The notes under the pieces were generated by a model that was given only the letters and a program-made list of their open reading frames with translations, did no database searches and was not told the origin of the DNA. Shown here in pieces: positions 1 to 64,000 of a stretch of DNA of 64,000 bases; within the stretch, counting starts at the first letter, position 1, and every line of letters starts with the position of its first letter. The translations under genes were made by a program, and so were the position numbers. Origin of the DNA: Bryobacterales bacterium (GTDB taxonomy: Bacteria; Acidobacteriota; Terriglobia; Bryobacterales; UBA6623); contig JAPPMG010000054.1 in NCBI GenBank assembly GCA_028819215.1, positions 14,541 to 78,540 of the forward strand, read 5' to 3'.

Positions 1-429
1 GGCATAGAGTCCCAGCAGAGCCCGCTCGGAGTTCGCCTTGTTGCGGCAATAGATGTCAGCAAAGTCGGGCGGTGCGAGCGGTGCGCCCTCGTCACGGTCG
101 AGGCCGTCTCCATAGGCTGCACAGCTGGAGACGAAGATGTACCGGCGCAGGTTGTCTCCGCAGGCCGCGGCCGCGGCGAGGACTTGGTCTCCAGTCGTGC
201 CGCGCTGCCAATCGTAGACGTTGTCGAACACCAAGTCGTAGCTGCCCCTGACGGCCTTTGCCACGGCAACTTTATCGTTCCGGTCGCAGTGGATCTCCCG
301 TGCGTGGCCAGCGAATGGATTGTGCTGGCCGCGATGCAGGATGGTGACATCGTCACCGCGTTCGAGCAGGCGTGCCACGAGCGCTTTGCCGATGAACAGC
401 GTGCCGCCGATCACCAACACGCGGTACAT
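1..429 (-). CDS. NAD-dependent epimerase/dehydratase (extended SDR), N-terminal 143 codons; gene runs off the left edge
   Basis: Absent from the ORF track because it is open at the window edge. Manual minus-strand translation from ATG (429..427) gives MYRVLVIGGTLFIGKALVARLLERGDDVTILHRGQHNPF...YIFVSSCAAYGDG...ADIYCRNKANSERALL. It has the Rossmann motif GGTLFIG (GxxGxxG), SS..AYG and a YxxxK catalytic motif. It lies 33 bp downstream of aspS on the same strand. Confidence 0.75.
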   Translation of the reverse strand, partial: MYRVLVIGGTLFIGKALVARLLERGDDVTILHRGQHNPFAGHAREIHCDRNDKVAVAKAVRGSYDLVFDNVYDWQRGTTGDQVLAAAAACGDNLRRYIFVSSCAAYGDGLDRDEGAPLAPPDFADIYCRNKANSERALLGLYA

Positions 430-461
430 GCTCGGATCCAGGGATCTGGTCTATGTCGCCG

Positions 462-2270
462 CTAGGCCTTGGCGCGGACCCGCAGTGCGATGCCCACTTC
501 GGCCAGGTTTCGATCCGGCACGGTATTCGGCGCCTCGCACATCAGATCGGTGCCCTTGGCGGTCTTGGGGAAGGGAATCACGTCGCGGATCGTGGCCTCT
601 CCGGCGAGCAGCATGACCAAGCGGTCCAGTCCCAGCGCTATGCCTCCGTGCGGGGGCGTGCCGTACTGCAGCGCCTCCAAGAAGAAGCCGAAGCGATGGC
701 TCGCTTCCTCGGCAGCCAGCCCCAAAGCCTCGAAGACCTTCGATTGCACGTCCTGCCGGTGGATACGAATCGAGCCCGAGCCGAGCTCGATTCCGTTGAG
801 GACCAGGTCGTAGGCCTTGGAGCGGCACGCTTCCGGATCGGAGATCAACTTGTCGATGTCCTCGTCGTGGGGTGAAGTGAACGGATGGTGGGCGGGCGTC
901 CAGTCGCCCTCGTTGGCGTCCCACTCGAACATCGGAAAGTCGGTGACCCAAAGGAAGCGCAGGTCAGCGTCACTGAGCAGGCCGTGGCGATCGGAGAAGA
1001 CCGCCCCGATGCGCTGCTTTAGGTTGCCCGCCGCAGTCAACACCGCTTGGTACGGGCGCGGTCCGGAGGGCGGCTCCAAGCCGGTGACCAGCACGAGGAA
1101 ATCCTGCTCGTCGGCTTCCAGGCGATCCCTGACCGCCTGCATCTGCTCCGGCATCTTCTTGGACAGGCCCCGGAAGTCGTCGAAGATTCTCAGGTTCTGC
1201 TCCGCAGCGAACTCTCGGAATTGTTCGCGTTCGCGCCGCGTCAGCTGCCCCACCGCGGGAGTGCGGATCGCGACCAGCGGGCCCTGCATCGGAAGGTCTT
1301 CCGGCGAGAGCAGGCCTGTCACCACGGCCATCGGCGGCAGGCGCAGATCGGGCTTGTCGCTGCCGTAGCCTTCCATCGCTTCGGCGTAGGTCATACGCGG
1401 AAGGGGCAAGTGCGGCTCGCGAGCCCCGGCCGCCGCGCACACGCTTGCCATCAGCCCTTCGATGACGGCTAGCACGCCGTCCTCGTTGACGAACGACATC
1501 TCGACATCGATCTGGGTGAACTCGGGTTGGCGGTCCGCGCGCAGGTCCTCGTCGCGGAAGCAGCGCACGATCTGGAAGTAGCGGTCGTAGCCGCCGACCA
1601 TCAGCAGCTGCTTGAACAGTTGCGGGGACTGGGGCAGGGCGTACATCGAGCCGAGCTGGATGCGGCTAGGCACTAGGAAGTCCCTCGCGCCCTCTGGCGT
1701 CGAGCGGGTCATGAAGGGCGTCTCGATCTCTAAGAAACCCTTTTCACTGAGTGACTTGCGAACCGCAGCGTTGATTTCGTGGCGCAGTTGGATGTTGCGC
1801 TGCATGCGGGGGCTGCGCAAGTCGATGTAGCGGTATTTCAGGCGCGTGTCCTCGCCAACGCTCGTGCGATCCTCCTCGTCGAGCTGAAACGGCGGCGTCT
1901 TGGAGGTGCTCAGGACCGTCAGCTTCTTGGCGACCAACTCGACGGTGCCGGTGTCGAGATTCGGGTTGTAGGTCTCTTCGGAGCGGCGAACGATAGGTCC
2001 CTCCACCGCGATCACGTACTCGCTGCGGAGGGCCTCGGCGAGCGCGTGCGCTTCTGGTTGGGTCTCGGCGTTGAACACGACTTGCGAGATTCCGCTGCGG
2101 TCGCGCAAGTGCAGGAAGAGCAGACCTCCGAGGTCGCGCTTGCGGTGAACCCAGCCCATCAAGACCGCGCTTGTCCCGATATCGGAGTCGCGGATCTCGC
2201 CGCAATAGTGGGTCCGCTCCAGCGAGCCTAGGGGCTGGGTCTGGAGGGCGGCTGGCTCTTGATCCGGCAT
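462..2270 (-). CDS. aspS: aspartate--tRNA ligase (class II, bacterial type)
   Basis: 602-aa ORF with an OB-fold N-domain ([19 protein letters not shown]), class II core motifs ([31 protein letters not shown]) and a bacterial-length insertion domain. Confidence 0.95.
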
Positions 2271-2779
2271 CAGGTCTCGTCTAGGTACTCGCGCGACAAC
2301 TCGACGTAGTGCTCGGCATTCGTGCGCGTGCGTTCCAGCTCCTCGTCACTCACGCTGCGCTTGACCTTGGCGGGCACCCCTGCCAATAGGCTGCGGGGTG
2401 GCACCACCGTGCCGCCCAGGACCACCGCTCCGGCGGCTACGATGGACCCGGCTCCGATGTGTGCCTTGCTCAAGATGGTCGAGCCCATGCCGATCAGGCA
2501 GTCGTCTTCGACCACGCAGCCGTGAACCGTGCAGGAGTGTCCGACGACCACGCGGTCGCCGATCGTCAGCGGCGCGTCTGCGTCCTCGTGCAGGCAGCTG
2601 TTGTCCTGGATGCTCGTGTCTTCGCCGATGGAGACCTTCGACGTGTCCGCCCGCACGGTAACGTTGCACCAGACGCTGGACTGGGCGCCGACGCTGACAT
2701 CCCCGATCAGAACGGCGCTCGGGTCGATGTAGGCGCTAGGCGCGACGGCTGGCCGAGCGCCACGAAAACTTCGAGCCAT
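2270..2779 (-). CDS. gamma-class carbonic-anhydrase-like / hexapeptide-repeat (left-handed beta-helix) protein
   Basis: 169-aa ORF with repeated hexapeptide units ([53 protein letters not shown]), typical of the YrdA/PaaY/gamma-CA family. Its stop overlaps the aspS start (ATGA at 2270). Confidence 0.85.
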
Positions 2780-2938
2780 GGCAATCCGAGGGTCCGCTGC
2801 GGCTTGGGGAGAAGAGTGTGACGGGCTAGGGGCGGGTTGTCACATCACCGAGCGGCGAACTGACTTCAAACATAGCACCACGGGGCCAGCGTTGGAAAGG
2901 TCGCAAAGCGGCTCGCCGTAAGATGGGAGAGCGAGTCC

Positions 2939-4141
2939 ATGCCGGAACAAGTCGTTAAGCAGCGGTCACGGGGCTTCATTTGCGTGAACGCCCATCCCGC
3001 GGGGTGCGCCCGAAACGTGGAGCAGCAGATCTCGCATGTCCGGAGCAGCATGCCTTCGGTGCCGGCGAATGGCTTGCGCAATGTCTTGGTCCTAGGCGCG
3101 TCGACCGGCTACGGCCTGGCGACGCGCATCGCTGCGGGCTGGGGCTTGGGGTGCCGCACACTTGGCGTGTTCTTCGAGAAGCCTCCTGCCGGGCGGCGAA
3201 CGGCAAGCGCTGGCTACTACAACTGCGTTGCCCTGCACCAAGCTGCTGAGCGCGACGGGCTGTGGGCGCGCAGCGTCAACGGCGATGCTTTCTCCGACGA
3301 GATCAAGCAGGAGGTCGCGCAAGTCATTGAACAGTCGATGGGCGAGGTCGACTTGGTCGTGTACAGCCTCGCATCGCCCAAGCGCACGAATCCCAGAACA
3401 GGTATCACGCACACGTCCAGCCTGAAGGCCATCGGGTCGGCGTTCACTGGGAAGACCATCGATCTGGGAAACGGAACGGTGGGCACTGCATCGGTCGAGG
3501 CAGCCGCACAAGCAGAAATCGACGAAACCGTGGCGGTCATGGGGGGCGAGGACTGGCGCTGGTGGGTCGAAGGGCTTGCCGGCAAAGGCTTGCTGGCGCG
3601 GGGGGCGCAGACGCTGGCCTATAGCTACTACGGACCTGAGGTGACGTGGCCGATCTACAAGGACGGCACTATCGGAGCGGCCAAGCAGGATCTCAAGGCG
3701 ACTGCCGACAGCCTGAACGCCAAGTTGGAGCAAGAAGTTGGCGGAGCCGCCTGGGTGGCGGTCAACAAGGCAGTCGTGACGCAAGCGTCGGCGGCGATTC
3801 CCGTAGTGCCCCTGTATGTGAGCTTGCTGTTTCGTGTGATGAAGGCCAAGGGGATCCACGAAGGCTGCATCGAGCAGATGACGCGCTTGGTCAGGGACCA
3901 CATTGCCGCGGAAGGCGGGCCGCAATACGACGCAGATGGCCTGATTCGCCTCGACGATCTCGAAATGCGCGCCGACGTCCAGGACGAGATCGCAGGGCTC
4001 TGGCCTCGGGTGGAGACCGGCAACTTGGCGGAGCTGGCAGATTTTACAGGCTTCCGCCGGGACTTCAACAACCTCTTCGGTTTCGACGTGGACGGTGTCG
4101 ACTATGACCTGCCGGTGGAGACCGAGGTGTTCTTGCCGTAG
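2939..4141 (+). CDS. fabV: trans-2-enoyl-CoA/ACP reductase (NADH), FabV/TER type
   Basis: 400-aa ORF. The N-terminal [13 protein letters not shown] and [17 protein letters not shown] match the FabV signature, and the length is typical. Confidence 0.9.
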
Positions 4142-4158
4142 ACAGGGGGATCTTCACC

Positions 4159-4677
4159 ATGGCTTCCGAGAGTAACGTGCTCCATCGCAGGCTCGCCGCG
4201 CGGGAGGGGCCAGTGACGCTCGCGGTCGTGACTGTCAGCGATAGTCGCACGCCCAAGACGGATGCCAACGCTGCGTTCCTCACAGAAGCTGTCGAAGAGT
4301 CCGGCAATCTGCTGCACTCGATTCGCATCGTTCCGGACGAGCCTGATCAAGTAGCGGAGGCTCTGGATGAGCTGGCAGCGGAGGAACTGGTCCAGGTCGT
4401 GCTCTTCAACGGCGGCACCGGCGTCTCGCGCCGGGACCGAACCTATGATGTTCTCAGCCGCGCCATGGACAAGGAACTGACCGGCTTTGGCGAGCTGTTT
4501 CGGATGCTCAGCTATGACCAGGTCGGTGCCGCCGCGATGCTCTCGCGGGCCACAGCCGGCGTTTACCAGGACACGGTGGTGATTTCGGTGCCGGGCTCTC
4601 CGGCCGCTGTGCGGCTTGCCTGGGAGAAGCTGATTCAGCCGGAACTGGCTCATCTGGCTTGGGAAATCGCCCGCTAG
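4159..4677 (+). CDS. moaB: molybdenum cofactor biosynthesis protein B (MoaB/MogA fold)
   Basis: 172-aa ORF with a MoCF-biosynthesis domain: VTVSDSR...[16 protein letters not shown]...VPGSPAAV. It starts 17 bp after fabV. Confidence 0.8.
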
Positions 4678-4712
4678 CAAGCGGCTATACTCGGGCTAGT
4701 GCCGGAGGCAGC

Positions 4713-5147
4713 GTGAGATCCGTGCATCTTCGTGTGTTCGTCACGCTGATCTCATTGCTAGCGCTGGCTTGCTCTGACGAAGCGCCCCGTTCGGCAGCCG
4801 AGATCGAAGCGGCCGTCGAGAGCTACTTGGCCGAGCGCACGGACCTGCGGCTCGACCAGATGCAGGTCAAGGCGGATCGCATCCGCTATGACGGAGACCA
4901 CGCCACCGTGGCGGTTTCTATCGTGGCTTCGGACGATCCCAAGGCGGCGATGAAGATGCTGTATCAGCTGCGACGCGATCCGGATGGCTGGAAGGTCCTG
5001 CCGCCGGAACCCGCCGGCAGTTCCTCTGCGCCGTTGCCGCCGAACCATCCGCCCACATCAGGGCTGCCACCGGGACATCCCCCTACTGACCAACCCAGCC
5101 CGGCACTTCCTCCGGGGCACCCGCCATTGGACGGCGGGCAGCAGTAG
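4713..5147 (+). CDS. putative lipoprotein with Pro/His-rich C-terminal repeats
   Basis: The track ORF starts at TTG 4659. I prefer GTG 4713, which is preceded by GGAGG (4704..4708). That start gives the signal peptide (M)RSVHLRVFVTLISLLALAC with a lipobox-like cysteine. The C-terminus reads LPPNHPP..LPPGHPP..LPPGHPP. No family recognised. Confidence 0.55.
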   Translation: MRSVHLRVFVTLISLLALACSDEAPRSAAEIEAAVESYLAERTDLRLDQMQVKADRIRYDGDHATVAVSIVASDDPKAAMKMLYQLRRDPDGWKVLPPEPAGSSSAPLPPNHPPTSGLPPGHPPTDQPSPALPPGHPPLDGGQQ

Positions 5148-5172
5148 GCAGGATTCGAAACGGAACGGACTT

Positions 5173-6492
5173 ATGCAGCATGATCTCTCCAATGCCTTGT
5201 TCCAAGAGGCTCAGCAGGTTATTCCCGGCGGCGTGAATTCGCCTGCCCGGGCGTTTCGCGCCGTAGGCCGCGAACCCGTCTTTATCGCGCGCGGCGACGG
5301 ATGCCGCCTGTGGGACGTGGATGGGAACCAATACGTCGACTTCGTGGGGTCTTGGGGGCCGCTGTTTCTCGGTCACCGCCACCCCGCGGTGATCGCTGCC
5401 TTGGAAGGGGCCCTCCGCACAGGTACGAGCTTCGGCGCCCCGACCGTGGCCGAGGTCAAGATGGCCGAACTGATCTGCGAGATCGTGCCGTCGATCGAGA
5501 TGGTGCGCCTGGTGAATTCGGGCACTGAGGCCACCATGAGCGCCTTGCGGGTGGCACGCGGCTACACCGGTCGCGACTTGGCGATCAAGTTCGTCGGCAA
5601 CTACCACGGGCACGTCGATTCCTTGCTTGTCAAGGCCGGCTCGGGGCTGGCCACCTTGGGCATCTCCGATTCGGGGGGCGTGCCGAAAGGCTTTGCCGCG
5701 ACCACGCTGCCGCTTCCGTACAACGACGCAGCCGCCGTCCAGCAAGCGTTCTCAACCTACGGCGACAGGCTAGCAGCGGTGATCCTCGAGCCCGTCGCCG
5801 GCAACATGGGCTGCGTTCCTCCTCGGCCCGGTTTCTTGCAGGCTTTGCGCGATCTTTGTAGCGACAACGGGACCGTGCTGATCTTTGACGAAGTAATGAC
5901 CGGGTTCCGAGTCGCGCTGGGCGGAGCGCAGTCCCTCTACGGCGTCACCCCCGACATGACCACGCTGGGCAAGGTCATCGGCGGCGGGCTTCCGATCGGT
6001 GCGTTCGGCGGGCGGAGCGAGATCATGCAGCACGTCGCCCCGCTGGGAGGGGTCTACCAAGGCGGGACGCTTTCCGGGAATCCGCTGGCTGTCGCCGGAG
6101 GTCTGGCGATGCTGCGCGCGCTCCGTGACGACCCTGGAATCTATGATCGAGTCGAAGCCTCGGCCGCCCGCTTGCAGGCCGGTGTCATGTCCGCCGCGGA
6201 AGCCGCGGGAGTCAAGCTGACCAGCAATCGGGTCGGCTCGATGGTTACCTTCTTCTTCACCGACCGGGCCGTGCATGACTGGGACGGTGCAGCCAGTTGC
6301 GACACCGAACTATTTGGGCGCTACTTCCGCGAGATGCTGGCGCGCGGGATTTACCTGCCGTGCTCGCAGTTCGAAGCGCTGTTCGTCTCCGACGCCCACG
6401 GCGAAGCCGAGATCGATCTGGCGATAAAAGCTGCGGCCAACGTGCTCACAGGCATCGCCGAGACAGAGCTTGCGAACTCGTCGCGGGGATGA
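5173..6492 (+). CDS. hemL: glutamate-1-semialdehyde 2,1-aminomutase
   Basis: Track ORF 4984..6492 trimmed to ATG 5173, because MQHDLSNALFQEAQQVIPGGVNSPARAF is the canonical HemL N-terminus. Class III aminotransferase with the PLP-lysine region TTLGKVIGGG. Confidence 0.93.
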   Translation: MQHDLSNALFQEAQQVIPGGVNSPARAFRAVGREPVFIARGDGCRLWDVDGNQYVDFVGSWGPLFLGHRHPAVIAALEGALRTGTSFGAPTVAEVKMAELICEIVPSIEMVRLVNSGTEATMSALRVARGYTGRDLAIKFVGNYHGHVDSLLVKAGSGLATLGISDSGGVPKGFAATTLPLPYNDAAAVQQAFSTYGDRLAAVILEPVAGNMGCVPPRPGFLQALRDLCSDNGTVLIFDEVMTGFRVALGGAQSLYGVTPDMTTLGKVIGGGLPIGAFGGRSEIMQHVAPLGGVYQGGTLSGNPLAVAGGLAMLRALRDDPGIYDRVEASAARLQAGVMSAAEAAGVKLTSNRVGSMVTFFFTDRAVHDWDGAASCDTELFGRYFREMLARGIYLPCSQFEALFVSDAHGEAEIDLAIKAAANVLTGIAETELANSSRG

Positions 6493-6494
6493 CT

Positions 6495-8285
6495 TCAGCC
6501 CTGCGGCACCCGCGCATCAGCAATCACCAAACGCCCCTTGTAGCGACCGTTCCAGGAGTCGATTTCGACCGCTCCAGCCACTTCGGCCCGGCCCTCGCGC
6601 GCAGCGTTCGCGGCGAGACGGTCTTGCCAGTCGTCCGGGGCGCTCCACCACACTGCCTCGAACCGGCTTCCCGCGCATTCCAGAGTCGCGAACAAGTGGC
6701 CGTTAGCCGTTAGCTTGTGGCGCGCGAGCGAGCACTCTCGCACGCCGAACTGCGGGAACTCCAGCCCCGGGCCCCACGGCTCGAGCCGTTGCTGGGCTTG
6801 GGCGAGCTCCAACAACGCATCGGCGACTAGGTGGTGCGGTCTTAGGACGGCGTCGATGACGCGGCTTGGCTCGCAGGGGATCGCCGTATTGGCCGCGTGT
6901 TCCTTGAATCGCTCGGCGAGGAAGTCCCGCAGGTCTTCGAGTCGCTGGGAATCGATTTCTACGCCGCATGCCGAGGCGTGCCCGCCGCCTCTTCGCGCGA
7001 TGCCGCTCCTGACGGCTGCGACGACTGCTGCTCCGATGTTGAACTCCAATGCTGATCGGCCCGAGCCCGCCAGGGCACCGTTGTCGCGCTGGGTGAGCGC
7101 GATCGCCGGCCATCCGGCCAGCTTGACCAGCTCTGACGCCACCAGGCCGACCGTTCCCGGTGTTGCAGACGAAGCGATGAACACGTTTACCGGCCCGCGA
7201 TCAAACGCCTCCAAGTCTGCATGAGCAGCCAGCTCTTCCCGAGCCTTTTGACCGAGTGCCTTGCGGTCTTGGTTGTGCTGGTCAAGCCGCCGCGCAAAGT
7301 CCCGTGCGGCTTGCCCGTCCGATTCTCGCAAGCAGCGCGCTGCCAGGTCGGACTCTCCCATACGCGAGCCGGCGTTCAGCCGCGGACCGATCCTCCAGCC
7401 GAAGTCGTCTGCTGAGCAGGTCGATCCTATGCGGGCGATCTCACAGATCTCGGCCAAGCCATTGCTGCGAGATCCGGCGTCGCAGAGCAAGCGGACCCCG
7501 TGGCGGATCAGCGAGCGGTTGAACGGCATATCGAGCGGCATTAGGTCGCATGAAGTGCCGAGGGCTGCGTATAGCGTGATGCGCTGCCGGACGGCCTTGG
7601 TTTCGGCCTTGGACAGGCCCGCCTGGCGCAGCACCGAACGTGCCACGAACCATGTCAAGGCAGCGGTGCAGAGCGTGCCGTGCTCGCCAGGGGCTGTCGG
7701 CGAGGTGGCCCAAGGATTGAGAAGCACTCCAGCGGTCGGTGCTTGAGCGCCGTGTGCGGGGTGGTGGTCGATCACCACCACGTCGATGCCCGTAGCTTGA
7801 TGAAATCCGTCCAGCAGGCCCCCAGCCGCCGTGCCGCAATCCAAGACGGCGATGCAGGTGGCGCCGGCCTTGGCAAGCGATTCTAGGCAGCGCTCGTTCG
7901 GACCGAATCCCTCCGTGTTGCGCTCCGGAACAGCAACGGCAGGCTCTTGGCTGTTTGGGCCGCTGGCGAGTCGGAGCGTTTCGACCAGAATCGCTTGAGC
8001 CGTCGCTCCGTCGACATCGAAGTCGCACAGGATTCCGACGCGGCCCGCGCGGGCCGCATCAAGCAGCTTTGCAGCCGCCTCGTCCGTGTTGCCGGGCTCG
8101 CCTATCGCGGCGGTGCAATCCCCCAGAGATCGCTGTGCCAGAGCCTGCGGGTCGAAGGCGTCTGGCTTGCGGCTGGCTAGCGCCTCGCCGATCGCGTCGG
8201 GGACACCCAGGGCGCTCGCGAGCTCTGCTGCGCGCCGAGACCGGCCAGAGGAATCAATCGGCCAGCGCCAGGGCAACTTCCTCAA
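6495..8285 (-). CDS. recJ: single-stranded-DNA-specific exonuclease RecJ
   Basis: 596-aa ORF with DHH-family motifs (CDFDVDGATA, VVIDHHPAHG) and the DHHA1 motif GGGHASACG. Confidence 0.85.
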   Translation of the reverse strand: MRKLPWRWPIDSSGRSRRAAELASALGVPDAIGEALASRKPDAFDPQALAQRSLGDCTAAIGEPGNTDEAAAKLLDAARAGRVGILCDFDVDGATAQAILVETLRLASGPNSQEPAVAVPERNTEGFGPNERCLESLAKAGATCIAVLDCGTAAGGLLDGFHQATGIDVVVIDHHPAHGAQAPTAGVLLNPWATSPTAPGEHGTLCTAALTWFVARSVLRQAGLSKAETKAVRQRITLYAALGTSCDLMPLDMPFNRSLIRHGVRLLCDAGSRSNGLAEICEIARIGSTCSADDFGWRIGPRLNAGSRMGESDLAARCLRESDGQAARDFARRLDQHNQDRKALGQKAREELAAHADLEAFDRGPVNVFIASSATPGTVGLVASELVKLAGWPAIALTQRDNGALAGSGRSALEFNIGAAVVAAVRSGIARRGGGHASACGVEIDSQRLEDLRDFLAERFKEHAANTAIPCEPSRVIDAVLRPHHLVADALLELAQAQQRLEPWGPGLEFPQFGVRECSLARHKLTANGHLFATLECAGSRFEAVWWSAPDDWQDRLAANAAREGRAEVAGAVEIDSWNGRYKGRLVIADARVPQG

Positions 8286-8339
8286 CGCTGGAACTCCTCA
8301 AGCGCGGCCACGATGCGGGAATCTCTCTGGTTCAGGCCC

Positions 8340-9911
8340 TCACGCCTCCGGCACCGTTGTGTCGGAGGCCCGGTGCAAGCGCTCGGCGATGCCGATGTCG
8401 CGTTCGGGTCGTAGCAGGGGGAACAGGATCACATCGCGGATGGTCGGCGAGTTGGTTAGCAGCATGGTCAGGCGGTCAATGCCGATTCCCTCGCCGGCGG
8501 CGGGTGGCATGCCGTAGCACAGCGCCCGGATATAGTCCTCGTCGATTCCGTGAGCTTCGTGATCTCCGGCCGCCCGTGCCTGCGCCTGCTCCTCAAAGCG
8601 CCCCAGTTGTTCCAGCGGATCGTTCAGCTCGGAGTAGCCGTTAGCGATCTCCATCCCGCCGCAGAAGATTTCAAACCGCTCCACCCAAGCCGGATCTTCA
8701 GGCTTCTGCTTCGAGAGCGGAGACGCTTCGACCGGGTAGTCATAGATCACCGTGGGTTGGATGAGGAGGTGCTCGCAAGCGGCCTCGAACAGATCGAGCA
8801 GGGCCTTGCCGGCCGATATGCCCTCGGGCAACGCGATGCCGTCGCCCGCCGTGCGTTGGTGAATCGCCGCCAGCTCGCGGATCTTGCCCACATCGGCGAG
8901 GTCGCCGACGTCTGGCCGCGAATCCTTGTAGGGCCAGTACTCCGCGATCACCTCGGGAAAGGTCAGCCGTTCCAGCGAGCTGAAATCGATTCTGTGCTCG
9001 CCGAATTCCGCAACGGTTCCGCCATCCAGCGCGGCCTCAGCGCTCGCCTTCAATAGCTGTGCGCTGAACTCGATCAAGGCGCGGTAGTCGCTGTACGCCT
9101 CGTAGAACTCCAGCATCGTGAACTCGGGGTTGTGTTGTTTGGACAGCCCCTCGTTGCGGAAGTTGCGATTGATCTCGTACACCCGGTCTAGCCCGCCGAC
9201 AGTCAAGCGCTTCAAGTAAAGTTCCGGCGCCACTCTCAAGAACAGGTCGACGTCCAGTGAGTTGTGATGCGTTTGAAAGGGCCGCGCCAGGGCGCCGCCG
9301 TAGACCGGTTGCATCATCGGCGTCTCGACCTCTATGTAGCCGCGCTGCTCGAGGCTTGTGCGCAGCTGTCGGATGATTCGGTCCCTGGTCACGAACGTCT
9401 GCCGGACCGAGTCGTTGCTGATCAGGTCGAGAGACCGCTGCCTGTAGCGGATCTCGACGTCCTGCAGGCCATGGAACTTCTCAGGCGGCGGCAGCACGCT
9501 CTTGGAAAGGAACGCCAGCTCGGTCGCACGGACTGTGAGTTCCCCGGTGCGCGTGCGAAATACCCGGCCGGCCACGCCGATCACGTCTCCCGCGTCGAGC
9601 AGCTTGTAGAGTTCGAAGTCGCGCTCTGAAACCTCGTCCCGGCGCACGTAGATCTGGATTTGGACGCCGCCTTGCTTCAGGTTTGCGAAGCCCGCTTTGC
9701 CTTGGCGACGTTTGGTGACCAAGCGGCCGCAGATGCGGGTGCTAGGCTGCTCGGCCTCAAGCTTGTCGCCGTCGTACGGGTCGAAGACGTCCCGCAGTTC
9801 GGTGACGGTGTGTGTCGCATCGTATTTGTGCGGGTAGCGCTCAAAGCCCAGTTCGGAGATCCGCGCGATCTTCTCGAAACGCTGTTGGAGAATGCGGTCT
9901 TCGGGAGACAC
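8340..9911 (-). CDS. lysS: lysine--tRNA ligase (class II)
   Basis: 523-aa ORF with an N-terminal OB anticodon-binding domain and the class II core ([33 protein letters not shown]). Confidence 0.95.
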
Positions 9912-10002
9912 GGGGAGAATTAGACCCCGGGCAGGGCCAGAACTCTTATTGTAGGAGCGCAGTCCTAAACAGCATGAAAGGGTGCAGGGGAACGTCCGCG
10001 AG

Positions 10003-10206
10003 CTAGTAGTAGTCCGAACAGTCCATGAAGTAGCCGCAGCGATCGCAGCGCAACTTGCAACTGCGGCTCTCTAGGCGTTGGGAACAGTTTGGGCAGTAGA
10101 GCATCACGTTCTGCTCCGCGCTGGTAGCGGGGGTATTTGGCGCAGGGCGCGATGGATCCGCCCGCCCGTGGGACGGCGGTCTCGTGTCGCCCTGTTCGCG
10201 GCTCAT
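10003..10206 (-). CDS. small zinc-ribbon protein
   Basis: 67-aa ORF. The C-terminal 33 aa, MLYCPNCSQRLESRSCKLRCDRCGYFMDCSDYY, have CxxC...CxxC spacing. The ATG overlaps the stop of the upstream 471-aa gene (ATGA at 10203..10206). The N-terminal 34 aa are Pro/Arg-rich, so the internal ATG at 10104 is an alternative start. Confidence 0.45.
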   Translation of the reverse strand: MSREQGDTRPPSHGRADPSRPAPNTPATSAEQNVMLYCPNCSQRLESRSCKLRCDRCGYFMDCSDYY

Positions 10207-11618
10207 ACCCCGACCTCTCGAATCACGTCCAGCTTCTCGTCACTCAGATAGCCGTAGCGGTTCACCCAATAACCATGTTGGCCCGCCTCGCGCGCCACCA
10301 CAAGCCGCTTGCGGAAGTCTTCCACCGGCCCGTAGCCGTGGGCGAGAACGTAAACCGGGGTATCGCCTGCATCCCGCTGGGCTTGGTGGATCTTGCGGGT
10401 TTGCGCGGCCGGGCCGACCGGGTGCGGAACATCCGGCGGTGGATACGAGTAGTCCTCAACGGTCGGGAGGCCATCGTCATCGGCGATGTCGAGCCAGCGC
10501 ACCAATGCGCGGGCAAGCAGCCTGCTGGAAAGGCCCGGATTCGCAGCCAAGATCTGGTCTCCGTAGAAGCGCAGCATCATCGGCCAATGCATGGTGTACA
10601 GCTTGCAGCTGATGGCTGACGAGTGCTTGGCGACGCGGCGGAAGTCCATGCCGGACGGAATCGTCCAAGGCGGCGGGAAGGCATTCGGCAACAGTTCCAT
10701 CGACTGTCCGCCCGCCTCGTTCATCGTGGAGCGGAAACCGGCGATCATGTCTTCGACCAACGCTGCCTTGAAGCGCAGCCAGGCGGCCACGCCCGGATAG
10801 TCCGAGAGCAGTCGCAAGAGGTGGTAGCGACCACGATCGGCGTCCTCAGCCCACGGAATGAGATCGGCGTCTGTGAGTCCGCCATGCAATTTGTCGTAGA
10901 GCCTGCCCACGTCCCGGCGCATGCGCTCGAAGGGGAAGCCCATCCGCTCCGCCGCTCGTTCGGCGTGATAGGAGAAATCCAGGAAGACCGAGTCGAGGAA
11001 GTACGGCGGGTACTCCGGCCAGTCAACGCGCAGCCCGTCTAGGTCTGGATACTGCTGGACGATGTCTCGGAGCAGCGCATGTTCGTAGGCCAAGATATGC
11101 GGGCTGGCCAAACTGCCGTTCTTGGCTAGCCGGCGCGGCGGGATGGTGCCGTTCGGCAACAACGCCCGGTCGGCGTCGATCGGGCCGCCGAACTGCACGC
11201 GGTATCCGGGGGGAATGGCGGCCTGCACTTGGAAGTAGACTCGGATGCCGCGCTCCTTCGCCGCCGGTATGAAGTCGTGCAGCAGGTGTCCTTGGCTGCG
11301 CGTCAGTTCGGTTGGCTCGGACGGGCGGTAGCGCAGGCCGGCGTACAGCGCGAGGTTCGGCTCGAAGCTTGGCGCCGTCTTGACCCAAACCTCGCGTTTG
11401 CCAAAAAGCGGGCGGTCGAGCAAGCGCACCGCGCCGGCGTTGGCGTCGGCTGGAGGCTCGCGTTGACCGGTCTCGCGGTCCGCCTCCTCCATCAAGTACG
11501 GCGATGTCGCGACGGCATTGGCCCCGATCTTGCTGAGATTGTCGAGCAGTCCATCGATGCCCTCGCTCTGGATGTATTCGGGTAGAACCGTGACCCCTAG
11601 CAACTTGCTGTCCGCCAT
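10203..11618 (-). CDS. hypothetical protein, possibly a TIM-barrel glycoside-hydrolase-like fold
   Basis: 471-aa ORF with protein-like composition. The competing ORFs in this interval are Arg/Pro-rich shadows. The alternating beta/alpha-like pattern is only suggestive, and no family could be named. Confidence 0.6.
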   Translation of the reverse strand: MADSKLLGVTVLPEYIQSEGIDGLLDNLSKIGANAVATSPYLMEEADRETGQREPPADANAGAVRLLDRPLFGKREVWVKTAPSFEPNLALYAGLRYRPSEPTELTRSQGHLLHDFIPAAKERGIRVYFQVQAAIPPGYRVQFGGPIDADRALLPNGTIPPRRLAKNGSLASPHILAYEHALLRDIVQQYPDLDGLRVDWPEYPPYFLDSVFLDFSYHAERAAERMGFPFERMRRDVGRLYDKLHGGLTDADLIPWAEDADRGRYHLLRLLSDYPGVAAWLRFKAALVEDMIAGFRSTMNEAGGQSMELLPNAFPPPWTIPSGMDFRRVAKHSSAISCKLYTMHWPMMLRFYGDQILAANPGLSSRLLARALVRWLDIADDDGLPTVEDYSYPPPDVPHPVGPAAQTRKIHQAQRDAGDTPVYVLAHGYGPVEDFRKRLVVAREAGQHGYWVNRYGYLSDEKLDVIREVGV

Positions 11619-11746
11619 GGGCGCACTATATCAATTCTGTCTTGGCTAGATGATTCCTGTTGGGCTTGGCAGTGCCGCCCTTGGGGCCGGCCGTAACTTG
11701 GGCAAGTGGCTCGGTCAGGTTCCCATCGGGCTCCGATGGCGTTCGG

Positions 11747-12862
11747 TCAGTTACTGCCACTCCGAGCTGCGGGCGATTCGCGGTCGGTTACCGGATCAGG
11801 AAAGAACTGCTTATACCAGCTCCGCAGACGCATGACTGGCCCGTCGTCTCGGCAAAGCGTCGGTGGTCCCATGAAGACCTTGTCTTCCCAGATACGGACA
11901 TCGTTGCGCCACTGGGAGATCCAGTTCCCGATCGCATACCAGACCAGAATTCGCGAAACCCTACGATCGGCGAACCAGCAAAAATCGACCTGCTGCTCGA
12001 GTGGCGCGGTGGGAAGGTGAGTCTGGATGATCTCCACATCGCCCGAGTTGGGAATCGTGATTCTAATGTTCAAGATGCTGCCGGCACCGGTGTATGTGAC
12101 GCGAGTTCGCGCCCGTGTGCGTTCAATTCGATGGCCGAAGACCTTGAGCACGGTCTCGAGAAGCACCGGCATCCTGCAGGGCTCCCGATTGTCGTCAAAG
12201 TCTAGGCGCGCCGAGTGTTCGAGCTCCACGCCGGGGATCGGGATCTGTGTCCAGGGCACGCTCATTCGGCTATGGAGATAGGTGAAGTGCGCTGGGTCGG
12301 CTGCATTTTCGATCAGTTCGATCATGTGCATGTGAATGCGGCCGGCGTCGTAGTGCCCGCGGAACGCGAAGCTCCCATCGTCGACTTCCCGTATGCGAGG
12401 AACCGGATACGGAACCTCTTCGCCGGCCTGCTGCTTGGCTTCGCCGCCCCGGTGATACATGAAGATCTGCCCGTGCGCCTCTTGCACCGGGAAGCTCTCG
12501 GTCGCCACGCGCGTGGGGACGCTGTCGCTGTAGGGCACGCGGGCAGCGCGTCCGTCGCCGGTGAATTGCCAGGCGTGAAACGGGCATTCGATGCGATCCT
12601 GACAGACGCGGCCATTTCCGAGGTTCGCGCCAAGGTGTGGGCAGAACGCTGCCATCGCGAATACATCGTCGGCGTCTTCGCTGCGCCAGACGACCAGTGC
12701 GCGGCCTAGGCACTCGAGGTAGCGTACCTGCCCGCGCCGGAGCGACCTCGAGCTAAGCAGCCGGTACCAGCCGTCGGGATAGGGAGGGGGATAGCTCGCA
12801 AGGCGCAGATTGTCGGCGTATCGCGGTTCTCGGCGCTTCGAGCGACGACTCAGGAAGGCCAT
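11747..12862 (-). CDS. Rieske [2Fe-2S] domain oxygenase (KshA / PAO / cholesterol-7-desaturase-like)
   Basis: Track ORF 11747..13015 trimmed to ATG 12862 (MAFLSRRSKRR...). The Rieske ligands CPHLGANLG...CPFHAWQF are followed by a region the size of a catalytic domain. Confidence 0.8.
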   Translation of the reverse strand: MAFLSRRSKRREPRYADNLRLASYPPPYPDGWYRLLSSRSLRRGQVRYLECLGRALVVWRSEDADDVFAMAAFCPHLGANLGNGRVCQDRIECPFHAWQFTGDGRAARVPYSDSVPTRVATESFPVQEAHGQIFMYHRGGEAKQQAGEEVPYPVPRIREVDDGSFAFRGHYDAGRIHMHMIELIENAADPAHFTYLHSRMSVPWTQIPIPGVELEHSARLDFDDNREPCRMPVLLETVLKVFGHRIERTRARTRVTYTGAGSILNIRITIPNSGDVEIIQTHLPTAPLEQQVDFCWFADRRVSRILVWYAIGNWISQWRNDVRIWEDKVFMGPPTLCRDDGPVMRLRSWYKQFFPDPVTDRESPAARSGSN

Positions 12863-13238
12863 GCTAGTAGCTCTAGTTCGTTGTGAAGAACACAGGCCGC
12901 CGTCCGGCTCGCGCGTATGAGCGAGAAACCCTCGGCCTAAACCGCGGCCACGATCCTGCTTCCCCAGGCGCGGTATATTTACAATCAATTGCAACCATAT
13001 CGAATTATTATACATTTCAGGGACCGCTCTACAACAAGCCCCGAGAGCGGTACGACGCCGGATTCGTCAGGAGTCCTTCGCAGCTCGCGGGCGAGGTTGA
13101 AGGAGTACGAGTCGAGCCACAGAGGGTGGTCCTGCTCGGAGGTCTTGCCCGTTGCGAACGTCAAGCATCCGAACGTGCGGTACTACTGAATCCCGGTCGC
13201 CGCATGTGTGCTAAATTGTTGATAGCAATACAAAGCGT

Positions 13239-13314
13239 GGGCCTGTGGCGCAGTTGGGAGCGCGCCTCCATGGCATGGAGGAGGTCGAGGGTTCGAATCC
13301 CTCCAGGTCCACCA
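13239..13314 (+). tRNA. tRNA-Ala (anticodon GGC), CCA encoded
   Basis: Hand-folded cloverleaf: acceptor GGGCCTG/CAGGTCC with the G3:U70 Ala identity pair, D-stem GCGC/GCGC, anticodon stem CCTCC/GGAGG with loop ATGGCAT (anticodon GGC), variable loop AGGTC, T-arm GAGGG-TTCGAAT-CCCTC, discriminator A, then CCA. Total 76 nt. Confidence 0.93.
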
Positions 13315-13513
13315 AAACCAATCGGGTCCGACCGGGACAAATAGGTTACAGAATGTCCCGGAGAGTGTTGGCCTCCCAAGTCGCAGCGGTCAAGGTCCCC
13401 GCCGTGGTCGAAGGGTTGCCGTAAGGACTTACGTCCGGTTTCCGGATTCGCAGCTGAGCGGCAGCATGTTCTTCATCCCGGGAAGGGACGTTAGACTCTG
13501 CTACTTGAGCGGG

Positions 13514-15094
13514 CTACGCGCCTTGCGGCTCGAGCGCGGATTGCCCCAACCAGCTCTTGTAGGCCGTTATCAGCAGCGCGCCGAATCCCAATAGCGTCAG
13601 AAGGATGTTCACCACCGCGCCAATATATGGAAGGCTGATGGCAAGAAAGACCACGATCAAGCCAATCGCGAGTTGCACAACCGTGCCGGCCGTCTTGATC
13701 GAACCCGAGGCAACCACCATGTGTCCGATGGACTGGGCAACGACGATCTTGCCCAGATAGAGGCCGAGGAGCCAAGCGGCCGCAGAGGTCAGTGCCAGCG
13801 GAAGACCGATTAGCGTAATGCCAGCAACGACCGCCAGCAGCGGTGTGGCGACAGCCAGCACGAATCCGAGCCCCCCTGCAGAGAGCAAGGCCCGTCCGTC
13901 GTCCAAGCGAATCCGGCGGGCCGGGGGAAAGAGCCAGAACAACACCAGTCCTGCTATGAGAGCCATGACGAAGCGTATCAACGCCTTGACGTAGAATCCG
14001 GTAGTCGCGAAACGGCTTGGTTCCGGTTCCGGTGTCTCAAGGCTCGTAGTGCCTTCGATCGAGGCGCCAGCGGCAAGCCGGAGATTGTCCTCGTCTTCCA
14101 GATACGCCTTCAGGCTCCCGCCGATGTGGACCGGCGCTCGGATCGTCAAGACGCTGCCTCCGAAAGTCAAATTGCGGCCGAGTGCTCCAGCTACCTCCAG
14201 GGAATTGGCACCCACTGTCAGGTCCCGCCCCACAGCTCCGCCAACGAACACATCCTGCGCACCGGCGAGGAGGTTACCGCCAACCTCGCCCCCATCGCTC
14301 ACGTTGACCGATTGCGCAAAGCCGTAGAGGTTGCCCCCGACGCGTCCCGCAACGTCGATATTCTGGGCCGCTGAGAAGACGCTGCCCAGCACGGATCCGC
14401 GCACGGAGACTTGGCGGCCAACAGCGATCAAGTCGCCGGTCACGGTGCCATTGACGGTGATGGATTCGCCGAGAAATATCACGGAGTCATCGATCGTCTC
14501 CCCATCCGCCACGATCACGATGGGCTCGTCCTTTCGCAGATCCAGAGCTTGGCTAGGTGGTACGAGCACAGCCAGCACCAGAACCACAGGCAGTGCACTG
14601 GTCCAAACGGGCATGCGGCGAACACACGCCAGAACTGTCAGCAGCAGGATCCCTAGCAGCACGGAACTTGTGCTTTCGGTCATGGTGGTCATGATGGATT
14701 CTCCTTTCTTGATTGCGAGAACGATCGCGCTTGCGGAAATGTTCAGTTTTCCTGCCAGGCTGAATGGATCCAGCCATCCCAGCACAGGTGGCAGTTTGGA
14801 GCCGGCGAGCCAGTCGAAACAGATACGAAAGACTGTCGCAGCAGCCAGCACAGCCGTGCCTAGGCGCACGAGTGAACGCCAAGCGTCGGCGGACTCCGAG
14901 GGTGCCTCCGCGTCTTCCATCAGATCCACTTCCTGAAGCCAGTGCACGAGCATGCGGCCCTCTGCGGCCAATCTCGCTGCCAAGTCGCGGCAGCTCTCGC
15001 ATTGATCTAGATGCGAGAGGAGTTGGCGGCTCTTCTCGTGTCCCATCTCCCCGTCGACGTAGACCGACCAGGAATGTTCAGTCGGGCAATCCAC
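13514..15094 (-). CDS. membrane anti-sigma factor (zf-HC2) with a bactofilin-like beta-helix repeat domain and polytopic C-terminus
   Basis: 526-aa ORF. It has the N-terminal zf-HC2 motif HLDQCESCRDL, then TM segments. A central Gly/Val repeat run (GSVLGSVFSAAQNIDVAGRVGGNLYGFAQSVNVSDGGEVGGNLLAGAQDVFVGGAVGRDLTVGANSLEVAGALGRNLTFGGSV) follows, then 4-5 C-terminal TM segments. It overlaps the ECF sigma gene by 17 nt. Confidence 0.7.
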   Translation of the reverse strand: MDCPTEHSWSVYVDGEMGHEKSRQLLSHLDQCESCRDLAARLAAEGRMLVHWLQEVDLMEDAEAPSESADAWRSLVRLGTAVLAAATVFRICFDWLAGSKLPPVLGWLDPFSLAGKLNISASAIVLAIKKGESIMTTMTESTSSVLLGILLLTVLACVRRMPVWTSALPVVLVLAVLVPPSQALDLRKDEPIVIVADGETIDDSVIFLGESITVNGTVTGDLIAVGRQVSVRGSVLGSVFSAAQNIDVAGRVGGNLYGFAQSVNVSDGGEVGGNLLAGAQDVFVGGAVGRDLTVGANSLEVAGALGRNLTFGGSVLTIRAPVHIGGSLKAYLEDEDNLRLAAGASIEGTTSLETPEPEPSRFATTGFYVKALIRFVMALIAGLVLFWLFPPARRIRLDDGRALLSAGGLGFVLAVATPLLAVVAGITLIGLPLALTSAAAWLLGLYLGKIVVAQSIGHMVVASGSIKTAGTVVQLAIGLIVVFLAISLPYIGAVVNILLTLLGFGALLITAYKSWLGQSALEPQGA

Positions 15095-15611
15095 TGCTCA
15101 CTTCTCCAGTCAATCTTTGTCGCAGCAGCTGCTTGCCGCGGAAGAGCATCGTGCCGACCGTATTCCGGCCGTTCCCCGTCAGAGTCCCGATCTCGGCATA
15201 ACTCAGTTCGCAGTAGTAAGCGAGGACCAGCGGCACTCGGTACCGCTCGGGCAAGGCCATCAGGGCAGCTCTCACGGTTTCTCCTCGCTCAGCCTTGAGG
15301 AATCGGTCGAGCGGGCTGAGCGTTTGAGACTCCACAACTGAATCATCCGCAGGGGATGGGTCGAAGAGTCGACTCTCCAATGTCCGCCGTCGGAGTTGGT
15401 CGATGCAGTAGTGGCTGGTAATCCGGGCAAGCCAGTTCCAAAGAGGCTTGGAGGGATCGTACGTGGAGAGGCCTCGCTGGCCTCTAAGGAATACCTCGTG
15501 AGTTGCGTCCTCAGCCCTGTCGGCGGACCGTAGGAGGTAGCGGCACAGATTGAACACTCTAGACCGATGCTCCATGAAAGCGGCTTCAAACTGCTGCGTT
15601 GTAAGGGCCAC
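15078..15611 (-). CDS. ECF-type RNA polymerase sigma-70 family factor
   Basis: 177-aa ORF with a GTG start. It has region 2 (CRYLLRSADRAEDATHEVFLR) and the region 4 HTH (LVLAYYCELSYAEIGTLTGNGRNTVGTMLFRGKQLLR), and sits directly upstream of an anti-sigma gene. Confidence 0.9.
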   Translation of the reverse strand: MALTTQQFEAAFMEHRSRVFNLCRYLLRSADRAEDATHEVFLRGQRGLSTYDPSKPLWNWLARITSHYCIDQLRRRTLESRLFDPSPADDSVVESQTLSPLDRFLKAERGETVRAALMALPERYRVPLVLAYYCELSYAEIGTLTGNGRNTVGTMLFRGKQLLRQRLTGEVSSGLPD

Positions 15612-15635
15612 AATGTTTCCACCGGGTCCACACCT

Positions 15636-15662
15636 ATTCCTACGAACCTGAACTGTAGGAAT
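15636..15662. promoter_or_regulatory. inverted repeat ATTCCTAC-N11-GTAGGAAT 25-51 bp upstream of the ECF sigma start
   Basis: Perfect 8-bp arms (15636..15643 and 15655..15662) in the leader of the sigma/anti-sigma operon. This is a candidate operator or promoter element. No clear ECF -35/-10 match was identified. Confidence 0.3.
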
Positions 15663-16007
15663 TTCAACTACGTGATTCTCGGCAGACTCGATGGAGGAAG
15701 TTTAGCCCCGGAACGCCGCATGGCTGCAGACTTCTCTCCTGCCAAGTGCGGTCGCTCCTCAGGATCGAGCGCTGGACATCGCCGGACGGTCCATAACGCC
15801 GCCAATCCTACTGGAAGGGCACGCTCACCCATCAGTTTCAGTTTGGAGCGGCTGAACGTCGCACTGGCCCGATTTCGTTGTGGCCAGACAACTGCAATCA
15901 CAGCGACAAGGCCGTGTGGGCGCTAGATCGGACAACCTACTACGCTAAGGCTCCAACGACCCCCTCAAAGAGACCTGTGGACGCCCACTGAGGGTGACTC
16001 GTCAACA

Positions 16008-16616
16008 CTAGAGCAGGCGGAATTTGACCTCGACCCGTGCGCTTACTCGAACAGGCTTGCCGTCCTTCGTTCCGGGTGAGAACTTCCACTTCTTCACCGC
16101 ATCGATGGCGTTCTCGTCTAGGCCTAGTCCTAGGCTCCGAACCACGCGGATGTTGTGCGCAGTTCCATCCTCCCAGACTTCGACTGCCAGTAGCACGGTT
16201 CCCTCGAGCTTTGCAGCGCGGGCCTCTTCGGAGTATCCGGGTTCGATCTTGTCGAGGAGACGGGGGCTCGTGATCCCATTGCCAACTCGGAACACGGGAC
16301 TGCTGCTCCCACCACCGGAGTCGGGCGGGTTGGTTGTCGGCTGGGGATCGCCCTGCCGGGGCGAGCCTGGTCGGCGTTGCTCCGAACTTGATGACGGTCT
16401 GGCACTCTCAAGCTGCTGCCGTATCGTTCTCGTAAGCTGACCCGACATCGTCCAAACCGTCGAGCCAACGGATACCAGCAGTGTCACCGAGACATAGAAG
16501 ATCAGAGCGATCTTGATTGTCCGTAGGCTCTTAGCCAATTCCACGACAGCGTTCTCAATACCTGCGAGTCGATTATTCTCAACTGGGCTTTGTTCTTGGC
16601 CTGTAGGGGAGGGCAT
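16008..16616 (-). CDS. TonB-family energy transducer
   Basis: 202-aa ORF with an N-terminal TM anchor, a Pro/Ser-rich linker (PRQGDPQPTTNPPDSGGGSS) and a TonB_C domain (YSEEARAAKLEGTVLLAVEVWEDGTAHNIRVVRSLGLGLDENAIDAVKKWKFSPG). Confidence 0.8.
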   Translation of the reverse strand: MPSPTGQEQSPVENNRLAGIENAVVELAKSLRTIKIALIFYVSVTLLVSVGSTVWTMSGQLTRTIRQQLESARPSSSSEQRRPGSPRQGDPQPTTNPPDSGGGSSSPVFRVGNGITSPRLLDKIEPGYSEEARAAKLEGTVLLAVEVWEDGTAHNIRVVRSLGLGLDENAIDAVKKWKFSPGTKDGKPVRVSARVEVKFRLL

Positions 16617-16959
16617 TCTGTTGAATCCATTCGCAGACGTTCTTCAGGGGCTGGACGTCGACCAACACGGTGTAGCGTTGCCAGCCAAGGCGTCGGACAA
16701 CCGACGCCACCATACCGTATCAGCCGAGGGCCTCGATCGACTGCGACGGAAGTGCTTGCCACGGCACTCCGCGCACATCAGGCCTCTCCTCGCCGTCGGC
16801 GACTTCCATTCTGTTACAAGCTAGTGCGATCTCGTCATGCAGGAACTTACCTGTACAGCGCCGCCTATCAAGCACGCTCGAGTTGGTGTCACCGGACTAA
16901 CATGGATTGGTCAAGGTGGGTCGGTCGCTAAAACCCACAGTCCACGAGGAAGAGCAGCC

Positions 16960-18354
16960 ATGAGCCATTTCGTGAGAGCAACGGGTGCCTTGGCAGCCAT
17001 ATTTATCTTTGCGACCTTCAGCATCGCCGCCGGAGAAGCAAACAAATCGCAGCTTCCCAACATCCTGTTTATCCTGGCCGATGACCTCGGGTGGCATGAC
17101 CTCGGCTGTTACGGGCACGAAATTCACGAAACGCCGAACATCGACAAGCTCGCCGGCGACGGCATGCGGTTCACCGACGGCTATGCCGCGGCACCGGTCT
17201 GCGGTCCCACCCGCGCAAGCATCTTGAGTGGGAAATACCCGTCGCGTACGGGCTACACGCATAACTGGCTGACGCCGAATCCTGAAGAGCAGCCGTTTTG
17301 GGGTGAAGGGATGCCTCGGACCTGGCATGCATTCATGAAGTTGGAGGAACTTACCCTCGCCGAAGCCTTGAGAGATTCCGGTTACCAAACCGCTTTCGTC
17401 GGCAAGTGGCATCTGGGTGAAGCTCCCTTCTATCCGCGCCGTCAGGGTTTCGATGTCAACGTGGGAGGAAGTCATTGGGGGCATCCATATGAGGGCTATT
17501 TCAGTCCATACAAGATGCCGAACCTCAAGAACGGACCCGAGGGTGAATATCTCACGGACCGCCTTACCGGAGAAGCGATCAACGTGTTGGAAGGATTTTC
17601 CAGCAGTAGGAAACCTTGGCTGCTCTTCATGAGTTACTACACGGTCCACGGGCCAATCCAAGGAAAACCGGAGAAGGTTGCAAAGTACAAGGAGAAGCGC
17701 CGCCACATGAGAGCAGATGGTCTCAATGCCGAATATGCTGCGATGGTGGAATCCCTCGATCAAAATGTCGGACGTCTGATTAAGTGGCTAGATGACAAGG
17801 AGTTGCGTGAGAACACCGTCGTTATTTTCACCTCCGACAACGGAGGTTGGGTGCAAGCCACTACGAACAAGCCTCTCCGCAGCTACAAGGGTCACTTGCT
17901 GGAGGGCGGCATCCGTGTGCCATGGATCGTGTCGTGGCCCGGCGTGACAAAGCCCGGTTCCATTTGCCGGAAACCGGTCATCAGCACGGATTTCTATCCC
18001 ACCATCCTCGAGACTCTCGGCCTGAAGTTGCGCCCTGAGCAGCACCGAGATGGAGTCAGTCTTGCGCCCATCCTGAGGGGGGACTCGGATTTTGATCGAG
18101 GGCCAATGGTCTGGCACTATCCGCATGTCCGGATCTCAAAACCGGGCAGTGCGATTCGATCAGGGGACTGGAAGCTGATTCACTACTACCAAGATGGACG
18201 CCGGGAACTCTACAACCTGAATGACGACATTGGAGAATCCCATGATCTTGCAGGGCGTCTCCCCGAAAAGGCGGCTGCGATGAAGGCGCGGTTGGATGCG
18301 ATGCTGAGAGATCAGGGCGCAAAGATTCCCTCGCGCGATCTCTATAGCCGATAA
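16960..18354 (+). CDS. sulfatase (arylsulfatase A family), secreted
   Basis: Track ORF trimmed to ATG 16960, which has AGGAAG upstream. That start gives the signal peptide MSHFVRATGALAAIFIFATFSIAAG. The N-domain reads ILADDLGWHDLGCYG and the formylglycine motif is CGPTRASILSG. Confidence 0.9.
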   Translation: MSHFVRATGALAAIFIFATFSIAAGEANKSQLPNILFILADDLGWHDLGCYGHEIHETPNIDKLAGDGMRFTDGYAAAPVCGPTRASILSGKYPSRTGYTHNWLTPNPEEQPFWGEGMPRTWHAFMKLEELTLAEALRDSGYQTAFVGKWHLGEAPFYPRRQGFDVNVGGSHWGHPYEGYFSPYKMPNLKNGPEGEYLTDRLTGEAINVLEGFSSSRKPWLLFMSYYTVHGPIQGKPEKVAKYKEKRRHMRADGLNAEYAAMVESLDQNVGRLIKWLDDKELRENTVVIFTSDNGGWVQATTNKPLRSYKGHLLEGGIRVPWIVSWPGVTKPGSICRKPVISTDFYPTILETLGLKLRPEQHRDGVSLAPILRGDSDFDRGPMVWHYPHVRISKPGSAIRSGDWKLIHYYQDGRRELYNLNDDIGESHDLAGRLPEKAAAMKARLDAMLRDQGAKIPSRDLYSR

Positions 18355-18392
18355 GCACACGTTGGCGTGTCTGCCGCTGCCGTCGCCGGCGG

Positions 18393-18794
18393 TCACGTCC
18401 CCTCGATCTCGTTTCGGGCCGCGGTCGATAGGAAGGCCGACCGAGTCATCCGGCGCTGCTTGGCCTCGTCGTCTATGGCCTCGAGCAGGCCTCGGTCAAG
18501 GGAGATGTTGACCCGCCGCGAGGATCCACGGTCCAAGAGGAGGGGGACCAGCACGAAGTCGGCGCCGCGACGCCACTCGGCGAGGTCCGGATCGGCCTTG
18601 ATGGCATCGATCGAGCGGGGCGGCGGAATCGGAGTGCCGTCGTGGATGAGTCCCTCGACGTGGAATGCGAGGGCCTCGCTGCCTAGCCTGACGGCATCGT
18701 CAACCGTGTCGCCGACCGAGACGCAGCCCGGGAAGTCGGGAAAGCTGACACCGTATCCGATGTCGTCGCGGTGAATGGAGGATACGTAGCGCAT
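18393..18794 (-). CDS. hicB: HicB-family antitoxin with C-terminal ribbon-helix-helix
   Basis: 133-aa ORF. The HicB fold N-domain reads YGVSFPDFPGCVSVGDTVDDAVRLGSEALAFHVEGL and the C-terminal RHH reads RVNISLDRGLLEAIDDEAKQRRMTRSAFLSTAAR. GGAGGGAGG lies upstream of the ATG. Confidence 0.8.
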   Translation of the reverse strand: MRYVSSIHRDDIGYGVSFPDFPGCVSVGDTVDDAVRLGSEALAFHVEGLIHDGTPIPPPRSIDAIKADPDLAEWRRGADFVLVPLLLDRGSSRRVNISLDRGLLEAIDDEAKQRRMTRSAFLSTAARNEIEGT

Positions 18795-18991
18795 CGGGCA
18801 TTCCTCCCTCCTCGGTTCCTCCCCAACGTAGAGGGTGGAAAGTTTCGAGTCGGAGGATTGACAGGGGATTCCATCCTAGCGATCTGGACAGCGAGCGCCG
18901 GAGTCGAATCGCAAACCGTTCAGATGGTGATCCCACCCTGCGATTCCGTCTCGCGGTAGACTGGCGACCGATCGCACGGGGTTACCTCAAA

Positions 18992-21862
18992 ATGTGTCGC
19001 GAATGGTACTCGGATCGCTTGCGGTCTCGCTCGCTCCGCGCCTCCGTCCTGGCTGTGACCGGCCTAGTCGCCGTAGCGGCGGTACAAGCACAGCCGTTCT
19101 CGGTTCGCGTGGCGTTCGGCTATGGTGACGACCCGCCCAACCGCTGGGCGGGCTCGATCGGTACGAACGGTGCCAGAATCGACGAACTCGGCGGCTGGCT
19201 CTTCGCGGGCGAGGATCGTATCGAGCTGGGTACTTTCGAGCTCGTCACAAGGCATCCGACACGGCCGGAGACCACCCCAAAAGGGTTGGTCGTGCGTGGC
19301 TCCGCGGATCCGGGCGCACGCCTCGACGTCTCGAGCCAGCACGGCGATTTTTCCTTCCGCCTAGACGAAGTCTCGGCTGGTGACGAGCTTGTGTTCCTTG
19401 ACGGCTGGGTCCGTGTCTCCGGCTTGCTCGGCGCTGAGAAGCTAACAGACGACTTGCGCTTCGACGACTTCCCGTCGGTGGCCGTTGCTGCCAACGGCGC
19501 CGCGTGGCTTGTCTGGCAATCCTACAGCGGCGGACGGGACGAGGTTCGTATTCGCAAGTTCGACCAGTCCTGGCGCACGTTCAGTCGCGTGCCGGGAGTG
19601 ACGGGCGACGTTTGGCGCCCGCAAGTCGCACTCGCCGCTGGCGGACGGCCGTGGGTCGTGTGGTCGCAGCAGAGCAACGGCAACTTCGATCTGTACGCGC
19701 GCGAACTGGACGAAGCGACGGGCAGGTGGGGTGATCTGGTCCGGTTGAGTTCGCATCCAAGCCAGGACATCGAACATCACCTTGTCGCAGACTCGCGTGG
19801 ATGGCTGTGGGTGGTTTGGCAAGGGTTCCGCGCCGGCAACGCGGACATCTTCCTGCGGTTCCACGACGGTTCGCAATGGTCGCCCGAAATCCAGGTCAGC
19901 GATCACCCGGCAAACGATTGGGAGCCCCGGGTCGCGATTGACCAGCAGGGGTCGGCCGTCGTGGTGTGGGATAGCTACCGCAACGGAAACTACGATGTTT
20001 TCCTTCGCCGCTTTGCTGGCGGAGAGCTCGGCCCGCTCGTGCCTGTCGCCACGACCGCGAAGTTCGAGGCACACGCCTCCGTAGCAGTCGATCTGGATGG
20101 GCGGGTCTGGGTGGCTTGGGATGAGGGCGCTGCAAACTGGGGAAAGGATTCCGGTCCGACGACTGATCCCGGTTGGATCGCAAGAGGACGCGAACTTTGG
20201 ACCACATGGATCAACGAGCCCTCGTCTCCGGGGGCGCGCCTGTACGAGTCTCGCAATCTCAACCTGGCCGTCTTCGAAGGCGGGCGAAGGATGGTGCCGC
20301 GCTCGAATCTTGTTGACACGCTGGATGGAGCTGGAATCCCTGATCACGACTTCCCCCAACTACATGTCGACCCGGCAAGCGGCCGGGTTGCCCTGCTGTT
20401 CCATCGCTGGAATCATGTCCGCTGGACGGAGAGCCTCGGCTTCCGGCCAACGTACTGGGAACACGCCGTCGTCTTCTTCGACGGGGATCGCTGGTCCCCA
20501 GTCCGCACGATGCCCGAGAGCTGGGGTCGAATCTCCGCGCGAGCCGATGCGGCATTCGGCCCGGACGGGAGCCTGACTGTCGTCTGGCCGACCGACGGGC
20601 GGCTTGAACAACGCCCGGTTCGAGACGTCCGGGCAAACATTCTGGCCGGACGTCTGGGACCTGGCGACGGTCCAGTCTCGTTGAATCTCGTTCCCAGCGC
20701 TCCAGACGATCCGACCCCGGTTGCGTCGGTTCATCCCCGCGAGAGCGCGGAGGTCGCCGCGATCCGAGCCTACCGGACATCCATTCGCGGCGCCGAGAAC
20801 CGGATCGTGCGTGGCGATCTTCATCGCCACACCGAGTTCTCGTGGGACTCGAGCGGAGGCATGGTGGACGGATCTGTGTTTGACTTCTATCGCTACATGC
20901 TCGATGCCGCAGCGATGGATTTCGGGGCGGTGACCGACCACAACTCGGGCGGCGACAGCGAGTACTGGTGGTGGCTTATCGAGAAGACCTCCGATCTCTT
21001 CCATGTCGGGCCGGCGTTCACAACGTTCTACGCGTACGAGCGAAGCGTCCCCTACCCCAACGGGCATCGCAACATCTTTCACACGCGGCGAGGCGTGCCG
21101 GTCGTCTCGTTCCACACCAAGGCCGACTTTGATCGTCCCCGCCCAACAATCGCTGCCGGGCGTGACACTGTGCTTGAGAACGATACAAAGTTGCTCTACG
21201 AATCGCTGCGACGCTCGGGCGGGATCTCCGTGCCCCACACCACCGGATCCAGCATGGGGACAGACTGGCGGGACAACGACCCCGAGGTCGAGCCGGTGGT
21301 TGAGGTCTTCCAGGGCGACCGCGTCTCGTACGAACACCCTGGAGGACCCCGTGCGCCCCGCTCCGCCGCCGACAACCCGATCGGGGGCTACCAGGAGGAC
21401 GGATTTCTCTGGAACGCGTATCGCAAGGGCTACAGGCTGGGAACGATCGCCAGTTCCGATCACTGGTCCACGCACATCTCGTACGCGATGGTCTACGCGG
21501 AGGCTCCGACTCGAGCCGCCATTTTCGATGCGATCAAGCAGCGGCGCACGTACGGTGCCACCGACAACATCATCTTGGAATACCGACTGGGCGAGCACTT
21601 CATGGGGGATGCGTTCGCCTCCAAATCCATCCCTCCACTGCAGATCCGCGTCGAGGGGACTGGCACCGTCGCTCTAGTCGAAGTGATCCGCAACGAGCGG
21701 GTCGTCTATTCGACTCGCCCCAACCGGCCTGACGTCAGTGTCGTCTACACCGACAATGATCCACTTCCGGCCAGGGCTTACTACTACGTTCGCGTCGTTC
21801 AGGACGACGGGGAAATCGCGTGGGGAAGCCCCATCTGGGTGGAGCGGCTGGAGTCACCCTAG
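18992..21862 (+). CDS. secreted beta-propeller repeat protein fused to a PHP/DUF3604-like metal-dependent hydrolase domain
   Basis: 956-aa ORF with a signal-like N-terminus (LRASVLAVTGLVAVAAVQAQ). It has five repeats spaced about 50-60 aa apart: WLVWQSYSGGRDEVRIRKF, WVVWSQQSNGNFDLYAREL, WVVWQGFRAGNADIFLRFH, VVVWDSYRNGNYDVFLRRF and VWVAWDEGAANWGKD. The C-terminal half carries RGDLHRHTEFSWDSSGG, GAVTDHNSGGD and SSDHWSTH, which are PHP-type metal ligand motifs. Confidence 0.75.
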   Translation: MCREWYSDRLRSRSLRASVLAVTGLVAVAAVQAQPFSVRVAFGYGDDPPNRWAGSIGTNGARIDELGGWLFAGEDRIELGTFELVTRHPTRPETTPKGLVVRGSADPGARLDVSSQHGDFSFRLDEVSAGDELVFLDGWVRVSGLLGAEKLTDDLRFDDFPSVAVAANGAAWLVWQSYSGGRDEVRIRKFDQSWRTFSRVPGVTGDVWRPQVALAAGGRPWVVWSQQSNGNFDLYARELDEATGRWGDLVRLSSHPSQDIEHHLVADSRGWLWVVWQGFRAGNADIFLRFHDGSQWSPEIQVSDHPANDWEPRVAIDQQGSAVVVWDSYRNGNYDVFLRRFAGGELGPLVPVATTAKFEAHASVAVDLDGRVWVAWDEGAANWGKDSGPTTDPGWIARGRELWTTWINEPSSPGARLYESRNLNLAVFEGGRRMVPRSNLVDTLDGAGIPDHDFPQLHVDPASGRVALLFHRWNHVRWTESLGFRPTYWEHAVVFFDGDRWSPVRTMPESWGRISARADAAFGPDGSLTVVWPTDGRLEQRPVRDVRANILAGRLGPGDGPVSLNLVPSAPDDPTPVASVHPRESAEVAAIRAYRTSIRGAENRIVRGDLHRHTEFSWDSSGGMVDGSVFDFYRYMLDAAAMDFGAVTDHNSGGDSEYWWWLIEKTSDLFHVGPAFTTFYAYERSVPYPNGHRNIFHTRRGVPVVSFHTKADFDRPRPTIAAGRDTVLENDTKLLYESLRRSGGISVPHTTGSSMGTDWRDNDPEVEPVVEVFQGDRVSYEHPGGPRAPRSAADNPIGGYQEDGFLWNAYRKGYRLGTIASSDHWSTHISYAMVYAEAPTRAAIFDAIKQRRTYGATDNIILEYRLGEHFMGDAFASKSIPPLQIRVEGTGTVALVEVIRNERVVYSTRPNRPDVSVVYTDNDPLPARAYYYVRVVQDDGEIAWGSPIWVERLESP

Positions 21863-23046
21863 GCGGGGGCGCCCGTGTGTCGAGATCCGGAAAGCCGGCG
21901 AGTACGTGGATCGCGCAATCTTGCAGCTAGGAGTCGCTCCGTGCACAGCAGCGCGATCCTGCGATAGAGACCTACGGACTAACTGGTGGCTACTACTTTG
22001 GGAACAGGGCGCAGGTGTTGAAAGGCGGGGAATGGACTCCGCAGATCGCGGGGGCATCTTGGTGCCCGTCCGGCGGCAGTGGGCAGTGATGGTTGATGGG
22101 ATCACCAGTCATCTAGAGGTCACTGAAGGCGTACACCGTCCATACACGGACCATCCATTCTCTGAGTTCTATCGAGTGAATCCCGGGGTTCAGAACAACG
22201 ACGTCCCGACACAAAGACTGATTGCGGTCTTGCCATCTGTCGTCAGGTTGTGGGGAGGGACCGATTCTCCCTTCATGCCAGTGGCGGTCTTGGATTTGAG
22301 CGCCAGAGTCAGTTCATCCGGTACCAACCGTTCTTGTACAGGAAGACCTAGACGGAAGCAGTGTCCTTGTTCGCTCTGAAGAATTCGTCGAATCCAGGGA
22401 CAGGGTATCGACTACACCCCTAATCGTTCGCGCGGGCATTCTTGCGAACCTCGCTCCACGCATTGTCGTGCGCGGGGGATAGTCGCACGTTATCGGTTAC
22501 TTCGAAACGGGCGCTTCCCGATCCCTCGAAGTGGGTATCCGATATCGTTTCTAGCAATTCTTCGCGATTGCGCTTGGATGCCTGTCCACTCATGTCGCGT
22601 CGAAAGTTGCCGAATACATGTGCGTGGTGTCAAGGGGCCGTCATGAGTTGCCCAAGCGGCCCGGATCGTCTTCGAACTGGCCAGCAGCCTGAGATTGCCT
22701 CGTTCTTCCTGCCGACTGAGCGCGTCCTTAGCGTTAAGCTCTCTAGCAGTTGAGTGTGTTGGGCAGGTTCTGGAGGCTCTCCAGCAGCATCTGCGGATCA
22801 GAGCCTCCTCCGATGGTTCATCGTCGAACAACAGCCGTGCAGACCACACGCTGACCTGAATCGGCACCCCGACCTAGAGCAACTCTAGACCGTTACGGGA
22901 TGCGCAAGGGCAGTGAAGGAGATGCCTGAGCGGATGGTCGCCGACCGCAAGGAAAGTTGTGAGATGGGAGGGCTGATCGGTGCTTTGGCAGGAAGATTAC
23001 TATTTCACTATGATAACGTGATGAATAATGCTACTTTATTAGTGGA

Positions 23047-23847
23047 ATGTCTGCAAATGCTGCACCGCGCGCCCGCGACGTCATCGCAGACCTAGCTGCC
23101 CGCGGCCAGTATAGCTTTGCCTCGTCTGAGTTTCGCTCGGCACTTGGCGTCTCCGAGCAGGCAGCACGTCAGGCGCTGAGCCGCGTCGCAGCCAAAGGGG
23201 AGATCGCAAGTCCGGCGCGAGGCTTCTACGTCATCGTGCCACCCGAGTACAGGCGGCTTGGCTGCCTGCCGGCTGACCAGTTCCTTCCGGCTCTCATGGA
23301 GCACCGGAGGGCCCGCTACTATGTCGGATTGCTCTCGGCCGCGCAATACCACGGAGCTGCCCATCATCGCCCGCAGGAGTTCCAGGTGATGTTGGGGACG
23401 AACAGGCCGATGATCGTCTGTGGTTCCGTCAGGGTCGCCTTCGTCGCGCGCAGAGAACTCGCCGCCGTGCCAGTGGAGAGCTTCAATAATCCACGCGGAA
23501 CGATTCTGGTCTCGACCGTAGAGGCGACGGCAGTCGATCTGGTCGGATACATGCATCGCGCCGGAGGTGTGGACCGAGTGGCGGGCGTGCTTTCCGAGCT
23601 TGGCGAGAATATGGATCCGGAGCGCCTCGCCGATGCTTCTGAATCTGCGTCGATCCTCTGGGTGCAGCGCCTGGGCTATCTGCTCGAGCGTGTCGGTGCT
23701 GGCGATAGGGCCGTTCTTCTCAAGGAGCATGTACGGCGGCGCGCGAGAAACTACACGAAACTCGTGCCCAGCGTGCGTGCTGACGGTGCGCCGCGCTCGC
23801 ACGACTGGCGTCTGTTCGTGAATGTAGGCGTAGAGGCGGACGTGTGA
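23047..23847 (+). CDS. abiEi: type IV toxin-antitoxin system antitoxin, AbiEi family
   Basis: 266-aa ORF. The N-terminal wHTH-like region reads FASSEFRSALGVSEQAARQALSRVAAKGEIASPARGFYVIVPPEY. Its stop overlaps the GTG start of the AbiEii gene (GTGA at 23844..23847). Confidence 0.85.
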   Translation: MSANAAPRARDVIADLAARGQYSFASSEFRSALGVSEQAARQALSRVAAKGEIASPARGFYVIVPPEYRRLGCLPADQFLPALMEHRRARYYVGLLSAAQYHGAAHHRPQEFQVMLGTNRPMIVCGSVRVAFVARRELAAVPVESFNNPRGTILVSTVEATAVDLVGYMHRAGGVDRVAGVLSELGENMDPERLADASESASILWVQRLGYLLERVGAGDRAVLLKEHVRRRARNYTKLVPSVRADGAPRSHDWRLFVNVGVEADV

Positions 23848-24674
23848 TCCCGCGGGACTACATCACCCAATGGCGGGAGCGGGCTCCGTGGAGCGAGGAC
23901 TTCCAGGTCGAGCAGGACCTGATCATCAGCCGCGCCTTGGTCGAGATGTTCTCCGATCCGGCTCTTGCTACAGCGCTTGCCTTCCGGGGAGGTACGGCGC
24001 TATACAAGCTCTACCTGACGCCGCCCGCCCGCTATTCCGAGGACATCGATCTCGTGCAGGTCGCGCCAGGGCCTGCTGGTACCTTGATGGACGGCCTGCG
24101 AGACGTCCTCGATCCTTGGCTCGGCGAAGCGCGATGGAAGCAGTCTCAAGGCCGGGTGACGTTCGGCTACCGGTTTCTGTCCGAGGACGTGCCGGCGATG
24201 AGGCTACGTCTCAAAGTCGAGATCAATACTCGTGAACACTTTGCGGTATTGGGCTTCACCAAACGCTCGTTCTCGGTCGATTCGCGGTGGTACTCCGGAA
24301 TGGCGAATATCACGACCTTCGAACTCGATGAATTGTTGGCAACGAAGCTGAGGGCGCTCTATCAGCGTCGCAAGGGCCGGGATCTCTTCGACCTAGCGAC
24401 GGGACTTGCCGATAAGCGAATCGATGCCGGACGGATCGCGGCGGCGTTTGGCGCGCACATGGAGCGTGAGGGCGATCCGGTGACCCGCGCGATGTTCGAA
24501 AGGAATCTCGCGGGCAAGGTGGGCGATGCTCAGTTCAATGCTGACATGAGCGCGCTTCTTAGGACGGGCTTCCAGTGGCGTGCGACCGAAGCGGCGCGGA
24601 CAGTATCCGAGCGGCTCATTGCGCTACTCCCGGGCGAGCCATGGAAGGGACGACCGGGGCGTGGGTCGGCGTAG
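23844..24674 (+). CDS. abiEii: nucleotidyltransferase toxin, AbiEii/AbiGii (DUF1814) family
   Basis: 276-aa ORF. AFRGGTALYKLYLTPPARYSEDIDLV is the AbiEii NTase core (GG..L.K....RYSEDID), with KVEINTREH downstream. Confidence 0.88.
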   Translation: MIPRDYITQWRERAPWSEDFQVEQDLIISRALVEMFSDPALATALAFRGGTALYKLYLTPPARYSEDIDLVQVAPGPAGTLMDGLRDVLDPWLGEARWKQSQGRVTFGYRFLSEDVPAMRLRLKVEINTREHFAVLGFTKRSFSVDSRWYSGMANITTFELDELLATKLRALYQRRKGRDLFDLATGLADKRIDAGRIAAAFGAHMEREGDPVTRAMFERNLAGKVGDAQFNADMSALLRTGFQWRATEAARTVSERLIALLPGEPWKGRPGRGSA

Positions 24675-24718
24675 GGCCTTGTACTGGTTCCATTGCCGTT
24701 CGCTTGGCTGCCCTTGCA

Positions 24719-24756
24719 CTTCTACAGGAAATAGGGGTAGCATAGACCTGTAGAAG
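24719..24756. promoter_or_regulatory. candidate PadR operator: CTTCTACAGG-N18-CCTGTAGAAG
   Basis: Perfect 10-bp inverted arms (24719..24728 and 24747..24756) lie 15-52 bp upstream of the PadR TTG start. The arms are identical at the paralogous site 28213..28250, while the spacer differs at 3 positions. Confidence 0.5.
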
Positions 24757-24770
24757 CGAAAGGGGACCTC

Positions 24771-25097
24771 TTGTCGAGCATCGACCTTCCGCAGGGCACT
24801 CTGGACCTGCTGATTCTCAAGACCCTCAACCTCGAGCCCCAGCATGGCTGGGGGATCTCGGAACGTATCCGACAGATCTCACACGAGGTTCTCCATGTCC
24901 AACAGGGATCGCTGTATCCAGCGCTGCATCGGCTGGAACGACGAGGGTGGATTCGAGCGACATGGGGCGTATCTGACAACAATCGGCGCGCCAAGTACTA
25001 CGAGCTCACGCCCGAAGGGCGGAGGCAACTGGAAGATGCATCCGCCTCATGGCAGAAGCTGTCCGCCGCCGTGCAGATCATTCTTGACACGGCCTAG
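24771..25097 (+). CDS. PadR-family transcriptional regulator (Acidobacterial ADOP-associated type)
   Basis: 108-aa ORF with a TTG start after AAAGGGGA. QGTLDLLILKTLNLEPQHGWGISERIRQISHEVLHVQQGSLYPALHRLERRGWI is the PadR wHTH. It sits immediately upstream of the permease. Confidence 0.88.
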   Translation: MSSIDLPQGTLDLLILKTLNLEPQHGWGISERIRQISHEVLHVQQGSLYPALHRLERRGWIRATWGVSDNNRRAKYYELTPEGRRQLEDASASWQKLSAAVQIILDTA

Positions 25098-25109
25098 CCG
25101 GAGGAGACG

Positions 25110-27782
25110 TTGCTCGGAGACCTGCTTTATCGAGGGCGTGCGCTATTCCGGCGCAAGGTCGTGGAGGACGATCTCGACGCAGAGTTGCAATTCCACCTGG
25201 ACAGACTGACGGAGCAGCATGTCCGCGCCGGAAAAACGCCAGACGAAGCCCGGCGGCTCTCGAGGATAGCTCTCGGCGGCGTTTCTCAGATCAAGGAGCA
25301 GTGCCGCGAGTCTTGGGGAGTGGGCTGGATTCACGCTGTGGCCAAGGATCTCGGCTACGCCTTGGTGCGCGTGCGGAGATACCCTCGGTCAGCAGCCATG
25401 ATCGAGGGCAGTCTGGCGCTCGGAATCGGAATGAGTGTCGCCATGTTTTCGCTGGTGGACGCGGTTCTGTTGCGCCCCCTGCCGTTCCCGAACCAAGACT
25501 CGATTTATGTGATCCAGAAGGCAGATCCTCTCGCGGGAGCCCACGTCGAGGAGCTCGCATACCCAGAGTTGGTTGATCTTCAGGAGAGCATCCCGGGGTT
25601 CGAGTATGTGGCTGTCACCCCGACCTCCCTCTACGGCTATGCCAGGGTGCTGGAGACCGGGACGGCCGATCCGGTCCAACTCGAAGCCTCACCCGTATCG
25701 CACGACTTCTTCCGTGTTCTCGGTGTTACCCCCCGCCTGGGTCGGGGGTTCACCGATTCCGACGAACGGGTTGGCGCCCCGCCGGTCGTTGTGATTTCGG
25801 ATCGCACATGGCGTGAACATCTGGGCGCGGATCCCGGAATCATCGGTCGGACCGTGCGCTTGAACGGCCAGGGCCACAGCGTGATCGGCGTCATGGCGCC
25901 TGGCGTCGAGTTTCCGCGGGGAGCTGCCCTTTGGGTTCCGCTGGGGATCGAACAGCGCGTCGTCGAGCGTCGCGGCGCGACGTTCCTGCAAGCGGTGGCG
26001 CGCTCCAAACCCGGCTATCCACGTCAACAGGTCGATCGGGACGTGAGCGCTCTCTTCACGCGACTCGCGAATGAGTACCCGGAATCGTATTCGAGCTCGC
26101 AGCGGGGAGTGGTAACACCGCTGGTCAACTATTGGACCGGATCGGCAAGGATTCACTTGTGGATCGTCCTCGGGGCCTCTCTACTCTTGCTGACCGCGTC
26201 CGCGATCAGCTCGGGGGGACTGCTGCTCTCACGCGCGGTGTCACGTCGTTCCGAGATTGCCACGCATCTCGCGCTAGGAGCTCCGCCGAGGCGAATCTTT
26301 ACGCGGATGGCCGCCGAGGGTGCAGTCGCGGGAGTCATCGCCGCAATCGCCGGACTTGGTATCGCGTACTTAGTGATTCACTCCTTGGTGAAATGGCCTC
26401 CAGCCGATATTCCGCGACTGTCCGAAGCGTCGTTGGATCTGAATTCCTTTTGTTTCGCTGTCGGAGCGGCAGCCTTTGTCGCTGTAGTGTGCTCGCTTGC
26501 GCCTGGATGGGCTCTCTCGAGAATGCGCCTCGAATCCGCAATCAGGGAAGGCGATCCTCGATCTTCGGTGTCGCACCGCGCCAATCGGTCGCGCGGCCTA
26601 TTCGTTCTTGCTCAGTCTGCGGTGACGTTTGTGCTGTTGGCAACGGCCGTCCTGCTCGTGCTGAGCTATCGCTCCGTGGCACTCGTTGAGACCGGTCTCG
26701 CGAATCGCGACGCACTAACTATGGATGTATCGCTGCGAGGTCCGGGCTTGTTTCCGTCCCAAGCCTTCGATCCGGTTACAACCGACGCATTCTACTCGCG
26801 CCTCTTGCAACGGTTGCGGGAGGAGCCAGGCGTCACCTCGGCGGGCGCAATTCTGCTGCGGCCACTTGCAGGCCCTATCGGATGGGATATCCCCTACGAG
26901 TTCGAGTTCGAGGCGGGCAGTTGGGATGGCAAGCAGCGTCCGAAGGCGAACTACGAGGTCGTGACCGCCGACTACTTCGAGACCGTTGGATCGCCGTTGC
27001 TGCAAGGGCGGGACTTCGACAGTCGCGATTCGCAGGAAGCGGAACCGGTCGCAATTATCAGCGAGACCCTCGCCGACCGAGTTCGATCCGCTGGTCACAC
27101 GCCGCTTGGCCATCGCGTCAGGCTCGCGATCCGCTGGAGTCCAGGGTGGATGCGCGTGGTGGGCATCTCCGGAGATGCCCGCTATCGATCCGGCACTCAC
27201 TCGGGCGCGCATATCTTCGTGCCAATTCTACAGGCAGGGCAAGCGACTCGACATGTCGTCATCCGCGGACCTCGACCCCGCCAAGAACTTTCGGAGCTGG
27301 TACAGCGCTTGGTGAGGGAGATCGATCCCAGCCAGAATGCGGGCGACCCGCTCACGATCGGTGAACTGATCGATAGGGACACTGCGCGACATCGATTCAA
27401 TGTGATCATGCTGCTGTGGTTCGGTGCCTGTGCAGTGTTCCTTGCCGTAACTGCGGTCTATAGCGTGATCGCTGAGACGATGGCGGCCCGCCGGACTGAG
27501 GTAGCGATCAAGTCAGCGCTGGGTGCGCAGCGAAACCAAGTTGTGCGCGACTTGGTCGTGCGAACGATACGTTTTGCTGTTTTGGGTCTCGCGGTCGGCA
27601 CCGCAGCTGTGTCCGTGTTGGGCACACTGGGTCCGGATGTGTTTCGCGGCACTTCCGCACGCGATCCGATTGTCTTGATCCCAGTCGCGGCCTTCCTCTT
27701 CGTCGTTTCTCTGGGCGCAGCTGTCTGGCCAGCTTGGCACGCAACGCGAGACAATCGCCGGACTTTGCTTCGTGAGAGCTAG
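25110..27782 (+). CDS. duplicated FtsX/MacB-type permease, ADOP family (copy 1)
   Basis: 890-aa ORF with a TTG start after GGAGGAG. Its architecture is an N-terminal amphipathic cytoplasmic segment, a TM segment, a MacB-like periplasmic domain and an FtsX 4-TM bundle, and then that same arrangement again. There is no ATPase domain. Confidence 0.88.
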   Translation: MLGDLLYRGRALFRRKVVEDDLDAELQFHLDRLTEQHVRAGKTPDEARRLSRIALGGVSQIKEQCRESWGVGWIHAVAKDLGYALVRVRRYPRSAAMIEGSLALGIGMSVAMFSLVDAVLLRPLPFPNQDSIYVIQKADPLAGAHVEELAYPELVDLQESIPGFEYVAVTPTSLYGYARVLETGTADPVQLEASPVSHDFFRVLGVTPRLGRGFTDSDERVGAPPVVVISDRTWREHLGADPGIIGRTVRLNGQGHSVIGVMAPGVEFPRGAALWVPLGIEQRVVERRGATFLQAVARSKPGYPRQQVDRDVSALFTRLANEYPESYSSSQRGVVTPLVNYWTGSARIHLWIVLGASLLLLTASAISSGGLLLSRAVSRRSEIATHLALGAPPRRIFTRMAAEGAVAGVIAAIAGLGIAYLVIHSLVKWPPADIPRLSEASLDLNSFCFAVGAAAFVAVVCSLAPGWALSRMRLESAIREGDPRSSVSHRANRSRGLFVLAQSAVTFVLLATAVLLVLSYRSVALVETGLANRDALTMDVSLRGPGLFPSQAFDPVTTDAFYSRLLQRLREEPGVTSAGAILLRPLAGPIGWDIPYEFEFEAGSWDGKQRPKANYEVVTADYFETVGSPLLQGRDFDSRDSQEAEPVAIISETLADRVRSAGHTPLGHRVRLAIRWSPGWMRVVGISGDARYRSGTHSGAHIFVPILQAGQATRHVVIRGPRPRQELSELVQRLVREIDPSQNAGDPLTIGELIDRDTARHRFNVIMLLWFGACAVFLAVTAVYSVIAETMAARRTEVAIKSALGAQRNQVVRDLVVRTIRFAVLGLAVGTAAVSVLGTLGPDVFRGTSARDPIVLIPVAAFLFVVSLGAAVWPAWHATRDNRRTLLRES

Positions 27783-27980
27783 CTATCTGCAGTGCGCCAG
27801 CGTTCGAATCGCCATCGCCCCGGATTGGAACCCTTGCTGATGGCCTATCTGTCCCGTTGGTACGACTGCCCGCCCCCGGGCCTGCGGCTGGCCGTACGTT
27901 CGCAGGTCGATCCCGACCCGCATACTGATTCGGTGGGCAGGTCTGACCATGGCATCGGCACGGAAGCCCTCATTGGAGCC

Positions 27981-28183
27981 CTTGAGCATGTTGGCGCTGG
28001 CGATAGGGCCGTTCTTCTCAAGGAGCATGTGCGCCGGCGCGCGAGGAACTACACAAAGCTCCTTCCCAGCGCGTGTGCTGAGGGTGCTCCGCGTTCGAGG
28101 GACTGGCGTCTGTTAGCGAATGCAGCCGTGGAGCCGGACAAGTGATCCCACGGGACTACATCACCCTATGGCGGGAGCGGGTT
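27981..28183 (+). pseudogene. AbiEi 3'-terminal remnant (about 55 codons, frame and stop intact) plus the first about 14 codons of AbiEii, truncated by deletion
   Basis: LEHVGAGDRAVLLKEHVRRRARNYTKLLPSACAEGAPRSRDWRLLANAAVEPDK* aligns with the AbiEi C-terminus LERVGAGDRAVLLKEHVRRRARNYTKLVPSVRADGAPRSHDWRLFVNVGVEADV*. The GTGA overlap is retained at 28142..28145. After GGCGGGAGCGGG the sequence jumps to the PadR leader. It lies within track ORF 27792..28145. Confidence 0.75.
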
Positions 28184-28212
28184 CCATTGCCGTTCGCTTG
28201 GCTGCCCTTGCA

Positions 28213-28250
28213 CTTCTACAGGGAATACGAGTAGCATAGACCTGTAGAAG
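28213..28250. promoter_or_regulatory. candidate PadR operator (paralogous copy): CTTCTACAGG-N18-CCTGTAGAAG
   Basis: Arms at 28213..28222 and 28241..28250 are identical to those at 24719..24756, in the same position relative to the PadR start. Confidence 0.5.
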
Positions 28251-28264
28251 TGAAAGGGGACCTC

Positions 28265-28591
28265 TTGTCGGGCATCGACCTTCCGCAGGGCACATTGGAC
28301 CTGCTGATTCTCAAGACCCTCAACCTCCAGCCGCAGCATGGCTGGGGTATCTCGGAAAGGATCCGACAGATCTCCGATGAAGTTCTCCAAGTCCAACAGG
28401 GATCGCTGTATCCGGCCCTGCATCGGCTGGAACGTCGAGGGTGGATTCGCGCGACATGGGGTGTGTCTGATAACAATCGGCGCGCCAAGTACTACGAGCT
28501 TACGCCCGCAGGGCGGAGCCAACTAGAAAATGCATCCGCCTCATGGCGGAAGCTGTCCGACGCCGTGCAGATCATTCTTGACACGGCCTAG
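28265..28591 (+). CDS. PadR-family transcriptional regulator (copy 2)
   Basis: The track ORF starts at GTG 28250. I prefer the TTG at 28265, which is conserved with copy 1 and has the same AAAGGGGA upstream. The protein is nearly identical to copy 1. Confidence 0.85.
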   Translation: MSGIDLPQGTLDLLILKTLNLQPQHGWGISERIRQISDEVLQVQQGSLYPALHRLERRGWIRATWGVSDNNRRAKYYELTPAGRSQLENASASWRKLSDAVQIILDTA

Positions 28592-28600
28592 CCGGAGGAG

Positions 28601-31273
28601 ATGTTGCTCAGAAACCTGCTTTATCGAGGCCGTGCGCTATTCCAGCGCAAGGTCATGGAGGACGATCTCGATGCAGAGTTGCAATTCCACCTAGACCGAC
28701 TGACGGAACAACATGTTCGCGCCGGAAAAGCGCCAGACGAAGCCCGGCGGCTCTCGAGGATAGCTCTGGGAGGCGTTACTCAGATCAAGGAGCAGTGCCG
28801 TGAGTCCTGGGGAGTGAGCTGGATTCACGCTCTGGCCAGGGATCTCGGCTACGCCTTGGTCCACATGCGTAGATACCCTCGGTCTGCAGCCATGATCGTA
28901 GGCAGCTTGGCGCTCGGAATCGGAATGAGCGTCGCCATGTTTTCGCTGGTGGACGCGGTTCTCCTGCGACCCCTGCCGTTCCCGGATCAGGATTCGATCT
29001 ATGTGATCCAGAAGGCAGATCCTCTCGCGGGAGCCCACGTCGAGGAACTCGCGTACCCGGAGCTTAGCGACCTGCAGGAGAGCATCCCGGGGTTCGAATA
29101 CGTAGCTGTAACGCCAGTGGCTCTCTACGGCAACGCCCGAGTGCTCCAGTCTGGAACGGCCGACCCAGTGCAACTAGAAACAGCCCTCGTGTCGCACGAC
29201 TTCTTCCGAGTTCTGGGTGTCTCGCCACGCATGGGAAGGAATTTCGTAAGTGCCGACGAACGAGTCGGTGCACCACCAGTTGTCGTCGTATCTGATCAAA
29301 CTTGGCGTGATCAATTGGGGGCGGACCCCGGCATCATCGGCCGCACGGTGCGCCTCAATGGTCAGGGCCATACGGTGATCGGTGTCATGGCGACGGGCGT
29401 CGAGTTCCCTCGAGGGGCTGCCCTCTGGATACCGCTAGGGATCGAAGAAGGGATCGTCGAGCGTCGCGGAGCGACTTTCCTGCAAGCGGTGGCGCGTGCC
29501 AAGCCTGACTATTCACGTCAACAGGTCTATAGCGACGTGAGGGCGCTATTCAAGCGACTCGCAGCCGAATACCCGGAAGCGTATTCAAGCTCGCAGCGGG
29601 GAGTGGTGATACCGCTGGTTAACTATTGGACCGGATCGGCAAGGATTCACCTGTGGATCGTCCTCGGGGCCTCTCTGCTTCTGCTGATCGCGTCCGCGAT
29701 CAGCTCGGGGGGAATTCTGCTCTCACGCGCAGTGTCACGCCGTTCCGAAATTGCCACGCATCTCGCGCTCGGAGCTCCGCCGAGACGAGTTCTTGCCCAG
29801 ATGGCCGCCGAGGGTGCAGTCGCGGGAGGCATCGCCGCAATTGCCGGACTGGGAATCGCGTACTTGCTGATTCGCTCCTTGGTGAGATGGCCCCCAGCCG
29901 ATATTCCGCGACTGTCCGAGGCCTCGTTGGATCTGAACTCCTTTTGTTTCGCTGCCGGGGCGGCGGCCTTTGTGGCTGTTGTGTGCTCGCTTGCACCCGG
30001 ATGGGCAGTCTCGAGAACGCGCCTCGAATCCGCAATCAGGGAAGGCGATCCTCGATCTTCGGTGTCGAACCGCGCCAAGCGGGCGCGCGACCTATTCGTT
30101 CTTGCGCAGTCCGCGGTGACCTTCGTGCTGCTGGCAACCGCCGTCCTGCTCGTTCTGAGCTATCGTTCCGTGGCGTTCGTTGAGACCGGTTTCGCGAATC
30201 GCGATGCACTAACGCTGGATGTCTCGCTGAGAGGTCCGGGCGTGTTTCCTGCCCTAGGCTTCGACACCGGTGCGCGGCACGTATTCTATTCGCACCTCTT
30301 GCAACGGTTGCGCGAGGAGCCAGGTGTTACCTCGGCCGGTGCAATCCTACTGCGGCCGCTTGCGGGCCCCATCGGATGGGATATCCCCTATGAATTCGAG
30401 TTCGAGGCGGGCAGTTGGGATGGCAAGCAGCGTCCTAAGGCGAACTACGAGGTCGTAACCGCCGACTACTTCGAGACCGTTGGATCACCGTTGCTGCAAG
30501 GGCGGGACTTCGACAGTCGCGATTCGGAGGAAGCGGAGCCGGTCGCGATTATCAGCGAGACGCTAGCCGACCAAGTGCGATCCGCTGGCCACACGCCCCT
30601 TGGCCATCGCATCCAGGTAGGGAGTGGGAGGCGGGGCTGGAGGCGCATCGTTGGCATCTCTGGAGACGCCCGCTACCGGTCCGGCACTCACTCAGGCGCG
30701 CACATTTTCCTGCCAATCCTACAGGCGAATCAACCGACGCGGCACGTCGTGATTCGCGGCCCCGTGCCTCGTCAGGAGCTCTCGGCGCTGGTACAGCGCG
30801 TTGTGAGGGAAATCGATCCTAGCCAGAATGCGGGCGACCCGCTCACGATCGGTGAACTGATCGATTGGGACACGGCACGACATCGATTCAATGTGATCCT
30901 GCTGCTGTGGTTTGGCGCCTGTGCGGTGATCCTTGCCGTTACTGCGGTCTATAGCGTGATCGCCGAGACGATGGCGGGCCGCCGGACCGAGGTCGCAATC
31001 AAGTCGGCCCTGGGGGCACAGCGAAACCGAGTTGTGCGCGACTTAGTGGTGCGTACCCTACGATTCGCTGTTCTCGGTCTCGTGCTCGGCACCGCGGCTG
31101 TCTCCTCGTTTGGCAGCCTTAGTCTGGATGTGTTTCGCGGCACTTCCGCACAGGACCCGATTGTCCTGATCTCAGTAGTGGCCTTCCTCTTTGTTGTTTC
31201 TCTGGGCGCCGCCGTCTGGCCGGCCTGGCACGCAACGCGAGACTGTCGCCGCACCTTGCTTCGTGAGAGCTAG
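28601..31273 (+). CDS. duplicated FtsX/MacB-type permease, ADOP family (copy 2)
   Basis: 890-aa ORF with an ATG start after GGAGGAG. It is collinear with copy 1, has no indels, and most residues are identical. Confidence 0.88.
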   Translation: MLLRNLLYRGRALFQRKVMEDDLDAELQFHLDRLTEQHVRAGKAPDEARRLSRIALGGVTQIKEQCRESWGVSWIHALARDLGYALVHMRRYPRSAAMIVGSLALGIGMSVAMFSLVDAVLLRPLPFPDQDSIYVIQKADPLAGAHVEELAYPELSDLQESIPGFEYVAVTPVALYGNARVLQSGTADPVQLETALVSHDFFRVLGVSPRMGRNFVSADERVGAPPVVVVSDQTWRDQLGADPGIIGRTVRLNGQGHTVIGVMATGVEFPRGAALWIPLGIEEGIVERRGATFLQAVARAKPDYSRQQVYSDVRALFKRLAAEYPEAYSSSQRGVVIPLVNYWTGSARIHLWIVLGASLLLLIASAISSGGILLSRAVSRRSEIATHLALGAPPRRVLAQMAAEGAVAGGIAAIAGLGIAYLLIRSLVRWPPADIPRLSEASLDLNSFCFAAGAAAFVAVVCSLAPGWAVSRTRLESAIREGDPRSSVSNRAKRARDLFVLAQSAVTFVLLATAVLLVLSYRSVAFVETGFANRDALTLDVSLRGPGVFPALGFDTGARHVFYSHLLQRLREEPGVTSAGAILLRPLAGPIGWDIPYEFEFEAGSWDGKQRPKANYEVVTADYFETVGSPLLQGRDFDSRDSEEAEPVAIISETLADQVRSAGHTPLGHRIQVGSGRRGWRRIVGISGDARYRSGTHSGAHIFLPILQANQPTRHVVIRGPVPRQELSALVQRVVREIDPSQNAGDPLTIGELIDWDTARHRFNVILLLWFGACAVILAVTAVYSVIAETMAGRRTEVAIKSALGAQRNRVVRDLVVRTLRFAVLGLVLGTAAVSSFGSLSLDVFRGTSAQDPIVLISVVAFLFVVSLGAAVWPAWHATRDCRRTLLRES

Positions 31274-31585
31274 CTGCCTGCAATGCGCCAGCATCCGCAT
31301 CACCATCGCCTCGAATCAGAATCCGCGCTGATGGCTCACCAAGGGGATCGCTACAGCTACCCTCCTCAGGACTTGTGGCCGGTCGTACGTCCGCAGGTCG
31401 GTTCCTTCTCGTATGCTGAATCCGTGGGCAAGTCTGAGCACGGCGTCGCCCTAGCAGCTCTTGGCGGAGCCATTGAGTCAGCGACAAGCTTGGTCGGCTG
31501 GTTGGTTGCAACGCGCCTGACTGCCTCGACCGGGATTGGCTCGTCTTCCATGCTCGCGCTGGGCTTGGCCTAGGAGAACCGTAAC

Positions 31586-32839
31586 TTGGACAAGGCACGC
31601 ATCGGATACGCCCGGAGGAAGCGCATCCGGCGGATCGTCTTGGGATCCGTTGCGGGAACGGCATTCTTGGCAGTTGCTTGGGTGGTGTCCCGCATCGAGC
31701 CGGCAGCTCCTGGCGTGGATGCTGCTGCGGTCTTCACCGACACCGTCGAGCGTGGCGAGATGCTACGGCAGGTTCGGGGCATCGGAACGCTCGTGCCCGA
31801 GGCTGTGGTCGTGATCGCCGCAAGCGATGCTGGGCGCGTCGAGCGACGCCTCGTCCAGCCCGGTCAGTCTGTAAAACCGGGCACTGTGCTGCTCGAACTC
31901 AGCAGTCCGCAGGTCGAGCAGGAATACCTCGACGCCGAGGCTCAACTCAAGGAAGCCGAGGCCGACCTTGCCAACCTCCGGGCGCAGCTCGAGGACCAGC
32001 GTCTCACCCAGGAGTCAGTGACCGCCGACGTGGAAGGGCAGTACCTTCAGGCCAAGGCGCAGTACGAGGCTGACCTCGCACTCTCGGAGGAGGGTCTGAC
32101 GGATCAGGTCACCCTGATGAAGTCGCGCGTCTCGATGGAACACCTGCGCAAGCAGTTCCAGTTGGAGCGCGCCCGGGAGGACGCCCGCAAGCCCTCGGTA
32201 GACGCACAGCTGACGGCGCAGAGGGCCCGCATCGCACAGATGGAAGCACTCGTGGCGCTGCGCGAAGAAAAGGTCGACCGACTCAGGGTTCGGGCCGGGA
32301 TGAACGGGGTCCTCCAGCTCATGGATGTTGAGGTCGGACAGCTGGTCGCCCCTGGCGACGAGCTGGCACGAGTGTCCGATCCGACGCACCTCAAGGCGGA
32401 GCTCAAGATCCCGGAGACACTGGTGAATGACGTGGCCGTCGGGCAGCGGGCGGAGGTCGACACCCGGAACGGGGTGATCGAGGGGGTGGTCTCGCGCATC
32501 GATCCGGCCGCGATCGAAGGGACCGTACTGGTTGACATCAGGCTGCTCGGCGAAATGCCCCGAGGCGCCCGGCCCGACCTTAGCGTGGACGGGACGATCG
32601 AACTCGAGCGGCTCGAGAATGTACTGCACGTGGGTCGCCCCATCCATGCCAGGGAGGAGAGCCTCATGGGACTCTTCAAGCTGGAAGAAGACCAAGCCCA
32701 CGCCTCGCGCGTCCAAGTTCAGGTGGGCAAGGTATCAGTCAGCACGATCGAAGTACGTTCCGGCCTGAGCGAGGGCGACAATGTGGTCTTATCCGACATG
32801 TCTGCGTGGGACGCCTACGACAGGATCCGGCTCGAATAG
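31586..32839 (+). CDS. HlyD/MacA-type periplasmic adaptor (membrane fusion protein)
   Basis: 417-aa ORF with a TTG start 9 nt after AGGAG. It has an N-terminal TM anchor, a lipoyl/hairpin region (VKPGTVLLELSSPQVEQEYLDAEAQLKEAEADLANLRAQLE), and beta-barrel and membrane-proximal regions. Confidence 0.88.
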   Translation: MDKARIGYARRKRIRRIVLGSVAGTAFLAVAWVVSRIEPAAPGVDAAAVFTDTVERGEMLRQVRGIGTLVPEAVVVIAASDAGRVERRLVQPGQSVKPGTVLLELSSPQVEQEYLDAEAQLKEAEADLANLRAQLEDQRLTQESVTADVEGQYLQAKAQYEADLALSEEGLTDQVTLMKSRVSMEHLRKQFQLERAREDARKPSVDAQLTAQRARIAQMEALVALREEKVDRLRVRAGMNGVLQLMDVEVGQLVAPGDELARVSDPTHLKAELKIPETLVNDVAVGQRAEVDTRNGVIEGVVSRIDPAAIEGTVLVDIRLLGEMPRGARPDLSVDGTIELERLENVLHVGRPIHAREESLMGLFKLEEDQAHASRVQVQVGKVSVSTIEVRSGLSEGDNVVLSDMSAWDAYDRIRLE

Positions 32840-32879
32840 GCAGCCAGTTTCGCATCAAAAGGAGACGTGAAGTCAGACA

Positions 32880-33572
32880 ATGGCAGATTCTACAAACGGC
32901 AGTGCACCACTTATCCGCTTGGAGGGTGTGTCGAAGGTATTCTTCACCGATGAGGTGGAGACGCACGCGCTTTCGGGCATCGACTTCGAGATCCGTGATG
33001 GCGAATACATCGCGATCTCGGGTCCCTCGGGCTGCGGCAAGTCGACGCTGCTGTCGATTCTCGGATTGCTCGACACCCCCACCGCTGGCGTGTACCGGCT
33101 GAACGGCGAGTCAGTCGAGGATCTGAATGCCAGGCAGCGGGCCCGCATCCGGAACCGCCAGATCGGCTTCATCTTCCAGGCGTTCAACCTGATCGGTGAC
33201 CTGACGGTGTTCGAGAACGTCGAACTGCCACTCACCTATCGGGGGATGCCGTCTTCCGAACGCAAGAAGCGGGTGGAGGATGCCCTGGAACGCGTCGGTA
33301 TGGCGCACCGCATGAAGCACTACCCCTCGCAGCTGTCGGGCGGGCAGCAGCAGAGAGTCGCGGTGGCCAGGGCCCTCGGAGGAGATCCGTCGGTGCTGCT
33401 GGCTGACGAGCCGACAGGGAATCTGGACTCGAAAAACGGCGAGGCCGTGATGGACCTGCTCCAAGACGTCCATCAGGGCGGGGCCACTATCTGCATGGTG
33501 ACCCACGACCCGCGGTTCGAGGCCCGCGCAAAGAAAGTAGTGCGCCTGTTCGACGGGAAGATCGTCGAATAG
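32880..33572 (+). CDS. stand-alone ABC transporter ATP-binding protein, MacB/LolD type
   Basis: 230-aa ORF with Walker A GPSGCGKST, Q-loop, signature LSGGQQQRVAVARAL, Walker B VLLADEPTGNLD and H-loop MVTHD. Confidence 0.93.
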   Translation: MADSTNGSAPLIRLEGVSKVFFTDEVETHALSGIDFEIRDGEYIAISGPSGCGKSTLLSILGLLDTPTAGVYRLNGESVEDLNARQRARIRNRQIGFIFQAFNLIGDLTVFENVELPLTYRGMPSSERKKRVEDALERVGMAHRMKHYPSQLSGGQQQRVAVARALGGDPSVLLADEPTGNLDSKNGEAVMDLLQDVHQGGATICMVTHDPRFEARAKKVVRLFDGKIVE

Positions 33573-33903
33573 GGGCTCGGTGGCTGGTGGTGAGATCTGC
33601 CCTCGCCCAGCATCCCCCAGAATGAGACTAGTGACGACGATTGGGAGGTGGCTGGACTGAGTTCAGGGTCGGTTCTGGGTCTGCATAGCGGGCTCGAAGA
33701 CCGCAAGGCCGACGGCATCCTTGAACGCTGGCGCATTGTGGCGCCGATTTGATCGCGGCTCGGCCATCTCCGCAAGAAGTCCGCCTTTATGTCACGCCGG
33801 CTATCCAGTTCTCGAAGCCAGTTGGCCGAAGTGCCAGACATTCCAAGAACGTTCCAGATCGGACGGAATCCACGGCTGGGATCCGGGCACCCTAGTTGAG
33901 TTC

Positions 33904-36330
33904 ATGCGACCGCCGTTGTCGGCTTGGAGGGGTTCGGTGGGGTCTTTGCGCGCAACTTTGTTGCGAGAGCGTTGTCGGGCAGCCGCACTGCATGTGGTCT
34001 TGGTGTTCTGTGCCGTCGCTAGCGCCCAGGACACGGTCGGAACGGGGGTAGTCCGCGGCGAAGTCGTCCGGAGTGACGGTACTCCGGGAGAGTTCCTTCA
34101 GGTCTGTATCGCAGGCACCGGTCTGTGCTCCCCCAGTGACCAGAGCGGCCGGTTCGCTCCAATCGACGCACGGCCGGGACTGGTCCAGCTCGAGGTCAGG
34201 ATCGAATCGGGCGGGACCTTGCTGAGCGGGACTGTGCAAGTCCGGGCGGGGCAGACCAGTGAGGTTCGCTTGGAACTGCCGGACGTGGCTACCGTCGAGA
34301 CATCGGTGGCCGTCAGCGCTGCCGCACTACCCGTGCCGGACGAAGTTGTCAGCTCGGGGGTTTCCATCCAGAATCGCGAGATCGCCAAGACCGCGGGGAC
34401 CCTTGAGGATGTTTCAAGGTACGTCTCGACTCTCCCAGGAGTCGTAACCGGTTCCGCTGATTTCAGGAACGACATCATCGTCCGTGGCGGAAGCCCTCTC
34501 GAAAACCTCTTCGTCGTAGACAACATCGAAATCCCGAATATCAACTCGTTTGCGAATCTCGCTTCCGCCGGAGGCACTGTCAGCCTTCTAGACGTTCAGC
34601 TCATTGAAGATGTGACGTTCCTCACCGGGGGCTATCCCGCGCCGTACATCAATCGCCTCTCGAGCGTCATGCAGGTTGCGCAGCGAGAAGGCAGCCGAGA
34701 CAGGTTCCGCGCGCGTGCGACGCTCGCATACGCCGGTGCCGGCGGCGTGGTGGAAGGGCCGTGGGCCCGGGGAAAGGGGTCTTGGATCGTCTCGGCGCGT
34801 CGGAGCTTTCTGGATCTCTTCACCGACGACATCGGTTTCGGCGGTGTGCCCGTCTTCTACTCGTTTACCGGCAAGGCAGTTCGGGACTTCGGGAACTTCG
34901 ACCGGATATGGGTGACCAGTATCACGGGCATCGATTCGATTCGACTGGGCCTGACAGAGAACACCGAACCCGATGAATCGCTCGGGGCGTTCGACATCCG
35001 ATACGCCGGTCGCCGGAACGCGACAGGCTTCAATTGGCAGCGGATCCTCGGAACACGAGGGGTCGGACTGCTTGGTCTCACTCACTCGAGCGCGACGGTA
35101 GACTCCACAGTCAAGGATCTTGTCCGGTCTGGCCCCATCCCGTCCGAGCTGTCGGCAGGGCAGGCTATCGCCGCCGGAGCCGTGACGTTCCGACAGGACT
35201 CGTCAGAGGACGAAACCACGATCAAGTACGACCTGACGATTCATGCGGGACGCGCTGGAGAATACCGTGTCGGCGGGGCTCAGAAGTTCTTCGTCAATGA
35301 CTACGTCACCCTCTCACCGCTCGGGTACGACGGTCCGTTCGCCGTCGTCCCCGACTTGAACCCGATCGACTTGCGCGAGAGGTTCACCGCGACGCAAGGC
35401 AGCGCCTATTTCCAAGGCACCCACAAGTTTGGCCGGCGAATGCGATTCACCGTGGGTGGCAGATTCGACAAGTACGCGCAATTCGGTGTGTCAAACGTGC
35501 GCATGAGCCCCAGGGCTGGAGTTTCGGTAGCAATCGCAGAGAACCTTTCCTGGAACGCCAGCTGGGGAATCTACCACCAACTCCCGGTCTACCTGTTTCT
35601 GGCTGCGTTTCCGGAGAACAGATCTCTGATTCCCGCCAGATCGGACCACTGGATCAGTGGGCTGTCTTGGACGCCAAAGCGGAACCTCCGGGTGACGCTC
35701 GAGGCGTATTCCAAGCGCTACAAGGACTATTCGGTCGCAACGCAGTTCCCGGCGCTGTCGTTGGCGAACGTCGGCGACACCTTCGATGTCCGTGACATCT
35801 TGTACCCGATGACCAGCGCGGGCCGCGGCAGGGTCCACGGCGTCGAGCTGTTCGCGGAGAAGAAGTTCTCCGAAAAGTGGTTTGGACAGCTCAACGTGGC
35901 GTATTCCAGGGCGCGCCACGCCGGACTGGACGGCAAGCTGCGCCCCGGGGCGTTCGACAGGCCGTTCGCCTTCAATGCCGTTGGTGGCCGTCGCATTGGT
36001 CAGAAGTGGGAAGTGGCGTTCCGAACGGCTTACCTGACAGGCAGGCCCTACACGCCGTTCGACATCGAGCTCTCGGAGTCGCAACGCCGCGGAGTGTTCG
36101 ATCTGGACCGAGTGAACACGATGCGCTACATCCCGTTCTTCACACTGGACTTGAGGCTCGACCGCACGTTCTTGGTCCGGGATCGAGAGGTCGTTGTATA
36201 TGCCGGCCTCCAGAACGTGACCGGGCGCAGGAACCAGACCACCCTGCTGTGGAATCGTGTGACAAACAGCCCGCGGTTTCCGACTGGGCTTTCCCGGTTT
36301 CTCATCGTTGGCTGGGAGTGGAACTTCTAG
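33904..36330 (+). CDS. TonB-dependent receptor-like outer-membrane barrel with N-terminal carboxypeptidase-regulatory-like domain
   Basis: Track ORF trimmed to ATG 33904 (signal AALHVVLVFCAVASAQD). The CarboxypepD_reg-like region reads VVRGEVVRSDGTPGEF...SGRFAPIDARPG. The plug reads LEDVSRYVSTLPGVVTGSADFRNDIIVRGGSPLENLFVVDNIEI. The C-terminus ends in an aromatic residue (...GWEWNF). Confidence 0.8.
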   Translation: MRPPLSAWRGSVGSLRATLLRERCRAAALHVVLVFCAVASAQDTVGTGVVRGEVVRSDGTPGEFLQVCIAGTGLCSPSDQSGRFAPIDARPGLVQLEVRIESGGTLLSGTVQVRAGQTSEVRLELPDVATVETSVAVSAAALPVPDEVVSSGVSIQNREIAKTAGTLEDVSRYVSTLPGVVTGSADFRNDIIVRGGSPLENLFVVDNIEIPNINSFANLASAGGTVSLLDVQLIEDVTFLTGGYPAPYINRLSSVMQVAQREGSRDRFRARATLAYAGAGGVVEGPWARGKGSWIVSARRSFLDLFTDDIGFGGVPVFYSFTGKAVRDFGNFDRIWVTSITGIDSIRLGLTENTEPDESLGAFDIRYAGRRNATGFNWQRILGTRGVGLLGLTHSSATVDSTVKDLVRSGPIPSELSAGQAIAAGAVTFRQDSSEDETTIKYDLTIHAGRAGEYRVGGAQKFFVNDYVTLSPLGYDGPFAVVPDLNPIDLRERFTATQGSAYFQGTHKFGRRMRFTVGGRFDKYAQFGVSNVRMSPRAGVSVAIAENLSWNASWGIYHQLPVYLFLAAFPENRSLIPARSDHWISGLSWTPKRNLRVTLEAYSKRYKDYSVATQFPALSLANVGDTFDVRDILYPMTSAGRGRVHGVELFAEKKFSEKWFGQLNVAYSRARHAGLDGKLRPGAFDRPFAFNAVGGRRIGQKWEVAFRTAYLTGRPYTPFDIELSESQRRGVFDLDRVNTMRYIPFFTLDLRLDRTFLVRDREVVVYAGLQNVTGRRNQTTLLWNRVTNSPRFPTGLSRFLIVGWEWNF

Positions 36331-36630
36331 GCCAGCGGAGTCGTTGGACACGACCCAGAATCGGCTGCGCTGCGCTTCGCACGCATTGCCATACCTGATT
36401 ACCTATCAACAGCATCCTTGCCTGCGGCCGAACGAGGGACGGCTTCGGCCCTAGCAGCTTGGGGCACAAATCGATGGTCGCGTGGTCTTCATATGTGAAA
36501 GGCACTCGGTGCCCGCTGGGACGGCTTCTGTTCCACCAAATCAGTCCTGTGCGAGGTTCGAATAGCCATTCGCGGCCTGCAGTGGTGTGGTTCTGAACCG
36601 ATCGGCCCGCTTAGCTCTTGCCTCAAACTG

Positions 36631-37449
36631 CTAGGGTTCGCGTTCCGGTGGAGGCCTGTCGGTAGCGAGGCTCTGGAGTCGCTCCTCCAAGGCCCGCACT
36701 CGCTCCTCCGCTGCACTCGCACGCTCTTCCGCCGCCCGTCGCCGTTGATCGGCTGCTGCCAGTCCCCCGTCGAACTCCTCACCCGTGGCCGGGTCGCGGA
36801 ACACTAGCACGGTTGCCCCAGCCTGCCTCTCGCTGCGCAAATCCAACCCCAGCACCTCGCTCCAGAGGTGCCGCCCCGCGCCCGCCACAGGCTCCACCGG
36901 GCCATAGCGGCCCGCGCTGGCCACATACCCCTCCAGCGGACTGCTCATCAATGCCCCGTCCGGGTCCAGCCGCCAGTACTCGCGCACCCCGATCCGGGCG
37001 TATTCCCGCGCCTTGTGCTGAGCATCATTGTGCGTTGTCGACGGTGACGCCACCTCCAGCACGAAATCGGGCCCTTTGCCTTCCTCCCAGACCTTGTATG
37101 AGCCGCGCTTCACCGCCCGCGGCACCCCCAGCACCACCTGCACATCCGGTTGCAACTTGGCCGCCGTCTGGCCGCGCTGGTAGTAAACCACCAGTTCCAT
37201 CGCCACCAGCACGTTCTCGCGCTCTGCGAAGTGGAGGTCCAATGCCGCCGCAGCCTGCCGCACCGCCACCCCGTGCGCGACGCTCTGCGCGATCCAATGT
37301 CCCTCCGGATACTCGATGTCCTCGGGCTCCGGTGCCGCTGCGGGAGCAGCTGGCGCGGTCCGGGCGGGGTCTTGCGTTGCTGTGGCGGGAGTCGACGACA
37401 TGGCGCACTCGAACGCGCCCGAAGGCGCTGCCTTCGTAGAATACAGCAC
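36631..37449 (-). CDS. Uma2-family (DUF820) endonuclease with Ala/Pro-rich N-extension and C-terminal coiled coil
   Basis: The PD-(D/E)xK-like core reads LQPDVQVVLG...KGPDFVLEVASPSTTHNDAQHKAREYARIGVREYWRLDP. The C-terminal region reads AAEERASAAEERVRALEERLQSL. The start is uncertain, and ATG 37401 is an alternative. Confidence 0.78.
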   Translation of the reverse strand: MLYSTKAAPSGAFECAMSSTPATATQDPARTAPAAPAAAPEPEDIEYPEGHWIAQSVAHGVAVRQAAAALDLHFAERENVLVAMELVVYYQRGQTAAKLQPDVQVVLGVPRAVKRGSYKVWEEGKGPDFVLEVASPSTTHNDAQHKAREYARIGVREYWRLDPDGALMSSPLEGYVASAGRYGPVEPVAGAGRHLWSEVLGLDLRSERQAGATVLVFRDPATGEEFDGGLAAADQRRRAAEERASAAEERVRALEERLQSLATDRPPPEREP

Positions 37450-37704
37450 CCTCGGTCGGAAGTGGCGCGGGGACGCGGGGCCCGGCGGCAGCCTGGTCGG
37501 CTGGCCTTGGATGGCGATTGTAGGGAATCAGGTTGCCATAAGAGACTCTCGGCCGAGCCCATCGCTTCGTCCGGCGCTTGAGGATTGCTCCGCATGCTGC
37601 GGGGGCAGGGTTCTTGGATCGAGACCTGATCCTGATCGTGGCTGCTCAGTTGCTGGAAGCAGTTAAGTTGGGTACGATCCTAGTGCAGACTCGAGTGTCA
37701 GGAT

Positions 37705-38985
37705 ATGACCCGCAAGCAGTCCAGAGACCGCCGACAGTTCCTTAAGGGAGCGAGCTACGCGCTCGCCTTGCCGCTGCTGCCCTCCCTGCCGGGCGCGGTG
37801 GAGGCCACGCCCGAGCCATCGAATGGCAAAGCCAAGCGTCTGGTATGTGTCGGCACGCAACTGGGGTTCTACAAGCCGGAGTTCTTCGCAGAAAGCGACA
37901 CGCCTCGACTGATGCAGCCGTTCAGGGATGCCGGTCTGGACAGCAAGTTCACCACCATTTCTGGCTTGGATCACAAGGGCCCGACCGGCAATGGCCACGA
38001 ACTCGTGTACACGCTCTATACCGGCCACGTTGTCCGCAGCATCTCGTTGGACCAGTTCGTCGCCCCCACTCTTGGCGGTGACACGCGGTACGAGTCGTTG
38101 CAGCTCTGCTGCGGCGAGGCACAGCAGAAGGCGTCTCTGTCGTTCTCAGCTTCCGGCCTTCCGCTTCCTGTGACGCTCCGTCCCAGTGCGCTTTACGCCC
38201 GTGTGTTCGGGGCTGGCTCGGTGGCGCTGAAGCGGCAGACCTATTTGATTGATTCCGGCAAGAGCTTGCTAGATGAGTTGACTGGCGAGGCGAAAGTCGT
38301 CAGTGCGCGCGCCAATGCCCCCGACCGCAGGAAGCTGGACGAATACTTCACTTCGATCCGCGCTGTGGAGGAGAAGCTCAAGCGCCGCCGGGATTGGCTC
38401 GACAGGCCGTTTCCAGTGCCTCCCGAGGGTCTGGAACTTCCGGTCGAAGAAAACGTCGACGGTTCGTTTCTGCTCGACAACGAAGACTTGATGTGGGACT
38501 TGATGGCGCTGGCGATCACGAATGATTCGACCCGCGTAATCTCAATGACCATTCCGATCACCGACCGGGCCCTGATGGTCAACGGCAGCTTCATGGGCGA
38601 GGGCTATCACCGCCTGTCCCACCACGGGAACAAGCAGGAAAAGATCAGCGGCTTGCTGACTATCGAGGAGCGCCACATGCAGGGCGCGGCCCGCTTCCTG
38701 AAAGCCCTCAGCGAGGCGCAGGATGTTGATGGCAGGTCCATGCTGGATTCCACCGTCACGCTGATCGGCAGTGCAATGGGTGACGCCGCTGCCCATCGCC
38801 GGACCAACTACCCGCTCTTCGTGGCGGGCGGTGGCTTCAACCACCGGCGCCATATCTCCTGCGGAGACGGCGCGGTTGCGAACACCATGGCGTGCGACCT
38901 GTATGTGACCGTGTTGCAGCAGTTGGGATTCGAAGTCGATAAGTTCAGCACCAGCGAGTCCGATCTCAACGGCGTGCTGACATGA
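37705..38985 (+). CDS. DUF1552 domain protein with twin-arginine signal
   Basis: 426-aa ORF with the TAT motif SRDRRQFLKGASYALALPLL. It is paired by an ATGA overlap with the downstream multi-DUF cytochrome-c-motif protein, the usual DUF1552/DUF1592 arrangement. Confidence 0.78.
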   Translation: MTRKQSRDRRQFLKGASYALALPLLPSLPGAVEATPEPSNGKAKRLVCVGTQLGFYKPEFFAESDTPRLMQPFRDAGLDSKFTTISGLDHKGPTGNGHELVYTLYTGHVVRSISLDQFVAPTLGGDTRYESLQLCCGEAQQKASLSFSASGLPLPVTLRPSALYARVFGAGSVALKRQTYLIDSGKSLLDELTGEAKVVSARANAPDRRKLDEYFTSIRAVEEKLKRRRDWLDRPFPVPPEGLELPVEENVDGSFLLDNEDLMWDLMALAITNDSTRVISMTIPITDRALMVNGSFMGEGYHRLSHHGNKQEKISGLLTIEERHMQGAARFLKALSEAQDVDGRSMLDSTVTLIGSAMGDAAAHRRTNYPLFVAGGGFNHRRHISCGDGAVANTMACDLYVTVLQQLGFEVDKFSTSESDLNGVLT

Positions 38986-41444
38986 TGACCGCTGCGCGGA
39001 TCGGCCTTGCGGCCGGACTCGTTGGGCTCGCTCCCGCGTTCGGCGCGGATGCGCCAGAAGCTGTCGGCAGCGAATTCACCGCGACGTATTGCCAGTCCTG
39101 TCACGGTCGTGACAATCCCAGCGGCGGATTTCGCGCCGATCCCTCGGCGCACGAGTTCCAGGATGGTACGTCACGGGAGCAGTGGGCGCGGGCCGGCGCC
39201 CTCGTGAATGCGAGACTCATGCCGCCCCGGCAGGCTCCGCAGCCGCCCGCGGACTTGAGAGAACTGTTCTTGTCTGAAGTGCAGGATCTGCTCGCATCCG
39301 GCGAACCAGAGCACTCCGATGGCTTGGTGCGGCGCATGAATCGCATCGAGTACTTGAACACCGTGCGGGACCTTTTCGGAATCCGCGAGATCAGGTTGCC
39401 GGTGACGTTTCCTGACGATGCGCCGGGTCAGCGCTTCGACACGATGGTCGAGGGCACGCACCTCACGCCTGGCCACTTGGATGCATACCAGCAGGTCGCG
39501 ATTGATATCGCCGATCGCATGGTTCCGCTGCCCGGCATGCCCGTGGCCAACTTCGCATCGGTCCGGGCCAGCATCGGCCAGGATCCGTCGCGGACCAAGT
39601 TCTTTCTCCGGGACGGCGATGAGACAGGTCTTTACTTCACCGGGGTCAACATCGCGGGGTGGTCCGGGGCGCTGTGGGACCGGGCGTTCATCGCGCAGGC
39701 GTCGGGCGTGTACCGCGTGCGCATCAAGGCCAGCGCCGAGGCCGTGGCCGGCGCCGATGGCAAGCCGTTGCGGCTGGGCTTCTATGCCCTCAATCCCGCT
39801 GACTACGACCTGCCCAAGCGGGCTCTGCGTGTCGACCTGCCGCGTGTTGGAGAGCTGATCGTCAGCAATCGCGAGCCGGAGATCTTGGAAACTGAAGTCC
39901 ACCTGGAGAGGGGCGAGAACTTTCAGATCTACTGCGAGAACCGGCTGCGCAAGCACTACCCCCCGGCGCTGATCCGGACTTCGGGCAATACCGCTGATCT
40001 GCGCAGGCTATTGGCGACCTACCTCGAGGAGTCTTACGAATCTTCCGAGCCCACGATCCGTTTCGAGAGCATCGAGATCAGCGGGCCGATCGGACCGCTG
40101 CCGAGGCAGGTGCGATTCTTGGGAGGCCAGGAGCCGACCGCAGACCGCGCTTACGCCGAGGCGATCCTGCTTCCGTTGGCGGAGCGTGCTTTTCGCCGGC
40201 CATTGATGCCTGGCGAGCGCGAGGATCTGATTTCCGGCGCGCTGAGCCACGCGCAGGAAGCGGCCGATCCGGCGTATGGCATCCACTACGGTGTCCGCAA
40301 GATCCTGCTTTCGCCCCAATTCCTGTACCGCGAGTCAGGTTCAGGAGCATTGGACGACTATGGCCTAGCTAGCAGGCTGTCGTATTTCCTGTGGAGCAGC
40401 ATGCCGGATGCGCGCTTGCTGGAATTGGCGGCAGCCGGACAACTCAAGCGGGCAGAAGTTCTTGACGGAGAGATCGGCCGCATGGTCCGCGACGCCAAGG
40501 CGCAGCGGTTCGTCAAGCACTTCACCGGCCAGTGGCTGGGCAACCGCAAGGCATCCGCCGTGATGGTATGTGACGTGCGACATGTCTGGAGTGAGCTAAT
40601 CCGCTACGGCATGGTGCGCGGGACCGAGCTGTTCTTCGACGAGATCCTGCAACACAACCGCTCTATCCGGACATTTATTGATTCGGATTTCACCTATGCG
40701 AATGAGCCGATGCGGATCGCCTGGGGCATGCCGGGTAATGAAGTGGATCTGAGACGACTGGAGGCAGATCAGAGGCAGAGTCTGTTATGGCCGGAGCCCG
40801 AACGGCTGGAATTCGGATCCCTCGGGCCGGATGTGCCGGCCCACGTCAAGACGCGAGGCGGCGTGTTGGGTCTATCCGGCGTGTTCGCCGCGACCGGGGA
40901 TGGCGTGGAATCGTCGCCGATCCTGCGTGGTGTGTGGGTCTTGGAGAACCTGCTCGGCCGGCCGCCGCCGCCCCCGCCGAGTGATGTTCCGGCACTGGTG
41001 GCAGACATCTCGCAAGCCGAGAGTGTGCAGGAAGTCTTGGCAGCGCACCAAAAAATCGAGTCATGTGCGATCTGCCACTCTGCAATCGACCCAATCGGCC
41101 TGGCGCTGGAGAATTACGACGCCGCTGGTGGATGGCGAACGTCGTACTACCGAGAGGAGGGCTCGGCAGCCCCGCAAGCGCCCGTGCAGGCTGTGAGTGA
41201 GATGCCGGATGGTACGAAGTTAGCGGGTGCGCAGGACTTGAAGGACTACATCATGGCCAGTCCGGGAGACTTCACGAGGACACTGGCTGGCTTGCTGATC
41301 GAGTACGGCACGGGCAGGGAACTGACCGCGCGCGACCGGCGAACTGTCCAGCGAATCGTAGCGGACGAGCCGCAGGGCGGCTACGGGTTTCGAGACCTAA
41401 TCTCGAGCGTGGTCTCGAGCGAGTCGTTCGCAACTAGAAGGTAG
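38982..41444 (+). CDS. DUF1587/DUF1592/DUF1595/DUF1588/DUF1585-type protein with CxxCH motifs
   Basis: 820-aa ORF with a signal peptide. It has an N-terminal CQSCHG and a C-terminal IESCAICHSAIDPIGLALENYD, which is DUF1585-like. Confidence 0.78.
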   Translation: MMTAARIGLAAGLVGLAPAFGADAPEAVGSEFTATYCQSCHGRDNPSGGFRADPSAHEFQDGTSREQWARAGALVNARLMPPRQAPQPPADLRELFLSEVQDLLASGEPEHSDGLVRRMNRIEYLNTVRDLFGIREIRLPVTFPDDAPGQRFDTMVEGTHLTPGHLDAYQQVAIDIADRMVPLPGMPVANFASVRASIGQDPSRTKFFLRDGDETGLYFTGVNIAGWSGALWDRAFIAQASGVYRVRIKASAEAVAGADGKPLRLGFYALNPADYDLPKRALRVDLPRVGELIVSNREPEILETEVHLERGENFQIYCENRLRKHYPPALIRTSGNTADLRRLLATYLEESYESSEPTIRFESIEISGPIGPLPRQVRFLGGQEPTADRAYAEAILLPLAERAFRRPLMPGEREDLISGALSHAQEAADPAYGIHYGVRKILLSPQFLYRESGSGALDDYGLASRLSYFLWSSMPDARLLELAAAGQLKRAEVLDGEIGRMVRDAKAQRFVKHFTGQWLGNRKASAVMVCDVRHVWSELIRYGMVRGTELFFDEILQHNRSIRTFIDSDFTYANEPMRIAWGMPGNEVDLRRLEADQRQSLLWPEPERLEFGSLGPDVPAHVKTRGGVLGLSGVFAATGDGVESSPILRGVWVLENLLGRPPPPPPSDVPALVADISQAESVQEVLAAHQKIESCAICHSAIDPIGLALENYDAAGGWRTSYYREEGSAAPQAPVQAVSEMPDGTKLAGAQDLKDYIMASPGDFTRTLAGLLIEYGTGRELTARDRRTVQRIVADEPQGGYGFRDLISSVVSSESFATRR

Positions 41445-41829
41445 CGTCGGATTCTGCTTCTTGACTTCGGTCCGTATTGGACGCTCACTTGGAACTACAA
41501 ATTTTCCTGCAGAAAATCCGCGATGACGAAATCCCAGTAATTCGTTGAAAATAAATATCTTACAAACAATCCTCTCCCGCATTCTGGATGTGTGACTGCA
41601 AAAAATCTGACCCAAAATCCGTTTCGTTCGTACGCTAGAGCAGTTGCGAGGCAGACGCAGTCCCAAAATGCAGCGAGGGCACTTGTACAAGCATTCGGCA
41701 ACCACCTGCGTGCTAGAGTGGGCTTGCGAGAGCGGCCTGCTGATCGCCTTGCTCTAGAGCCGTCTGCGCTCCGGCGGATCGAGGATCCAATCCTCCCAGA
41801 CTGCTCTGTACCATCAATTGAGAGACACC

Positions 41830-43386
41830 ATGCGCATTGCCACTTCAGTCGCCCTGTTTGTCGCGGGAGTCATTTGCTCTTGTACGGCGGAACAGCCCGA
41901 GAGAGCCCCGAACATCGTACTGATTTTGGCCGACGACTTCGGCGTCGGAGATATCCAGGCGCACTACCCGGACAACAAGATCGCTACGCCCTATCTGGAC
42001 AAGCTAGTTCAAGAGGGCATGAGCTTCACGGATGCCCATAGCCCGTCGGCGGTCTGCACGCCGACCCGCTACGGCTTGCTGACCGGGAGGTACTCGTGGC
42101 GCACCCGCCTTCAGGAGTGGGTGCTGGCGGCTTACGAACCGCCGCTGATCGCCGCTGATCGTCCCACGCTGCCGGGGATGCTGCGCGAGCATGGGTACGA
42201 GACGGCCTTGATTGGCAAGTGGCATCTCGGCTGGGAATGGCCCGGGCCGCAGCCGAGCCTCATGACCGAGGTGCGCAATGGACAGAAGACCCTCGAATGG
42301 CATCTGGACAAGCCCGTCCTGAATGGTCCGACCACTCGGGGCTTCGACTACTATTTCGGCGTGGACTTGCCGAATATGCCGCCGTTCTCCTACGTGGAGA
42401 ACGACATCGTAACTCCTGCCCCGACTTCTACTTATGTCCATGACGAGTCCGAGGGTGTCGTGCTGCCGCGGGGCTTCGTAGGCAGCCCCATGGCTCCCGG
42501 CTGGCGCTTGCGCGAAATCGTCCCCGAACTTACGCGCAGGGCGGTCGAGCAGGTCCGCTCGCGGGCCCAGAGCGACAAGCCATTTTTCCTGTTCTATTCA
42601 ATGACCTCGCCGCACGAGCCGATATCGCCGTCCCAGCCCTTTCAGGACAAGAGCGGCATCGCGCCCATTGCGGACTTCGTGATGGAGACCGACTGGTCGG
42701 CAGGGCAGGTCATCCAAGCCGTTGACGATGCGGGAATCGCCGAAGACACCATCGTGATCTTCACGGCGGACAACGGTCATTCGCACTACACGGGATGGGA
42801 ACCTCTGGTTGAAGCCGGCCACATGCCCAGTGGCCCATATCGCGGGCACAAGGGTGACATCTGGGAAGGCGGGCACAGAGTCCCCTTAGTCGTTCGCTGG
42901 CCAGGCAAGATTGCACCCCACTCCCAAAGCGACCAGCTGGTCAGCTTGACGGATATCTTCGCGACAAGCCTGGAGGTAGTTGAGGCGGACCTGCCCCAGG
43001 ACGGTGCCGAAGACAGCGTCAGCTTCTTGGATGCCGCGCTTGGCCAAGAAGCAGCCGAAGGGCGCACATCGTTGGTAAGCCACTCCAATCACGGCGAGTT
43101 CGCCTACCGCGACGGGCCGTGGAAGCTGGTATTCCGCAACAGCGAACCGAACCTAGACGAGTCCCGCGGCAAACCGACCGTTCCAGAACTCTACAATCTC
43201 GCCGAAGACATCGCTGAATCGAAGAACTTGGCCGAAGAACGCCCCGAGGTCGTCGAGGAACTCCGGGCGAAGTTTGACGCGATGATTGAGCGGGGTGCCA
43301 CTCGCGCGGGGATCGCTTCGCGAAATGACGGCGATGTCCAGTACACCACGACGCAAGAGGTGCGCTGGGTGCCTGCCGCGGAGTAA
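41830..43386 (+). CDS. sulfatase (arylsulfatase family), secreted
   Basis: Track ORF (TTG 41818) trimmed to ATG 41830. It has a signal peptide, ILADDFGVGD, and the formylglycine motif CTPTRYGLLTGRY. Confidence 0.9.
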   Translation: MRIATSVALFVAGVICSCTAEQPERAPNIVLILADDFGVGDIQAHYPDNKIATPYLDKLVQEGMSFTDAHSPSAVCTPTRYGLLTGRYSWRTRLQEWVLAAYEPPLIAADRPTLPGMLREHGYETALIGKWHLGWEWPGPQPSLMTEVRNGQKTLEWHLDKPVLNGPTTRGFDYYFGVDLPNMPPFSYVENDIVTPAPTSTYVHDESEGVVLPRGFVGSPMAPGWRLREIVPELTRRAVEQVRSRAQSDKPFFLFYSMTSPHEPISPSQPFQDKSGIAPIADFVMETDWSAGQVIQAVDDAGIAEDTIVIFTADNGHSHYTGWEPLVEAGHMPSGPYRGHKGDIWEGGHRVPLVVRWPGKIAPHSQSDQLVSLTDIFATSLEVVEADLPQDGAEDSVSFLDAALGQEAAEGRTSLVSHSNHGEFAYRDGPWKLVFRNSEPNLDESRGKPTVPELYNLAEDIAESKNLAEERPEVVEELRAKFDAMIERGATRAGIASRNDGDVQYTTTQEVRWVPAAE

Positions 43387-43589
43387 GCCTAGACTCCGTC
43401 TCGAGGTATGAGATTGCGTCCAAGCACGTCAGCTTGACCTCACACACGAGGCTCCCAGACCGTCCGGAGCGGGCGGAGTGGATCGGCCGACTTGACCTGT
43501 CGAAACCTCTGCTTGAAAGCCCTATCTGGTGCGGAGCGGGGTAGAATGCACGCTGTGCGCGGCCCCTCGGGGTCGCTAGGAAACCTGCC

Positions 43590-44810
43590 GTGCCGGCCCA
43601 TACCACCCACCGACGTCACTTTCTCCTCGGCGCCGCCGCTGCCAGCGCCGCGACCACTCTTGCCTATCCAGCCAACGAAACCGTAAACATCGGCTGCATA
43701 GGCACCGGAGGACGTTGTCGTCGACTGATGCAGAATCTCGCCGGCGTACCCGGTACGCGCATCACGGCGGTCTGCGACATCTGGGACGAGTCCCTCGAAC
43801 AGGCAAGGCAGATCGCCGGAAGCGGTGCTTTCGTGACGATGGACTACCACGAACTGCTGGAACGAACTGATGTCGATGCCGTCCTGATCGGCTCGCCGGA
43901 CCACTGGCACGTTCCAATGACGGTCGACGCTTGCAACAGCGGCAAAGACGTGTATGTCGAGAAGCCCCTGACGCATGACCTCAGCGAAGGCGACGCTGTG
44001 ATTCGGGCACAGGATGCGAACCAGAGGATCGTGCAGGTCGGCACGCAGCAGCGCAGCATGCCGCAATTCGAGAGAGCACGGGACATCCTCAGGGGCGGAG
44101 GGCTCGGGACGGTTCACAAGGTACGCATGACGTGGAACCGAAATCGGCGGTCGGGTCGCCCGGGAGCGGACGAGATCGATTCGTCCACTCTCGACTGGCA
44201 GCGGTTCTTGGGAAACGCGCCGCTACAGCCCTTCGATGGCTACCGCTTCAGGAACTGGCGCTGGTTCTGGGACTTTGGCGGAGGCATTCTCACCGACCTG
44301 ATGGTGCATTGGATCGATGCCGTCAATTGGCTGCTCGACTTGCCCGATCCGGCCTTGGCCACAACGATAGGAGGCACGTTCGCCATGGATCGCTGGGAGG
44401 CGCCGGACACGATCCAGACTCTGCTTAGCTATCCCGAGAGGAACCTTCAGGTCCATTTCGAGGGCACGTTCGTGAACCAACGCGACAAGGCCATGGTCGA
44501 GATCATGGGCACCAAGGGCACGATGTACTTGGATCGCGGGCGGTATGAGATTCTCCCGGAACCCGGCAGCGGCATAGGGGCCGAGCTGTTCGAGCCCGGG
44601 ACCGGGGGCCGCGGGGCCGACTTCGACGTCGACGGCGAGACGCCGCATTTGCAGAACTGGATCGACGCAGTGCGCAGTCGCAAGAAGCCCAACACGCAGG
44701 CGGAAGAGGGCGTCCGCGCTTGCGTCAGCGCACATCTAGGGAACCTCGCCTTCCGCACAGGTCAAGTGGCGCGCTTGGAAGACCTCAAGCAGGGCGGCTT
44801 GGCTGACTAG
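43590..44810 (+). CDS. Gfo/Idh/MocA-family oxidoreductase with twin-arginine signal
   Basis: 406-aa ORF with a GTG start, the TAT motif HRRHFLLGAAAASAATTLA, and the Rossmann motif IGCIGTGGRC. Confidence 0.88.
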   Translation: MPAHTTHRRHFLLGAAAASAATTLAYPANETVNIGCIGTGGRCRRLMQNLAGVPGTRITAVCDIWDESLEQARQIAGSGAFVTMDYHELLERTDVDAVLIGSPDHWHVPMTVDACNSGKDVYVEKPLTHDLSEGDAVIRAQDANQRIVQVGTQQRSMPQFERARDILRGGGLGTVHKVRMTWNRNRRSGRPGADEIDSSTLDWQRFLGNAPLQPFDGYRFRNWRWFWDFGGGILTDLMVHWIDAVNWLLDLPDPALATTIGGTFAMDRWEAPDTIQTLLSYPERNLQVHFEGTFVNQRDKAMVEIMGTKGTMYLDRGRYEILPEPGSGIGAELFEPGTGGRGADFDVDGETPHLQNWIDAVRSRKKPNTQAEEGVRACVSAHLGNLAFRTGQVARLEDLKQGGLAD

Positions 44811-44879
44811 GCCCTCGTCTGCAGTCCGCGTTTCGTCCGGCTGCAGCCAGTTGGAGGCCAGTGTTGCGGAGCGAGCCGC

Positions 44880-46295
44880 CTAGGCGAGCAAGTCCCGAAC
44901 GACTTCCCCGTGGACATCTGTGAGCCGGAAGTCTCGACCGGCGTGGCGGAAGGTCAGCCTCGTGTGATCCAAGCCGAGTAAGTGCAGGATCGTGGCGTGC
45001 AGATCGTGGAAGTGGACCTTGTTCTCTACGCCGTAGTAGCCGTACTCGTCGGTTTGGCCGTACGTAATGCCGGGTTTGATTCCGCCCCCGGCCAGCCACA
45101 TCGTGAAGCCGTGCGGATTGTGGTCGCGTCCATCAGCGTTCTCTGCTGTCGGCGTGCGGCCGAACTCGCCGCCCCAAATGACCAGCGTCTCGTCGAGCAG
45201 GCCGCGTGCCTTTAGGTCCTTGACGAGACCGGCGATTGGCTTATCCACCTGGGCGCACATCTTGGTGAGCGAGTTCTTCAGGTCAAAGTGGTGGTCCCAG
45301 CCGTTGCTGTTGCACTGCACGAAGCGCACTCCGCTCTCGCTGAATCGACGCGCCATGAGGCACTGCCGGCCGAAATCTTCGGTAACCGGATCGTTCAGGC
45401 CGTACATCGCCTTGGTCGCAGCGCTCTCGGAGCTCATGTCCTGGACCGACGGCGCCTCCGTTTGCATGCGGAAGGCCAGTTCGAACGTTGCGATGCGGTC
45501 TTCCAACTCGGGGTCGGGACCGTTCCGGGCCAGTTGGCGTCGCGAGACATCCGATAGCATGTCGAGTTCCAGGCGCTGCAGGCGTTTTCGCTGCCCGTCG
45601 CCGATGAACGGGAAACTGGCCTCCTTCGCCTTGACGTTGCCGTAGCCCAGCGGCGTGCCTTGATGGGCCGCCGGCAAGAAGGCGGAGCCGAAATTGTTCG
45701 CGCCTCCCTCGGCCAAGGCCTGGCAGATGGTGATGTAGCCGGGCAGGTTCTGGTTCTCCGAACCAAGGCCGTACGTTAGCCATGACCCCATGGCCGGCCG
45801 GATGAACGTGTCGCTGCCGGTGTGCCACTCGAGCACGGCGCCGCCGTGCCGGGGATTGGTGCAGTGCATCGAGCGCACAATCGCCAGATCGTCGACGATG
45901 CCCGCCACGTGCGGAAAGAGCTCGCTGACATCGGCACCGCTCTGGCCATGCTGCTTGAACTCGAACGGCGAGCCGATCAAGTCGCCGGCGCGGCGCGGGA
46001 ACGAAATGATGCGCGGCTTGGCGAACGGCAGGGGCTTGCCGCTGTCACGGTTGAGAAGCGGCTTCGGGTCGAACGTGTCGATGTGCGAGGGGCCGCCGAA
46101 CATGAACAGCATGATGACGCGCTTGGCGCGCGGCTCGAAGTGCGGCTCGCGCAGCGCTATCGGGCCCGATGCTTCGGCTTCTTCGGCGAGCAGCGAGGTG
46201 AGCGCAAGCCAGCCGAATCCCGCGCCCATCTGCTTGAGAGCCTCGCGACGGGAGGCTCCCGCTTCGATGCCTTGAGACTGCATTGCCGACATCAT
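44880..46295 (-). CDS. DUF1501 domain protein (sulfatase-like fold) with twin-arginine signal
   Basis: Track ORF trimmed to ATG 46295, which forms an ATGA overlap with the stop of the upstream DUF1553 gene. TAT motif SRREALKQMGAGFGWLAL. Confidence 0.85.
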   Translation of the reverse strand: MMSAMQSQGIEAGASRREALKQMGAGFGWLALTSLLAEEAEASGPIALREPHFEPRAKRVIMLFMFGGPSHIDTFDPKPLLNRDSGKPLPFAKPRIISFPRRAGDLIGSPFEFKQHGQSGADVSELFPHVAGIVDDLAIVRSMHCTNPRHGGAVLEWHTGSDTFIRPAMGSWLTYGLGSENQNLPGYITICQALAEGGANNFGSAFLPAAHQGTPLGYGNVKAKEASFPFIGDGQRKRLQRLELDMLSDVSRRQLARNGPDPELEDRIATFELAFRMQTEAPSVQDMSSESAATKAMYGLNDPVTEDFGRQCLMARRFSESGVRFVQCNSNGWDHHFDLKNSLTKMCAQVDKPIAGLVKDLKARGLLDETLVIWGGEFGRTPTAENADGRDHNPHGFTMWLAGGGIKPGITYGQTDEYGYYGVENKVHFHDLHATILHLLGLDHTRLTFRHAGRDFRLTDVHGEVVRDLLA

Positions 46296-48634
46296 TGTAT
46301 GTAGAGAAATTCGTTCGACGCGATCAGGATGCGGCACATGGCCTTCCAAGCCGCGTCCCTGTCCCCCGTGGCCGCTTCGTAGCGGTCCAAGAACGCGCTC
46401 CAGCTCTCGGTCTCATCGGGCTCGGACGGACGTGAAAAGGCGATCTGGTGTGCTAATCCGATGCGTTCGGGGTCGCCCTCGAGGGTCTCTCGCGCCAGTC
46501 TTGCCGCGAAGCCGGCGGACGCCTCGTCCACCAAGTCGGAGTTCAGCATGAAGAGCGCCTGAGGGGCGACCATGGTCGCCCCGCGATCGCCATTGGAGGT
46601 GGACGGGCTGGCAAAGTCGAAAGCCGCGAACATCTCGTACAGGGCGCTGCGCAGCACCGGCAGATAGACGCTGCGCCGCCGCGTGTCGTACAGGGCCGGA
46701 TCCCGCGAACGCGACTGGGCGTTGAGATTCGCAAAGTTCTTGTGCGGGATGGTCTTGCCCCCCGTCGCAAAGTCCAAGCTGTCGGAGATGGCCAGTAGCG
46801 CGTCGCGCAACGTCTCGGCTTCCATTCGCCGGCGGTTGGCGTGGCTGAACTGGCGGTTGTCCGGGTCGGCTTCGGCATGCCCCTCGGTCGCTCTGGAAGA
46901 CAGCTGGTAGGCGTCCGAAAGCATGATCAAGCGGTGCATCGACTTGACCGACCAGCCACTTGCTTGGAACTGCAGCGCCAGCCAGTCCAGAAGTTCCGGG
47001 TGGTCCGGTGGTTCGCCAAGCTTGCCGAAGTTGTCGGGAGTGCGCACGATGCCTTCGCCGAAATGCCACTTCCAGATCCGGTTGACCATCACGCGGGCGG
47101 TCAGTGGATGGTGCTTGGAGGTCAGCCACTGCGCAAGCTCCAGCCTGCCGCTGCTTTGCGATCCGATCGGACTCTGCTGCTCTCTGGCCAGAATCGCGGG
47201 AAAGCGGCGCGGAGCGATCGGCCCGGGCGTGAGGTGGTTGCCGCTGATCATCAGCGGTAGGTCCGCAGCGTCCCCCTCCGCAACTGCCATCGCCTTGGGG
47301 ATGCCGTAGTACTCGTCGAGAGCGTCGCCCTCGGCCGCCTGCTGCGCCTCTACCACACGCTTGGGAGTGGTTGCTCGGTTGTAGTTCGTGACGAAGTCGT
47401 TGTGGTAGTCGAAGCGCTTCTCGATCTCGGAGAGTCGGCGGTTCTCTTCCGCGCTTGCGAGCGCCGTGGCATTGAGCTTGGAGGTGACCCGGTAGGTGAG
47501 CACCGTCTTGGTGCTGGTGAAGATGCCCAGCATGGAGTAGTAGTCGGCGCTGCGAATGGGGTCGAACTTGTGATCGTGGCAGCGGGCGCAATCGATGCTC
47601 AGCGCCATGAACGCGCGCGCGGTGGTGGCCAACTGTTCGTCCGCGAAGTCCAGTTTCTGCTTCACGGGGTCGTCTTCGCCAACCATCTTGGGGCCGAGCA
47701 TCAAGAAGCCGGTTGCGATCAATCCCTCTGCGCGATTGGCGTCGCCCCAGTCCGTGAGGATGTCGCCCGCCAGCTGTTCGCGCACGAACTCGTCATAGGG
47801 CTTGTCTTGATTGAACGCCCGGATCACGTAATCGCGGTAGCGCCAGGCGTCGCCGTGGACGATGTTGTCGTCCATCCCGTTGCTATCCGAATAGCGCGCA
47901 ACGTCCAGCCAGTGTCGACCCCAGCGCTCTCCGTAACGAGGTGATGCGAGCAGCCGGTCCACAACGCGCGTGAAGGCATCGTCTGACGCATCGGCGAGGA
48001 ATGCGCGGACTTCGTCCGGAGTGGGAAGCAAGCCGTGCAGGTCGAGCGTAGCTCGCCGAATCAGCGCTCGCTTGTCACTGGCCCCTACCGGCCTCAGGCC
48101 GACTCGTGCCCGGCCGATTCCTAGCAAGGCGTCGACCGCCGTATCGCCCGGCGGCATGGCCGGGGCCTGTAGCGGCTGGAAGGCCCAATGTGACCGTTCC
48201 TCGGCGGAAAAGCCATCAGACCGCGCGATCCCCTCCGGCGCCCGGGCCGGCTCGTGTTCGGGCCAGTTCGCGCCCGTATCGACCCATTTGGTCAGGATTG
48301 CGACCTCGCCAAGCGGCAGCTTCGCCTTGGGCGGCATTTGCAGCAGTGTGTCATGATTGATCGCGTGGATCAGCAGGCTCTGGGCCGCGCTGCCCGGCAC
48401 CACCGCGGGCCCCGAGCGACCGCCCTTGAGGATGCCGGCCAGTGAATCCAGGCGGAGCCCGGCTTGCCCCTCGCCGGCGTGGGGGCCGTGACAGGCGAAG
48501 CACCGGTTGGCCAAGATCGGGCGGACGTGCTTCTCGAAGAATGCGTGGTCTTGCGCCGTGACCGATATCGGCACAAGTCCAACCAAAGCCGCGATCCACA
48601 AGGCTGTCCCGTGCGAGGCCATGGTCTTGGGCAA
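46292..48634 (-). CDS. PSCyt/DUF1549/DUF1553 protein (Planctomycete-type cytochrome-c-motif protein)
   Basis: 780-aa ORF with a signal peptide, an N-terminal CFACHG, and a central DCARCHDHKFDPIRSADYY. ATG 48622 is an alternative start. Confidence 0.85.
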   Translation of the reverse strand: MPKTMASHGTALWIAALVGLVPISVTAQDHAFFEKHVRPILANRCFACHGPHAGEGQAGLRLDSLAGILKGGRSGPAVVPGSAAQSLLIHAINHDTLLQMPPKAKLPLGEVAILTKWVDTGANWPEHEPARAPEGIARSDGFSAEERSHWAFQPLQAPAMPPGDTAVDALLGIGRARVGLRPVGASDKRALIRRATLDLHGLLPTPDEVRAFLADASDDAFTRVVDRLLASPRYGERWGRHWLDVARYSDSNGMDDNIVHGDAWRYRDYVIRAFNQDKPYDEFVREQLAGDILTDWGDANRAEGLIATGFLMLGPKMVGEDDPVKQKLDFADEQLATTARAFMALSIDCARCHDHKFDPIRSADYYSMLGIFTSTKTVLTYRVTSKLNATALASAEENRRLSEIEKRFDYHNDFVTNYNRATTPKRVVEAQQAAEGDALDEYYGIPKAMAVAEGDAADLPLMISGNHLTPGPIAPRRFPAILAREQQSPIGSQSSGRLELAQWLTSKHHPLTARVMVNRIWKWHFGEGIVRTPDNFGKLGEPPDHPELLDWLALQFQASGWSVKSMHRLIMLSDAYQLSSRATEGHAEADPDNRQFSHANRRRMEAETLRDALLAISDSLDFATGGKTIPHKNFANLNAQSRSRDPALYDTRRRSVYLPVLRSALYEMFAAFDFASPSTSNGDRGATMVAPQALFMLNSDLVDEASAGFAARLARETLEGDPERIGLAHQIAFSRPSEPDETESWSAFLDRYEAATGDRDAAWKAMCRILIASNEFLYIQ

Positions 48635-48642
48635 AGCGTAGC

Positions 48643-50388
48643 ATGAGCGCCATCGATTGGAGCATTGTGATCGCGCTCAATGCCGGGATCATCCTGTACG
48701 GAATCGTTCGCGGGCGCGACACCAAGACTAGCTCCGATTGGTTCTTGGCGGGGCGGAGCTTGCCGTGGTGGATGATCGGGCTCTCGCTCTACGCCACCGC
48801 GATCGACGCCAGCGATCTCGTGGCCGATGCCGGTGGCACGTACGCCGTCGGAATGAGCTACTTGGTCACCAATTGGGTCGGCGTGACCTTGGGCTGGTTC
48901 CTGCTCGCGAATTGGATCGCGCTCCCGATGTACCGCGCGGGCATGTATACCAATGCCGAATACCTTGAAGCGCGCTTCAGTCTCTCCGCACGTGTGATCA
49001 GTGCCTTGGTTCAGGCCCTCTACCGCACGTTGGTCTTGGCGATCATCGCAATCACGCTCTACCTTCTGCTGGCGATCGTGTGCGGGTTGGGCACGAATGC
49101 GTGGTGGGGTGTCGTGCTGATCGCCGTGCTGGCAACCGCCTACACGTCGCTGGGCGGGCTGCGGGCGGTAGCGGTGACGGATGCACTGCAGAGCGTCGTA
49201 ATGGTCGTTGCGTCGTTCGCTCTGTTCTACGCCGTCTGGATGGCTGTTGGCGGTTGGGGCGGTGCGGGCGAACGACTCGAGAGCCACGAACCCGGCTTGT
49301 CGGCGCAGTTGCTGCATGCTGGCACCGATAACATCGCTGTCCAGGGCGTGGTCGGAGAGTCGCCGGAGACGGTGGCGCGGCGCCTTCTCGTCGGTGGCGA
49401 GCTGAGCCCGGACGGGGGAGAAATCGTCACGCGGAGTCCGGCTTGGTTAGTCTCGCTGGCTTGGCTGATCATTGGCCTGGGCTACGCCGTGGTCAATCAC
49501 ACGCAGTCCATGCGGCTGTTCGGGGCGCGCAGCGAGTGGGACCTGCGTATGGCCGTAGTCGTTTCGGGACTCGTATTGCTGGTCCTGAACTTCACCAACT
49601 TGTCGGTCGGCATCTTCGGACGGGCTCTCTATCCCGACCCTAGCTTGATGCCACTGGCCGCGGAGTTGCAGGTGCGGGACTCGACGTTCCCTCTGATCGT
49701 GCGGGAACTCACTTCGGCCGGACTGCGCGGCGTGATCGTCGCTGGCGTGGTCGCCGCTTGCTTTTCTACGTTCGACTCGATCGGCTCGACCGTGCCGTCG
49801 CTGCTCGTGCGCGACGTTCTTGCCCGCTTGTTCGTCAAGAACCGGCCTGACAGCTACTTCGTGTCGGCTAGCCGCTGGCTCACGCCCGTTGTAATCTTGG
49901 GGGCCTTTGCGTTCGTGCCCCTCATGATGCAAGAACGGGGCATGCTGATGGTGTTTCTGGACTGGGTAGGGGCGTTTGTCGTTCCGCTGCTGGCGGTATA
50001 TCTGATGGGCGCGTTTACCCGAGTTCACCGCTCCAGCGCGACTTGGGGGCTTGCGGTGGGAATCATCTACGGAACCCTGAAGTTGTTGGCACCTGTTCTG
50101 GCCCTCCGTTTTGGCGTCGCGCTCCTGCCCGCCATGCTGGTGAACAACTATGCCAGCACCGTCATCAGCCTGCTGCTCACAGTCGCCGCGATGCTAGCCG
50201 TATCGGCCGTGCGCGGCTGGGAGCCTTCCAGCCAGCCCCGGGAGCTGGCATTGGAAGGCTGGCTGCGCGACAGCCGCGCCGCGATTGCCGTCGCTGCAGG
50301 CGACCAGCGTCCCGTCGCAGTGCCGGTACTCTTGGCTGGCGCGATCGTCGCCATCGGCGCGGCGTTGAGCTTCGGTGTGTTCTGGTAG
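48643..50388 (+). CDS. sodium:solute symporter (SSS) family transporter
   Basis: 581-aa polytopic ORF. The N-terminus, WSIVIALNAGIILYGIVRGRDTKTSSDWFLAGRSLPWWMIGLSLYATAIDASD, is typical of the SSF family. Confidence 0.85.
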   Translation: MSAIDWSIVIALNAGIILYGIVRGRDTKTSSDWFLAGRSLPWWMIGLSLYATAIDASDLVADAGGTYAVGMSYLVTNWVGVTLGWFLLANWIALPMYRAGMYTNAEYLEARFSLSARVISALVQALYRTLVLAIIAITLYLLLAIVCGLGTNAWWGVVLIAVLATAYTSLGGLRAVAVTDALQSVVMVVASFALFYAVWMAVGGWGGAGERLESHEPGLSAQLLHAGTDNIAVQGVVGESPETVARRLLVGGELSPDGGEIVTRSPAWLVSLAWLIIGLGYAVVNHTQSMRLFGARSEWDLRMAVVVSGLVLLVLNFTNLSVGIFGRALYPDPSLMPLAAELQVRDSTFPLIVRELTSAGLRGVIVAGVVAACFSTFDSIGSTVPSLLVRDVLARLFVKNRPDSYFVSASRWLTPVVILGAFAFVPLMMQERGMLMVFLDWVGAFVVPLLAVYLMGAFTRVHRSSATWGLAVGIIYGTLKLLAPVLALRFGVALLPAMLVNNYASTVISLLLTVAAMLAVSAVRGWEPSSQPRELALEGWLRDSRAAIAVAAGDQRPVAVPVLLAGAIVAIGAALSFGVFW

Positions 50389-50417
50389 GCCAATAGCGCT
50401 GGGTGAGCGATTGCGCC

Positions 50418-51569
50418 ATGAAGATTCGCGACATCGAGGTCATCAACCTGTGCTTCGAATATCCGCTCGAGCGGCGGTTTCGTTATGCCGGCGGGACCTG
50501 CACGGGCCGCCTGACGACTCTGGTCAAGGTCCTCACCGACGAGGGCGTCGAGGGGCTGGGCTCGGTCTATTCGCATCCGGACTTGGTGCGGATAATCATC
50601 GAAGGCCAATTGCGCCCTCTTCTGGTGGGCGCTGATCCGCTCGAAGTCGAGGCGTGCTGGCAGCGCTGTTACGCGCTGACGCGCTGGTACGGGCGCAAGG
50701 GCGCCGCAGTCTCAGCCCTAGGCGGCATCGATATCGCCCTGTGGGACATCCGGGGCAAAGTCGAGGGAAAGCGGATCTGCGACCTGATCGGGCCAGCCAG
50801 AGCGGCAGTCCCCGCGTACGCCAGCGGCCTGCTCTGGGAGGGCGAGATCGGCGAACTCAGGGACGAAGCGCAATGTCATCTCGAACACGGTTTCCGCGCT
50901 GTCAAGATGCGGCTGGGAAGAGATCCTGACTATGACCGGGCAGCTCTGAGCGCCGTACGCGACACGATCGGCCCGGACGCACGCCTAATGGTCGATGGAA
51001 ATGCCCGCTATTCGCTGGGCGAGGCGCGCCAGATGGCACCGGATTGGCTCGCTGCCGGTGTGTTCTGGCTGGAGGAGCCCTTCGCCCCGGAGCAGCCCGA
51101 AGCGTTTCGGGCCCTGCGGCCCACCATCCCGGGGATTCCGTTGGCCGCCGGAGAGAACGAGTTTGGACGGCAAGGCTTCAAGGAGCTGATCGATGGCGGA
51201 GTGGTCGAGATCGCGCAGCCGGATTGCTGCCGTTGCGGGGGACTGACCGAGGCGCTGCGCATCGCCTCGGACGCAGCCGAGCGCGACGTCAGGATCGCGC
51301 CGCACACTTGGAGCGACGCGGTGGCGCTGACGGCCAACATGCACTTGGTAGCGGCGACTCCCCACGCCGTCACAGTAGAGGTGGACCAGACTGGCAATCC
51401 GTTCATCGAAGAGCTACTCGTCGGTGGACTGCCAATTGCGGGAGGTCAGCTAGAGCTGCCGCATTCGCCTGGCTTGGGTATCGAGCTGAACCAAGATACG
51501 GTTCGCAAGTACACCGTCCCGCGCGGTCAGGCCACTCCTCCCGGCAACTATTCCGACATGGTTTTTTGA
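50418..51569 (+). CDS. enolase-superfamily enzyme (mandelate racemase/muconate lactonizing family; sugar-acid dehydratase-like)
   Basis: Track ORF (GTG 50403) trimmed to ATG 50418. It has the KMRLG motif and metal-ligand motifs MVDGNARY, WLEEPF and AAGENE. Confidence 0.88.
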   Translation: MKIRDIEVINLCFEYPLERRFRYAGGTCTGRLTTLVKVLTDEGVEGLGSVYSHPDLVRIIIEGQLRPLLVGADPLEVEACWQRCYALTRWYGRKGAAVSALGGIDIALWDIRGKVEGKRICDLIGPARAAVPAYASGLLWEGEIGELRDEAQCHLEHGFRAVKMRLGRDPDYDRAALSAVRDTIGPDARLMVDGNARYSLGEARQMAPDWLAAGVFWLEEPFAPEQPEAFRALRPTIPGIPLAAGENEFGRQGFKELIDGGVVEIAQPDCCRCGGLTEALRIASDAAERDVRIAPHTWSDAVALTANMHLVAATPHAVTVEVDQTGNPFIEELLVGGLPIAGGQLELPHSPGLGIELNQDTVRKYTVPRGQATPPGNYSDMVF

Positions 51570-51740
51570 ACCTGCCGCGAGAGTCGACCTACTCACCGAG
51601 TCGACAAATCGTGATCATGAGCTTCTCAAGCTGTCATCGGTGGCAAGTTACAGACAACACAGCCCAACCTCGGAAAGGTATCCGGGCCTTAGCCGGGACC
51701 TCGCCATCGCGCCCCGGCCTGATTCGCCTAACGAATTCCG

Positions 51741-52460
51741 CTATCGTCGCCCCACCTTGCCGAGCTGCCAGACCTTCCGAGCGACGTCGGAAGAACCGCC
51801 CTCGCCGCGCGCATCGCGCTTCACCTCGCGCATCAGTTCAGTTGCGCTACCGAAGCACCTGATCTTCTCTGCTCCCCATTCATAGGTCGGCTTTGAAGAA
51901 GTGTTCTGCTCGCCGGCGAAGACCAAACATCCGGTTACTCGCATTCCCGGCGCCCAATCTCGGATGCCCCTGACATTGAGTGCAATTCGCCGCAAGGTCT
52001 CTTGGAAATGCGACATGGGAAGGCGCCCATGCTTTGTTTCGATGACCCATAGCCCGCGCGGCGTCGCTACCAAGTGGTCGATATCTCCAACCTTGGCGAT
52101 ATGCTGTACGTTGTGCGCTACTGCACACCGCTCTCGAGTCAGCGCGTACTCGATCGCCTGTCCGACCCTCTCCTCGGCGCGCACGCCTTTCCTCATGTGT
52201 GGCAATCGCCAGCCTTTCGCGAGTTCGTGCAACGTCGCGCCTAGCGTCGCTGCACCCGGTATCAACACGAGCAAGATCGCCCATCCCGCTCCCAGCTCCA
52301 TGGTGACCATCCCGGCGAGCCCGCCGCAAAGCCATCCGGCTGCGAAAGTCGCAAGGACGGTGGTATCCGCGATTCGGTCAAGGAGCTTTCGGCGAAGCCA
52401 CTCGCCAGGGTTTCGTTTCATTCCGTTTCTCTCAATCCGGCCCAGCACCAAGGCGTTCAT
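51741..52460 (-). CDS. NERD (nuclease-related domain) protein with N-terminal transmembrane segments
   Basis: 239-aa ORF. It has two hydrophobic segments (VLATFAAGWLCGGLAGMV, WAILLVLIPGAATLGATL), then GVRAEERVGQAIEYAL...VGDIDHLVATPRGLWVIETKHGRL. Confidence 0.75.
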   Translation of the reverse strand: MNALVLGRIERNGMKRNPGEWLRRKLLDRIADTTVLATFAAGWLCGGLAGMVTMELGAGWAILLVLIPGAATLGATLHELAKGWRLPHMRKGVRAEERVGQAIEYALTRERCAVAHNVQHIAKVGDIDHLVATPRGLWVIETKHGRLPMSHFQETLRRIALNVRGIRDWAPGMRVTGCLVFAGEQNTSSKPTYEWGAEKIRCFGSATELMREVKRDARGEGGSSDVARKVWQLGKVGRR

Positions 52461-52632
52461 CCAAGTGTAGTTTCCGACCTACGTCATCTCCCCGGAGGTG
52501 GTCCAAGACCGTTCTCCGCTATGTGGCCTCCCGGGGCTGGACTATGTTGTATGCAACTTGCCGCGGATGGCAGCTTGAGGGTTCATTATCGCCGTTGGAC
52601 GATTGGGTATCGGAGGTCATACACTTAGCCCG

Positions 52633-52833
52633 CTACACAGCTGGCTCGTCATTTTGCGCGGCTAAAGTCGCTCCCACGAGCCGATGGATGGTAGTTTCGA
52701 TCGCAAGGATTCGCATGGGTTTGGTGCAGCGCTTGATGTCGCCTCTGAGCTGTTCCGGCAGATTCTTTGAGTGCTGCCGCATACGGTGCTCGATCCAGAG
52801 GCTGGGGCCACGCTCCAGAGCGACACATCCCGG
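52633..52833 (-). pseudogene. C-terminal remnant of an IS256/Mutator-family transposase
   Basis: Found by manual translation; it is too short and lacks a start, so it is not in the track. HSKNLPEQLRGDIKRCTKPMRILAIETTIHRLVGATLAAQNDEPAV* aligns without gaps to the IS256 C-terminal consensus STNLIERLNQEVRRREKIIRIFPNQTSANRLIGAVLMDLHDEW as I remember it. About 17 of 43 residues are identical, including RI, RL.GA.L and DE. No upstream catalytic region or terminal repeats were seen. Confidence 0.5.
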
Positions 52834-52909
52834 CTATTTCCCAAGCCCACCTCCGGCCGCATCGCAGTAAGAGTCATCAATCACTTGGGAGAGAGGGTAT
52901 TCAAACTCT

Positions 52910-52942
52910 AGGTTAATTCAAAATCAAACTTTGAATTAACCT
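52910..52942. promoter_or_regulatory. perfect 13-bp inverted repeat AGGTTAATTCAAA-N7-TTTGAATTAACCT in an AT-rich leader
   Basis: Arms at 52910..52922 and 52930..52942 lie 23-55 bp upstream of the AAA ATPase ATG (52965). This is the only strongly AT-rich stretch in this intergenic region. Confidence 0.45.
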
Positions 52943-52964
52943 AATTTTTCCTAGACTGTGTTCA

Positions 52965-54140
52965 ATGATCGAGCGCGACCTCTACCCAAGGCTAACGGAG
53001 GCGGCCCAGAAGTGGCCGTCGATCACGCTCACTGGGCCGAGGCAGAGCGGTAAGACGACGCTGTGCCGTGCCACGTTCCCGCAGCACCCGTACGCGACAC
53101 TGGAAGCCCCGGACGTTAGGGCCTTCGCTCTTGACGATCCCCGCGCGTTCCTAGCCCAGTTTCCCGAAGGTGCCATCCTTGACGAAATCCAGAGAGCGCC
53201 AGACTTGCTCTCGTACCTGCAGGGCATCATCGACGCAGGCCCGGTGCCTGGTCGCTGGATACTCATCGGCTCGCAGAATCTCTCTCTGCTTCAGTCGGTC
53301 AGCCAGTCGTTGGCCGGAAGGACGGCGGTTCATAGGCTGCTTCCGCTGACGCGAGGCGAAACGATGCGATTTCCCCGGTGTCCCGAGACTCTCGCTGAGA
53401 GTCTCCTCACCGGATCATACCCACGCATATTCGATGCCAATCTCGATGCTGCGGACTGGCTCGGTTCCTACGTCGCCACGTACATCGAACGCGATGTACG
53501 GATGATCAGGAGCGTTGGCGATCTCACGACGTTCCAGCGCTTCGTAGTACTCTGTGCCGGCCGAACCGCGCAGTTGCTCAACTACTCGTCACTAGCCGCG
53601 GATTGCGGCATCTCGCAGCCGACCGCGAAGACTTGGCTCGGTATCCTCGAGACCAGCTATCTCGTCTTTCGCCTCCCCCCGCTTCATGCAAATCTGCGCA
53701 AGCGGCTCGTGAGAATGCCCAAGCTCCATTTCTACGATTCTGGACTTGTCTGCTGGTTGCTGGGTATCCGAACGCCCGAACAACTCCTCACGCATCCGCT
53801 TCGCGGACCGATCTTCGAGACTTGGGTTGCCTCCGAAATTGCGAAACGCTGGGCCAATCGCGGCGAAGCCAGCGGACTATCGTTCTACCGAAATCAGAAC
53901 GGGGCGGAAGCCGACCTTCTCATCGAGCGCCCCTCCGGGGTCACGCTTATTGAAGCCAAATCTGCCGAGACAGCGTCCACACGCCTGCTCGACGGTGCCA
54001 GACGCGTCCGAAGGCAGCTCGACCGAGCGACCGGCCAATGCTCCGTCGTCATAGTCTATGGCGGCGATCAACCGCAGCGCCGCGGAACAGATTGGTTGGT
54101 TCCTTGGAGGGAACTGCACCAGTTTGACTGGGATGCGTGA
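52965..54140 (+). CDS. AAA+ ATPase with C-terminal DUF4143 domain
   Basis: 391-aa ORF with Walker A GPRQSGKTTL and the Walker B-like AILDEIQRAPDLL. The C-terminal half is DUF4143-like (HFYDSGLVCWLLG...GPIFETWVASEI). Confidence 0.85.
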   Translation: MIERDLYPRLTEAAQKWPSITLTGPRQSGKTTLCRATFPQHPYATLEAPDVRAFALDDPRAFLAQFPEGAILDEIQRAPDLLSYLQGIIDAGPVPGRWILIGSQNLSLLQSVSQSLAGRTAVHRLLPLTRGETMRFPRCPETLAESLLTGSYPRIFDANLDAADWLGSYVATYIERDVRMIRSVGDLTTFQRFVVLCAGRTAQLLNYSSLAADCGISQPTAKTWLGILETSYLVFRLPPLHANLRKRLVRMPKLHFYDSGLVCWLLGIRTPEQLLTHPLRGPIFETWVASEIAKRWANRGEASGLSFYRNQNGAEADLLIERPSGVTLIEAKSAETASTRLLDGARRVRRQLDRATGQCSVVIVYGGDQPQRRGTDWLVPWRELHQFDWDA

Positions 54141-54381
54141 AGTTCTGTCGGCGCCGTGAGAGTCGGCGACCACCCAATCGCTGGAGCCAGAGTTATAGCG
54201 CTGTGCCCCAACGGGACATGGAAGCGAGGGCCGACCAACGAGAGAGACACAGCAGCGCCTAACAGACCGACCAGCCCAAACACATCAAATACGGTATGCA
54301 TTTTCGACACAATTTGGCTACGCCATATGGGCACAGTATCGCTGCCCTTAGCGTATGTAACCTGATGGAATGCCGGGTTGT

Positions 54382-54636
54382 CTAATCGGATGTGGTATGC
54401 TCCAATGAACGGTTTCGTGCTCCACCGTGTGTCGCCAGACGACTATGGTTGTGGATCCGAGTCCTATCCCGTCCAAGTGGTGGCTCTAGGTTGAAGGTCG
54501 GCTTAATTTCTACTCCGAGCTTCCTGAGTTCCAACTCAAGCCGCTCATAGGCAGTTACGACGGCGACATCGACACTTGGGTTCTGACTGAATGCCCTGTC
54601 TCGATCCAATAGCAGTTTCTCTTGATTCGTCTTCAT
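54382..54636 (-). CDS. small hypothetical protein, second gene of the protease cassette
   Basis: Track ORF 54382..54681 trimmed to ATG 54636, which lies 1 nt after the protease stop (54638..54640). The protein begins MKTNQEKLLLDRDRAFSQNPSVDVAVVTAYERLELELRKLGVEIKP... The gene is low in GC. No family recognised. Confidence 0.45.
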   Translation of the reverse strand: MKTNQEKLLLDRDRAFSQNPSVDVAVVTAYERLELELRKLGVEIKPTFNLEPPLGRDRTRIHNHSRLATHGGARNRSLEHTTSD

Positions 54637-54637
54637 G

Positions 54638-55486
54638 TTAGAAGTACCCCCTTGTATGCACGAAGGAGAATAGTTGTTCACGACTCATATAATCCTTCAA
54701 TAACTCGAAGTAGAGCTTCACATACTGGTATAGCCTCGAATTAGCCGAGAGATCTTCGATCTGCAGGCCGACCTCGTCACGTAAGGTCCGTATATCGATT
54801 CCACGTGCGTGGGAATGCCACCTGGAAGTTTCGTTGAGTAGGTCTGCAATCTCCTGTGCTCGTGTCACTTTCATCTCATCTGTGACCGGCTTCTTCCTCG
54901 TTTCAGTATTCGTCCACCCCTTAAACTTGTATGTTGAAAGCCATTTAACTAACAGTTCCACGGACAGCTCTCGGGCCTGCTCAAATTGGTATAATTCACC
55001 AAGATCGAGCTTGCTCAGAAGTGCATATTCTGCCGTGCTGAGGTCATTTGTTGCTGCCTTTTTGTTGAGACGTTCGAACTGATTCAAATAGGAAAGTGCT
55101 GGGACTAATTTCCCGTCTTTCTCGATCTGAGGGTCGATTGGTCCTAAACAAGAGAAATAATCCATCATGATGCGGTCTGCGCTCAAGGCAAATATGGTTC
55201 CGGCAGACATTGCGCGGTCCGGTACGATGACCGCAACTTCATCGAAGGCCCACCGCAGAGTCGTAACAATCCGTTCTACAACTTCGACAATTCCTCCGGG
55301 AGTGTCGAGTATTACAGCTATCGAGTTCTTCTTCTCGGAGAGTTTATCTATTGCGTCTCGTATGCGAAGATCGAGTCCAGGAACTATCGGACTGACAATT
55401 GCAACGACATCTGCGTTCAGTTCGGCACCGATGGTTTCAATGTGAGTGTCTAACTCATGCTTGATCTGTGAATCGACCGGTCTCAT
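54638..55486 (-). CDS. Clp/crotonase-fold serine protease, SDH (serine dehydrogenase proteinase, S49-like) family
   Basis: 282-aa ORF. AVILDTPGGIVEVVERIV...VPDRAMSAGTIFALSADRIMMDYFSCLGPIDPQ matches the ClpP/SppA-like oxyanion and catalytic-Ser layout. No signal peptide or TM segment is present. The gene is markedly AT-richer than its surroundings. Confidence 0.7.
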   Translation of the reverse strand: MRPVDSQIKHELDTHIETIGAELNADVVAIVSPIVPGLDLRIRDAIDKLSEKKNSIAVILDTPGGIVEVVERIVTTLRWAFDEVAVIVPDRAMSAGTIFALSADRIMMDYFSCLGPIDPQIEKDGKLVPALSYLNQFERLNKKAATNDLSTAEYALLSKLDLGELYQFEQARELSVELLVKWLSTYKFKGWTNTETRKKPVTDEMKVTRAQEIADLLNETSRWHSHARGIDIRTLRDEVGLQIEDLSANSRLYQYVKLYFELLKDYMSREQLFSFVHTRGYF

Positions 55487-55788
55487 CTAGTTACGATTGG
55501 CAACGTGCGGTTCGCAGGAGTCGATCCGAGGTATCAAGGAGCCACGCCGCAATTCGGTGACGTCGAATCCAGACGACACAGTGTGATCTCAGACCCCTGC
55601 CTTCTAAGTGTACGTTATCTATGGTTGCACGATGGGATATGTCAATGGGCGTGGACGGGCAAGGCCAACGAGACGTCTTCCCAGCAGCGACATGGCTTCG
55701 TATCGACGAGTGGAAGACTTCGAAACGATGCCGTGGACGTCCACGCGACCGGCTTGAAGATCCTGCACGTTCGTCCGAGGCTGAAGTT

Positions 55789-56577
55789 ATGATTCGTGAC
55801 ACAGACGCACTCCGAGCCCTATTGTGCGAGAGCCTCGGCCAAGAAGTGCAAGTCGAACCGCGCCCGGATGGTGCGCTCATGTTGCGCACACACTTTGCGT
55901 TTCCCGATGGCGACCGCCTACCGATTCATGTCTCCATATCAGCGTCGGGCGGCCTTCGACTGTCAGACCGTGGGCATACGCTGATGCGCATCAGTTACGA
56001 CCACGATGTCGACTCATTCATGGACGGTACGCGCGGAATGATCCTAGAGCGCATCATGGGGGAAACCGGGCTTCGCTGGGATGGCGATGGTGGCGTGCTC
56101 TGCGTTGACACCGAGTTCGAGAGCCTACCAGAAGCTATCTTCGCCTTCGGGCAAGCGCTGACAAGGGTCTATGACCTGACGCTGCTCTCCCGTTCCAATG
56201 TCGACTCAACTTTCTATGACGACTTAGCCGACCTCCTCTTCAGATATGTGGGCGAAGCGCAAATCGAACGCGACTTCCAGCCGGCTGTGCCCAGTGCTGA
56301 CGCCTATCCGGTGGACTATCGGATAGAAGGGAAGAGCGGCGTCCCGCTTTTCCTGTTTGGTGTACCGAACCGCGATAAGGTGCGCTTAACTACCATCGTG
56401 TTGTCGCACTTCCACAGGCACGAGTTGCATTTCGAGTCGATTCTTGTTTTTCAAGACCAAGCCGCGATTCCGAGGTTGGACCTTGCGAGGCTATCAGACG
56501 TTGGTGGAGACATGATTTCGTCGCTGGCTTCGCACGACGACTTGAATCGGAAGCTCCTCCAACGCGTCGCAGCTTGA
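55789..56577 (+). CDS. DUF1828/DUF1829-like protein
   Basis: Track ORF 55621..56577 trimmed to ATG 55789 (MIRDTDALRALLCESLG...). The pattern LRTHFAFPDGDRLPIHVSISASGGLRLSDRGHTLMRI resembles DUF1828 as I recall it. The assignment is tentative. Confidence 0.55.
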   Translation: MIRDTDALRALLCESLGQEVQVEPRPDGALMLRTHFAFPDGDRLPIHVSISASGGLRLSDRGHTLMRISYDHDVDSFMDGTRGMILERIMGETGLRWDGDGGVLCVDTEFESLPEAIFAFGQALTRVYDLTLLSRSNVDSTFYDDLADLLFRYVGEAQIERDFQPAVPSADAYPVDYRIEGKSGVPLFLFGVPNRDKVRLTTIVLSHFHRHELHFESILVFQDQAAIPRLDLARLSDVGGDMISSLASHDDLNRKLLQRVAA

Positions 56578-56606
56578 CAGCGTTCGCGGTCTCTTCCTGA
56601 TAGTCG

Positions 56607-57329
56607 TCAGCGGAACGTTACCAGATCCGGGGACGAGGCTAGGTGTGGCGTCTCGTTGAAGGCGTCCAGCGAGAAGCGCGAACCTTGGTACAGGAAGCTT
56701 GTCAGTGACGAGTTGCGGACCCGCCAGTTGATGTCCAGCGCGGCACGTGCCGGGGCTCCCAGGCATGATTGCAGGGCTACGCCGATCGGGCCTCCAGACG
56801 TGAATGCGACGAGGCGCAGCCCTCGCCCTGGCGTGTCGCGCAGCTGTGCCAGCGTCGTCTCGACTCGCTCCCTGAACTGCTGCCATGGAACGAGGTCCGG
56901 TTCCTGCATTTTGCCTTCGACCCAGCGCTCCATCACTGCCTCGAACATTCGCTGGAAGGGACGGTTGCGGTCCGCGCTGTCCCTGCCATCCAGCCACGCC
57001 TGCCACAGCGGCGCGAAAGACGGGTCCGTGGCAGCCAGACGCGGAGCGACTTCGGCGATTACGTCTTGGGCCTCGTATTCGTCCAGGCCGGGTAGCTCGG
57101 TCGCGGCTGGGAAGTCGCCTCCGTCGCCCCCATACCCTTGGGCTGCTGCTTCGTACGATTCTCGCTGGCGCCGCAGGCTTCCGTGAAACGCCAGATCAAA
57201 GCGGATGCCGTGGGACTTCCAATATCGCCCGAGAATCTGGCACTGCTGCCAGCCTGTTTCTGACAGCCGGTCTGGGTCGTCGGTAAACGCACACGCTTGC
57301 CCGTGGCGCACCAAGACTAGTCTGCCCAT
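56607..57329 (-). CDS. histidine phosphatase family protein (phosphoglycerate-mutase-like)
   Basis: 240-aa ORF with the N-terminal RHG motif LVLVRHGQ and the downstream HGSLRR. Confidence 0.85.
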   Translation of the reverse strand: MGRLVLVRHGQACAFTDDPDRLSETGWQQCQILGRYWKSHGIRFDLAFHGSLRRQRESYEAAAQGYGGDGGDFPAATELPGLDEYEAQDVIAEVAPRLAATDPSFAPLWQAWLDGRDSADRNRPFQRMFEAVMERWVEGKMQEPDLVPWQQFRERVETTLAQLRDTPGRGLRLVAFTSGGPIGVALQSCLGAPARAALDINWRVRNSSLTSFLYQGSRFSLDAFNETPHLASSPDLVTFR

Positions 57330-57367
57330 GCCGAATGCGCTCGCTCCTCGACGGGTGTCGTGCCCGC

Positions 57368-58813
57368 CTAGGCCAAGAGCGGTTGGATGATATTCCCGCC
57401 GACGTCGGTGAGTCGAAAGTCCCTGCCGCGAAAACGGAACGTGAGCCTTTCGTGGTCAATGCCCAGCAGGTGCAGGATCGTGGCTTGGACATCATGCACA
57501 TGCACGGGATCCTTGACGGCGGCGAATCCGATTTCGTCGGTCTCGCCGATATTCTGTCCCGGCTTCGTGCCGCCGCCGGCGAACCACATGGTGAACGCGT
57601 CGATGTGATGGTTCCTGCCAACGGTATCGCGAACCTCGCCCATCGGCGTGCGACCGAATTCGCCGCCCCAAACCACCAGCGTGTCTTCCAGCATTCCGCG
57701 CTGCTTCAGATCCATGATCAGGGCCTTGCAGGCCTGGTCGGCCGACAGGCAGACCTCATCCAGATCCTTGTCGAGAGTCTCGCCCGGACCGCCGTGGTGG
57801 TCCCAACTCGAGTGGTAGAGCTGCACAAAGCGCACGCCGCGCTCAACCAAGCGCCTCGCGAGCAGGCAGTTGTTGGCGAATGACCGCTCTCCGGGCTTGA
57901 CTCCGTAGAGGTCGAGAGTCGCCTGCGACTCGGTGGAGAAGTCGATCAGCTCCGGCCCGCTGGTTTGCATTCGGTGCGCCATTTCGTAGGCGGAGATGCG
58001 AGTCTCGATCTCCGGGTCGCCGGCTTGCTCCAAGTTGAGCCGGTTCAGGTCGAGGATCGCTTCGACGGTTGCAGCCTGCCGTTCGGACTCGAAGCCGGCG
58101 GGGCTGGTCATGTTGAGAATGGGCGCGCCTCCGCCGAGGAATGGAACGCCTTGGTGCGCGGTCGGCAGAAAGCCGCTGGTCCAGTTCATCGCGCCGCCGC
58201 GCGGCCCGCGCGGCCCCGATTGCAACACCACGAAGCTCGGCAGGTCTTCGGCTTCGCTGCCGATGCCGTAACTGACCCAAGCTCCCATGCTGGGACGCCC
58301 GAAAAACGGCGTGCCCGTGTTCATGAAGATCTTGGCCGGGGCGTGGTTGAAGTTCTCAGTGTGGACCGTGCGCACGAAGGTGACGTCATCCACGATTTGG
58401 GCGGTGTGGGGCAAGCACTCCGATACCCACTGGCCGGACTCGCCGTGCTGAGCGAACTTGCGCCGAGTGCCCAGCAGCTTCGGCGGGTTGTGGGTGAACG
58501 ACTCCATGAACGCGAAGCGCTTGCCTTCCATCAGCGACGGCGGCAGCGGCTGGCCGCTGAGCTTTTGCAGTTCGGGCTTGGGCTGGAACAGCTCGAACTG
58601 GCTGGGAGCTCCCGCCATGAACAGGTAGATGATGCTCTTCGCCCGCGGGCTGTGATGCATGCCGCGCCGCTCGGCGGGATTGGCATAGAGCGAATCGCCC
58701 ACGAAGAGAGAGGTCAGCCCTAGCTTGCCCAAGCCGACGCCGCAGTCTTGGAAGAGCTGGCGCCGGGTCCGCTGTCTCAGCACGGCGCGGTGGAGGTCGG
58801 TCGGGGGATTCAT
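57368..58813 (-). CDS. DUF1501 domain protein with twin-arginine signal (paralog 2)
   Basis: Track ORF (TTG 58834) trimmed to ATG 58813, 4 nt after the upstream gene's stop. TAT motif RTRRQLFQDCGVGLGKLGL. It is collinear with 44880..46295. Confidence 0.85.
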   Translation of the reverse strand: MNPPTDLHRAVLRQRTRRQLFQDCGVGLGKLGLTSLFVGDSLYANPAERRGMHHSPRAKSIIYLFMAGAPSQFELFQPKPELQKLSGQPLPPSLMEGKRFAFMESFTHNPPKLLGTRRKFAQHGESGQWVSECLPHTAQIVDDVTFVRTVHTENFNHAPAKIFMNTGTPFFGRPSMGAWVSYGIGSEAEDLPSFVVLQSGPRGPRGGAMNWTSGFLPTAHQGVPFLGGGAPILNMTSPAGFESERQAATVEAILDLNRLNLEQAGDPEIETRISAYEMAHRMQTSGPELIDFSTESQATLDLYGVKPGERSFANNCLLARRLVERGVRFVQLYHSSWDHHGGPGETLDKDLDEVCLSADQACKALIMDLKQRGMLEDTLVVWGGEFGRTPMGEVRDTVGRNHHIDAFTMWFAGGGTKPGQNIGETDEIGFAAVKDPVHVHDVQATILHLLGIDHERLTFRFRGRDFRLTDVGGNIIQPLLA

Positions 58814-58817
58814 CGCG

Positions 58818-61334
58818 CTATTGCCTCGTAACAAACTCGTCTAGGTTGAGCATCACTCGGGCGGCGGCCGTCCAAGCCGCCCCGCTGGCGGTGTCGGCCC
58901 CGGTCTTGCGCAGCGCTTCTGCGTCCGTGGCGAACGCATCGGTCATGTGGCTCAGGAAGCCTGCCAGCCGCTCCGTCTCTGGTGCCCGGGGCTGTCGGGC
59001 CAGGCAGATCTCGAAGGCTCGCCGAATGCGCTCTTCGCGATCGTCCGAGTACTCGCGAATGCGGGTTGCCAAGGCGCTCGCGAATTCGGTCTGTGACTCG
59101 TCGTTGAGCAGCGTCAGCGCCTGCAGCGGCGTGTTGGAGCGATTCCGGCGCGTGACGCTCTCCTGGGCGATCGGGGCATCGAACAGGATGAGCCCGGGGT
59201 GTGCCGCGGACCGGATGAAGTACGTGTACATGCCCCGCCGGAAACGGCTCTGCCCCTCGTCGGCCTTCCAGTTTCGATCCACCTGCGTGAACTGCCCGGC
59301 GCCTGCGGGTTGGGGCGGGTACACGCTGGGACCGCCCACGGCCGGCGCCAGCAGGCCGGACGCCGACAGCGCGGCATCGCGAATAATCTCCGCTTCTAGG
59401 CGGAGCCGGTTCTGGCGCGCCAGCAGCCGGTTGCCCGGGTCGACCGCAGCGGCATCGGCGCGATGGGCGGAAGCTTGGCGGTAGGTGGCCGAGTGCAGGA
59501 TCAGCCGGTGCATTTGCTTAAGATCCCAGCCGCTACGCACGAATTCCGAGGCCAGCCAGTCCAGCAGCTTCGGATGGCTGGGCGGATTGCCCTGGGTGCC
59601 GAAGTCGTTCTCCGTCTCGACGATTCCGATGCCGAAGTAGCGTTGCCAGAGTCGGTTCATGGTCACCCGCGGCGTGAGCGGATTGTCGTCGGCGACCAGC
59701 CAGCGGGCTAGGCCCAGCCGATTACGCGGTAGGTCGGGCCGCATCGCGGGCAGGACTCGCAGCGTACCCGGCTCGATCGCGTCGCCGCGACGGGTGAAGT
59801 CTCCCTGCACGTGGAGGTAGGCATCGCGCGGCTCCGGGAGGTCGCGCATGACCATCGTCCATGGGATCTTGGGCAGCTTCTTGCTGAGTTCGCCGATCTC
59901 TTTCAGCTTGGCCTCGAACTCGGGCACGCGGCTGGCGAATACCCGCTGCAACACGCTGTCTTGGACGGACGAGCGATCCTCCGGAGCCAAGGCGATGATG
60001 TCGCGGGCTCGTTCGATGTCTTCCATCTCGCCCGGAGGGAAGCGTTCACTCCAAGTTGCCTCTAGCGATGAGCTCAGGTCTTCGAGTTCGCCCTCCAGGC
60101 GGCCCAGCTCGCTCCGCACCGAGTCGCGCTCGGCCAGCGCGGCAGGCTCGGCCAGCTCGAGGATCGGATCCATCATGCGGCGGCGGCCCTCGCGCTCTTC
60201 GAGATTGCCTCCGATCTCGTCGACGTTGTTGAAAAAGGCGAAGACCTGGTAGAACTCGCGCTGCGAGATCGGATCGAACTTGTGGTCGTGGCAGCGCGCG
60301 CAGCCAAGCGTGAGCCCCAAGAAGGCTGCGCCAGTCGTACGGACGCGGTCGACCACCGCCTCGACACGATACTGTTCGAAGTCGGTGCCGCCCTCTTGGT
60401 TGATCATCGTATTGCGGTGGAAGCCGGTGGCGATGAGCTGGTCGCGCGTGGGATCAGGCAGCAAATCGCCGGCGACCTGTTCGATCACGAATTGATCAAA
60501 CGAAAGATTCTCGTTGAAGGCATTGATCACCCAATCGCGGTAGGGCCAGATCGAGCGTGGGCCGTCGATCGAGTAGCCGTTGGTGTCGGCATAGCGGGCG
60601 ATGTCGAGCCAGTGTCTGCCCCAGCGTTCGCCGTAGTGAGGAGACTCGAGCAGTCGCTCCACGAGGCGGCCGTACGCGCCGGGCTGGTTGTCCTCCAAGA
60701 AGGAGCGGACTTCTTCTGGCGTAGGCAGCAGTCCGGTCAGGTCGAGGGTAGTTCTGCGAATCAGAGTGCGGCGGTCGGCTGCGGGCGAAGGCTTCAAGGC
60801 TTCCTGTTCAAGCCTGCTCAGGATGAATGCGTCGATCGGGTTGCGACCCCACGCCGCGTTGCGCACTTGAGGCGGCTCGTGACGCACCACGGGCTTGAAC
60901 GACCACAGCGCCTCGGACGCTTGCGGATCACCTGCCGGGCGGCCCCACGCGGCGCCTCCCTGGACCCAGGCGCGCAGAGCATCGACCTCGGAGGCTGGCA
61001 GCGCTCCCGTCGGCGGCATCTTCAGGGCGCCGCTTTGTTCGACGGCTGCGATCAGGACGCTGTCGGACGGACTGCCTGGCACCAAGCTCGGCCCGCGAGA
61101 GCCACCCCGGAGCAGTGATTCCCGGGACGTCATCGCCAGCCCGCCGCTAGCAACCGTATCGTTGTGGCAGCTCTGACACTTAGCGGCAAGCAGCGGTCGG
61201 ACTTCCTCTTCGAAGAAGCGACTGCCGTCATCTTGCGCGCAAAGGCTGGGGACGACGCATAACACGCCCCACCAACTAAGCGCCCGTTTCATCGCTGCCA
61301 ACATTCTACCCGATGACCCGGAGGTCTGAGACAT
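58818..61334 (-). CDS. PSCyt/DUF1549/DUF1553 protein (paralog 2)
   Basis: 838-aa ORF with CQSCHN near the N-terminus and GCARCHDHKFDPISQREFY centrally. ATG 61292 (MKRALSWWGVLCVV...) is an alternative start. Confidence 0.85.
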   Translation of the reverse strand: MSQTSGSSGRMLAAMKRALSWWGVLCVVPSLCAQDDGSRFFEEEVRPLLAAKCQSCHNDTVASGGLAMTSRESLLRGGSRGPSLVPGSPSDSVLIAAVEQSGALKMPPTGALPASEVDALRAWVQGGAAWGRPAGDPQASEALWSFKPVVRHEPPQVRNAAWGRNPIDAFILSRLEQEALKPSPAADRRTLIRRTTLDLTGLLPTPEEVRSFLEDNQPGAYGRLVERLLESPHYGERWGRHWLDIARYADTNGYSIDGPRSIWPYRDWVINAFNENLSFDQFVIEQVAGDLLPDPTRDQLIATGFHRNTMINQEGGTDFEQYRVEAVVDRVRTTGAAFLGLTLGCARCHDHKFDPISQREFYQVFAFFNNVDEIGGNLEEREGRRRMMDPILELAEPAALAERDSVRSELGRLEGELEDLSSSLEATWSERFPPGEMEDIERARDIIALAPEDRSSVQDSVLQRVFASRVPEFEAKLKEIGELSKKLPKIPWTMVMRDLPEPRDAYLHVQGDFTRRGDAIEPGTLRVLPAMRPDLPRNRLGLARWLVADDNPLTPRVTMNRLWQRYFGIGIVETENDFGTQGNPPSHPKLLDWLASEFVRSGWDLKQMHRLILHSATYRQASAHRADAAAVDPGNRLLARQNRLRLEAEIIRDAALSASGLLAPAVGGPSVYPPQPAGAGQFTQVDRNWKADEGQSRFRRGMYTYFIRSAAHPGLILFDAPIAQESVTRRNRSNTPLQALTLLNDESQTEFASALATRIREYSDDREERIRRAFEICLARQPRAPETERLAGFLSHMTDAFATDAEALRKTGADTASGAAWTAAARVMLNLDEFVTRQ

Positions 61335-61694
61335 ATCTTGGGGGAGTGTAGCGTGATCGATTCCGCCTTCTATGCAGGTCGATAGAGCACTCTATCGTGC
61401 GGGATAAGCATCAGATTATGAAGCAGTTAACTAGGTCTAGAGACCTGTTTGAGGCCTAGTTCGGAGAGCGCCTGCGCGGCTCACGCCGTCTCTGCGAAAC
61501 CGAAGATTAATGGACCCTGGCGGTGGTCCGATTGCGCTGGCACGAGTGCAGCTATTGACTCCAACTCCGGCTGTCGGCAGCGCTGCCGATCGCAAATGTG
61601 CAGGGTTTCGGGGCGTTTCCGCTACGAGCTTCGGCCTCGCTCACCGGTGGAGCCGCGCTCGAGGACAGCTATCTGCGGCTGCTCGGAGGCTGGC

Positions 61695-61916
61695 TCATGT
61701 GGATTCCCACAAATTGCCGAGCATGTCGTAGATGGCGTCGATCACATCGACATCGAAGAACTGCTCTAGGACGGCATACGCGATGATGATCGCGATACCG
61801 ATCTTCTTCCACGCCAAGTGGAACAGTTGTTCGATCGGGCCGCGCTCTGGCTGAACCTCTAGCTCTGATCGACCGGTCCCTATGGATTCGTCTAGACCCT
61901 TGCGAGTCTTTGTCAC
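61695..61916 (-). CDS. small hypothetical protein with one hydrophobic segment
   Basis: 73-aa ORF with the hydrophobic segment KKIGIAIIIAYAVL. It is AT-richer than its neighbours and lies downstream of, and co-directional with, the lipoprotein gene. Support is weak. Confidence 0.35.
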   Translation of the reverse strand: MTKTRKGLDESIGTGRSELEVQPERGPIEQLFHLAWKKIGIAIIIAYAVLEQFFDVDVIDAIYDMLGNLWEST

Positions 61917-62025
61917 TTGATTAGTCTCCCGAGTGTGGCCGCTTGACAGGTGCCAGATGAAACCGCGGACAGGATTCTAGCAGCGTTCGGCGGGCCTCCC
62001 AACGTATGGGCGAATGGAGATCCCG

Positions 62026-62511
62026 CTAGTTCAGATAGCCCGCGATCACGCGCCCGGCCTGGTCGGCATCCTCCAGTTCCAAGCCTGTGACTACGATCAG
62101 ATACCTGTTCTTCTGGAAAACCAGCGTCGGGGTTTCCCCGACCATTCCGTAGAAGCCGCCGAAGTGCGGGACGAACTTCTGATCGCTCAGCGCGTCCCGA
62201 TAGTCCATCGACAGGAACATGGCCGCGTCAGCGTTGCTCCGCAGCGTGAAACAGACTTGGTACTTCTTGCCGCCTTTTTCGTACTCGGCGAAATTGCCTC
62301 CCGGCATGAAATCCTGGCCGCACAGGTTGTCTTGCACGACCTTGGCCTCCACTAGGCCGTCCTTGTTGAAGCGGTAGGTCTCATCTCGGATCTCTTCCGC
62401 AGGCTTTTGCTCGGCGGCCTGCTCGCTCGCCGGGCCGCTGTCTTCCGTGCTCGAACCGCATGAGCCCAGCATCAGCGCCGTGCCGAGCAAGATTACTATC
62501 TCTGTGCGCAT
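62026..62511 (-). CDS. putative lipoprotein
   Basis: 161-aa ORF. The signal peptide MRTEIVILLGTALMLGSC has a lipobox cysteine and is followed by a Ser/Glu-rich linker. No family named. Confidence 0.6.
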   Translation of the reverse strand: MRTEIVILLGTALMLGSCGSSTEDSGPASEQAAEQKPAEEIRDETYRFNKDGLVEAKVVQDNLCGQDFMPGGNFAEYEKGGKKYQVCFTLRSNADAAMFLSMDYRDALSDQKFVPHFGGFYGMVGETPTLVFQKNRYLIVVTGLELEDADQAGRVIAGYLN

Positions 62512-62636
62512 CGGATTGCCCTACCTGCTCAATGATCGCATGGAAATCGCCGTCATCGCGCGACACGGATCGAAGCAGAGACGATGCCTGGCCAAATTTG
62601 TTGTAATGGAGCGTCAGCAGCGAAGGAGCCGCCCAG

Positions 62637-63056
62637 ATGTGGCGTTCTGACGGGACTAGCATGGCCGATCCCTTGCAAGTGCGTATGTTGCGTTCGGATG
62701 TCGACGCGTGGAATCGCTGGCGGGCGGAGAACCCTACCGTGCGGGTCGATCTCAGGGATTGCGACCTGACCCAGTCGGACCTGCGCTTGGCGAACCTGCG
62801 CGATGCCGACCTGCGCGAGGTGGTGCTGGTCCTCGCGAACCTCTCGGGTGCCGACTTGCGGGGTGCTGACTTGCGTAACGCGAACCTGGTGGGCGCGCGC
62901 ATGATCGGAGTCGACATCGCCGACACCGATCTTCGCGGCGCGGATCTGCGCACGGCCGAGGACTTGACGCCGGAGCAGATGCTTGCCACGCGCGGCGATC
63001 ACACCACGGTCCTGCCCGAGCCACTGGAACCCCCGGCCCACTGGCCAGCGCGCTGA
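62637..63056 (+). CDS. pentapeptide-repeat protein
   Basis: 139-aa ORF with AAGGAG 8 nt upstream of the ATG. It has a run of A(D/N)LxX repeats (DLRDCDLTQSDLRLANLRDADLREVVLVLANLSGADLRGADLRNANLVGARM). Confidence 0.8.
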   Translation: MWRSDGTSMADPLQVRMLRSDVDAWNRWRAENPTVRVDLRDCDLTQSDLRLANLRDADLREVVLVLANLSGADLRGADLRNANLVGARMIGVDIADTDLRGADLRTAEDLTPEQMLATRGDHTTVLPEPLEPPAHWPAR

Positions 63057-63077
63057 CGGGCTGCGCCCGTCACGCCG

Positions 63078-64000
63078 TCACAGCAGCGAAACCACGCGCT
63101 CGGTCATCTCTCTGCAGGACATGTGGCCCCCCAGATCGGCGGTGCGGCAGGTTGGGTCTTGCAGTGCGTTGACCACCGTGCTGCGGACCGTGCTTCCCTC
63201 GGCCTCCCGGCCCAGCCAGTCGAGCATGAGCGCTGCGGACAGGATTGTGGCCAAGGGATTGGCCATGCCGCGCCCCGCAATGTCTGGCGCGCTGCCGTGG
63301 GCGGGCTGGAACACCGCATATTTGTCACCGATGTCCGCTGACGGCGCCATGCCCATGCCGCCAACGATGCCCGCAGCCAGGTCCGAAAGAATGTCGCCGA
63401 ACATATTCTCGGTCACGATCACGTCGAACTGCTCCGGCTGCCGCACTAGGAATAGTGCAGCGGCATCCACGTACACCCGCTCGGTCTCAATGTCAGGGTG
63501 CTTTGCCGCGATGGAGTCGAATACCTCGCGGAAGAACGCCATGGCGGGCAGCACATTGGCCTTGTCCACCAGCGTCACCTTGCCGCGCCGCTCGCGGGCG
63601 GCCGCGAAGGCCGCTTGCACGATGCGCTCGCTGCTGTGCCGCGAGATCCGCATCGCGTTCTCGACATAGTCGGCCTGCGGATCGTGGCTGGCTTGGCGCT
63701 CCCAGAACAATCCCTCCGTGTTCTCCCGATAGATCACGAGATCGATCTGGCCCGCCCGTGTGTCCCGCAGCGGCGTCAGCGCCTCGTGATAGAGGCGCAC
63801 CGGGCGGATGCCCTGGTAGAGATCGAGCTGTTCCCGAATGTCGATCTGCGGGGCCATTTCGGTGCCGTTGGGCCAGCGCACGTCGGGCAGGCCCATCGCT
63901 CCGAGCAGGATCGCGTCGCAAGCGCGCGCCCGCTCGAGGGTGGCTGCTGGAAGTGGATCGCCCGAACTCAGGTACTCGCCGGCCCCCACGGACAGCGTCT
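63078..64000 (-). CDS. isocitrate/isopropylmalate dehydrogenase family enzyme (3-isopropylmalate or tartrate dehydrogenase-like), C-terminal part; gene runs off the right edge
   Basis: The frame stays open to position 64000. Family motifs are LVIYRENTEGLF, NMFGDILSDLAAGIVGGMGMAPSA and HGSAPDIAGRGMANP. Confidence 0.85.
   Translation of the reverse strand, partial: TLSVGAGEYLSSGDPLPAATLERARACDAILLGAMGLPDVRWPNGTEMAPQIDIREQLDLYQGIRPVRLYHEALTPLRDTRAGQIDLVIYRENTEGLFWERQASHDPQADYVENAMRISRHSSERIVQAAFAAARERRGKVTLVDKANVLPAMAFFREVFDSIAAKHPDIETERVYVDAAALFLVRQPEQFDVIVTENMFGDILSDLAAGIVGGMGMAPSADIGDKYAVFQPAHGSAPDIAGRGMANPLATILSAALMLDWLGREAEGSTVRSTVVNALQDPTCRTADLGGHMSCREMTERVVSLL

Follow-up and report, generated by a model that had tools for sequence, protein, structure and literature searches.

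A variable slot between conserved core genes

The DNA analysed here is a stretch of 64,000 nucleotides from a Bryobacterales bacterium (the window), in which two core genes enclose a slot of changing content:

50403..51569, + strand: left core flank, an enolase-superfamily (MR_MLE) gene, from Pfam and synteny
51570..56606, no strand: variable cargo slot, from the enolase stop codon to the His-phosphatase gene
56607..57329, − strand: right core flank, a His_Phos_1 gene with DUF1501 and PSCyt genes after it

The five genes that the preliminary description had named in this block were all found through Pfam matches, and its two hand counts of G+C were exact on recount (23/60 at 54661-54720 and 42/60 at 50281-50340). 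The uneven composition that it reported is borne out by a GC content of 0.562 in the block versus 0.622 in the window, and by the protease gene (GC 0.475), whose GC3 of 0.52 compares with 0.73-0.83 in the flanking core genes. As it also stated, gene orientations alternate within the block, and GC varies from gene to gene. Neither an integrase, nor a tRNA, nor a target-site duplication or direct repeat marks the block.

In nine related Bryobacterales genomes (L001-L008 and L138), the flanks are syntenic, with the enolase gene upstream and the His-phosphatase, DUF1501, and PSCyt genes downstream. The gap from flank to flank ranges from 0.7 kb in L002 to more than 10 kb in L001, with differing gene content, and homology to L001-L005 ends at 51565 and restarts at 56588-56611. 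L138, with about 94% DNA identity to the window, has 157 bp in place of one segment:

54221..56587, no strand: segment missing from L138, carrying the small gene, the protease gene, and the DUF1828 gene

The tenants of the slot in L138 are the NERD and ATPase genes only. L002 and L007 have only the DUF1828 gene; L003 and L006 have, among the five block genes, only the ATPase gene; and L004 combines the ATPase gene with a type III restriction–modification (R-M) system. Cargo in the relatives includes a type III R-M system in which a PIN gene is embedded (the MTase_III gene of L001, at 18142-20937, scores 1384 bits on the PADLOC profile), as well as ResIII/REase_III, PIN, HNH effector-like, Uma2, and Mrr_cat genes. 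The core flanks are thus conserved, and the cargo changes even where two genomes are about 94% identical. The earlier view that the block is accessory rather than core stands up to this comparison, in which cargo differs even in close relatives; the block genes are, moreover, without assignment to housekeeping families.

It might be supposed that the five genes form a single coherent multi-gene defence system, given that they are contiguous and encode nuclease, ATPase, and protease-type domains usual in defence. However, every component is found without the others (L138, L002, L007, L003, L006, and L004), and the protease and its small partner occur together in at least 50 unrelated contexts without any other conserved neighbour. 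The alternating orientations and the GC differences from gene to gene also speak against one system, which we regard as extremely improbable.

A lost type III R-M system and its surroundings

The left part of the slot and its right end contain the following features:

51586..51673, no strand: left arm of an imperfect inverted repeat that brackets the NERD gene, complementary to 52531-52618
51741..52460, − strand: membrane-anchored NERD nuclease-domain protein (PF08378, E 6.8e-9)
52531..52618, no strand: right arm of the inverted repeat, just 3′ of the transposase-remnant stop
52645..52791, − strand: decayed IS256/Mutator-family transposase, of which a C-terminal remnant is left (Pfam Transposase_mut, weak)
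52789..52911, + strand: C-terminal stub of a type III R-M methyltransferase, 40 codons plus stop
52909..52943, + strand: perfect palindrome (14-7-14) that overlaps the stop codon of the methylase and lies 22 nt 5′ of the ATPase ATG
52965..54140, + strand: AAA_14 ATPase with a fused DUF4143 PD-(D/E)xK nuclease-like domain (Pfam, PDC-S01)
55789..56577, + strand: DUF1828-domain protein, 262 aa (PF08861, E 3.5e-13)

An ancestral type III-like R-M system (ResIII nuclease/helicase, PIN, and N6_N4 methylase) lay upstream of the ATPase gene and was destroyed in the window's lineage, leaving the last 40 methylase codons. The stub (52789-52908, 40 aa) has 70% identity to residues 889-928 of the 931-aa type III methyltransferase of L001, and DNA homology to L001, L004, and L005 begins at 52790. 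Since the 40-codon stub lies beside an IS256-like stub, it follows that this site has lost an R-M system. In relatives, ResIII/RE_endonuc and MTase_III genes occupy the slot, whereas in the window the system is non-functional; the arrangement also differs from plain type III R-M in that PIN, MNT/HepT, HicB, and DUF1828 cargo splits res from mod in relatives and in other phyla.

The methylase stub, adjoining the transposase stub, had been overlooked in the preliminary description. The IS256-type transposase C-terminus that was reported there is present and has backing from L138, where the orthologous 67-aa ORF has a precomputed 'weak' PF00872 match. In the window itself, the match is weak: the 65-aa remnant translation reaches E 0.007 and 15.7 bits against Transposase_mut, below the 21-bit Pfam cut-off, over profile positions 327-375 of 379.

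The arms of the inverted repeat agree at 82% over a 49-nt core and at about 75%, with gaps, over 88 nt; L138 also has the repeat, with arms of 74 nt. The right arm is likely an IS end, given its position just downstream of the transposase-remnant stop. This reading is not clean, because half of the left arm lies in sequence (51570-51627) that is shared with L006, although L006 has no NERD gene. The NERD protein has two hydrophobic segments, residues 34-53 and 56-80, and its true start is probably M14 at 52421, as indicated by homologues and by a 226-aa NCBI record. NCBI records name it NERD or nuclease-related. The L138 orthologue is 97% identical, and none was found in the other eight relatives, L001-L008. 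A NERD nuclease domain within a stand-alone defence protein is also found in ZwsA, an RNA endonuclease that defends against RNA phages (bioRxiv 10.64898/2026.04.06.716636). ZwsA, however, is multidomain (VHS, DUF647, NERD, and S4), whereas the window protein, of 226-239 aa, consists of two transmembrane segments plus NERD and has no PADLOC match.

The ATPase, which is present in L001, L003-L006, and L138, scores 7.8e-22 for AAA_14 and 8.1e-48 for DUF4143, and its motifs can be read in the sequence (Walker A GPRQSGKT, Walker B ILDE, and D...ExK). The preliminary description had found no system that it could name, which holds in part: the ATPase is a full-length match to the PADLOC single-gene candidate PDC-S01 (E 1.2e-98), and the DUF1828 protein is a partial match to PDC-M24B (2.6e-11). 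PDC-S01 (COG1373), which has the same AAA_14 plus DUF4143 architecture, is an ATPase with a PD-(D/E)xK fusion and a very common yet unvalidated candidate (PMC12988326; PMC3424549), its own anti-phage activity being reported as yet to be validated (PMC12988326).

The window ATPase differs from PDC-S01 in being preceded by a lineage-specific conserved palindrome. The palindrome is perfect, as had been reported, with 14-nt arms and a 7-nt spacer, and is a single copy at the same position in 8/8 genomes that have it. In the alignment, 94.6% of cells are paired, and the one compensatory pair is not significant. Folded as an RNA hairpin, it has -17.4 kcal/mol (z -3.2), and a terminator-like flag falls on it in the window only. 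It may be a terminator or an operator, or work as an RNA hairpin.

The DUF1828 protein matches phrog_5059 (2.9e-31). In L002 and L007, its orthologue lies beside the His-phosphatase gene; in L005, it follows the ATPase gene. Three of the four homologues examined are within type III R-M operons, and those in other phyla, at 73-77% identity, lie inside ResIII...N6_N4_Mtase operons. A longer ORF, 55621-56577, was rejected as an over-extension: homologues have 259-262 aa, and alignments put the start at 55789.

With an IS stub and a methylase stub in the block, no intact experimentally validated defence system in the window (its PADLOC matches, PDC-S01 and partially PDC-M24B, are candidates), and two tenant modules out of four (the protease pair and DUF1828) missing from the closest relative, L138, the block could be read as inert debris, that is, decaying horizontally acquired genes without present function. 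Such decay is unlikely: the reading frames of all five protein genes are intact and keep their catalytic or nucleotide-binding motifs, and orthologues of these genes in relatives are 86-97% identical and without frameshifts.

The protease and its small partner

The remaining features belong to two adjacent genes:

54382..54636, − strand: 84-aa partner of the protease, with a homologue directly downstream of the protease in 47 of 51 loci
54425..55626, − strand: minimal shared mobile unit, made up of both genes of the pair and the region upstream
54638..55486, − strand: ClpP-fold, SDH/S49-type serine protease (PF01972, E 3e-20)

The stop codon of the protease gene and the start of the partner gene are separated by one base (TAA-C-ATG). 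The 84-codon partner gene was absent from the preliminary gene list. The partner has the motif NPxVD...LExxLxxLGVxxKPxYxLxPPLG, homologues in 79 representative clusters, and no Pfam, PADLOC, or PDB match. The protease has more than 2000 homologues, the best 120 of which are 67-89% identical, a sign of strong purifying conservation, and an invariant Ser94 lies within VPDRAMSAGT. In one natural fusion (P0423), the protease is joined to two tandem partner units. The low-GC pair was acquired horizontally; its minimal mobile unit has 84% DNA identity over 1203 bp to L074, where the copy lies in an unrelated context with IS genes on its flanks.

Among the S49-type ClpP-fold Ser-Lys peptidases, the protease resembles NfeD/stomatin and SppA proteins (NfeD1b_N 1.5e-9, SppA_dom 2e-4), but it has neither membrane segments nor a stomatin partner, and its C-terminal half is different. 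In NfeD proteins, the N-terminal protease acts on the protein that the operon partner encodes. The window protease reaches 84 of the 250 bits required by the NCBIfam SDH equivalog, NF047768.

Type I, II, and III R-M, MNT/HepT, and PDC-S01-like ATPase genes are neighbours of the pair at various loci, as are CBASS, BrxR, and DUF499/DUF1156 genes and IS elements; no third gene is conserved beside it. Plasmid copies adjoin a multiubiquitin/ThiF cluster, and in L075, L129, and L133 the surroundings are metabolic or housekeeping. In all six E. coli prophages inspected, the pair is directly 3′ of a CI-like repressor gene and on its strand, the small ORF there being a marginal match to the partner HMM (E 0.003 and about 6 bits in a search of five sequences).

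Weak matches of the protease to head-maturation proteases (phrog_53, 3e-5; NF045542, 3e-6) and its distant homologues in phage genomes could point to a prophage prohead-protease leftover with a scaffold fragment, without cellular role. This origin is very improbable, since the top PHROG match, phrog_11747 (1.3e-53), is of unassigned function, none of the loci examined has capsid, portal, or terminase genes beside the pair, the phage homologues are in accessory or immunity regions and not in the head module, the protease is under the purifying conservation noted above, and the partner is kept in nearly all loci.

A somewhat less improbable, though still unlikely, alternative is a RiPP-like or signalling peptide-maturation module, in which the protease would trim the small protein and release a peptide. 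The small protein is of precursor size, lies beside a dedicated protease, is conserved in its N-terminal part, and has a motif of the PPLG type; the tandem partner units of the fusion protein and a radical SAM gene adjoining the protease in L075 and L129 would also fit. However, the radical SAM neighbour is confined to one closely related locus set, no transporter is associated with the pair, and the partner, conserved through to its C-terminus, has no signal peptide or hypervariable core. In addition, R-M, TA, and CBASS genes and the prophage repressor predominate among the neighbours.

Two-gene modules with a serine protease are known elsewhere. IetS is subtilisin-like and not ClpP-fold. The ietAS module, a serine protease toxin with an AAA ATPase antitoxin that acts as plasmid stabiliser and defence system, likewise combines two genes on mobile DNA with a serine protease effector (PMC13069673), but its partner is a large ATPase rather than a protein of about 60-80 aa; homology to the pair was not detected, as there is no PADLOC match. 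The cI-N slot taken by the E. coli homologues is that of two sets of abortive-infection genes, rexAB in lambda and bstA in Salmonella BTP1 (PMC8585504). RexAB and BstA have no sequence or domain kinship to the pair, in which a ClpP-fold serine protease is the effector and the partner has 56-84 aa, and the window copy is chromosomal, not prophage-borne. The pair is absent from PADLOC v2 and from the literature searched. The protease and the small protein are an autonomous, widespread, and undescribed pair, which upholds the earlier suggestion of possible uncharacterised modules.

A probable small defence island of independent tenants

We consider it likely that the block is a recombination and insertion hotspot, that is, a small defence island holding a mosaic of independent tenants and not one system. 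As in known defence islands and hotspots, there are conserved flanks, cargo that varies from one close relative to the next (R-M, TA-type, nuclease, and ATPase genes), IS debris, and inserts of foreign composition. The block differs in being very small (5 kb), in having no integrase, tRNA, or direct repeats, and in that the validated system of the window, type III R-M, has been lost, while candidates remain.

We propose that an IS-mediated deletion removed the R-M system, that the NERD gene came in flanked by two IS ends in inverted orientation, and that whole 'alleles' may be exchanged when the conserved flanks undergo homologous recombination. Both the PDC-S01 ATPase, with its PD-(D/E)xK domain, and the membrane-anchored NERD protein would be stand-alone effectors that cleave nucleic acids. 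The DUF1828 protein would normally travel as an accessory in type III R-M operons and be orphaned here. Structure models are too poor for any docking idea. The protease and the 84-aa protein beside it would make up a module that is self-contained in two genes and belongs to the toxin/antitoxin or abortive-infection type: the small protein would bind and restrain the Ser protease, or be its sensor or substrate, and infection or loss of the partner would release the protease, which would then degrade proteins of the host or the phage.

A variable slot between syntenic flanks

The preliminary description had named a series of genes between an enolase-superfamily gene and a histidine phosphatase gene (51570-56606), and all of them were confirmed by ORF listing and Pfam scans. 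The main genes of this block and its two flanks are as follows.

Genes of the block and its flanks (window coordinates; from ORF listing and Pfam, except where stated)
50403-51569, plus strand: MR_MLE/enolase-superfamily gene
51741-52460, minus strand: NERD protein
52965-54140, plus strand: ATPase with AAA_14 and DUF4143 domains
54638-55486, minus strand: SDH/ClpP-like protease
55789-56577: DUF1828 protein, a true gene of 262 aa (Pfam, homologues)
56607-57329, minus strand: His_Phos_1 gene

The GC content of the block is 0.562, against 0.622 for the window, and the two G+C counts made by hand in that description were reproduced exactly. The protease gene stands at a GC of 0.475 and a GC3 of 0.52, the GC3 of the flanking core genes being 0.73-0.83. 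An 88-codon ORF overlapping the 3′ end of the ATPase gene (54068-54334, minus strand) was judged unconserved: the similarity between the window and the related locus L005 ends well inside it, and L003 and L006 are without its upstream part. A scan of the block against Rfam gave no matches.

Among species-representative genomes, a query with the enolase protein returned 73 loci; the eight nearest (L001-L008, 75-93% identity) are MAGs of Bryobacterales or Terriglobia. The SSS transporter and enolase genes of the left flank are syntenic in all eight, and the His-phosphatase, DUF1501 and PSCyt genes of the right flank are syntenic in every one of these loci that reaches that far. L002, L003, L007, L008 and a further relative, L138, show both flanks, and L004, which ends within the His_Phos gene, shows them in part. 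DNA homology between the window and L001-L008 ends at the enolase stop codon and restarts at the His-phosphatase gene, and the intervening gap varies from 0.7 kb (L002) to more than 10 kb (L001), with L007 (about 2 kb), L003 (about 4.8 kb), L008 (about 5 kb) and L004 (about 9.4 kb) in between. A check of the block boundaries revealed no tRNA gene, integrase gene or flanking direct repeat. The segment of transporter, enolase, hotspot and phosphatase is bracketed by two gene pairs, each DUF1501 plus PSCyt/PSD (44880-48634 and 57368-61334, both minus strand), which are paralogous at about 37-45% identity; this layout is kept in the relatives.

L138 is about 93.6% identical to the window in DNA and collinear with it over 46000-54220 and 56588-61998. 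It has the NERD gene, at 97% identity, and likewise the IS stub, palindrome and ATPase gene, and just 157 bp take the place of window positions 54221-56587, that is, of the small gene, the protease gene and the DUF1828 gene. In the other relatives, the cargo includes a ResIII/RE_endonuc (REase_III) protein of 1060-1076 aa and an N6_N4 methylase of 919-934 aa (PADLOC MTase_III, 1384 bits), together with PIN, Uma2, Mrr_cat and DUF2513 proteins and a low-GC HNH effector-like protein. The HNH protein of L001 (12525-13775, minus strand; 416 aa, GC 0.46) combines an N-terminal HNH domain with a P-loop-like segment; the HNH domain resembles those of CBASS/SAVED-HNH effectors and of PDC-M68A, and the gene is another recent acquisition at the slot.

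The ATPase occupies the slot in L001, L003-L006 and L138. It matches the PADLOC single-gene candidate PDC-S01 (PDLC04790; 1.2e-98, 328.6 bits), has the Pfam AAA_14 plus DUF4143 architecture, and keeps Walker A, Walker B and D...ExK motifs intact in its sequence. PDC-S01, described as an ATPase fused to a PD-(D/E)xK domain, reportedly ranks fourth in frequency among the candidate defences of prokaryotes and still awaits validation (PMC12988326); DUF4143/COG1373 has been placed in the PD-(D/E)xK superfamily (PMC3424549). Recognised defence genes are enriched in the slot cargo of the relatives, the window itself holding candidates only, PDC-S01 and a partial PDC-M24B.

The block had been described as accessory and defence-island-like. 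Since joint conservation of position and content clearly fails in the relatives compared, with syntenic flanks enclosing cargo that differs among close relatives, this reading is supported; the finding is real and its interpretation holds, with corrections. Judged from sequence comparison, the block is a mosaic hotspot of defence genes and MGEs, not one system, and is as such a known kind of thing.

The left half and the lost restriction-modification operon

The window positions 52789-52908 code for a 40-residue stretch with 70% identity to the very C-terminal end of the type III methylase of the relatives, and DNA homology to the R-M-bearing relatives starts at 52790. Of a type III R-M system whose genes are intact in L001, L004 and L005, the window keeps only a 40-codon mod stub. 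Adjoining this stub on the left and on the other strand, 52645-52791 gives a sub-threshold match to the last 50 or so positions of the Mutator/IS256 transposase profile, and the orthologous ORF in L138 gives an independent, likewise weak match to the same family. A complete IS256 element with DDE transposase and terminal inverted repeats is not present here: of the transposase just about 50 C-terminal codons are left, and the 88-nt inverted arms described below may be IS ends. On the simplest reading, an IS would have disrupted mod, and a deletion would then have taken Uma2, res, PIN and most of mod.

The NERD protein scores 36.7 bits against PF08378 (cut-off 22.1), shows a D...ExK-type motif (DIDHLV...VIETK) in its sequence, and has two hydrophobic segments preceding the nuclease domain. 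Its gene is bracketed by imperfect inverted repeats, 51586-51673 and 52531-52618, which agree at 82% over a 49-nt core and at about 75% over 88 nt; L138 has them too, over 74 nt. The right arm reaches the transposase stop, as is expected of an IS end, and this suggests two inverted IS ends, between which NERD would be a passenger gene. Because L006 has half of the left arm and no NERD gene, we keep this step as one that we infer; it is possible that the repeats are instead an ancestral sequence duplicated in inverted orientation. The NERD and DUF1828 proteins of the block have homologues, 57-77% identical, in MAGs that carry the names Caldilineaceae, Chloroflexota and Gammaproteobacteria; many belong to the SB06xx bins, the MAG series that also includes the closest Bryobacterales relatives, a spread that suggests exchange across phyla within one habitat.

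The ATPase gene had been said to lie behind a perfect palindromic operator. The palindrome (52909-52943) is indeed perfect, two 14-nt arms enclosing a spacer of 7 nt, and the word operator is unproven. It overlaps the TAG stop codon of mod, and the ATPase start lies 22 nt further on. Eight genomes have it, in a single copy per locus and at the same position, with conserved arms and a variable spacer. It is kept in loci that lack mod (L003, L006), in those with a mod stub (the window, L138, L002) and, in L002, in a locus that lacks the ATPase gene, and it is possible that it marks a deletion-prone module boundary. A repeated cassette-boundary or recombination site was considered and rejected, since each locus has just one copy and the rest of the window is free of half-sites. 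As RNA, it would fold at -17.4 kcal/mol (z -3.2), and a T-run follows it in the window alone; a transcript hairpin or terminator is possible as well. In the covariation analysis, 94.6% of cells were paired, with one compensatory pair; this is statistically indistinguishable from shuffles, and the variation is too small to separate an RNA hairpin from an operator, which is likewise possible.

At the other end of the block lies the DUF1828 gene, whose orthologues in L002 and L007 adjoin the His-phosphatase gene, while that in L005 follows the ATPase gene. Homologues that are 73-77% identical occur in MAGs of Caldilineaceae, Chloroflexota and Gammaproteobacteria, and in three of the four contexts inspected they lie between ResIII and N6_N4_Mtase genes of this same kind of R-M system, with MNT/HepT, HicB and M78-HTH; the fourth adjoins an AbiJ_NTD4 gene. 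The protein matches PDC-M24B at 2.6e-11 over profile positions 15-145 of 255, which cover the DUF1828 domain only, and PDC-M24A found no match among neighbouring proteins at E <= 0.5. A Foldseek search of the PDB with a DUF1828 model of pLDDT 61.8 gave nothing below E 0.3. Type III-like R-M operons of several phyla (L001 14431-20937; L004, L005; L134-L136; L143), with a ResIII nuclease of about 1015-1076 aa and an N6_N4 methylase of about 919-982 aa, carry cargo in a slot that separates res from mod; PIN, MNT/HepT, HicB, M78-HTH, DUF4411 or DUF1828 genes are found there, and in L136 the slot reaches about 5.5 kb. We read the DUF1828 gene as a probable accessory passenger of such operons, orphaned in the window.

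The protease and its small partner

The undescribed element of the block is the pair formed by the protease and a small protein, which is absent from PADLOC v2 and from the literature searched. The protease itself had no match in PADLOC v2, and the literature searched held no relevant account of SDH/S49/ClpP-like proteases (PF01972) in defence, and none for the E. coli accessions. More than 2000 homologues exist; the best 120 are 67-89% identical and 271-303 aa long (most 282-287), and are effectively nameless, the sole name given by the source being "hypothetical protein". The protease matches PF01972 with 72.8 bits (cut-off 31.3), the alignment being limited to residues 49-145, phrog_11747, of unknown function, at 1e-53, and the NCBIfam equivalog NF047768 with 84 bits, below the cut-off of 250. 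Ser94, in an S-x-G-type motif (VPDRAMSAGT), is invariant across 21 homologues.

The partner gene (54382-54636, minus strand; 84 codons) starts one base past the protease stop codon. A partner-family HMM found a homologue in 47 of 51 metagenomic, viral and genomic loci; these proteins, of 54-84 aa, are encoded within a few bases after the protease gene, mostly at offsets between -4 and +2 nt, with a maximum of +32. The family, with 79 representative clusters, has the motif NPxVD...LExxLxxLGVxxKPxYxLxPPLG and diverges far more quickly than the protease: relative to the window copy, partner identities are 13-71%, against mostly 46-89% for the protease. Scans of 27 partner proteins against Pfam returned scattered chance matches only. 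A 398-aa protein, P0423, joins the protease to two tandem partner units as a natural fusion; it may represent a Rosetta-stone fusion, or else an artefact of assembly or of a frameshift. No credible match to a solved structure came from profile searches with alignments of the protease, the partner and DUF1828, and the AlphaFold2 models were too poor for use (pLDDT 60.9 for the protease, 61.8 for the DUF1828 protein) because the alignments were shallow, at >=70% identity only.

Contexts and proposed role of the pair

Over 1203 bp (54425-55626), the DNA of the window copy is 84% identical to that of another copy whose IS-flanked surroundings are unrelated, and the GC content of the host loci spans 33-71%. 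The neighbours of the pair include type I, II and III R-M systems, MNT/HepT, another AAA_14-DUF4143 ATPase, SMODS, DUF1156/DUF499-HEPN, AAA_15, SLFN, a patatin CBASS operon with BrxR, and IS elements; some contexts are wholly metabolic or housekeeping. A third conserved gene was looked for around the pair and none was found. On a Methylosinus plasmid, the pair lies near Fic and repA, and on a Rhizobium plasmid it adjoins a multiubiquitin/ThiF cluster. In the latter (Rhizobium gallicum, L146 2039-4883), it is directly downstream of multiubiquitin-domain, ThiF-family and DUF6527 genes, which are a ubiquitin-like conjugation cluster of a kind linked to defence.

In E. coli, 20 of 5426 complete genomes have the pair. 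The protease, named SDH family by PGAP, is 41% identical to that of the window; a 56-aa ORF abuts it and matches the partner HMM only marginally, and neither protein has a match in PADLOC. At all six places inspected (L147 4923-5996; L149-L153), the pair directly follows the CI-like (LexA family) repressor gene of a lambdoid prophage, with three different repressor alleles among them and an N or Ral gene next in three of the six. These members are predicted to be expressed from the prophage repressor operon. The cI-N interval is a known mosaic slot, holding rexAB in lambda and bstA in BTP1 (PMC8585504), and the E. coli pair occupies the same slot. A HicAB module lies beside the pair in two of the six cases. 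Distant phage homologues are located in accessory regions, outside head modules, and therefore the reading of the protease as a remnant of a prohead protease is disfavoured.

A tight two-gene operon, a small and fast-evolving partner, and a patchy, mobile distribution (plasmids, prophages, beside IS elements) all describe the pair. From these sequence features, we infer that it would be a self-contained mobile two-gene module of the toxin-antitoxin or abortive-infection kind, in which the serine protease would be controlled by the small partner or act on it. We propose, at a confidence that falls a little short of even, that the protease and its partner form an undescribed, widespread immunity or addiction module, mobile across phyla, plasmids and prophages, in which partner-controlled proteolysis would lead to abortive infection or superinfection exclusion. 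As a secondary part of this proposal, DUF1828 proteins would be dedicated passengers of the slot inside type III-like R-M operons.

A hotspot is now documented for Bryobacterales, an order represented here by MAGs alone, and the block offers a clear snapshot of how such a slot turns over, probably through IS-driven loss of R-M genes, nested insertion and the exchange of alleles. The contexts of DUF1828 and of TA modules suggest that type III-like R-M operons serve as scaffolds for embedded accessory genes. Because E. coli homologues of the pair exist, a protease-based exclusion mechanism would be directly testable in a model host.

Follow-up and report, generated by a model that had tools for sequence, protein, structure and literature searches.

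Bacterial immunity that acts through proteases is under active study, with gasdermin activation, CHAT/TPR, CalpL and the Lon-like BrxL as examples. A two-gene anti-phage system encoded by PICI, FS_HP_SDH_sah, was reportedly described by Fillol-Salom and colleagues in Cell in 2022, and its DefenseFinder entry presumably comprises an SDH_sah (PF01972) protease and a hypothetical protein on enterobacterial mobile elements. Two further systems are of interest for their positions. PrrC/EcoprrI is an abortive-infection anticodon nuclease embedded in a restriction-modification (R-M) locus, and lambda carries rexAB, a cI-adjacent exclusion system of the ion-channel type, directly after cI. With regard to catalytic residues, the triad of ClpP is Ser-His-Asp, and SppA and NfeD use Ser-Lys. 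To our knowledge, no known toxin of a toxin-antitoxin (TA) system is a Clp-fold protease.

In the present study, we analysed a 64,000-nucleotide stretch of DNA from a Bryobacterales bacterium (hereafter, the window), in which an initial annotation had noticed a low-GC protease cassette and had stated that it knew of no described system with such a make-up. Judged by composition and gene name, a gene content like that of the cassette appears to exist already in FS_HP_SDH_sah, at odds with that statement: both pairs consist of a PF01972 protease and an adjacent hypothetical protein, and the likeness is one of composition alone. Unlike FS_HP_SDH_sah, the window pair belongs to a clade found in uncultured bacteria, which are for the most part associated with sponges, and R-M operons harbour a quarter of the loci of this clade. 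The gene name FS_HP_SDH_sah occurs in PMC13532340, and no mention of it was found in other PICI and DefenseFinder literature.

Results

The 282-aa ORF and the three motifs claimed for it, LDTPGG (residues 59-64), AMSAGT (92-97) and GPIDPQ (115-120), were all found (Table 1). The protein passed the Pfam SDH_protease profile PF01972 (72.8 bits, cut-off 31.3; E=3.1e-20), with the alignment covering only residues 49-145 (profile positions 87-179 of 286), and also matched NfeD1b_N (E=1.5e-9). The ClpP family PF00574 failed (18.0 bits, below the cut-off of 20.2); the order of the triad is Ser-Asp-His, hence the ClpP order is not present, and the "ATP-dependent Clp protease" labels on plasmid homologs are over-annotations. 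NCBIfam NF047768 (Clp_like_SDH) gave 84 bits, below its equivalog cut-off of 250 bits, with profile positions 73-165 of 260 aligned. On these profile scores, the window protease is a member of a subfamily related to NF047768 and no equivalog. An N-terminal Clp/NfeD-like core (approximately residues 25-145) is followed by a family-specific helical C-terminal region (approximately 146-282), for which phrog_11747 was the sole match (E=1.3e-53, residues 51-267). In agreement with the claimed absence of a signal peptide and transmembrane segment, the protease has no TM-like segment (Kyte-Doolittle maximum of 1.39 in a 19-residue window), and export signals were sought and not found in either this protein or its small partner. 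The protease is thus predicted to be a soluble SDH-type (Ser-Asp-His) Clp-fold serine peptidase.

The Ser94 motif aligns with the AASAGT serine motif of the NfeD protease 1510-N, whose aligned serine we take to be the catalytic Ser97, and with the serine motif of ClpP. The likeness to ClpP, SppA, NfeD/1510-N and lambda protein C extends to the TPGG oxyanion motif; in contrast to ClpP, SppA and NfeD, the cassette protease has the Ser-Asp-His order, no membrane anchor, and no conserved co-inherited ATPase. S94, D118, and H226 were invariant in 36 close and 14 distant homologs. Because these residues, together with G64, G65, and R228, are unchanged in homologs down to 27% identity, the protease looks catalytically competent. 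The AF2 model was poor (mean pLDDT 63, below 50 in the active-site region; input alignment of 36 sequences of low diversity), and Foldseek of this model against the PDB returned only meaningless matches (TM <0.2). A PDB sequence search with the protease returned nothing beyond marginal NfeD and ClpP matches. No functional study of PF01972/SDH-family proteases was found in the literature searched, and no homolog of demonstrated function was retrieved.

Table 1. Coordinates of the cassette and its parts in the window
Feature	Position	Strand	Remarks
Protease gene	54638..55486	minus	282-aa ORF; 2065 homologs found
Ser94 codon (AMSAGT), predicted nucleophile	55205..55207	minus	invariant in alignments A2 and A5
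Asp118 codon (GPIDPQ), predicted triad aspartate	55133..55135	minus	invariant in homologs to 27% identity
His226 codon (WHSHARG), predicted triad histidine	54809..54811	minus	H226 and R228 invariant in A5
Coupling junction	54634..54653	minus	AAGGGGG 54647-54653, TAA 54638-54640, one spacer base, ATG 54634-54636
Small partner gene	54382..54636	minus	84 aa; homologous ORF directly 3' of the protease in related loci
Small-protein motif KLGVEIKPTFNLEPPLG, residues 39-55	54472..54522	minus	invariant in alignment A1
Transferable unit	54425..55626	minus	~1.2 kb, sole DNA common to the window and its closest relative, L001

Both cassette genes are real and strictly co-inherited, and the occurrence of the small ORF goes far beyond chance, as nearly all related loci have a homologous ORF after the protease. 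In the window, the small ORF starts one nucleotide past the protease stop (TAA-c-ATG), as had been claimed, with a Shine-Dalgarno-like AAGGGGG run 10 nt upstream of its ATG, and the small gene is translationally coupled to the protease gene. Using profile HMMs in 79 related loci, a same-strand small ORF was found to accompany every uninterrupted protease gene of the clade; the exceptions to direct adjacency were L060, where it lies approximately 1 kb away, and L061, where the contig ends just past the protease. The small ORF starts between -4 and +5 nt from the protease stop in 44 of the 47 scorable loci (exactly +1 in 31). E. coli, Rhizobium, and Methylosinus still have such pairs, with protease identities of 38-46%, and a natural fusion of 398 aa (P0250) combines the protease with two tandem copies of the small domain. 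At the level of sequence, the coupled layout and the fusion protein support an interaction between protease and partner. The claim of a free-standing cytoplasmic SDH-type protease with a dedicated small partner was upheld.

The small protein had been described as belonging to no recognisable family, and indeed matched none in Pfam, NCBIfam, PADLOC, or PHROG; a PDB sequence search gave nothing credible. Its homologs form 170 representative clusters at 50% identity, nearly all of 49-104 aa. The usual size is 60-70 aa (commonest 66) compared with 84 aa in the window, where the sequence beyond residues ~66-75 is an unconserved lineage-specific extension (alignment A1). A moderate AF2 model (pLDDT 66), which served for secondary structure only, has two helices (residues 4-18 and 24-39) that form a hairpin; the rest of the chain is an extended tail, without helix or strand past residue 39. 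The conserved block lies in this tail, with the pattern LGVEIKP..[FY]x[LI]EPPLG and the invariant columns L40, G41, V42, E43, I44, K45, P46, E51, P52, P53, and G55 (A1), and the pLDDT falls from 75 at residues 41-50 to 59 at residues 51-60, with values of 59 or less past residue 50. A degenerate [FY]-x-L-[SEA]-[PH]-[PS]-[LF] is retained in the partners from Poribacteria, E. coli, Rhizobium, and Methylosinus. As modelled, the most conserved segment of the protein would lie in an unstructured tail, which is typical of a docking peptide, and we propose KLGVEIKPTFNLEPPLG as a candidate protease-docking or cleavage segment.

If the segment is cleaved, the small protein might be a latent pro-effector or signal that the protease, once triggered, cuts at or after the conserved PPLG, such that one of the products, either the N-terminal hairpin thus set free or the basic C-terminal peptide (RxRTxIHNxN), does the work. 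The end of the motif at the invariant Gly55, followed by a short semi-conserved tail, resembles a processing site, and P0250, with its two tandem partner domains, is polyprotein-like. However, the small protein is strongly charged (maximum Kyte-Doolittle value of 0.52), has no hydrophobic or known toxic domain, and matches no family. In addition, E. coli and several MAGs retain orphan small ORFs in the absence of the protease, a better fit to a harmless or protective protein than to a pro-toxin. We consider such protease-dependent activation of the partner unlikely. The conserved N-terminal ~55 residues, the conserved boundary Gly, and the short C-terminal peptide could also belong to a RiPP-like secreted or signalling peptide, with the small ORF as a precursor carrying a conserved leader and the protease as its leader peptidase. 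This explanation is highly improbable, as the unit comprises two genes only, with no modification enzyme, transporter, or immunity gene inherited alongside them; moreover, the C-terminal peptide is not hypervariable but semi-conserved, and both proteins lack export signals.

Of the 10 loci with a broken protease, 7-8 have an intact small ORF; in three E. coli genomes, only the small ORF remains after cI. No intact protease with a destroyed partner was seen among the loci examined. Because the protease gene offers mutations a target 4.3-fold larger, this asymmetry (P ~0.05-0.12, a rough estimate) is weak evidence. With respect to type II TA modules, the bicistronic coupled layout and a fusion (P0250) are present, and the decay asymmetry is suggestive. 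The pair resembles in particular the reversed-order modules HigBA, HicAB, and MqsRA, in which the larger enzyme comes first, the small partner second, and the two are translationally coupled. The likeness includes a partner that is folded at its N-terminus and binds through a disordered C-terminal region (predicted here), high mobility, presence in defence islands and prophages, and orphan small genes that outlive the enzyme.

The cassette is the lowest-GC 1.1-kb stretch of the window (GC of 0.475 for the protease gene and 0.514 for the small ORF, compared with 0.622 for the whole window), in accordance with its description as the most AT-rich coding stretch. Its GC is below that of the flanks in 60 of 62 loci, with a mean difference of 0.11. 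The transferable unit was defined by blastn of the window from 50 to 60 kb against the related loci. The closest relative, L001 (89% identical), is a Bryobacterales MAG with 84% DNA identity over the shared block, and the block includes approximately 140 bp upstream of the protease start. Because cassette GC is below flank GC and the flanks are unlike even those of L001, the two-gene unit was horizontally acquired, as previously suspected, and it moves across phyla as a 1.2-kb cassette. The 79 related loci come from more than 10 phyla, many of them from sponge symbionts. Proteins of 65-70% identity occur in MAGs of Acidobacteriota, Proteobacteria, Binatia, Gemmatimonadota, Actinomycetota, Chloroflexota, Nitrospirota, and Latescibacterota, and sponge-symbiont names are frequent among these MAGs; distant homologs of the protease occur in Porphyromonas phages. 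No flanking direct or inverted repeats and no flanking tRNA were found, and more distant loci share no conserved upstream DNA. An Rfam scan of 51-57.5 kb gave no match, and a promoter and terminator scan gave nothing exceeding the shuffled expectation.

A possible third protein (54068..54334) had been assigned to the cassette. This ORF has a GTG start codon and a 73-nt overlap with the ATPase gene. It has no detectable homolog in the 79 related loci (L001 included), falls outside the block common to the window and L001, and is not called as a gene on an identical public contig; it is probably spurious, and we rejected it as a cassette member. An AAA_14/DUF4143 ATPase gene does adjoin the cassette in the window, as reported, but the partnership is not conserved: DUF4143 genes lie near the cassette in only 2 of the 79 loci and are unrelated (28% identical), and a DUF1828 homolog lies near it in 1 of 79. 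We therefore rejected the idea that the neighbouring DUF4143 ATPase, DUF1828, and NERD genes are functionally linked to the cassette, as none of them is conserved beside the homologs.

Homologous pairs are found inside or beside DNA-methylase-based defence systems and in a lysogen-expressed prophage slot adjacent to cI. A methylase is the commonest neighbour of the cassette: a type III methyltransferase is the immediate neighbour in 14 of approximately 70 loci and an HmaB/DUF1156 methyltransferase in three more, so that one or the other directly adjoins the cassette in about a quarter of loci. Ordinary housekeeping genes represent about 70% of immediate neighbours. At eight loci (L020, L035, L044, L047, L055, L064, L065, and L078), the pair is embedded on the same strand in mod/res operons, including the one-strand arrangements Res-protease-small-Mod (L020, where the Res gene overlaps the protease start) and Mod-protease-small-Res (L055). 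Elsewhere, the cassette of L081 has CTD6, MC2, and transposases as neighbours, and the Rhizobium copy adjoins multiubiquitin/ThiF/DUF6527 genes. Using PADLOC v2 on the window proteins and on five homologous pairs or proteases, no convincing model was obtained, and the best scores were marginal (AbiEi, 8e-4, for the L020 protease; Cas3d, 4e-3, for one partner).

The embedding at these eight loci might indicate that the pair is an accessory of R-M, tuning the level of Res or Res-Mod by proteolysis (restriction alleviation or establishment control) and letting a type III-like R-M system enter an unmethylated new host safely; stand-alone copies, such as that of the window, would be remnants or act in trans. 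In Poribacteria, whose loci are mostly methylase-adjacent, the cassette differs little from its flanks in GC, which fits a long residence there. However, no type III-like mod or res gene was detected within approximately 6 kb in about three quarters of the 79 loci, among them the window, L001, and the E. coli prophage copies. Moreover, other defence genes, i.e. those for TIR proteins, 8xMP, and DUF488, are likewise inserted between res and mod of the same loci, such that the R-M operon looks like an insertion hotspot, not a functional partner. We therefore regard a role in regulating R-M as decidedly unlikely.

Among 5426 E. coli genomes, 20 have the pair. In all contexts examined, which comprise two chromosomes and a plasmid-borne prophage and cover two immunity types, it lies immediately downstream of a cI (LexA-family) repressor, with HicAB beside it in one case. 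The pair of the lambdoid prophages consists of WP_021518647.1 (300 aa, named "SDH family Clp fold serine proteinase" in RefSeq) and WP_167851737.1 (56 aa). The former shares the Ser/Asp/His residues of the window protease, with 41% identity over 87% of its length by tblastn and 38% in alignment A5, and bears the SDH-family equivalog name, for which the window protein falls short (84 bits against 250). The ORF of the latter abuts the protease stop and has the related motif G-L-I-N-K-P-V-F-T-L; unlike the window partner, it lacks the EPPLG core. The E. coli pair lies in a prophage immunity region rather than in a chromosome island. The adjacency to cI suggested an ImmA-like repressor-cleaving protease; as most copies lack a neighbouring repressor, this was rejected as the general role of the pair.

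Phage contexts also bear on whether the pair is a remnant of a prophage head-maturation (prohead) protease and a scaffold-like small protein. The protease has weak head-maturation profile matches, i.e. NF045542 Clp_rel_HeadMat (E=2.9e-6) and phrog_53 and phrog_1684 (E of 3e-5 to 1.5e-4, or about 1e-4 to 1e-5). However, the scores are far under the cut-offs (27.3 bits compared with 120 for NF045542, which failed) and can be ascribed to the Clp fold common to these proteases. All six homologs whose phage or prophage context was examined (three from phages and three from E. coli prophages) occupy accessory (moron) positions, portal, capsid, and terminase genes were not found beside the homologs examined, and an IMG/VR search gave no match. 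With sub-cut-off profiles and no head genes beside these homologs, a prohead origin, which the initial annotation had named as the outcome that would overturn its reading, is close to refuted.

Discussion

Herein, we propose that the two-gene pair is most likely an accessory anti-phage or TA-like (abortive infection) module, a reading to which we assign a probability of roughly 0.55, because its homologs lie inside R-M operons and, in E. coli prophages, at the position of rexAB. The defence or toxin-activation logic put forward in the initial annotation is thus retained with regard to the company of the pair (type III R-M, Hma/DUF1156, the cI slot, and defence islands), but the ATPase and DUF1828 are not members. 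The likeness to PrrC/EcoprrI is positional only, with the pair inserted between or beside R-M subunit genes, as is that to lambda RexAB, with the E. coli pair in the lysogen-expressed slot directly after cI; the PrrC and RexAB proteins are unrelated to those of the cassette.

As to how the module might work, we infer that the protease is silenced by the tail of its partner and released upon infection. The small protein would be a helical hairpin with a flexible tail bearing the invariant KPx[FY]x[LI]EPPLG. This tail might sit in the substrate groove of the protease, either as an inhibitor that mimics a substrate or as a substrate with slow turnover, and its occupancy would keep the protease silent. 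Infection might then deplete, displace, or modify the partner, and the freed protease would cleave host or phage proteins, thereby halting the infected cell or the phage cycle. In its boldest form, this proposal would describe a new class of immune or TA systems, in which a Clp-fold protease effector is restrained by a pseudo-substrate mini-protein via its KPx[FY]xLEPPLG tail and which originated as a PrrC-like guard of R-M; we consider this class and origin speculative and fairly unlikely. The ancestral setting would be the type III R-M operon, where the guard would fire when phage anti-restriction factors disable the R-M complex, and from which the 1.2-kb cassette would have spread through the sponge microbiome, reaching more than 10 phyla.

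Should the pair indeed serve in defence, the cassette represents a compact protease-based immune module with 2065 protease relatives and 170 partner clusters, and a Clp-fold protease governed by a mini-protein would be a new type within protease-driven immunity. The module is easy to dissect, as it has two genes, the partner motif is clearly conserved, and Ser94 is an obvious residue to knock out, and the E. coli lambdoid prophages that carry the pair at the rexAB position permit direct testing. For the annotation of the window, the outcome is two genes instead of three and a neighbouring ATPase that is functionally unlinked. The identity of 65-70% across phyla documents that a defence-type cassette has recently been exchanged between phyla of a single habitat.

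A two-gene cassette encoding a protease and a small partner

Two findings define the cassette. First, the protease gene and the small gene that follows it form an operon shown to be strictly co-inherited and translationally coupled. Second, the unit that is transferred is these two genes alone.

The coordinates of the cassette and of the neighbouring features are listed below.

Features of the cassette and its surroundings in the window
Feature	Position	Strand	Length	PADLOC match
NERD-domain protein	51741-52460	minus		
Inverted repeat	52909-52943		14-nt arms	
AAA_14/DUF4143 ATPase	52965-54140	plus		PDC-S01, 1e-98
Possible third ORF	54068..54334			
Small partner ORF	54382..54636	minus	84 aa	
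Protease ORF	54638..55486	minus	282 aa	
DUF1828 protein	55621-56577	plus		PDC-M24B, weak

The protease carries all of the LDTPGG, AMSAGT and GPIDPQ motifs reported in the initial annotation and, as stated there, has no TM-like segment; none was found in the small protein either. Against Pfam PF01972 (SDH_protease), the protein scored 72.8 bits (E=3.1e-20; cut-off 31.3) over an alignment covering residues 49-145 only, and weak matches to the NfeD1b_N and ClpP models were also obtained. Along the protein, Ser94, Asp118 and His226 come in the family-defining order Ser-Asp-His, and Ser94 aligns to the serine motif of ClpP and to the AASAGT serine motif of the 1510-N NfeD protease. By profile score and residue order, the protein is thus assigned to PF01972. 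In an alignment with homologs down to 27% identity, from Poribacteria, E. coli, Rhizobium, Methylosinus, three phages and Methanothrix, the residues G64, G65, S94, A95, T97, I106, M108, G115, P116, D118, Q120, W182, H226 and R228 are invariant; the catalytic residues are kept, and an active SDH-type enzyme is predicted. The sole match of the C-terminal half is phrog_11747 (1.3e-53), a family without known function. Two other assignments were rejected: the protein is not ClpP, and the NCBIfam equivalog Clp_like_SDH was ruled out because its cut-off of 250 bits was missed (84 bits).

At the junction, the stop codon TAA of the protease gene (54638-54640) is followed by 1 base and then by the ATG of the 84-aa ORF, with an AAGGGGG run 10 nt upstream of this ATG. 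A search for protease relatives using one genome per species yielded 79 loci; when the 84-aa product served as tblastn query, 52 of them gave a homolog directly 3' of the protease. Inspection of the remaining loci revealed ORFs, 55-142 aa long, that follow the same pattern, namely N-P-K-[IV]-D, a helix and [FY]-x-L-S-[HP]-P-L-[GDN]. In a profile census, the partner followed every uninterrupted protease gene of the clade except in locus L061, where the contig ends, and, as a partial exception, in L060, where it is shifted by 1 kb. L060 (6855-8261) is the only locus in which the partner ORF is split from an intact protease, with ~1 kb of sequence between them. The partner starts -4 to +5 nt from the protease stop in 44 of the 47 scorable loci and exactly at +1 in 31. 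The dedicated partner anticipated one nucleotide past the protease stop is borne out, a homolog following the uninterrupted protease genes of the clade.

Members of the partner family are 60-70 aa long, most commonly 66, and those of the window and its Bryobacterales relatives bear an unconserved C-terminal extension. The invariant columns are L-E-x-x-L-x-x-L-G-V-E-I-K-P-x-x-x-x-E-P-P-x-G. In the AF2 model of the small protein, helices span residues 4-18 and 24-39, no regular structure follows residue 39, and confidence is low from beyond residue 50; the motif is thereby placed in a putatively flexible tail, the most conserved part of the partner. An exhaustive search of 1.84 billion representatives with the partner profile gave 170 clusters, nearly all of 49-104 aa. 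P0250, a metagenomic representative of 398 aa, joins the protease to two partner domains in tandem, and may be either a genuine Rosetta-stone fusion or the result of stop-codon loss. A RiPP-like system is an unlikely explanation of the pair.

The core of the initial annotation, a protease with a coupled small partner, was thus upheld, but its third gene and its link to the ATPase were not. The possible third ORF has no homolog in any of the 79 loci, falls outside the DNA that the window has in common with its closest relative and is uncalled on the identical public contig; the cassette comprises two genes, not three. The AAA ATPase, next to which the initial annotation had placed the module, is an incidental neighbour: the ATPase, DUF1828 and NERD genes are missing from the locus of the closest relative (L001, a Bryobacterales MAG) and are essentially never found beside protease homologs. 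In the window, the cassette lies with these further defence-island-type genes in a small low-GC stretch (51741-56577). About 20 nt upstream of the ATPase start, a perfect, AT-rich and operator-like inverted repeat, TAGGTTAATTCAAA(7 nt)TTTGAATTAACCTA, was observed.

Mobility and distribution

The cassette was shown to be mobile. The GC content is 0.475 in the protease gene and 0.514 in the small ORF, compared with 0.622 in the window, and the pair is the lowest-GC 1.1-kb stretch in the 64 kb, in agreement with its earlier description as the most AT-rich coding stretch. In 60 of 62 loci, the cassette has a lower GC than its flanks (mean gap 0.11). DNA similarity to L001 (89% protein identity) is limited to 55626..54425, upstream DNA is not conserved from one locus to another, and neither flanking repeats nor a tRNA was found at the cassette.

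Proteins of 60-70% identity are encoded in MAGs of Acidobacteriota, Gamma- and Alphaproteobacteria, Binatia, Gemmatimonadota, Actinomycetota, Dehalococcoidia, Nitrospirales and Latescibacterota, and at this level the cassette is common to at least 10 bacterial phyla. Many of the MAG record titles among these loci (L001-L079) name sponge-associated taxa (Poribacteria, Spongiihabitans, Poriferihabitaceae and Porisulfidus). This distribution points to recent exchange between phyla in the sponge microbiome. More divergent copies (49-55%) are present in at least 16 MAGs of Poribacteria, which may be an older home of the cassette because its GC there is close to that of the host.

Genomic contexts of the pair

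The pair was shown to occur in both defence-type and prophage-accessory contexts. Clustering of neighbours across all loci revealed one recurrent family, the PF01555 DNA methylase (18 loci), and a ResIII helicase-nuclease recurs near the pair in six loci. By PADLOC, the methylases belong to type III (best E=5e-185), and one of them directly adjoins the pair at 11 of 70 upstream and 3 of 69 downstream positions; in three further loci, the downstream neighbour is an HmaB/DUF1156 methylase. In L020, Res, protease, small gene and Mod follow one another on one strand, Res overlapping the protease start, and in L055 the order is Mod, protease, small gene, Res. Genes for TIR, 8xMP and DUF488 proteins are inserted in the same res-mod intervals, which seem to be a hotspot for accessory defence genes. 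In two type III-like R-M loci that also host the pair, the genes between res and mod (L035:4242-5842 and L044:697-1722) encode TIR-domain proteins, one of which bears a fused phage Mu F-like domain, and an 8xMP membrane protein.

Apart from these and the genes named next, the neighbours across loci are heterogeneous housekeeping genes. CTD6, MC2 and transposase genes adjoin the copy in L081 (the same locus as L001), multiubiquitin/ThiF/DUF6527 genes adjoin that on a Rhizobium plasmid, and a Fic gene lies near that of Methylosinus. In an alphaproteobacterial MAG (L015:3143-4312 and 5209-6852), the paired protease is preceded, at a distance of 1.6 kb, by a second SDH protease of 306 aa, which belongs to the phage-like subfamily and has no small partner; immediately before each of the two proteases, a similar stretch of ~70 aa (…ARPG[VI]REVMQVYGGWQGKDRGLDAYRAA…) is encoded.

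E. coli is the most informative case for genomic context. The pair is present in 20 of 5426 complete genomes, and in all three contexts examined, which span two immunity types and include one beside HicAB, it directly follows the gene for the cI (LexA-family) repressor in a lambdoid prophage, the slot that rexAB occupies in lambda. A role in R-M establishment control, to which the methylase neighbours might point, is a rather improbable rival reading. A prohead-protease remnant, the alternative raised in the initial annotation, is unlikely; the distant phage homologs (Gordonia phage BeeGee gp31, a Shewanella Mu-like phage and Porphyromonas phages, the last beside HicAB) occupy accessory sites rather than head modules and come without the partner. 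A probable defence-like role draws its support from these contexts, among them the R-M operons and the prophage cI slot.

Decay of the pair and proposed mechanism

The protease is disrupted in 10 loci, and the partner is intact in seven or eight of these; the reverse, a lost partner beside an intact protease, was not seen across the loci. With a protease gene 4.3 times the length of its partner's, this asymmetry (estimated P ~0.05-0.12) is only suggestive of the protease being the dangerous component. In E. coli strain 48 (L090:5014-5184) and two further E. coli genomes (H62 and H64), the protease is deleted and only a 56-aa partner gene is left directly after the prophage cI; in a fourth (H61), the protease is 5'-truncated.

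Herein, we propose that the tail of the partner docks in the groove of the protease as a pseudo-substrate or substrate, and that the docked tail would keep the enzyme silent. Infection would lift this brake, and the proteolysis released may result in abortive infection or a TA-like outcome. That the partner is instead a pro-effector activated by the protease is a rival reading that we consider doubtful, if slightly less so than R-M establishment control.

The closest described system is presumably FS_HP_SDH_sah of DefenseFinder, a hypothetical protein with an SDH_sah protease, reportedly described by Fillol-Salom et al. in 2022 from PICI elements. PADLOC v2 has no model for this system. FS_HP_SDH_sah appears as a gene name in PMC13532340. 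The pair probably represents a remote but environmentally widespread member of this already named, mechanistically uncharacterised system. It would resemble reversed-order type II TA modules in function, and it is like PrrC and RexAB in genomic position.
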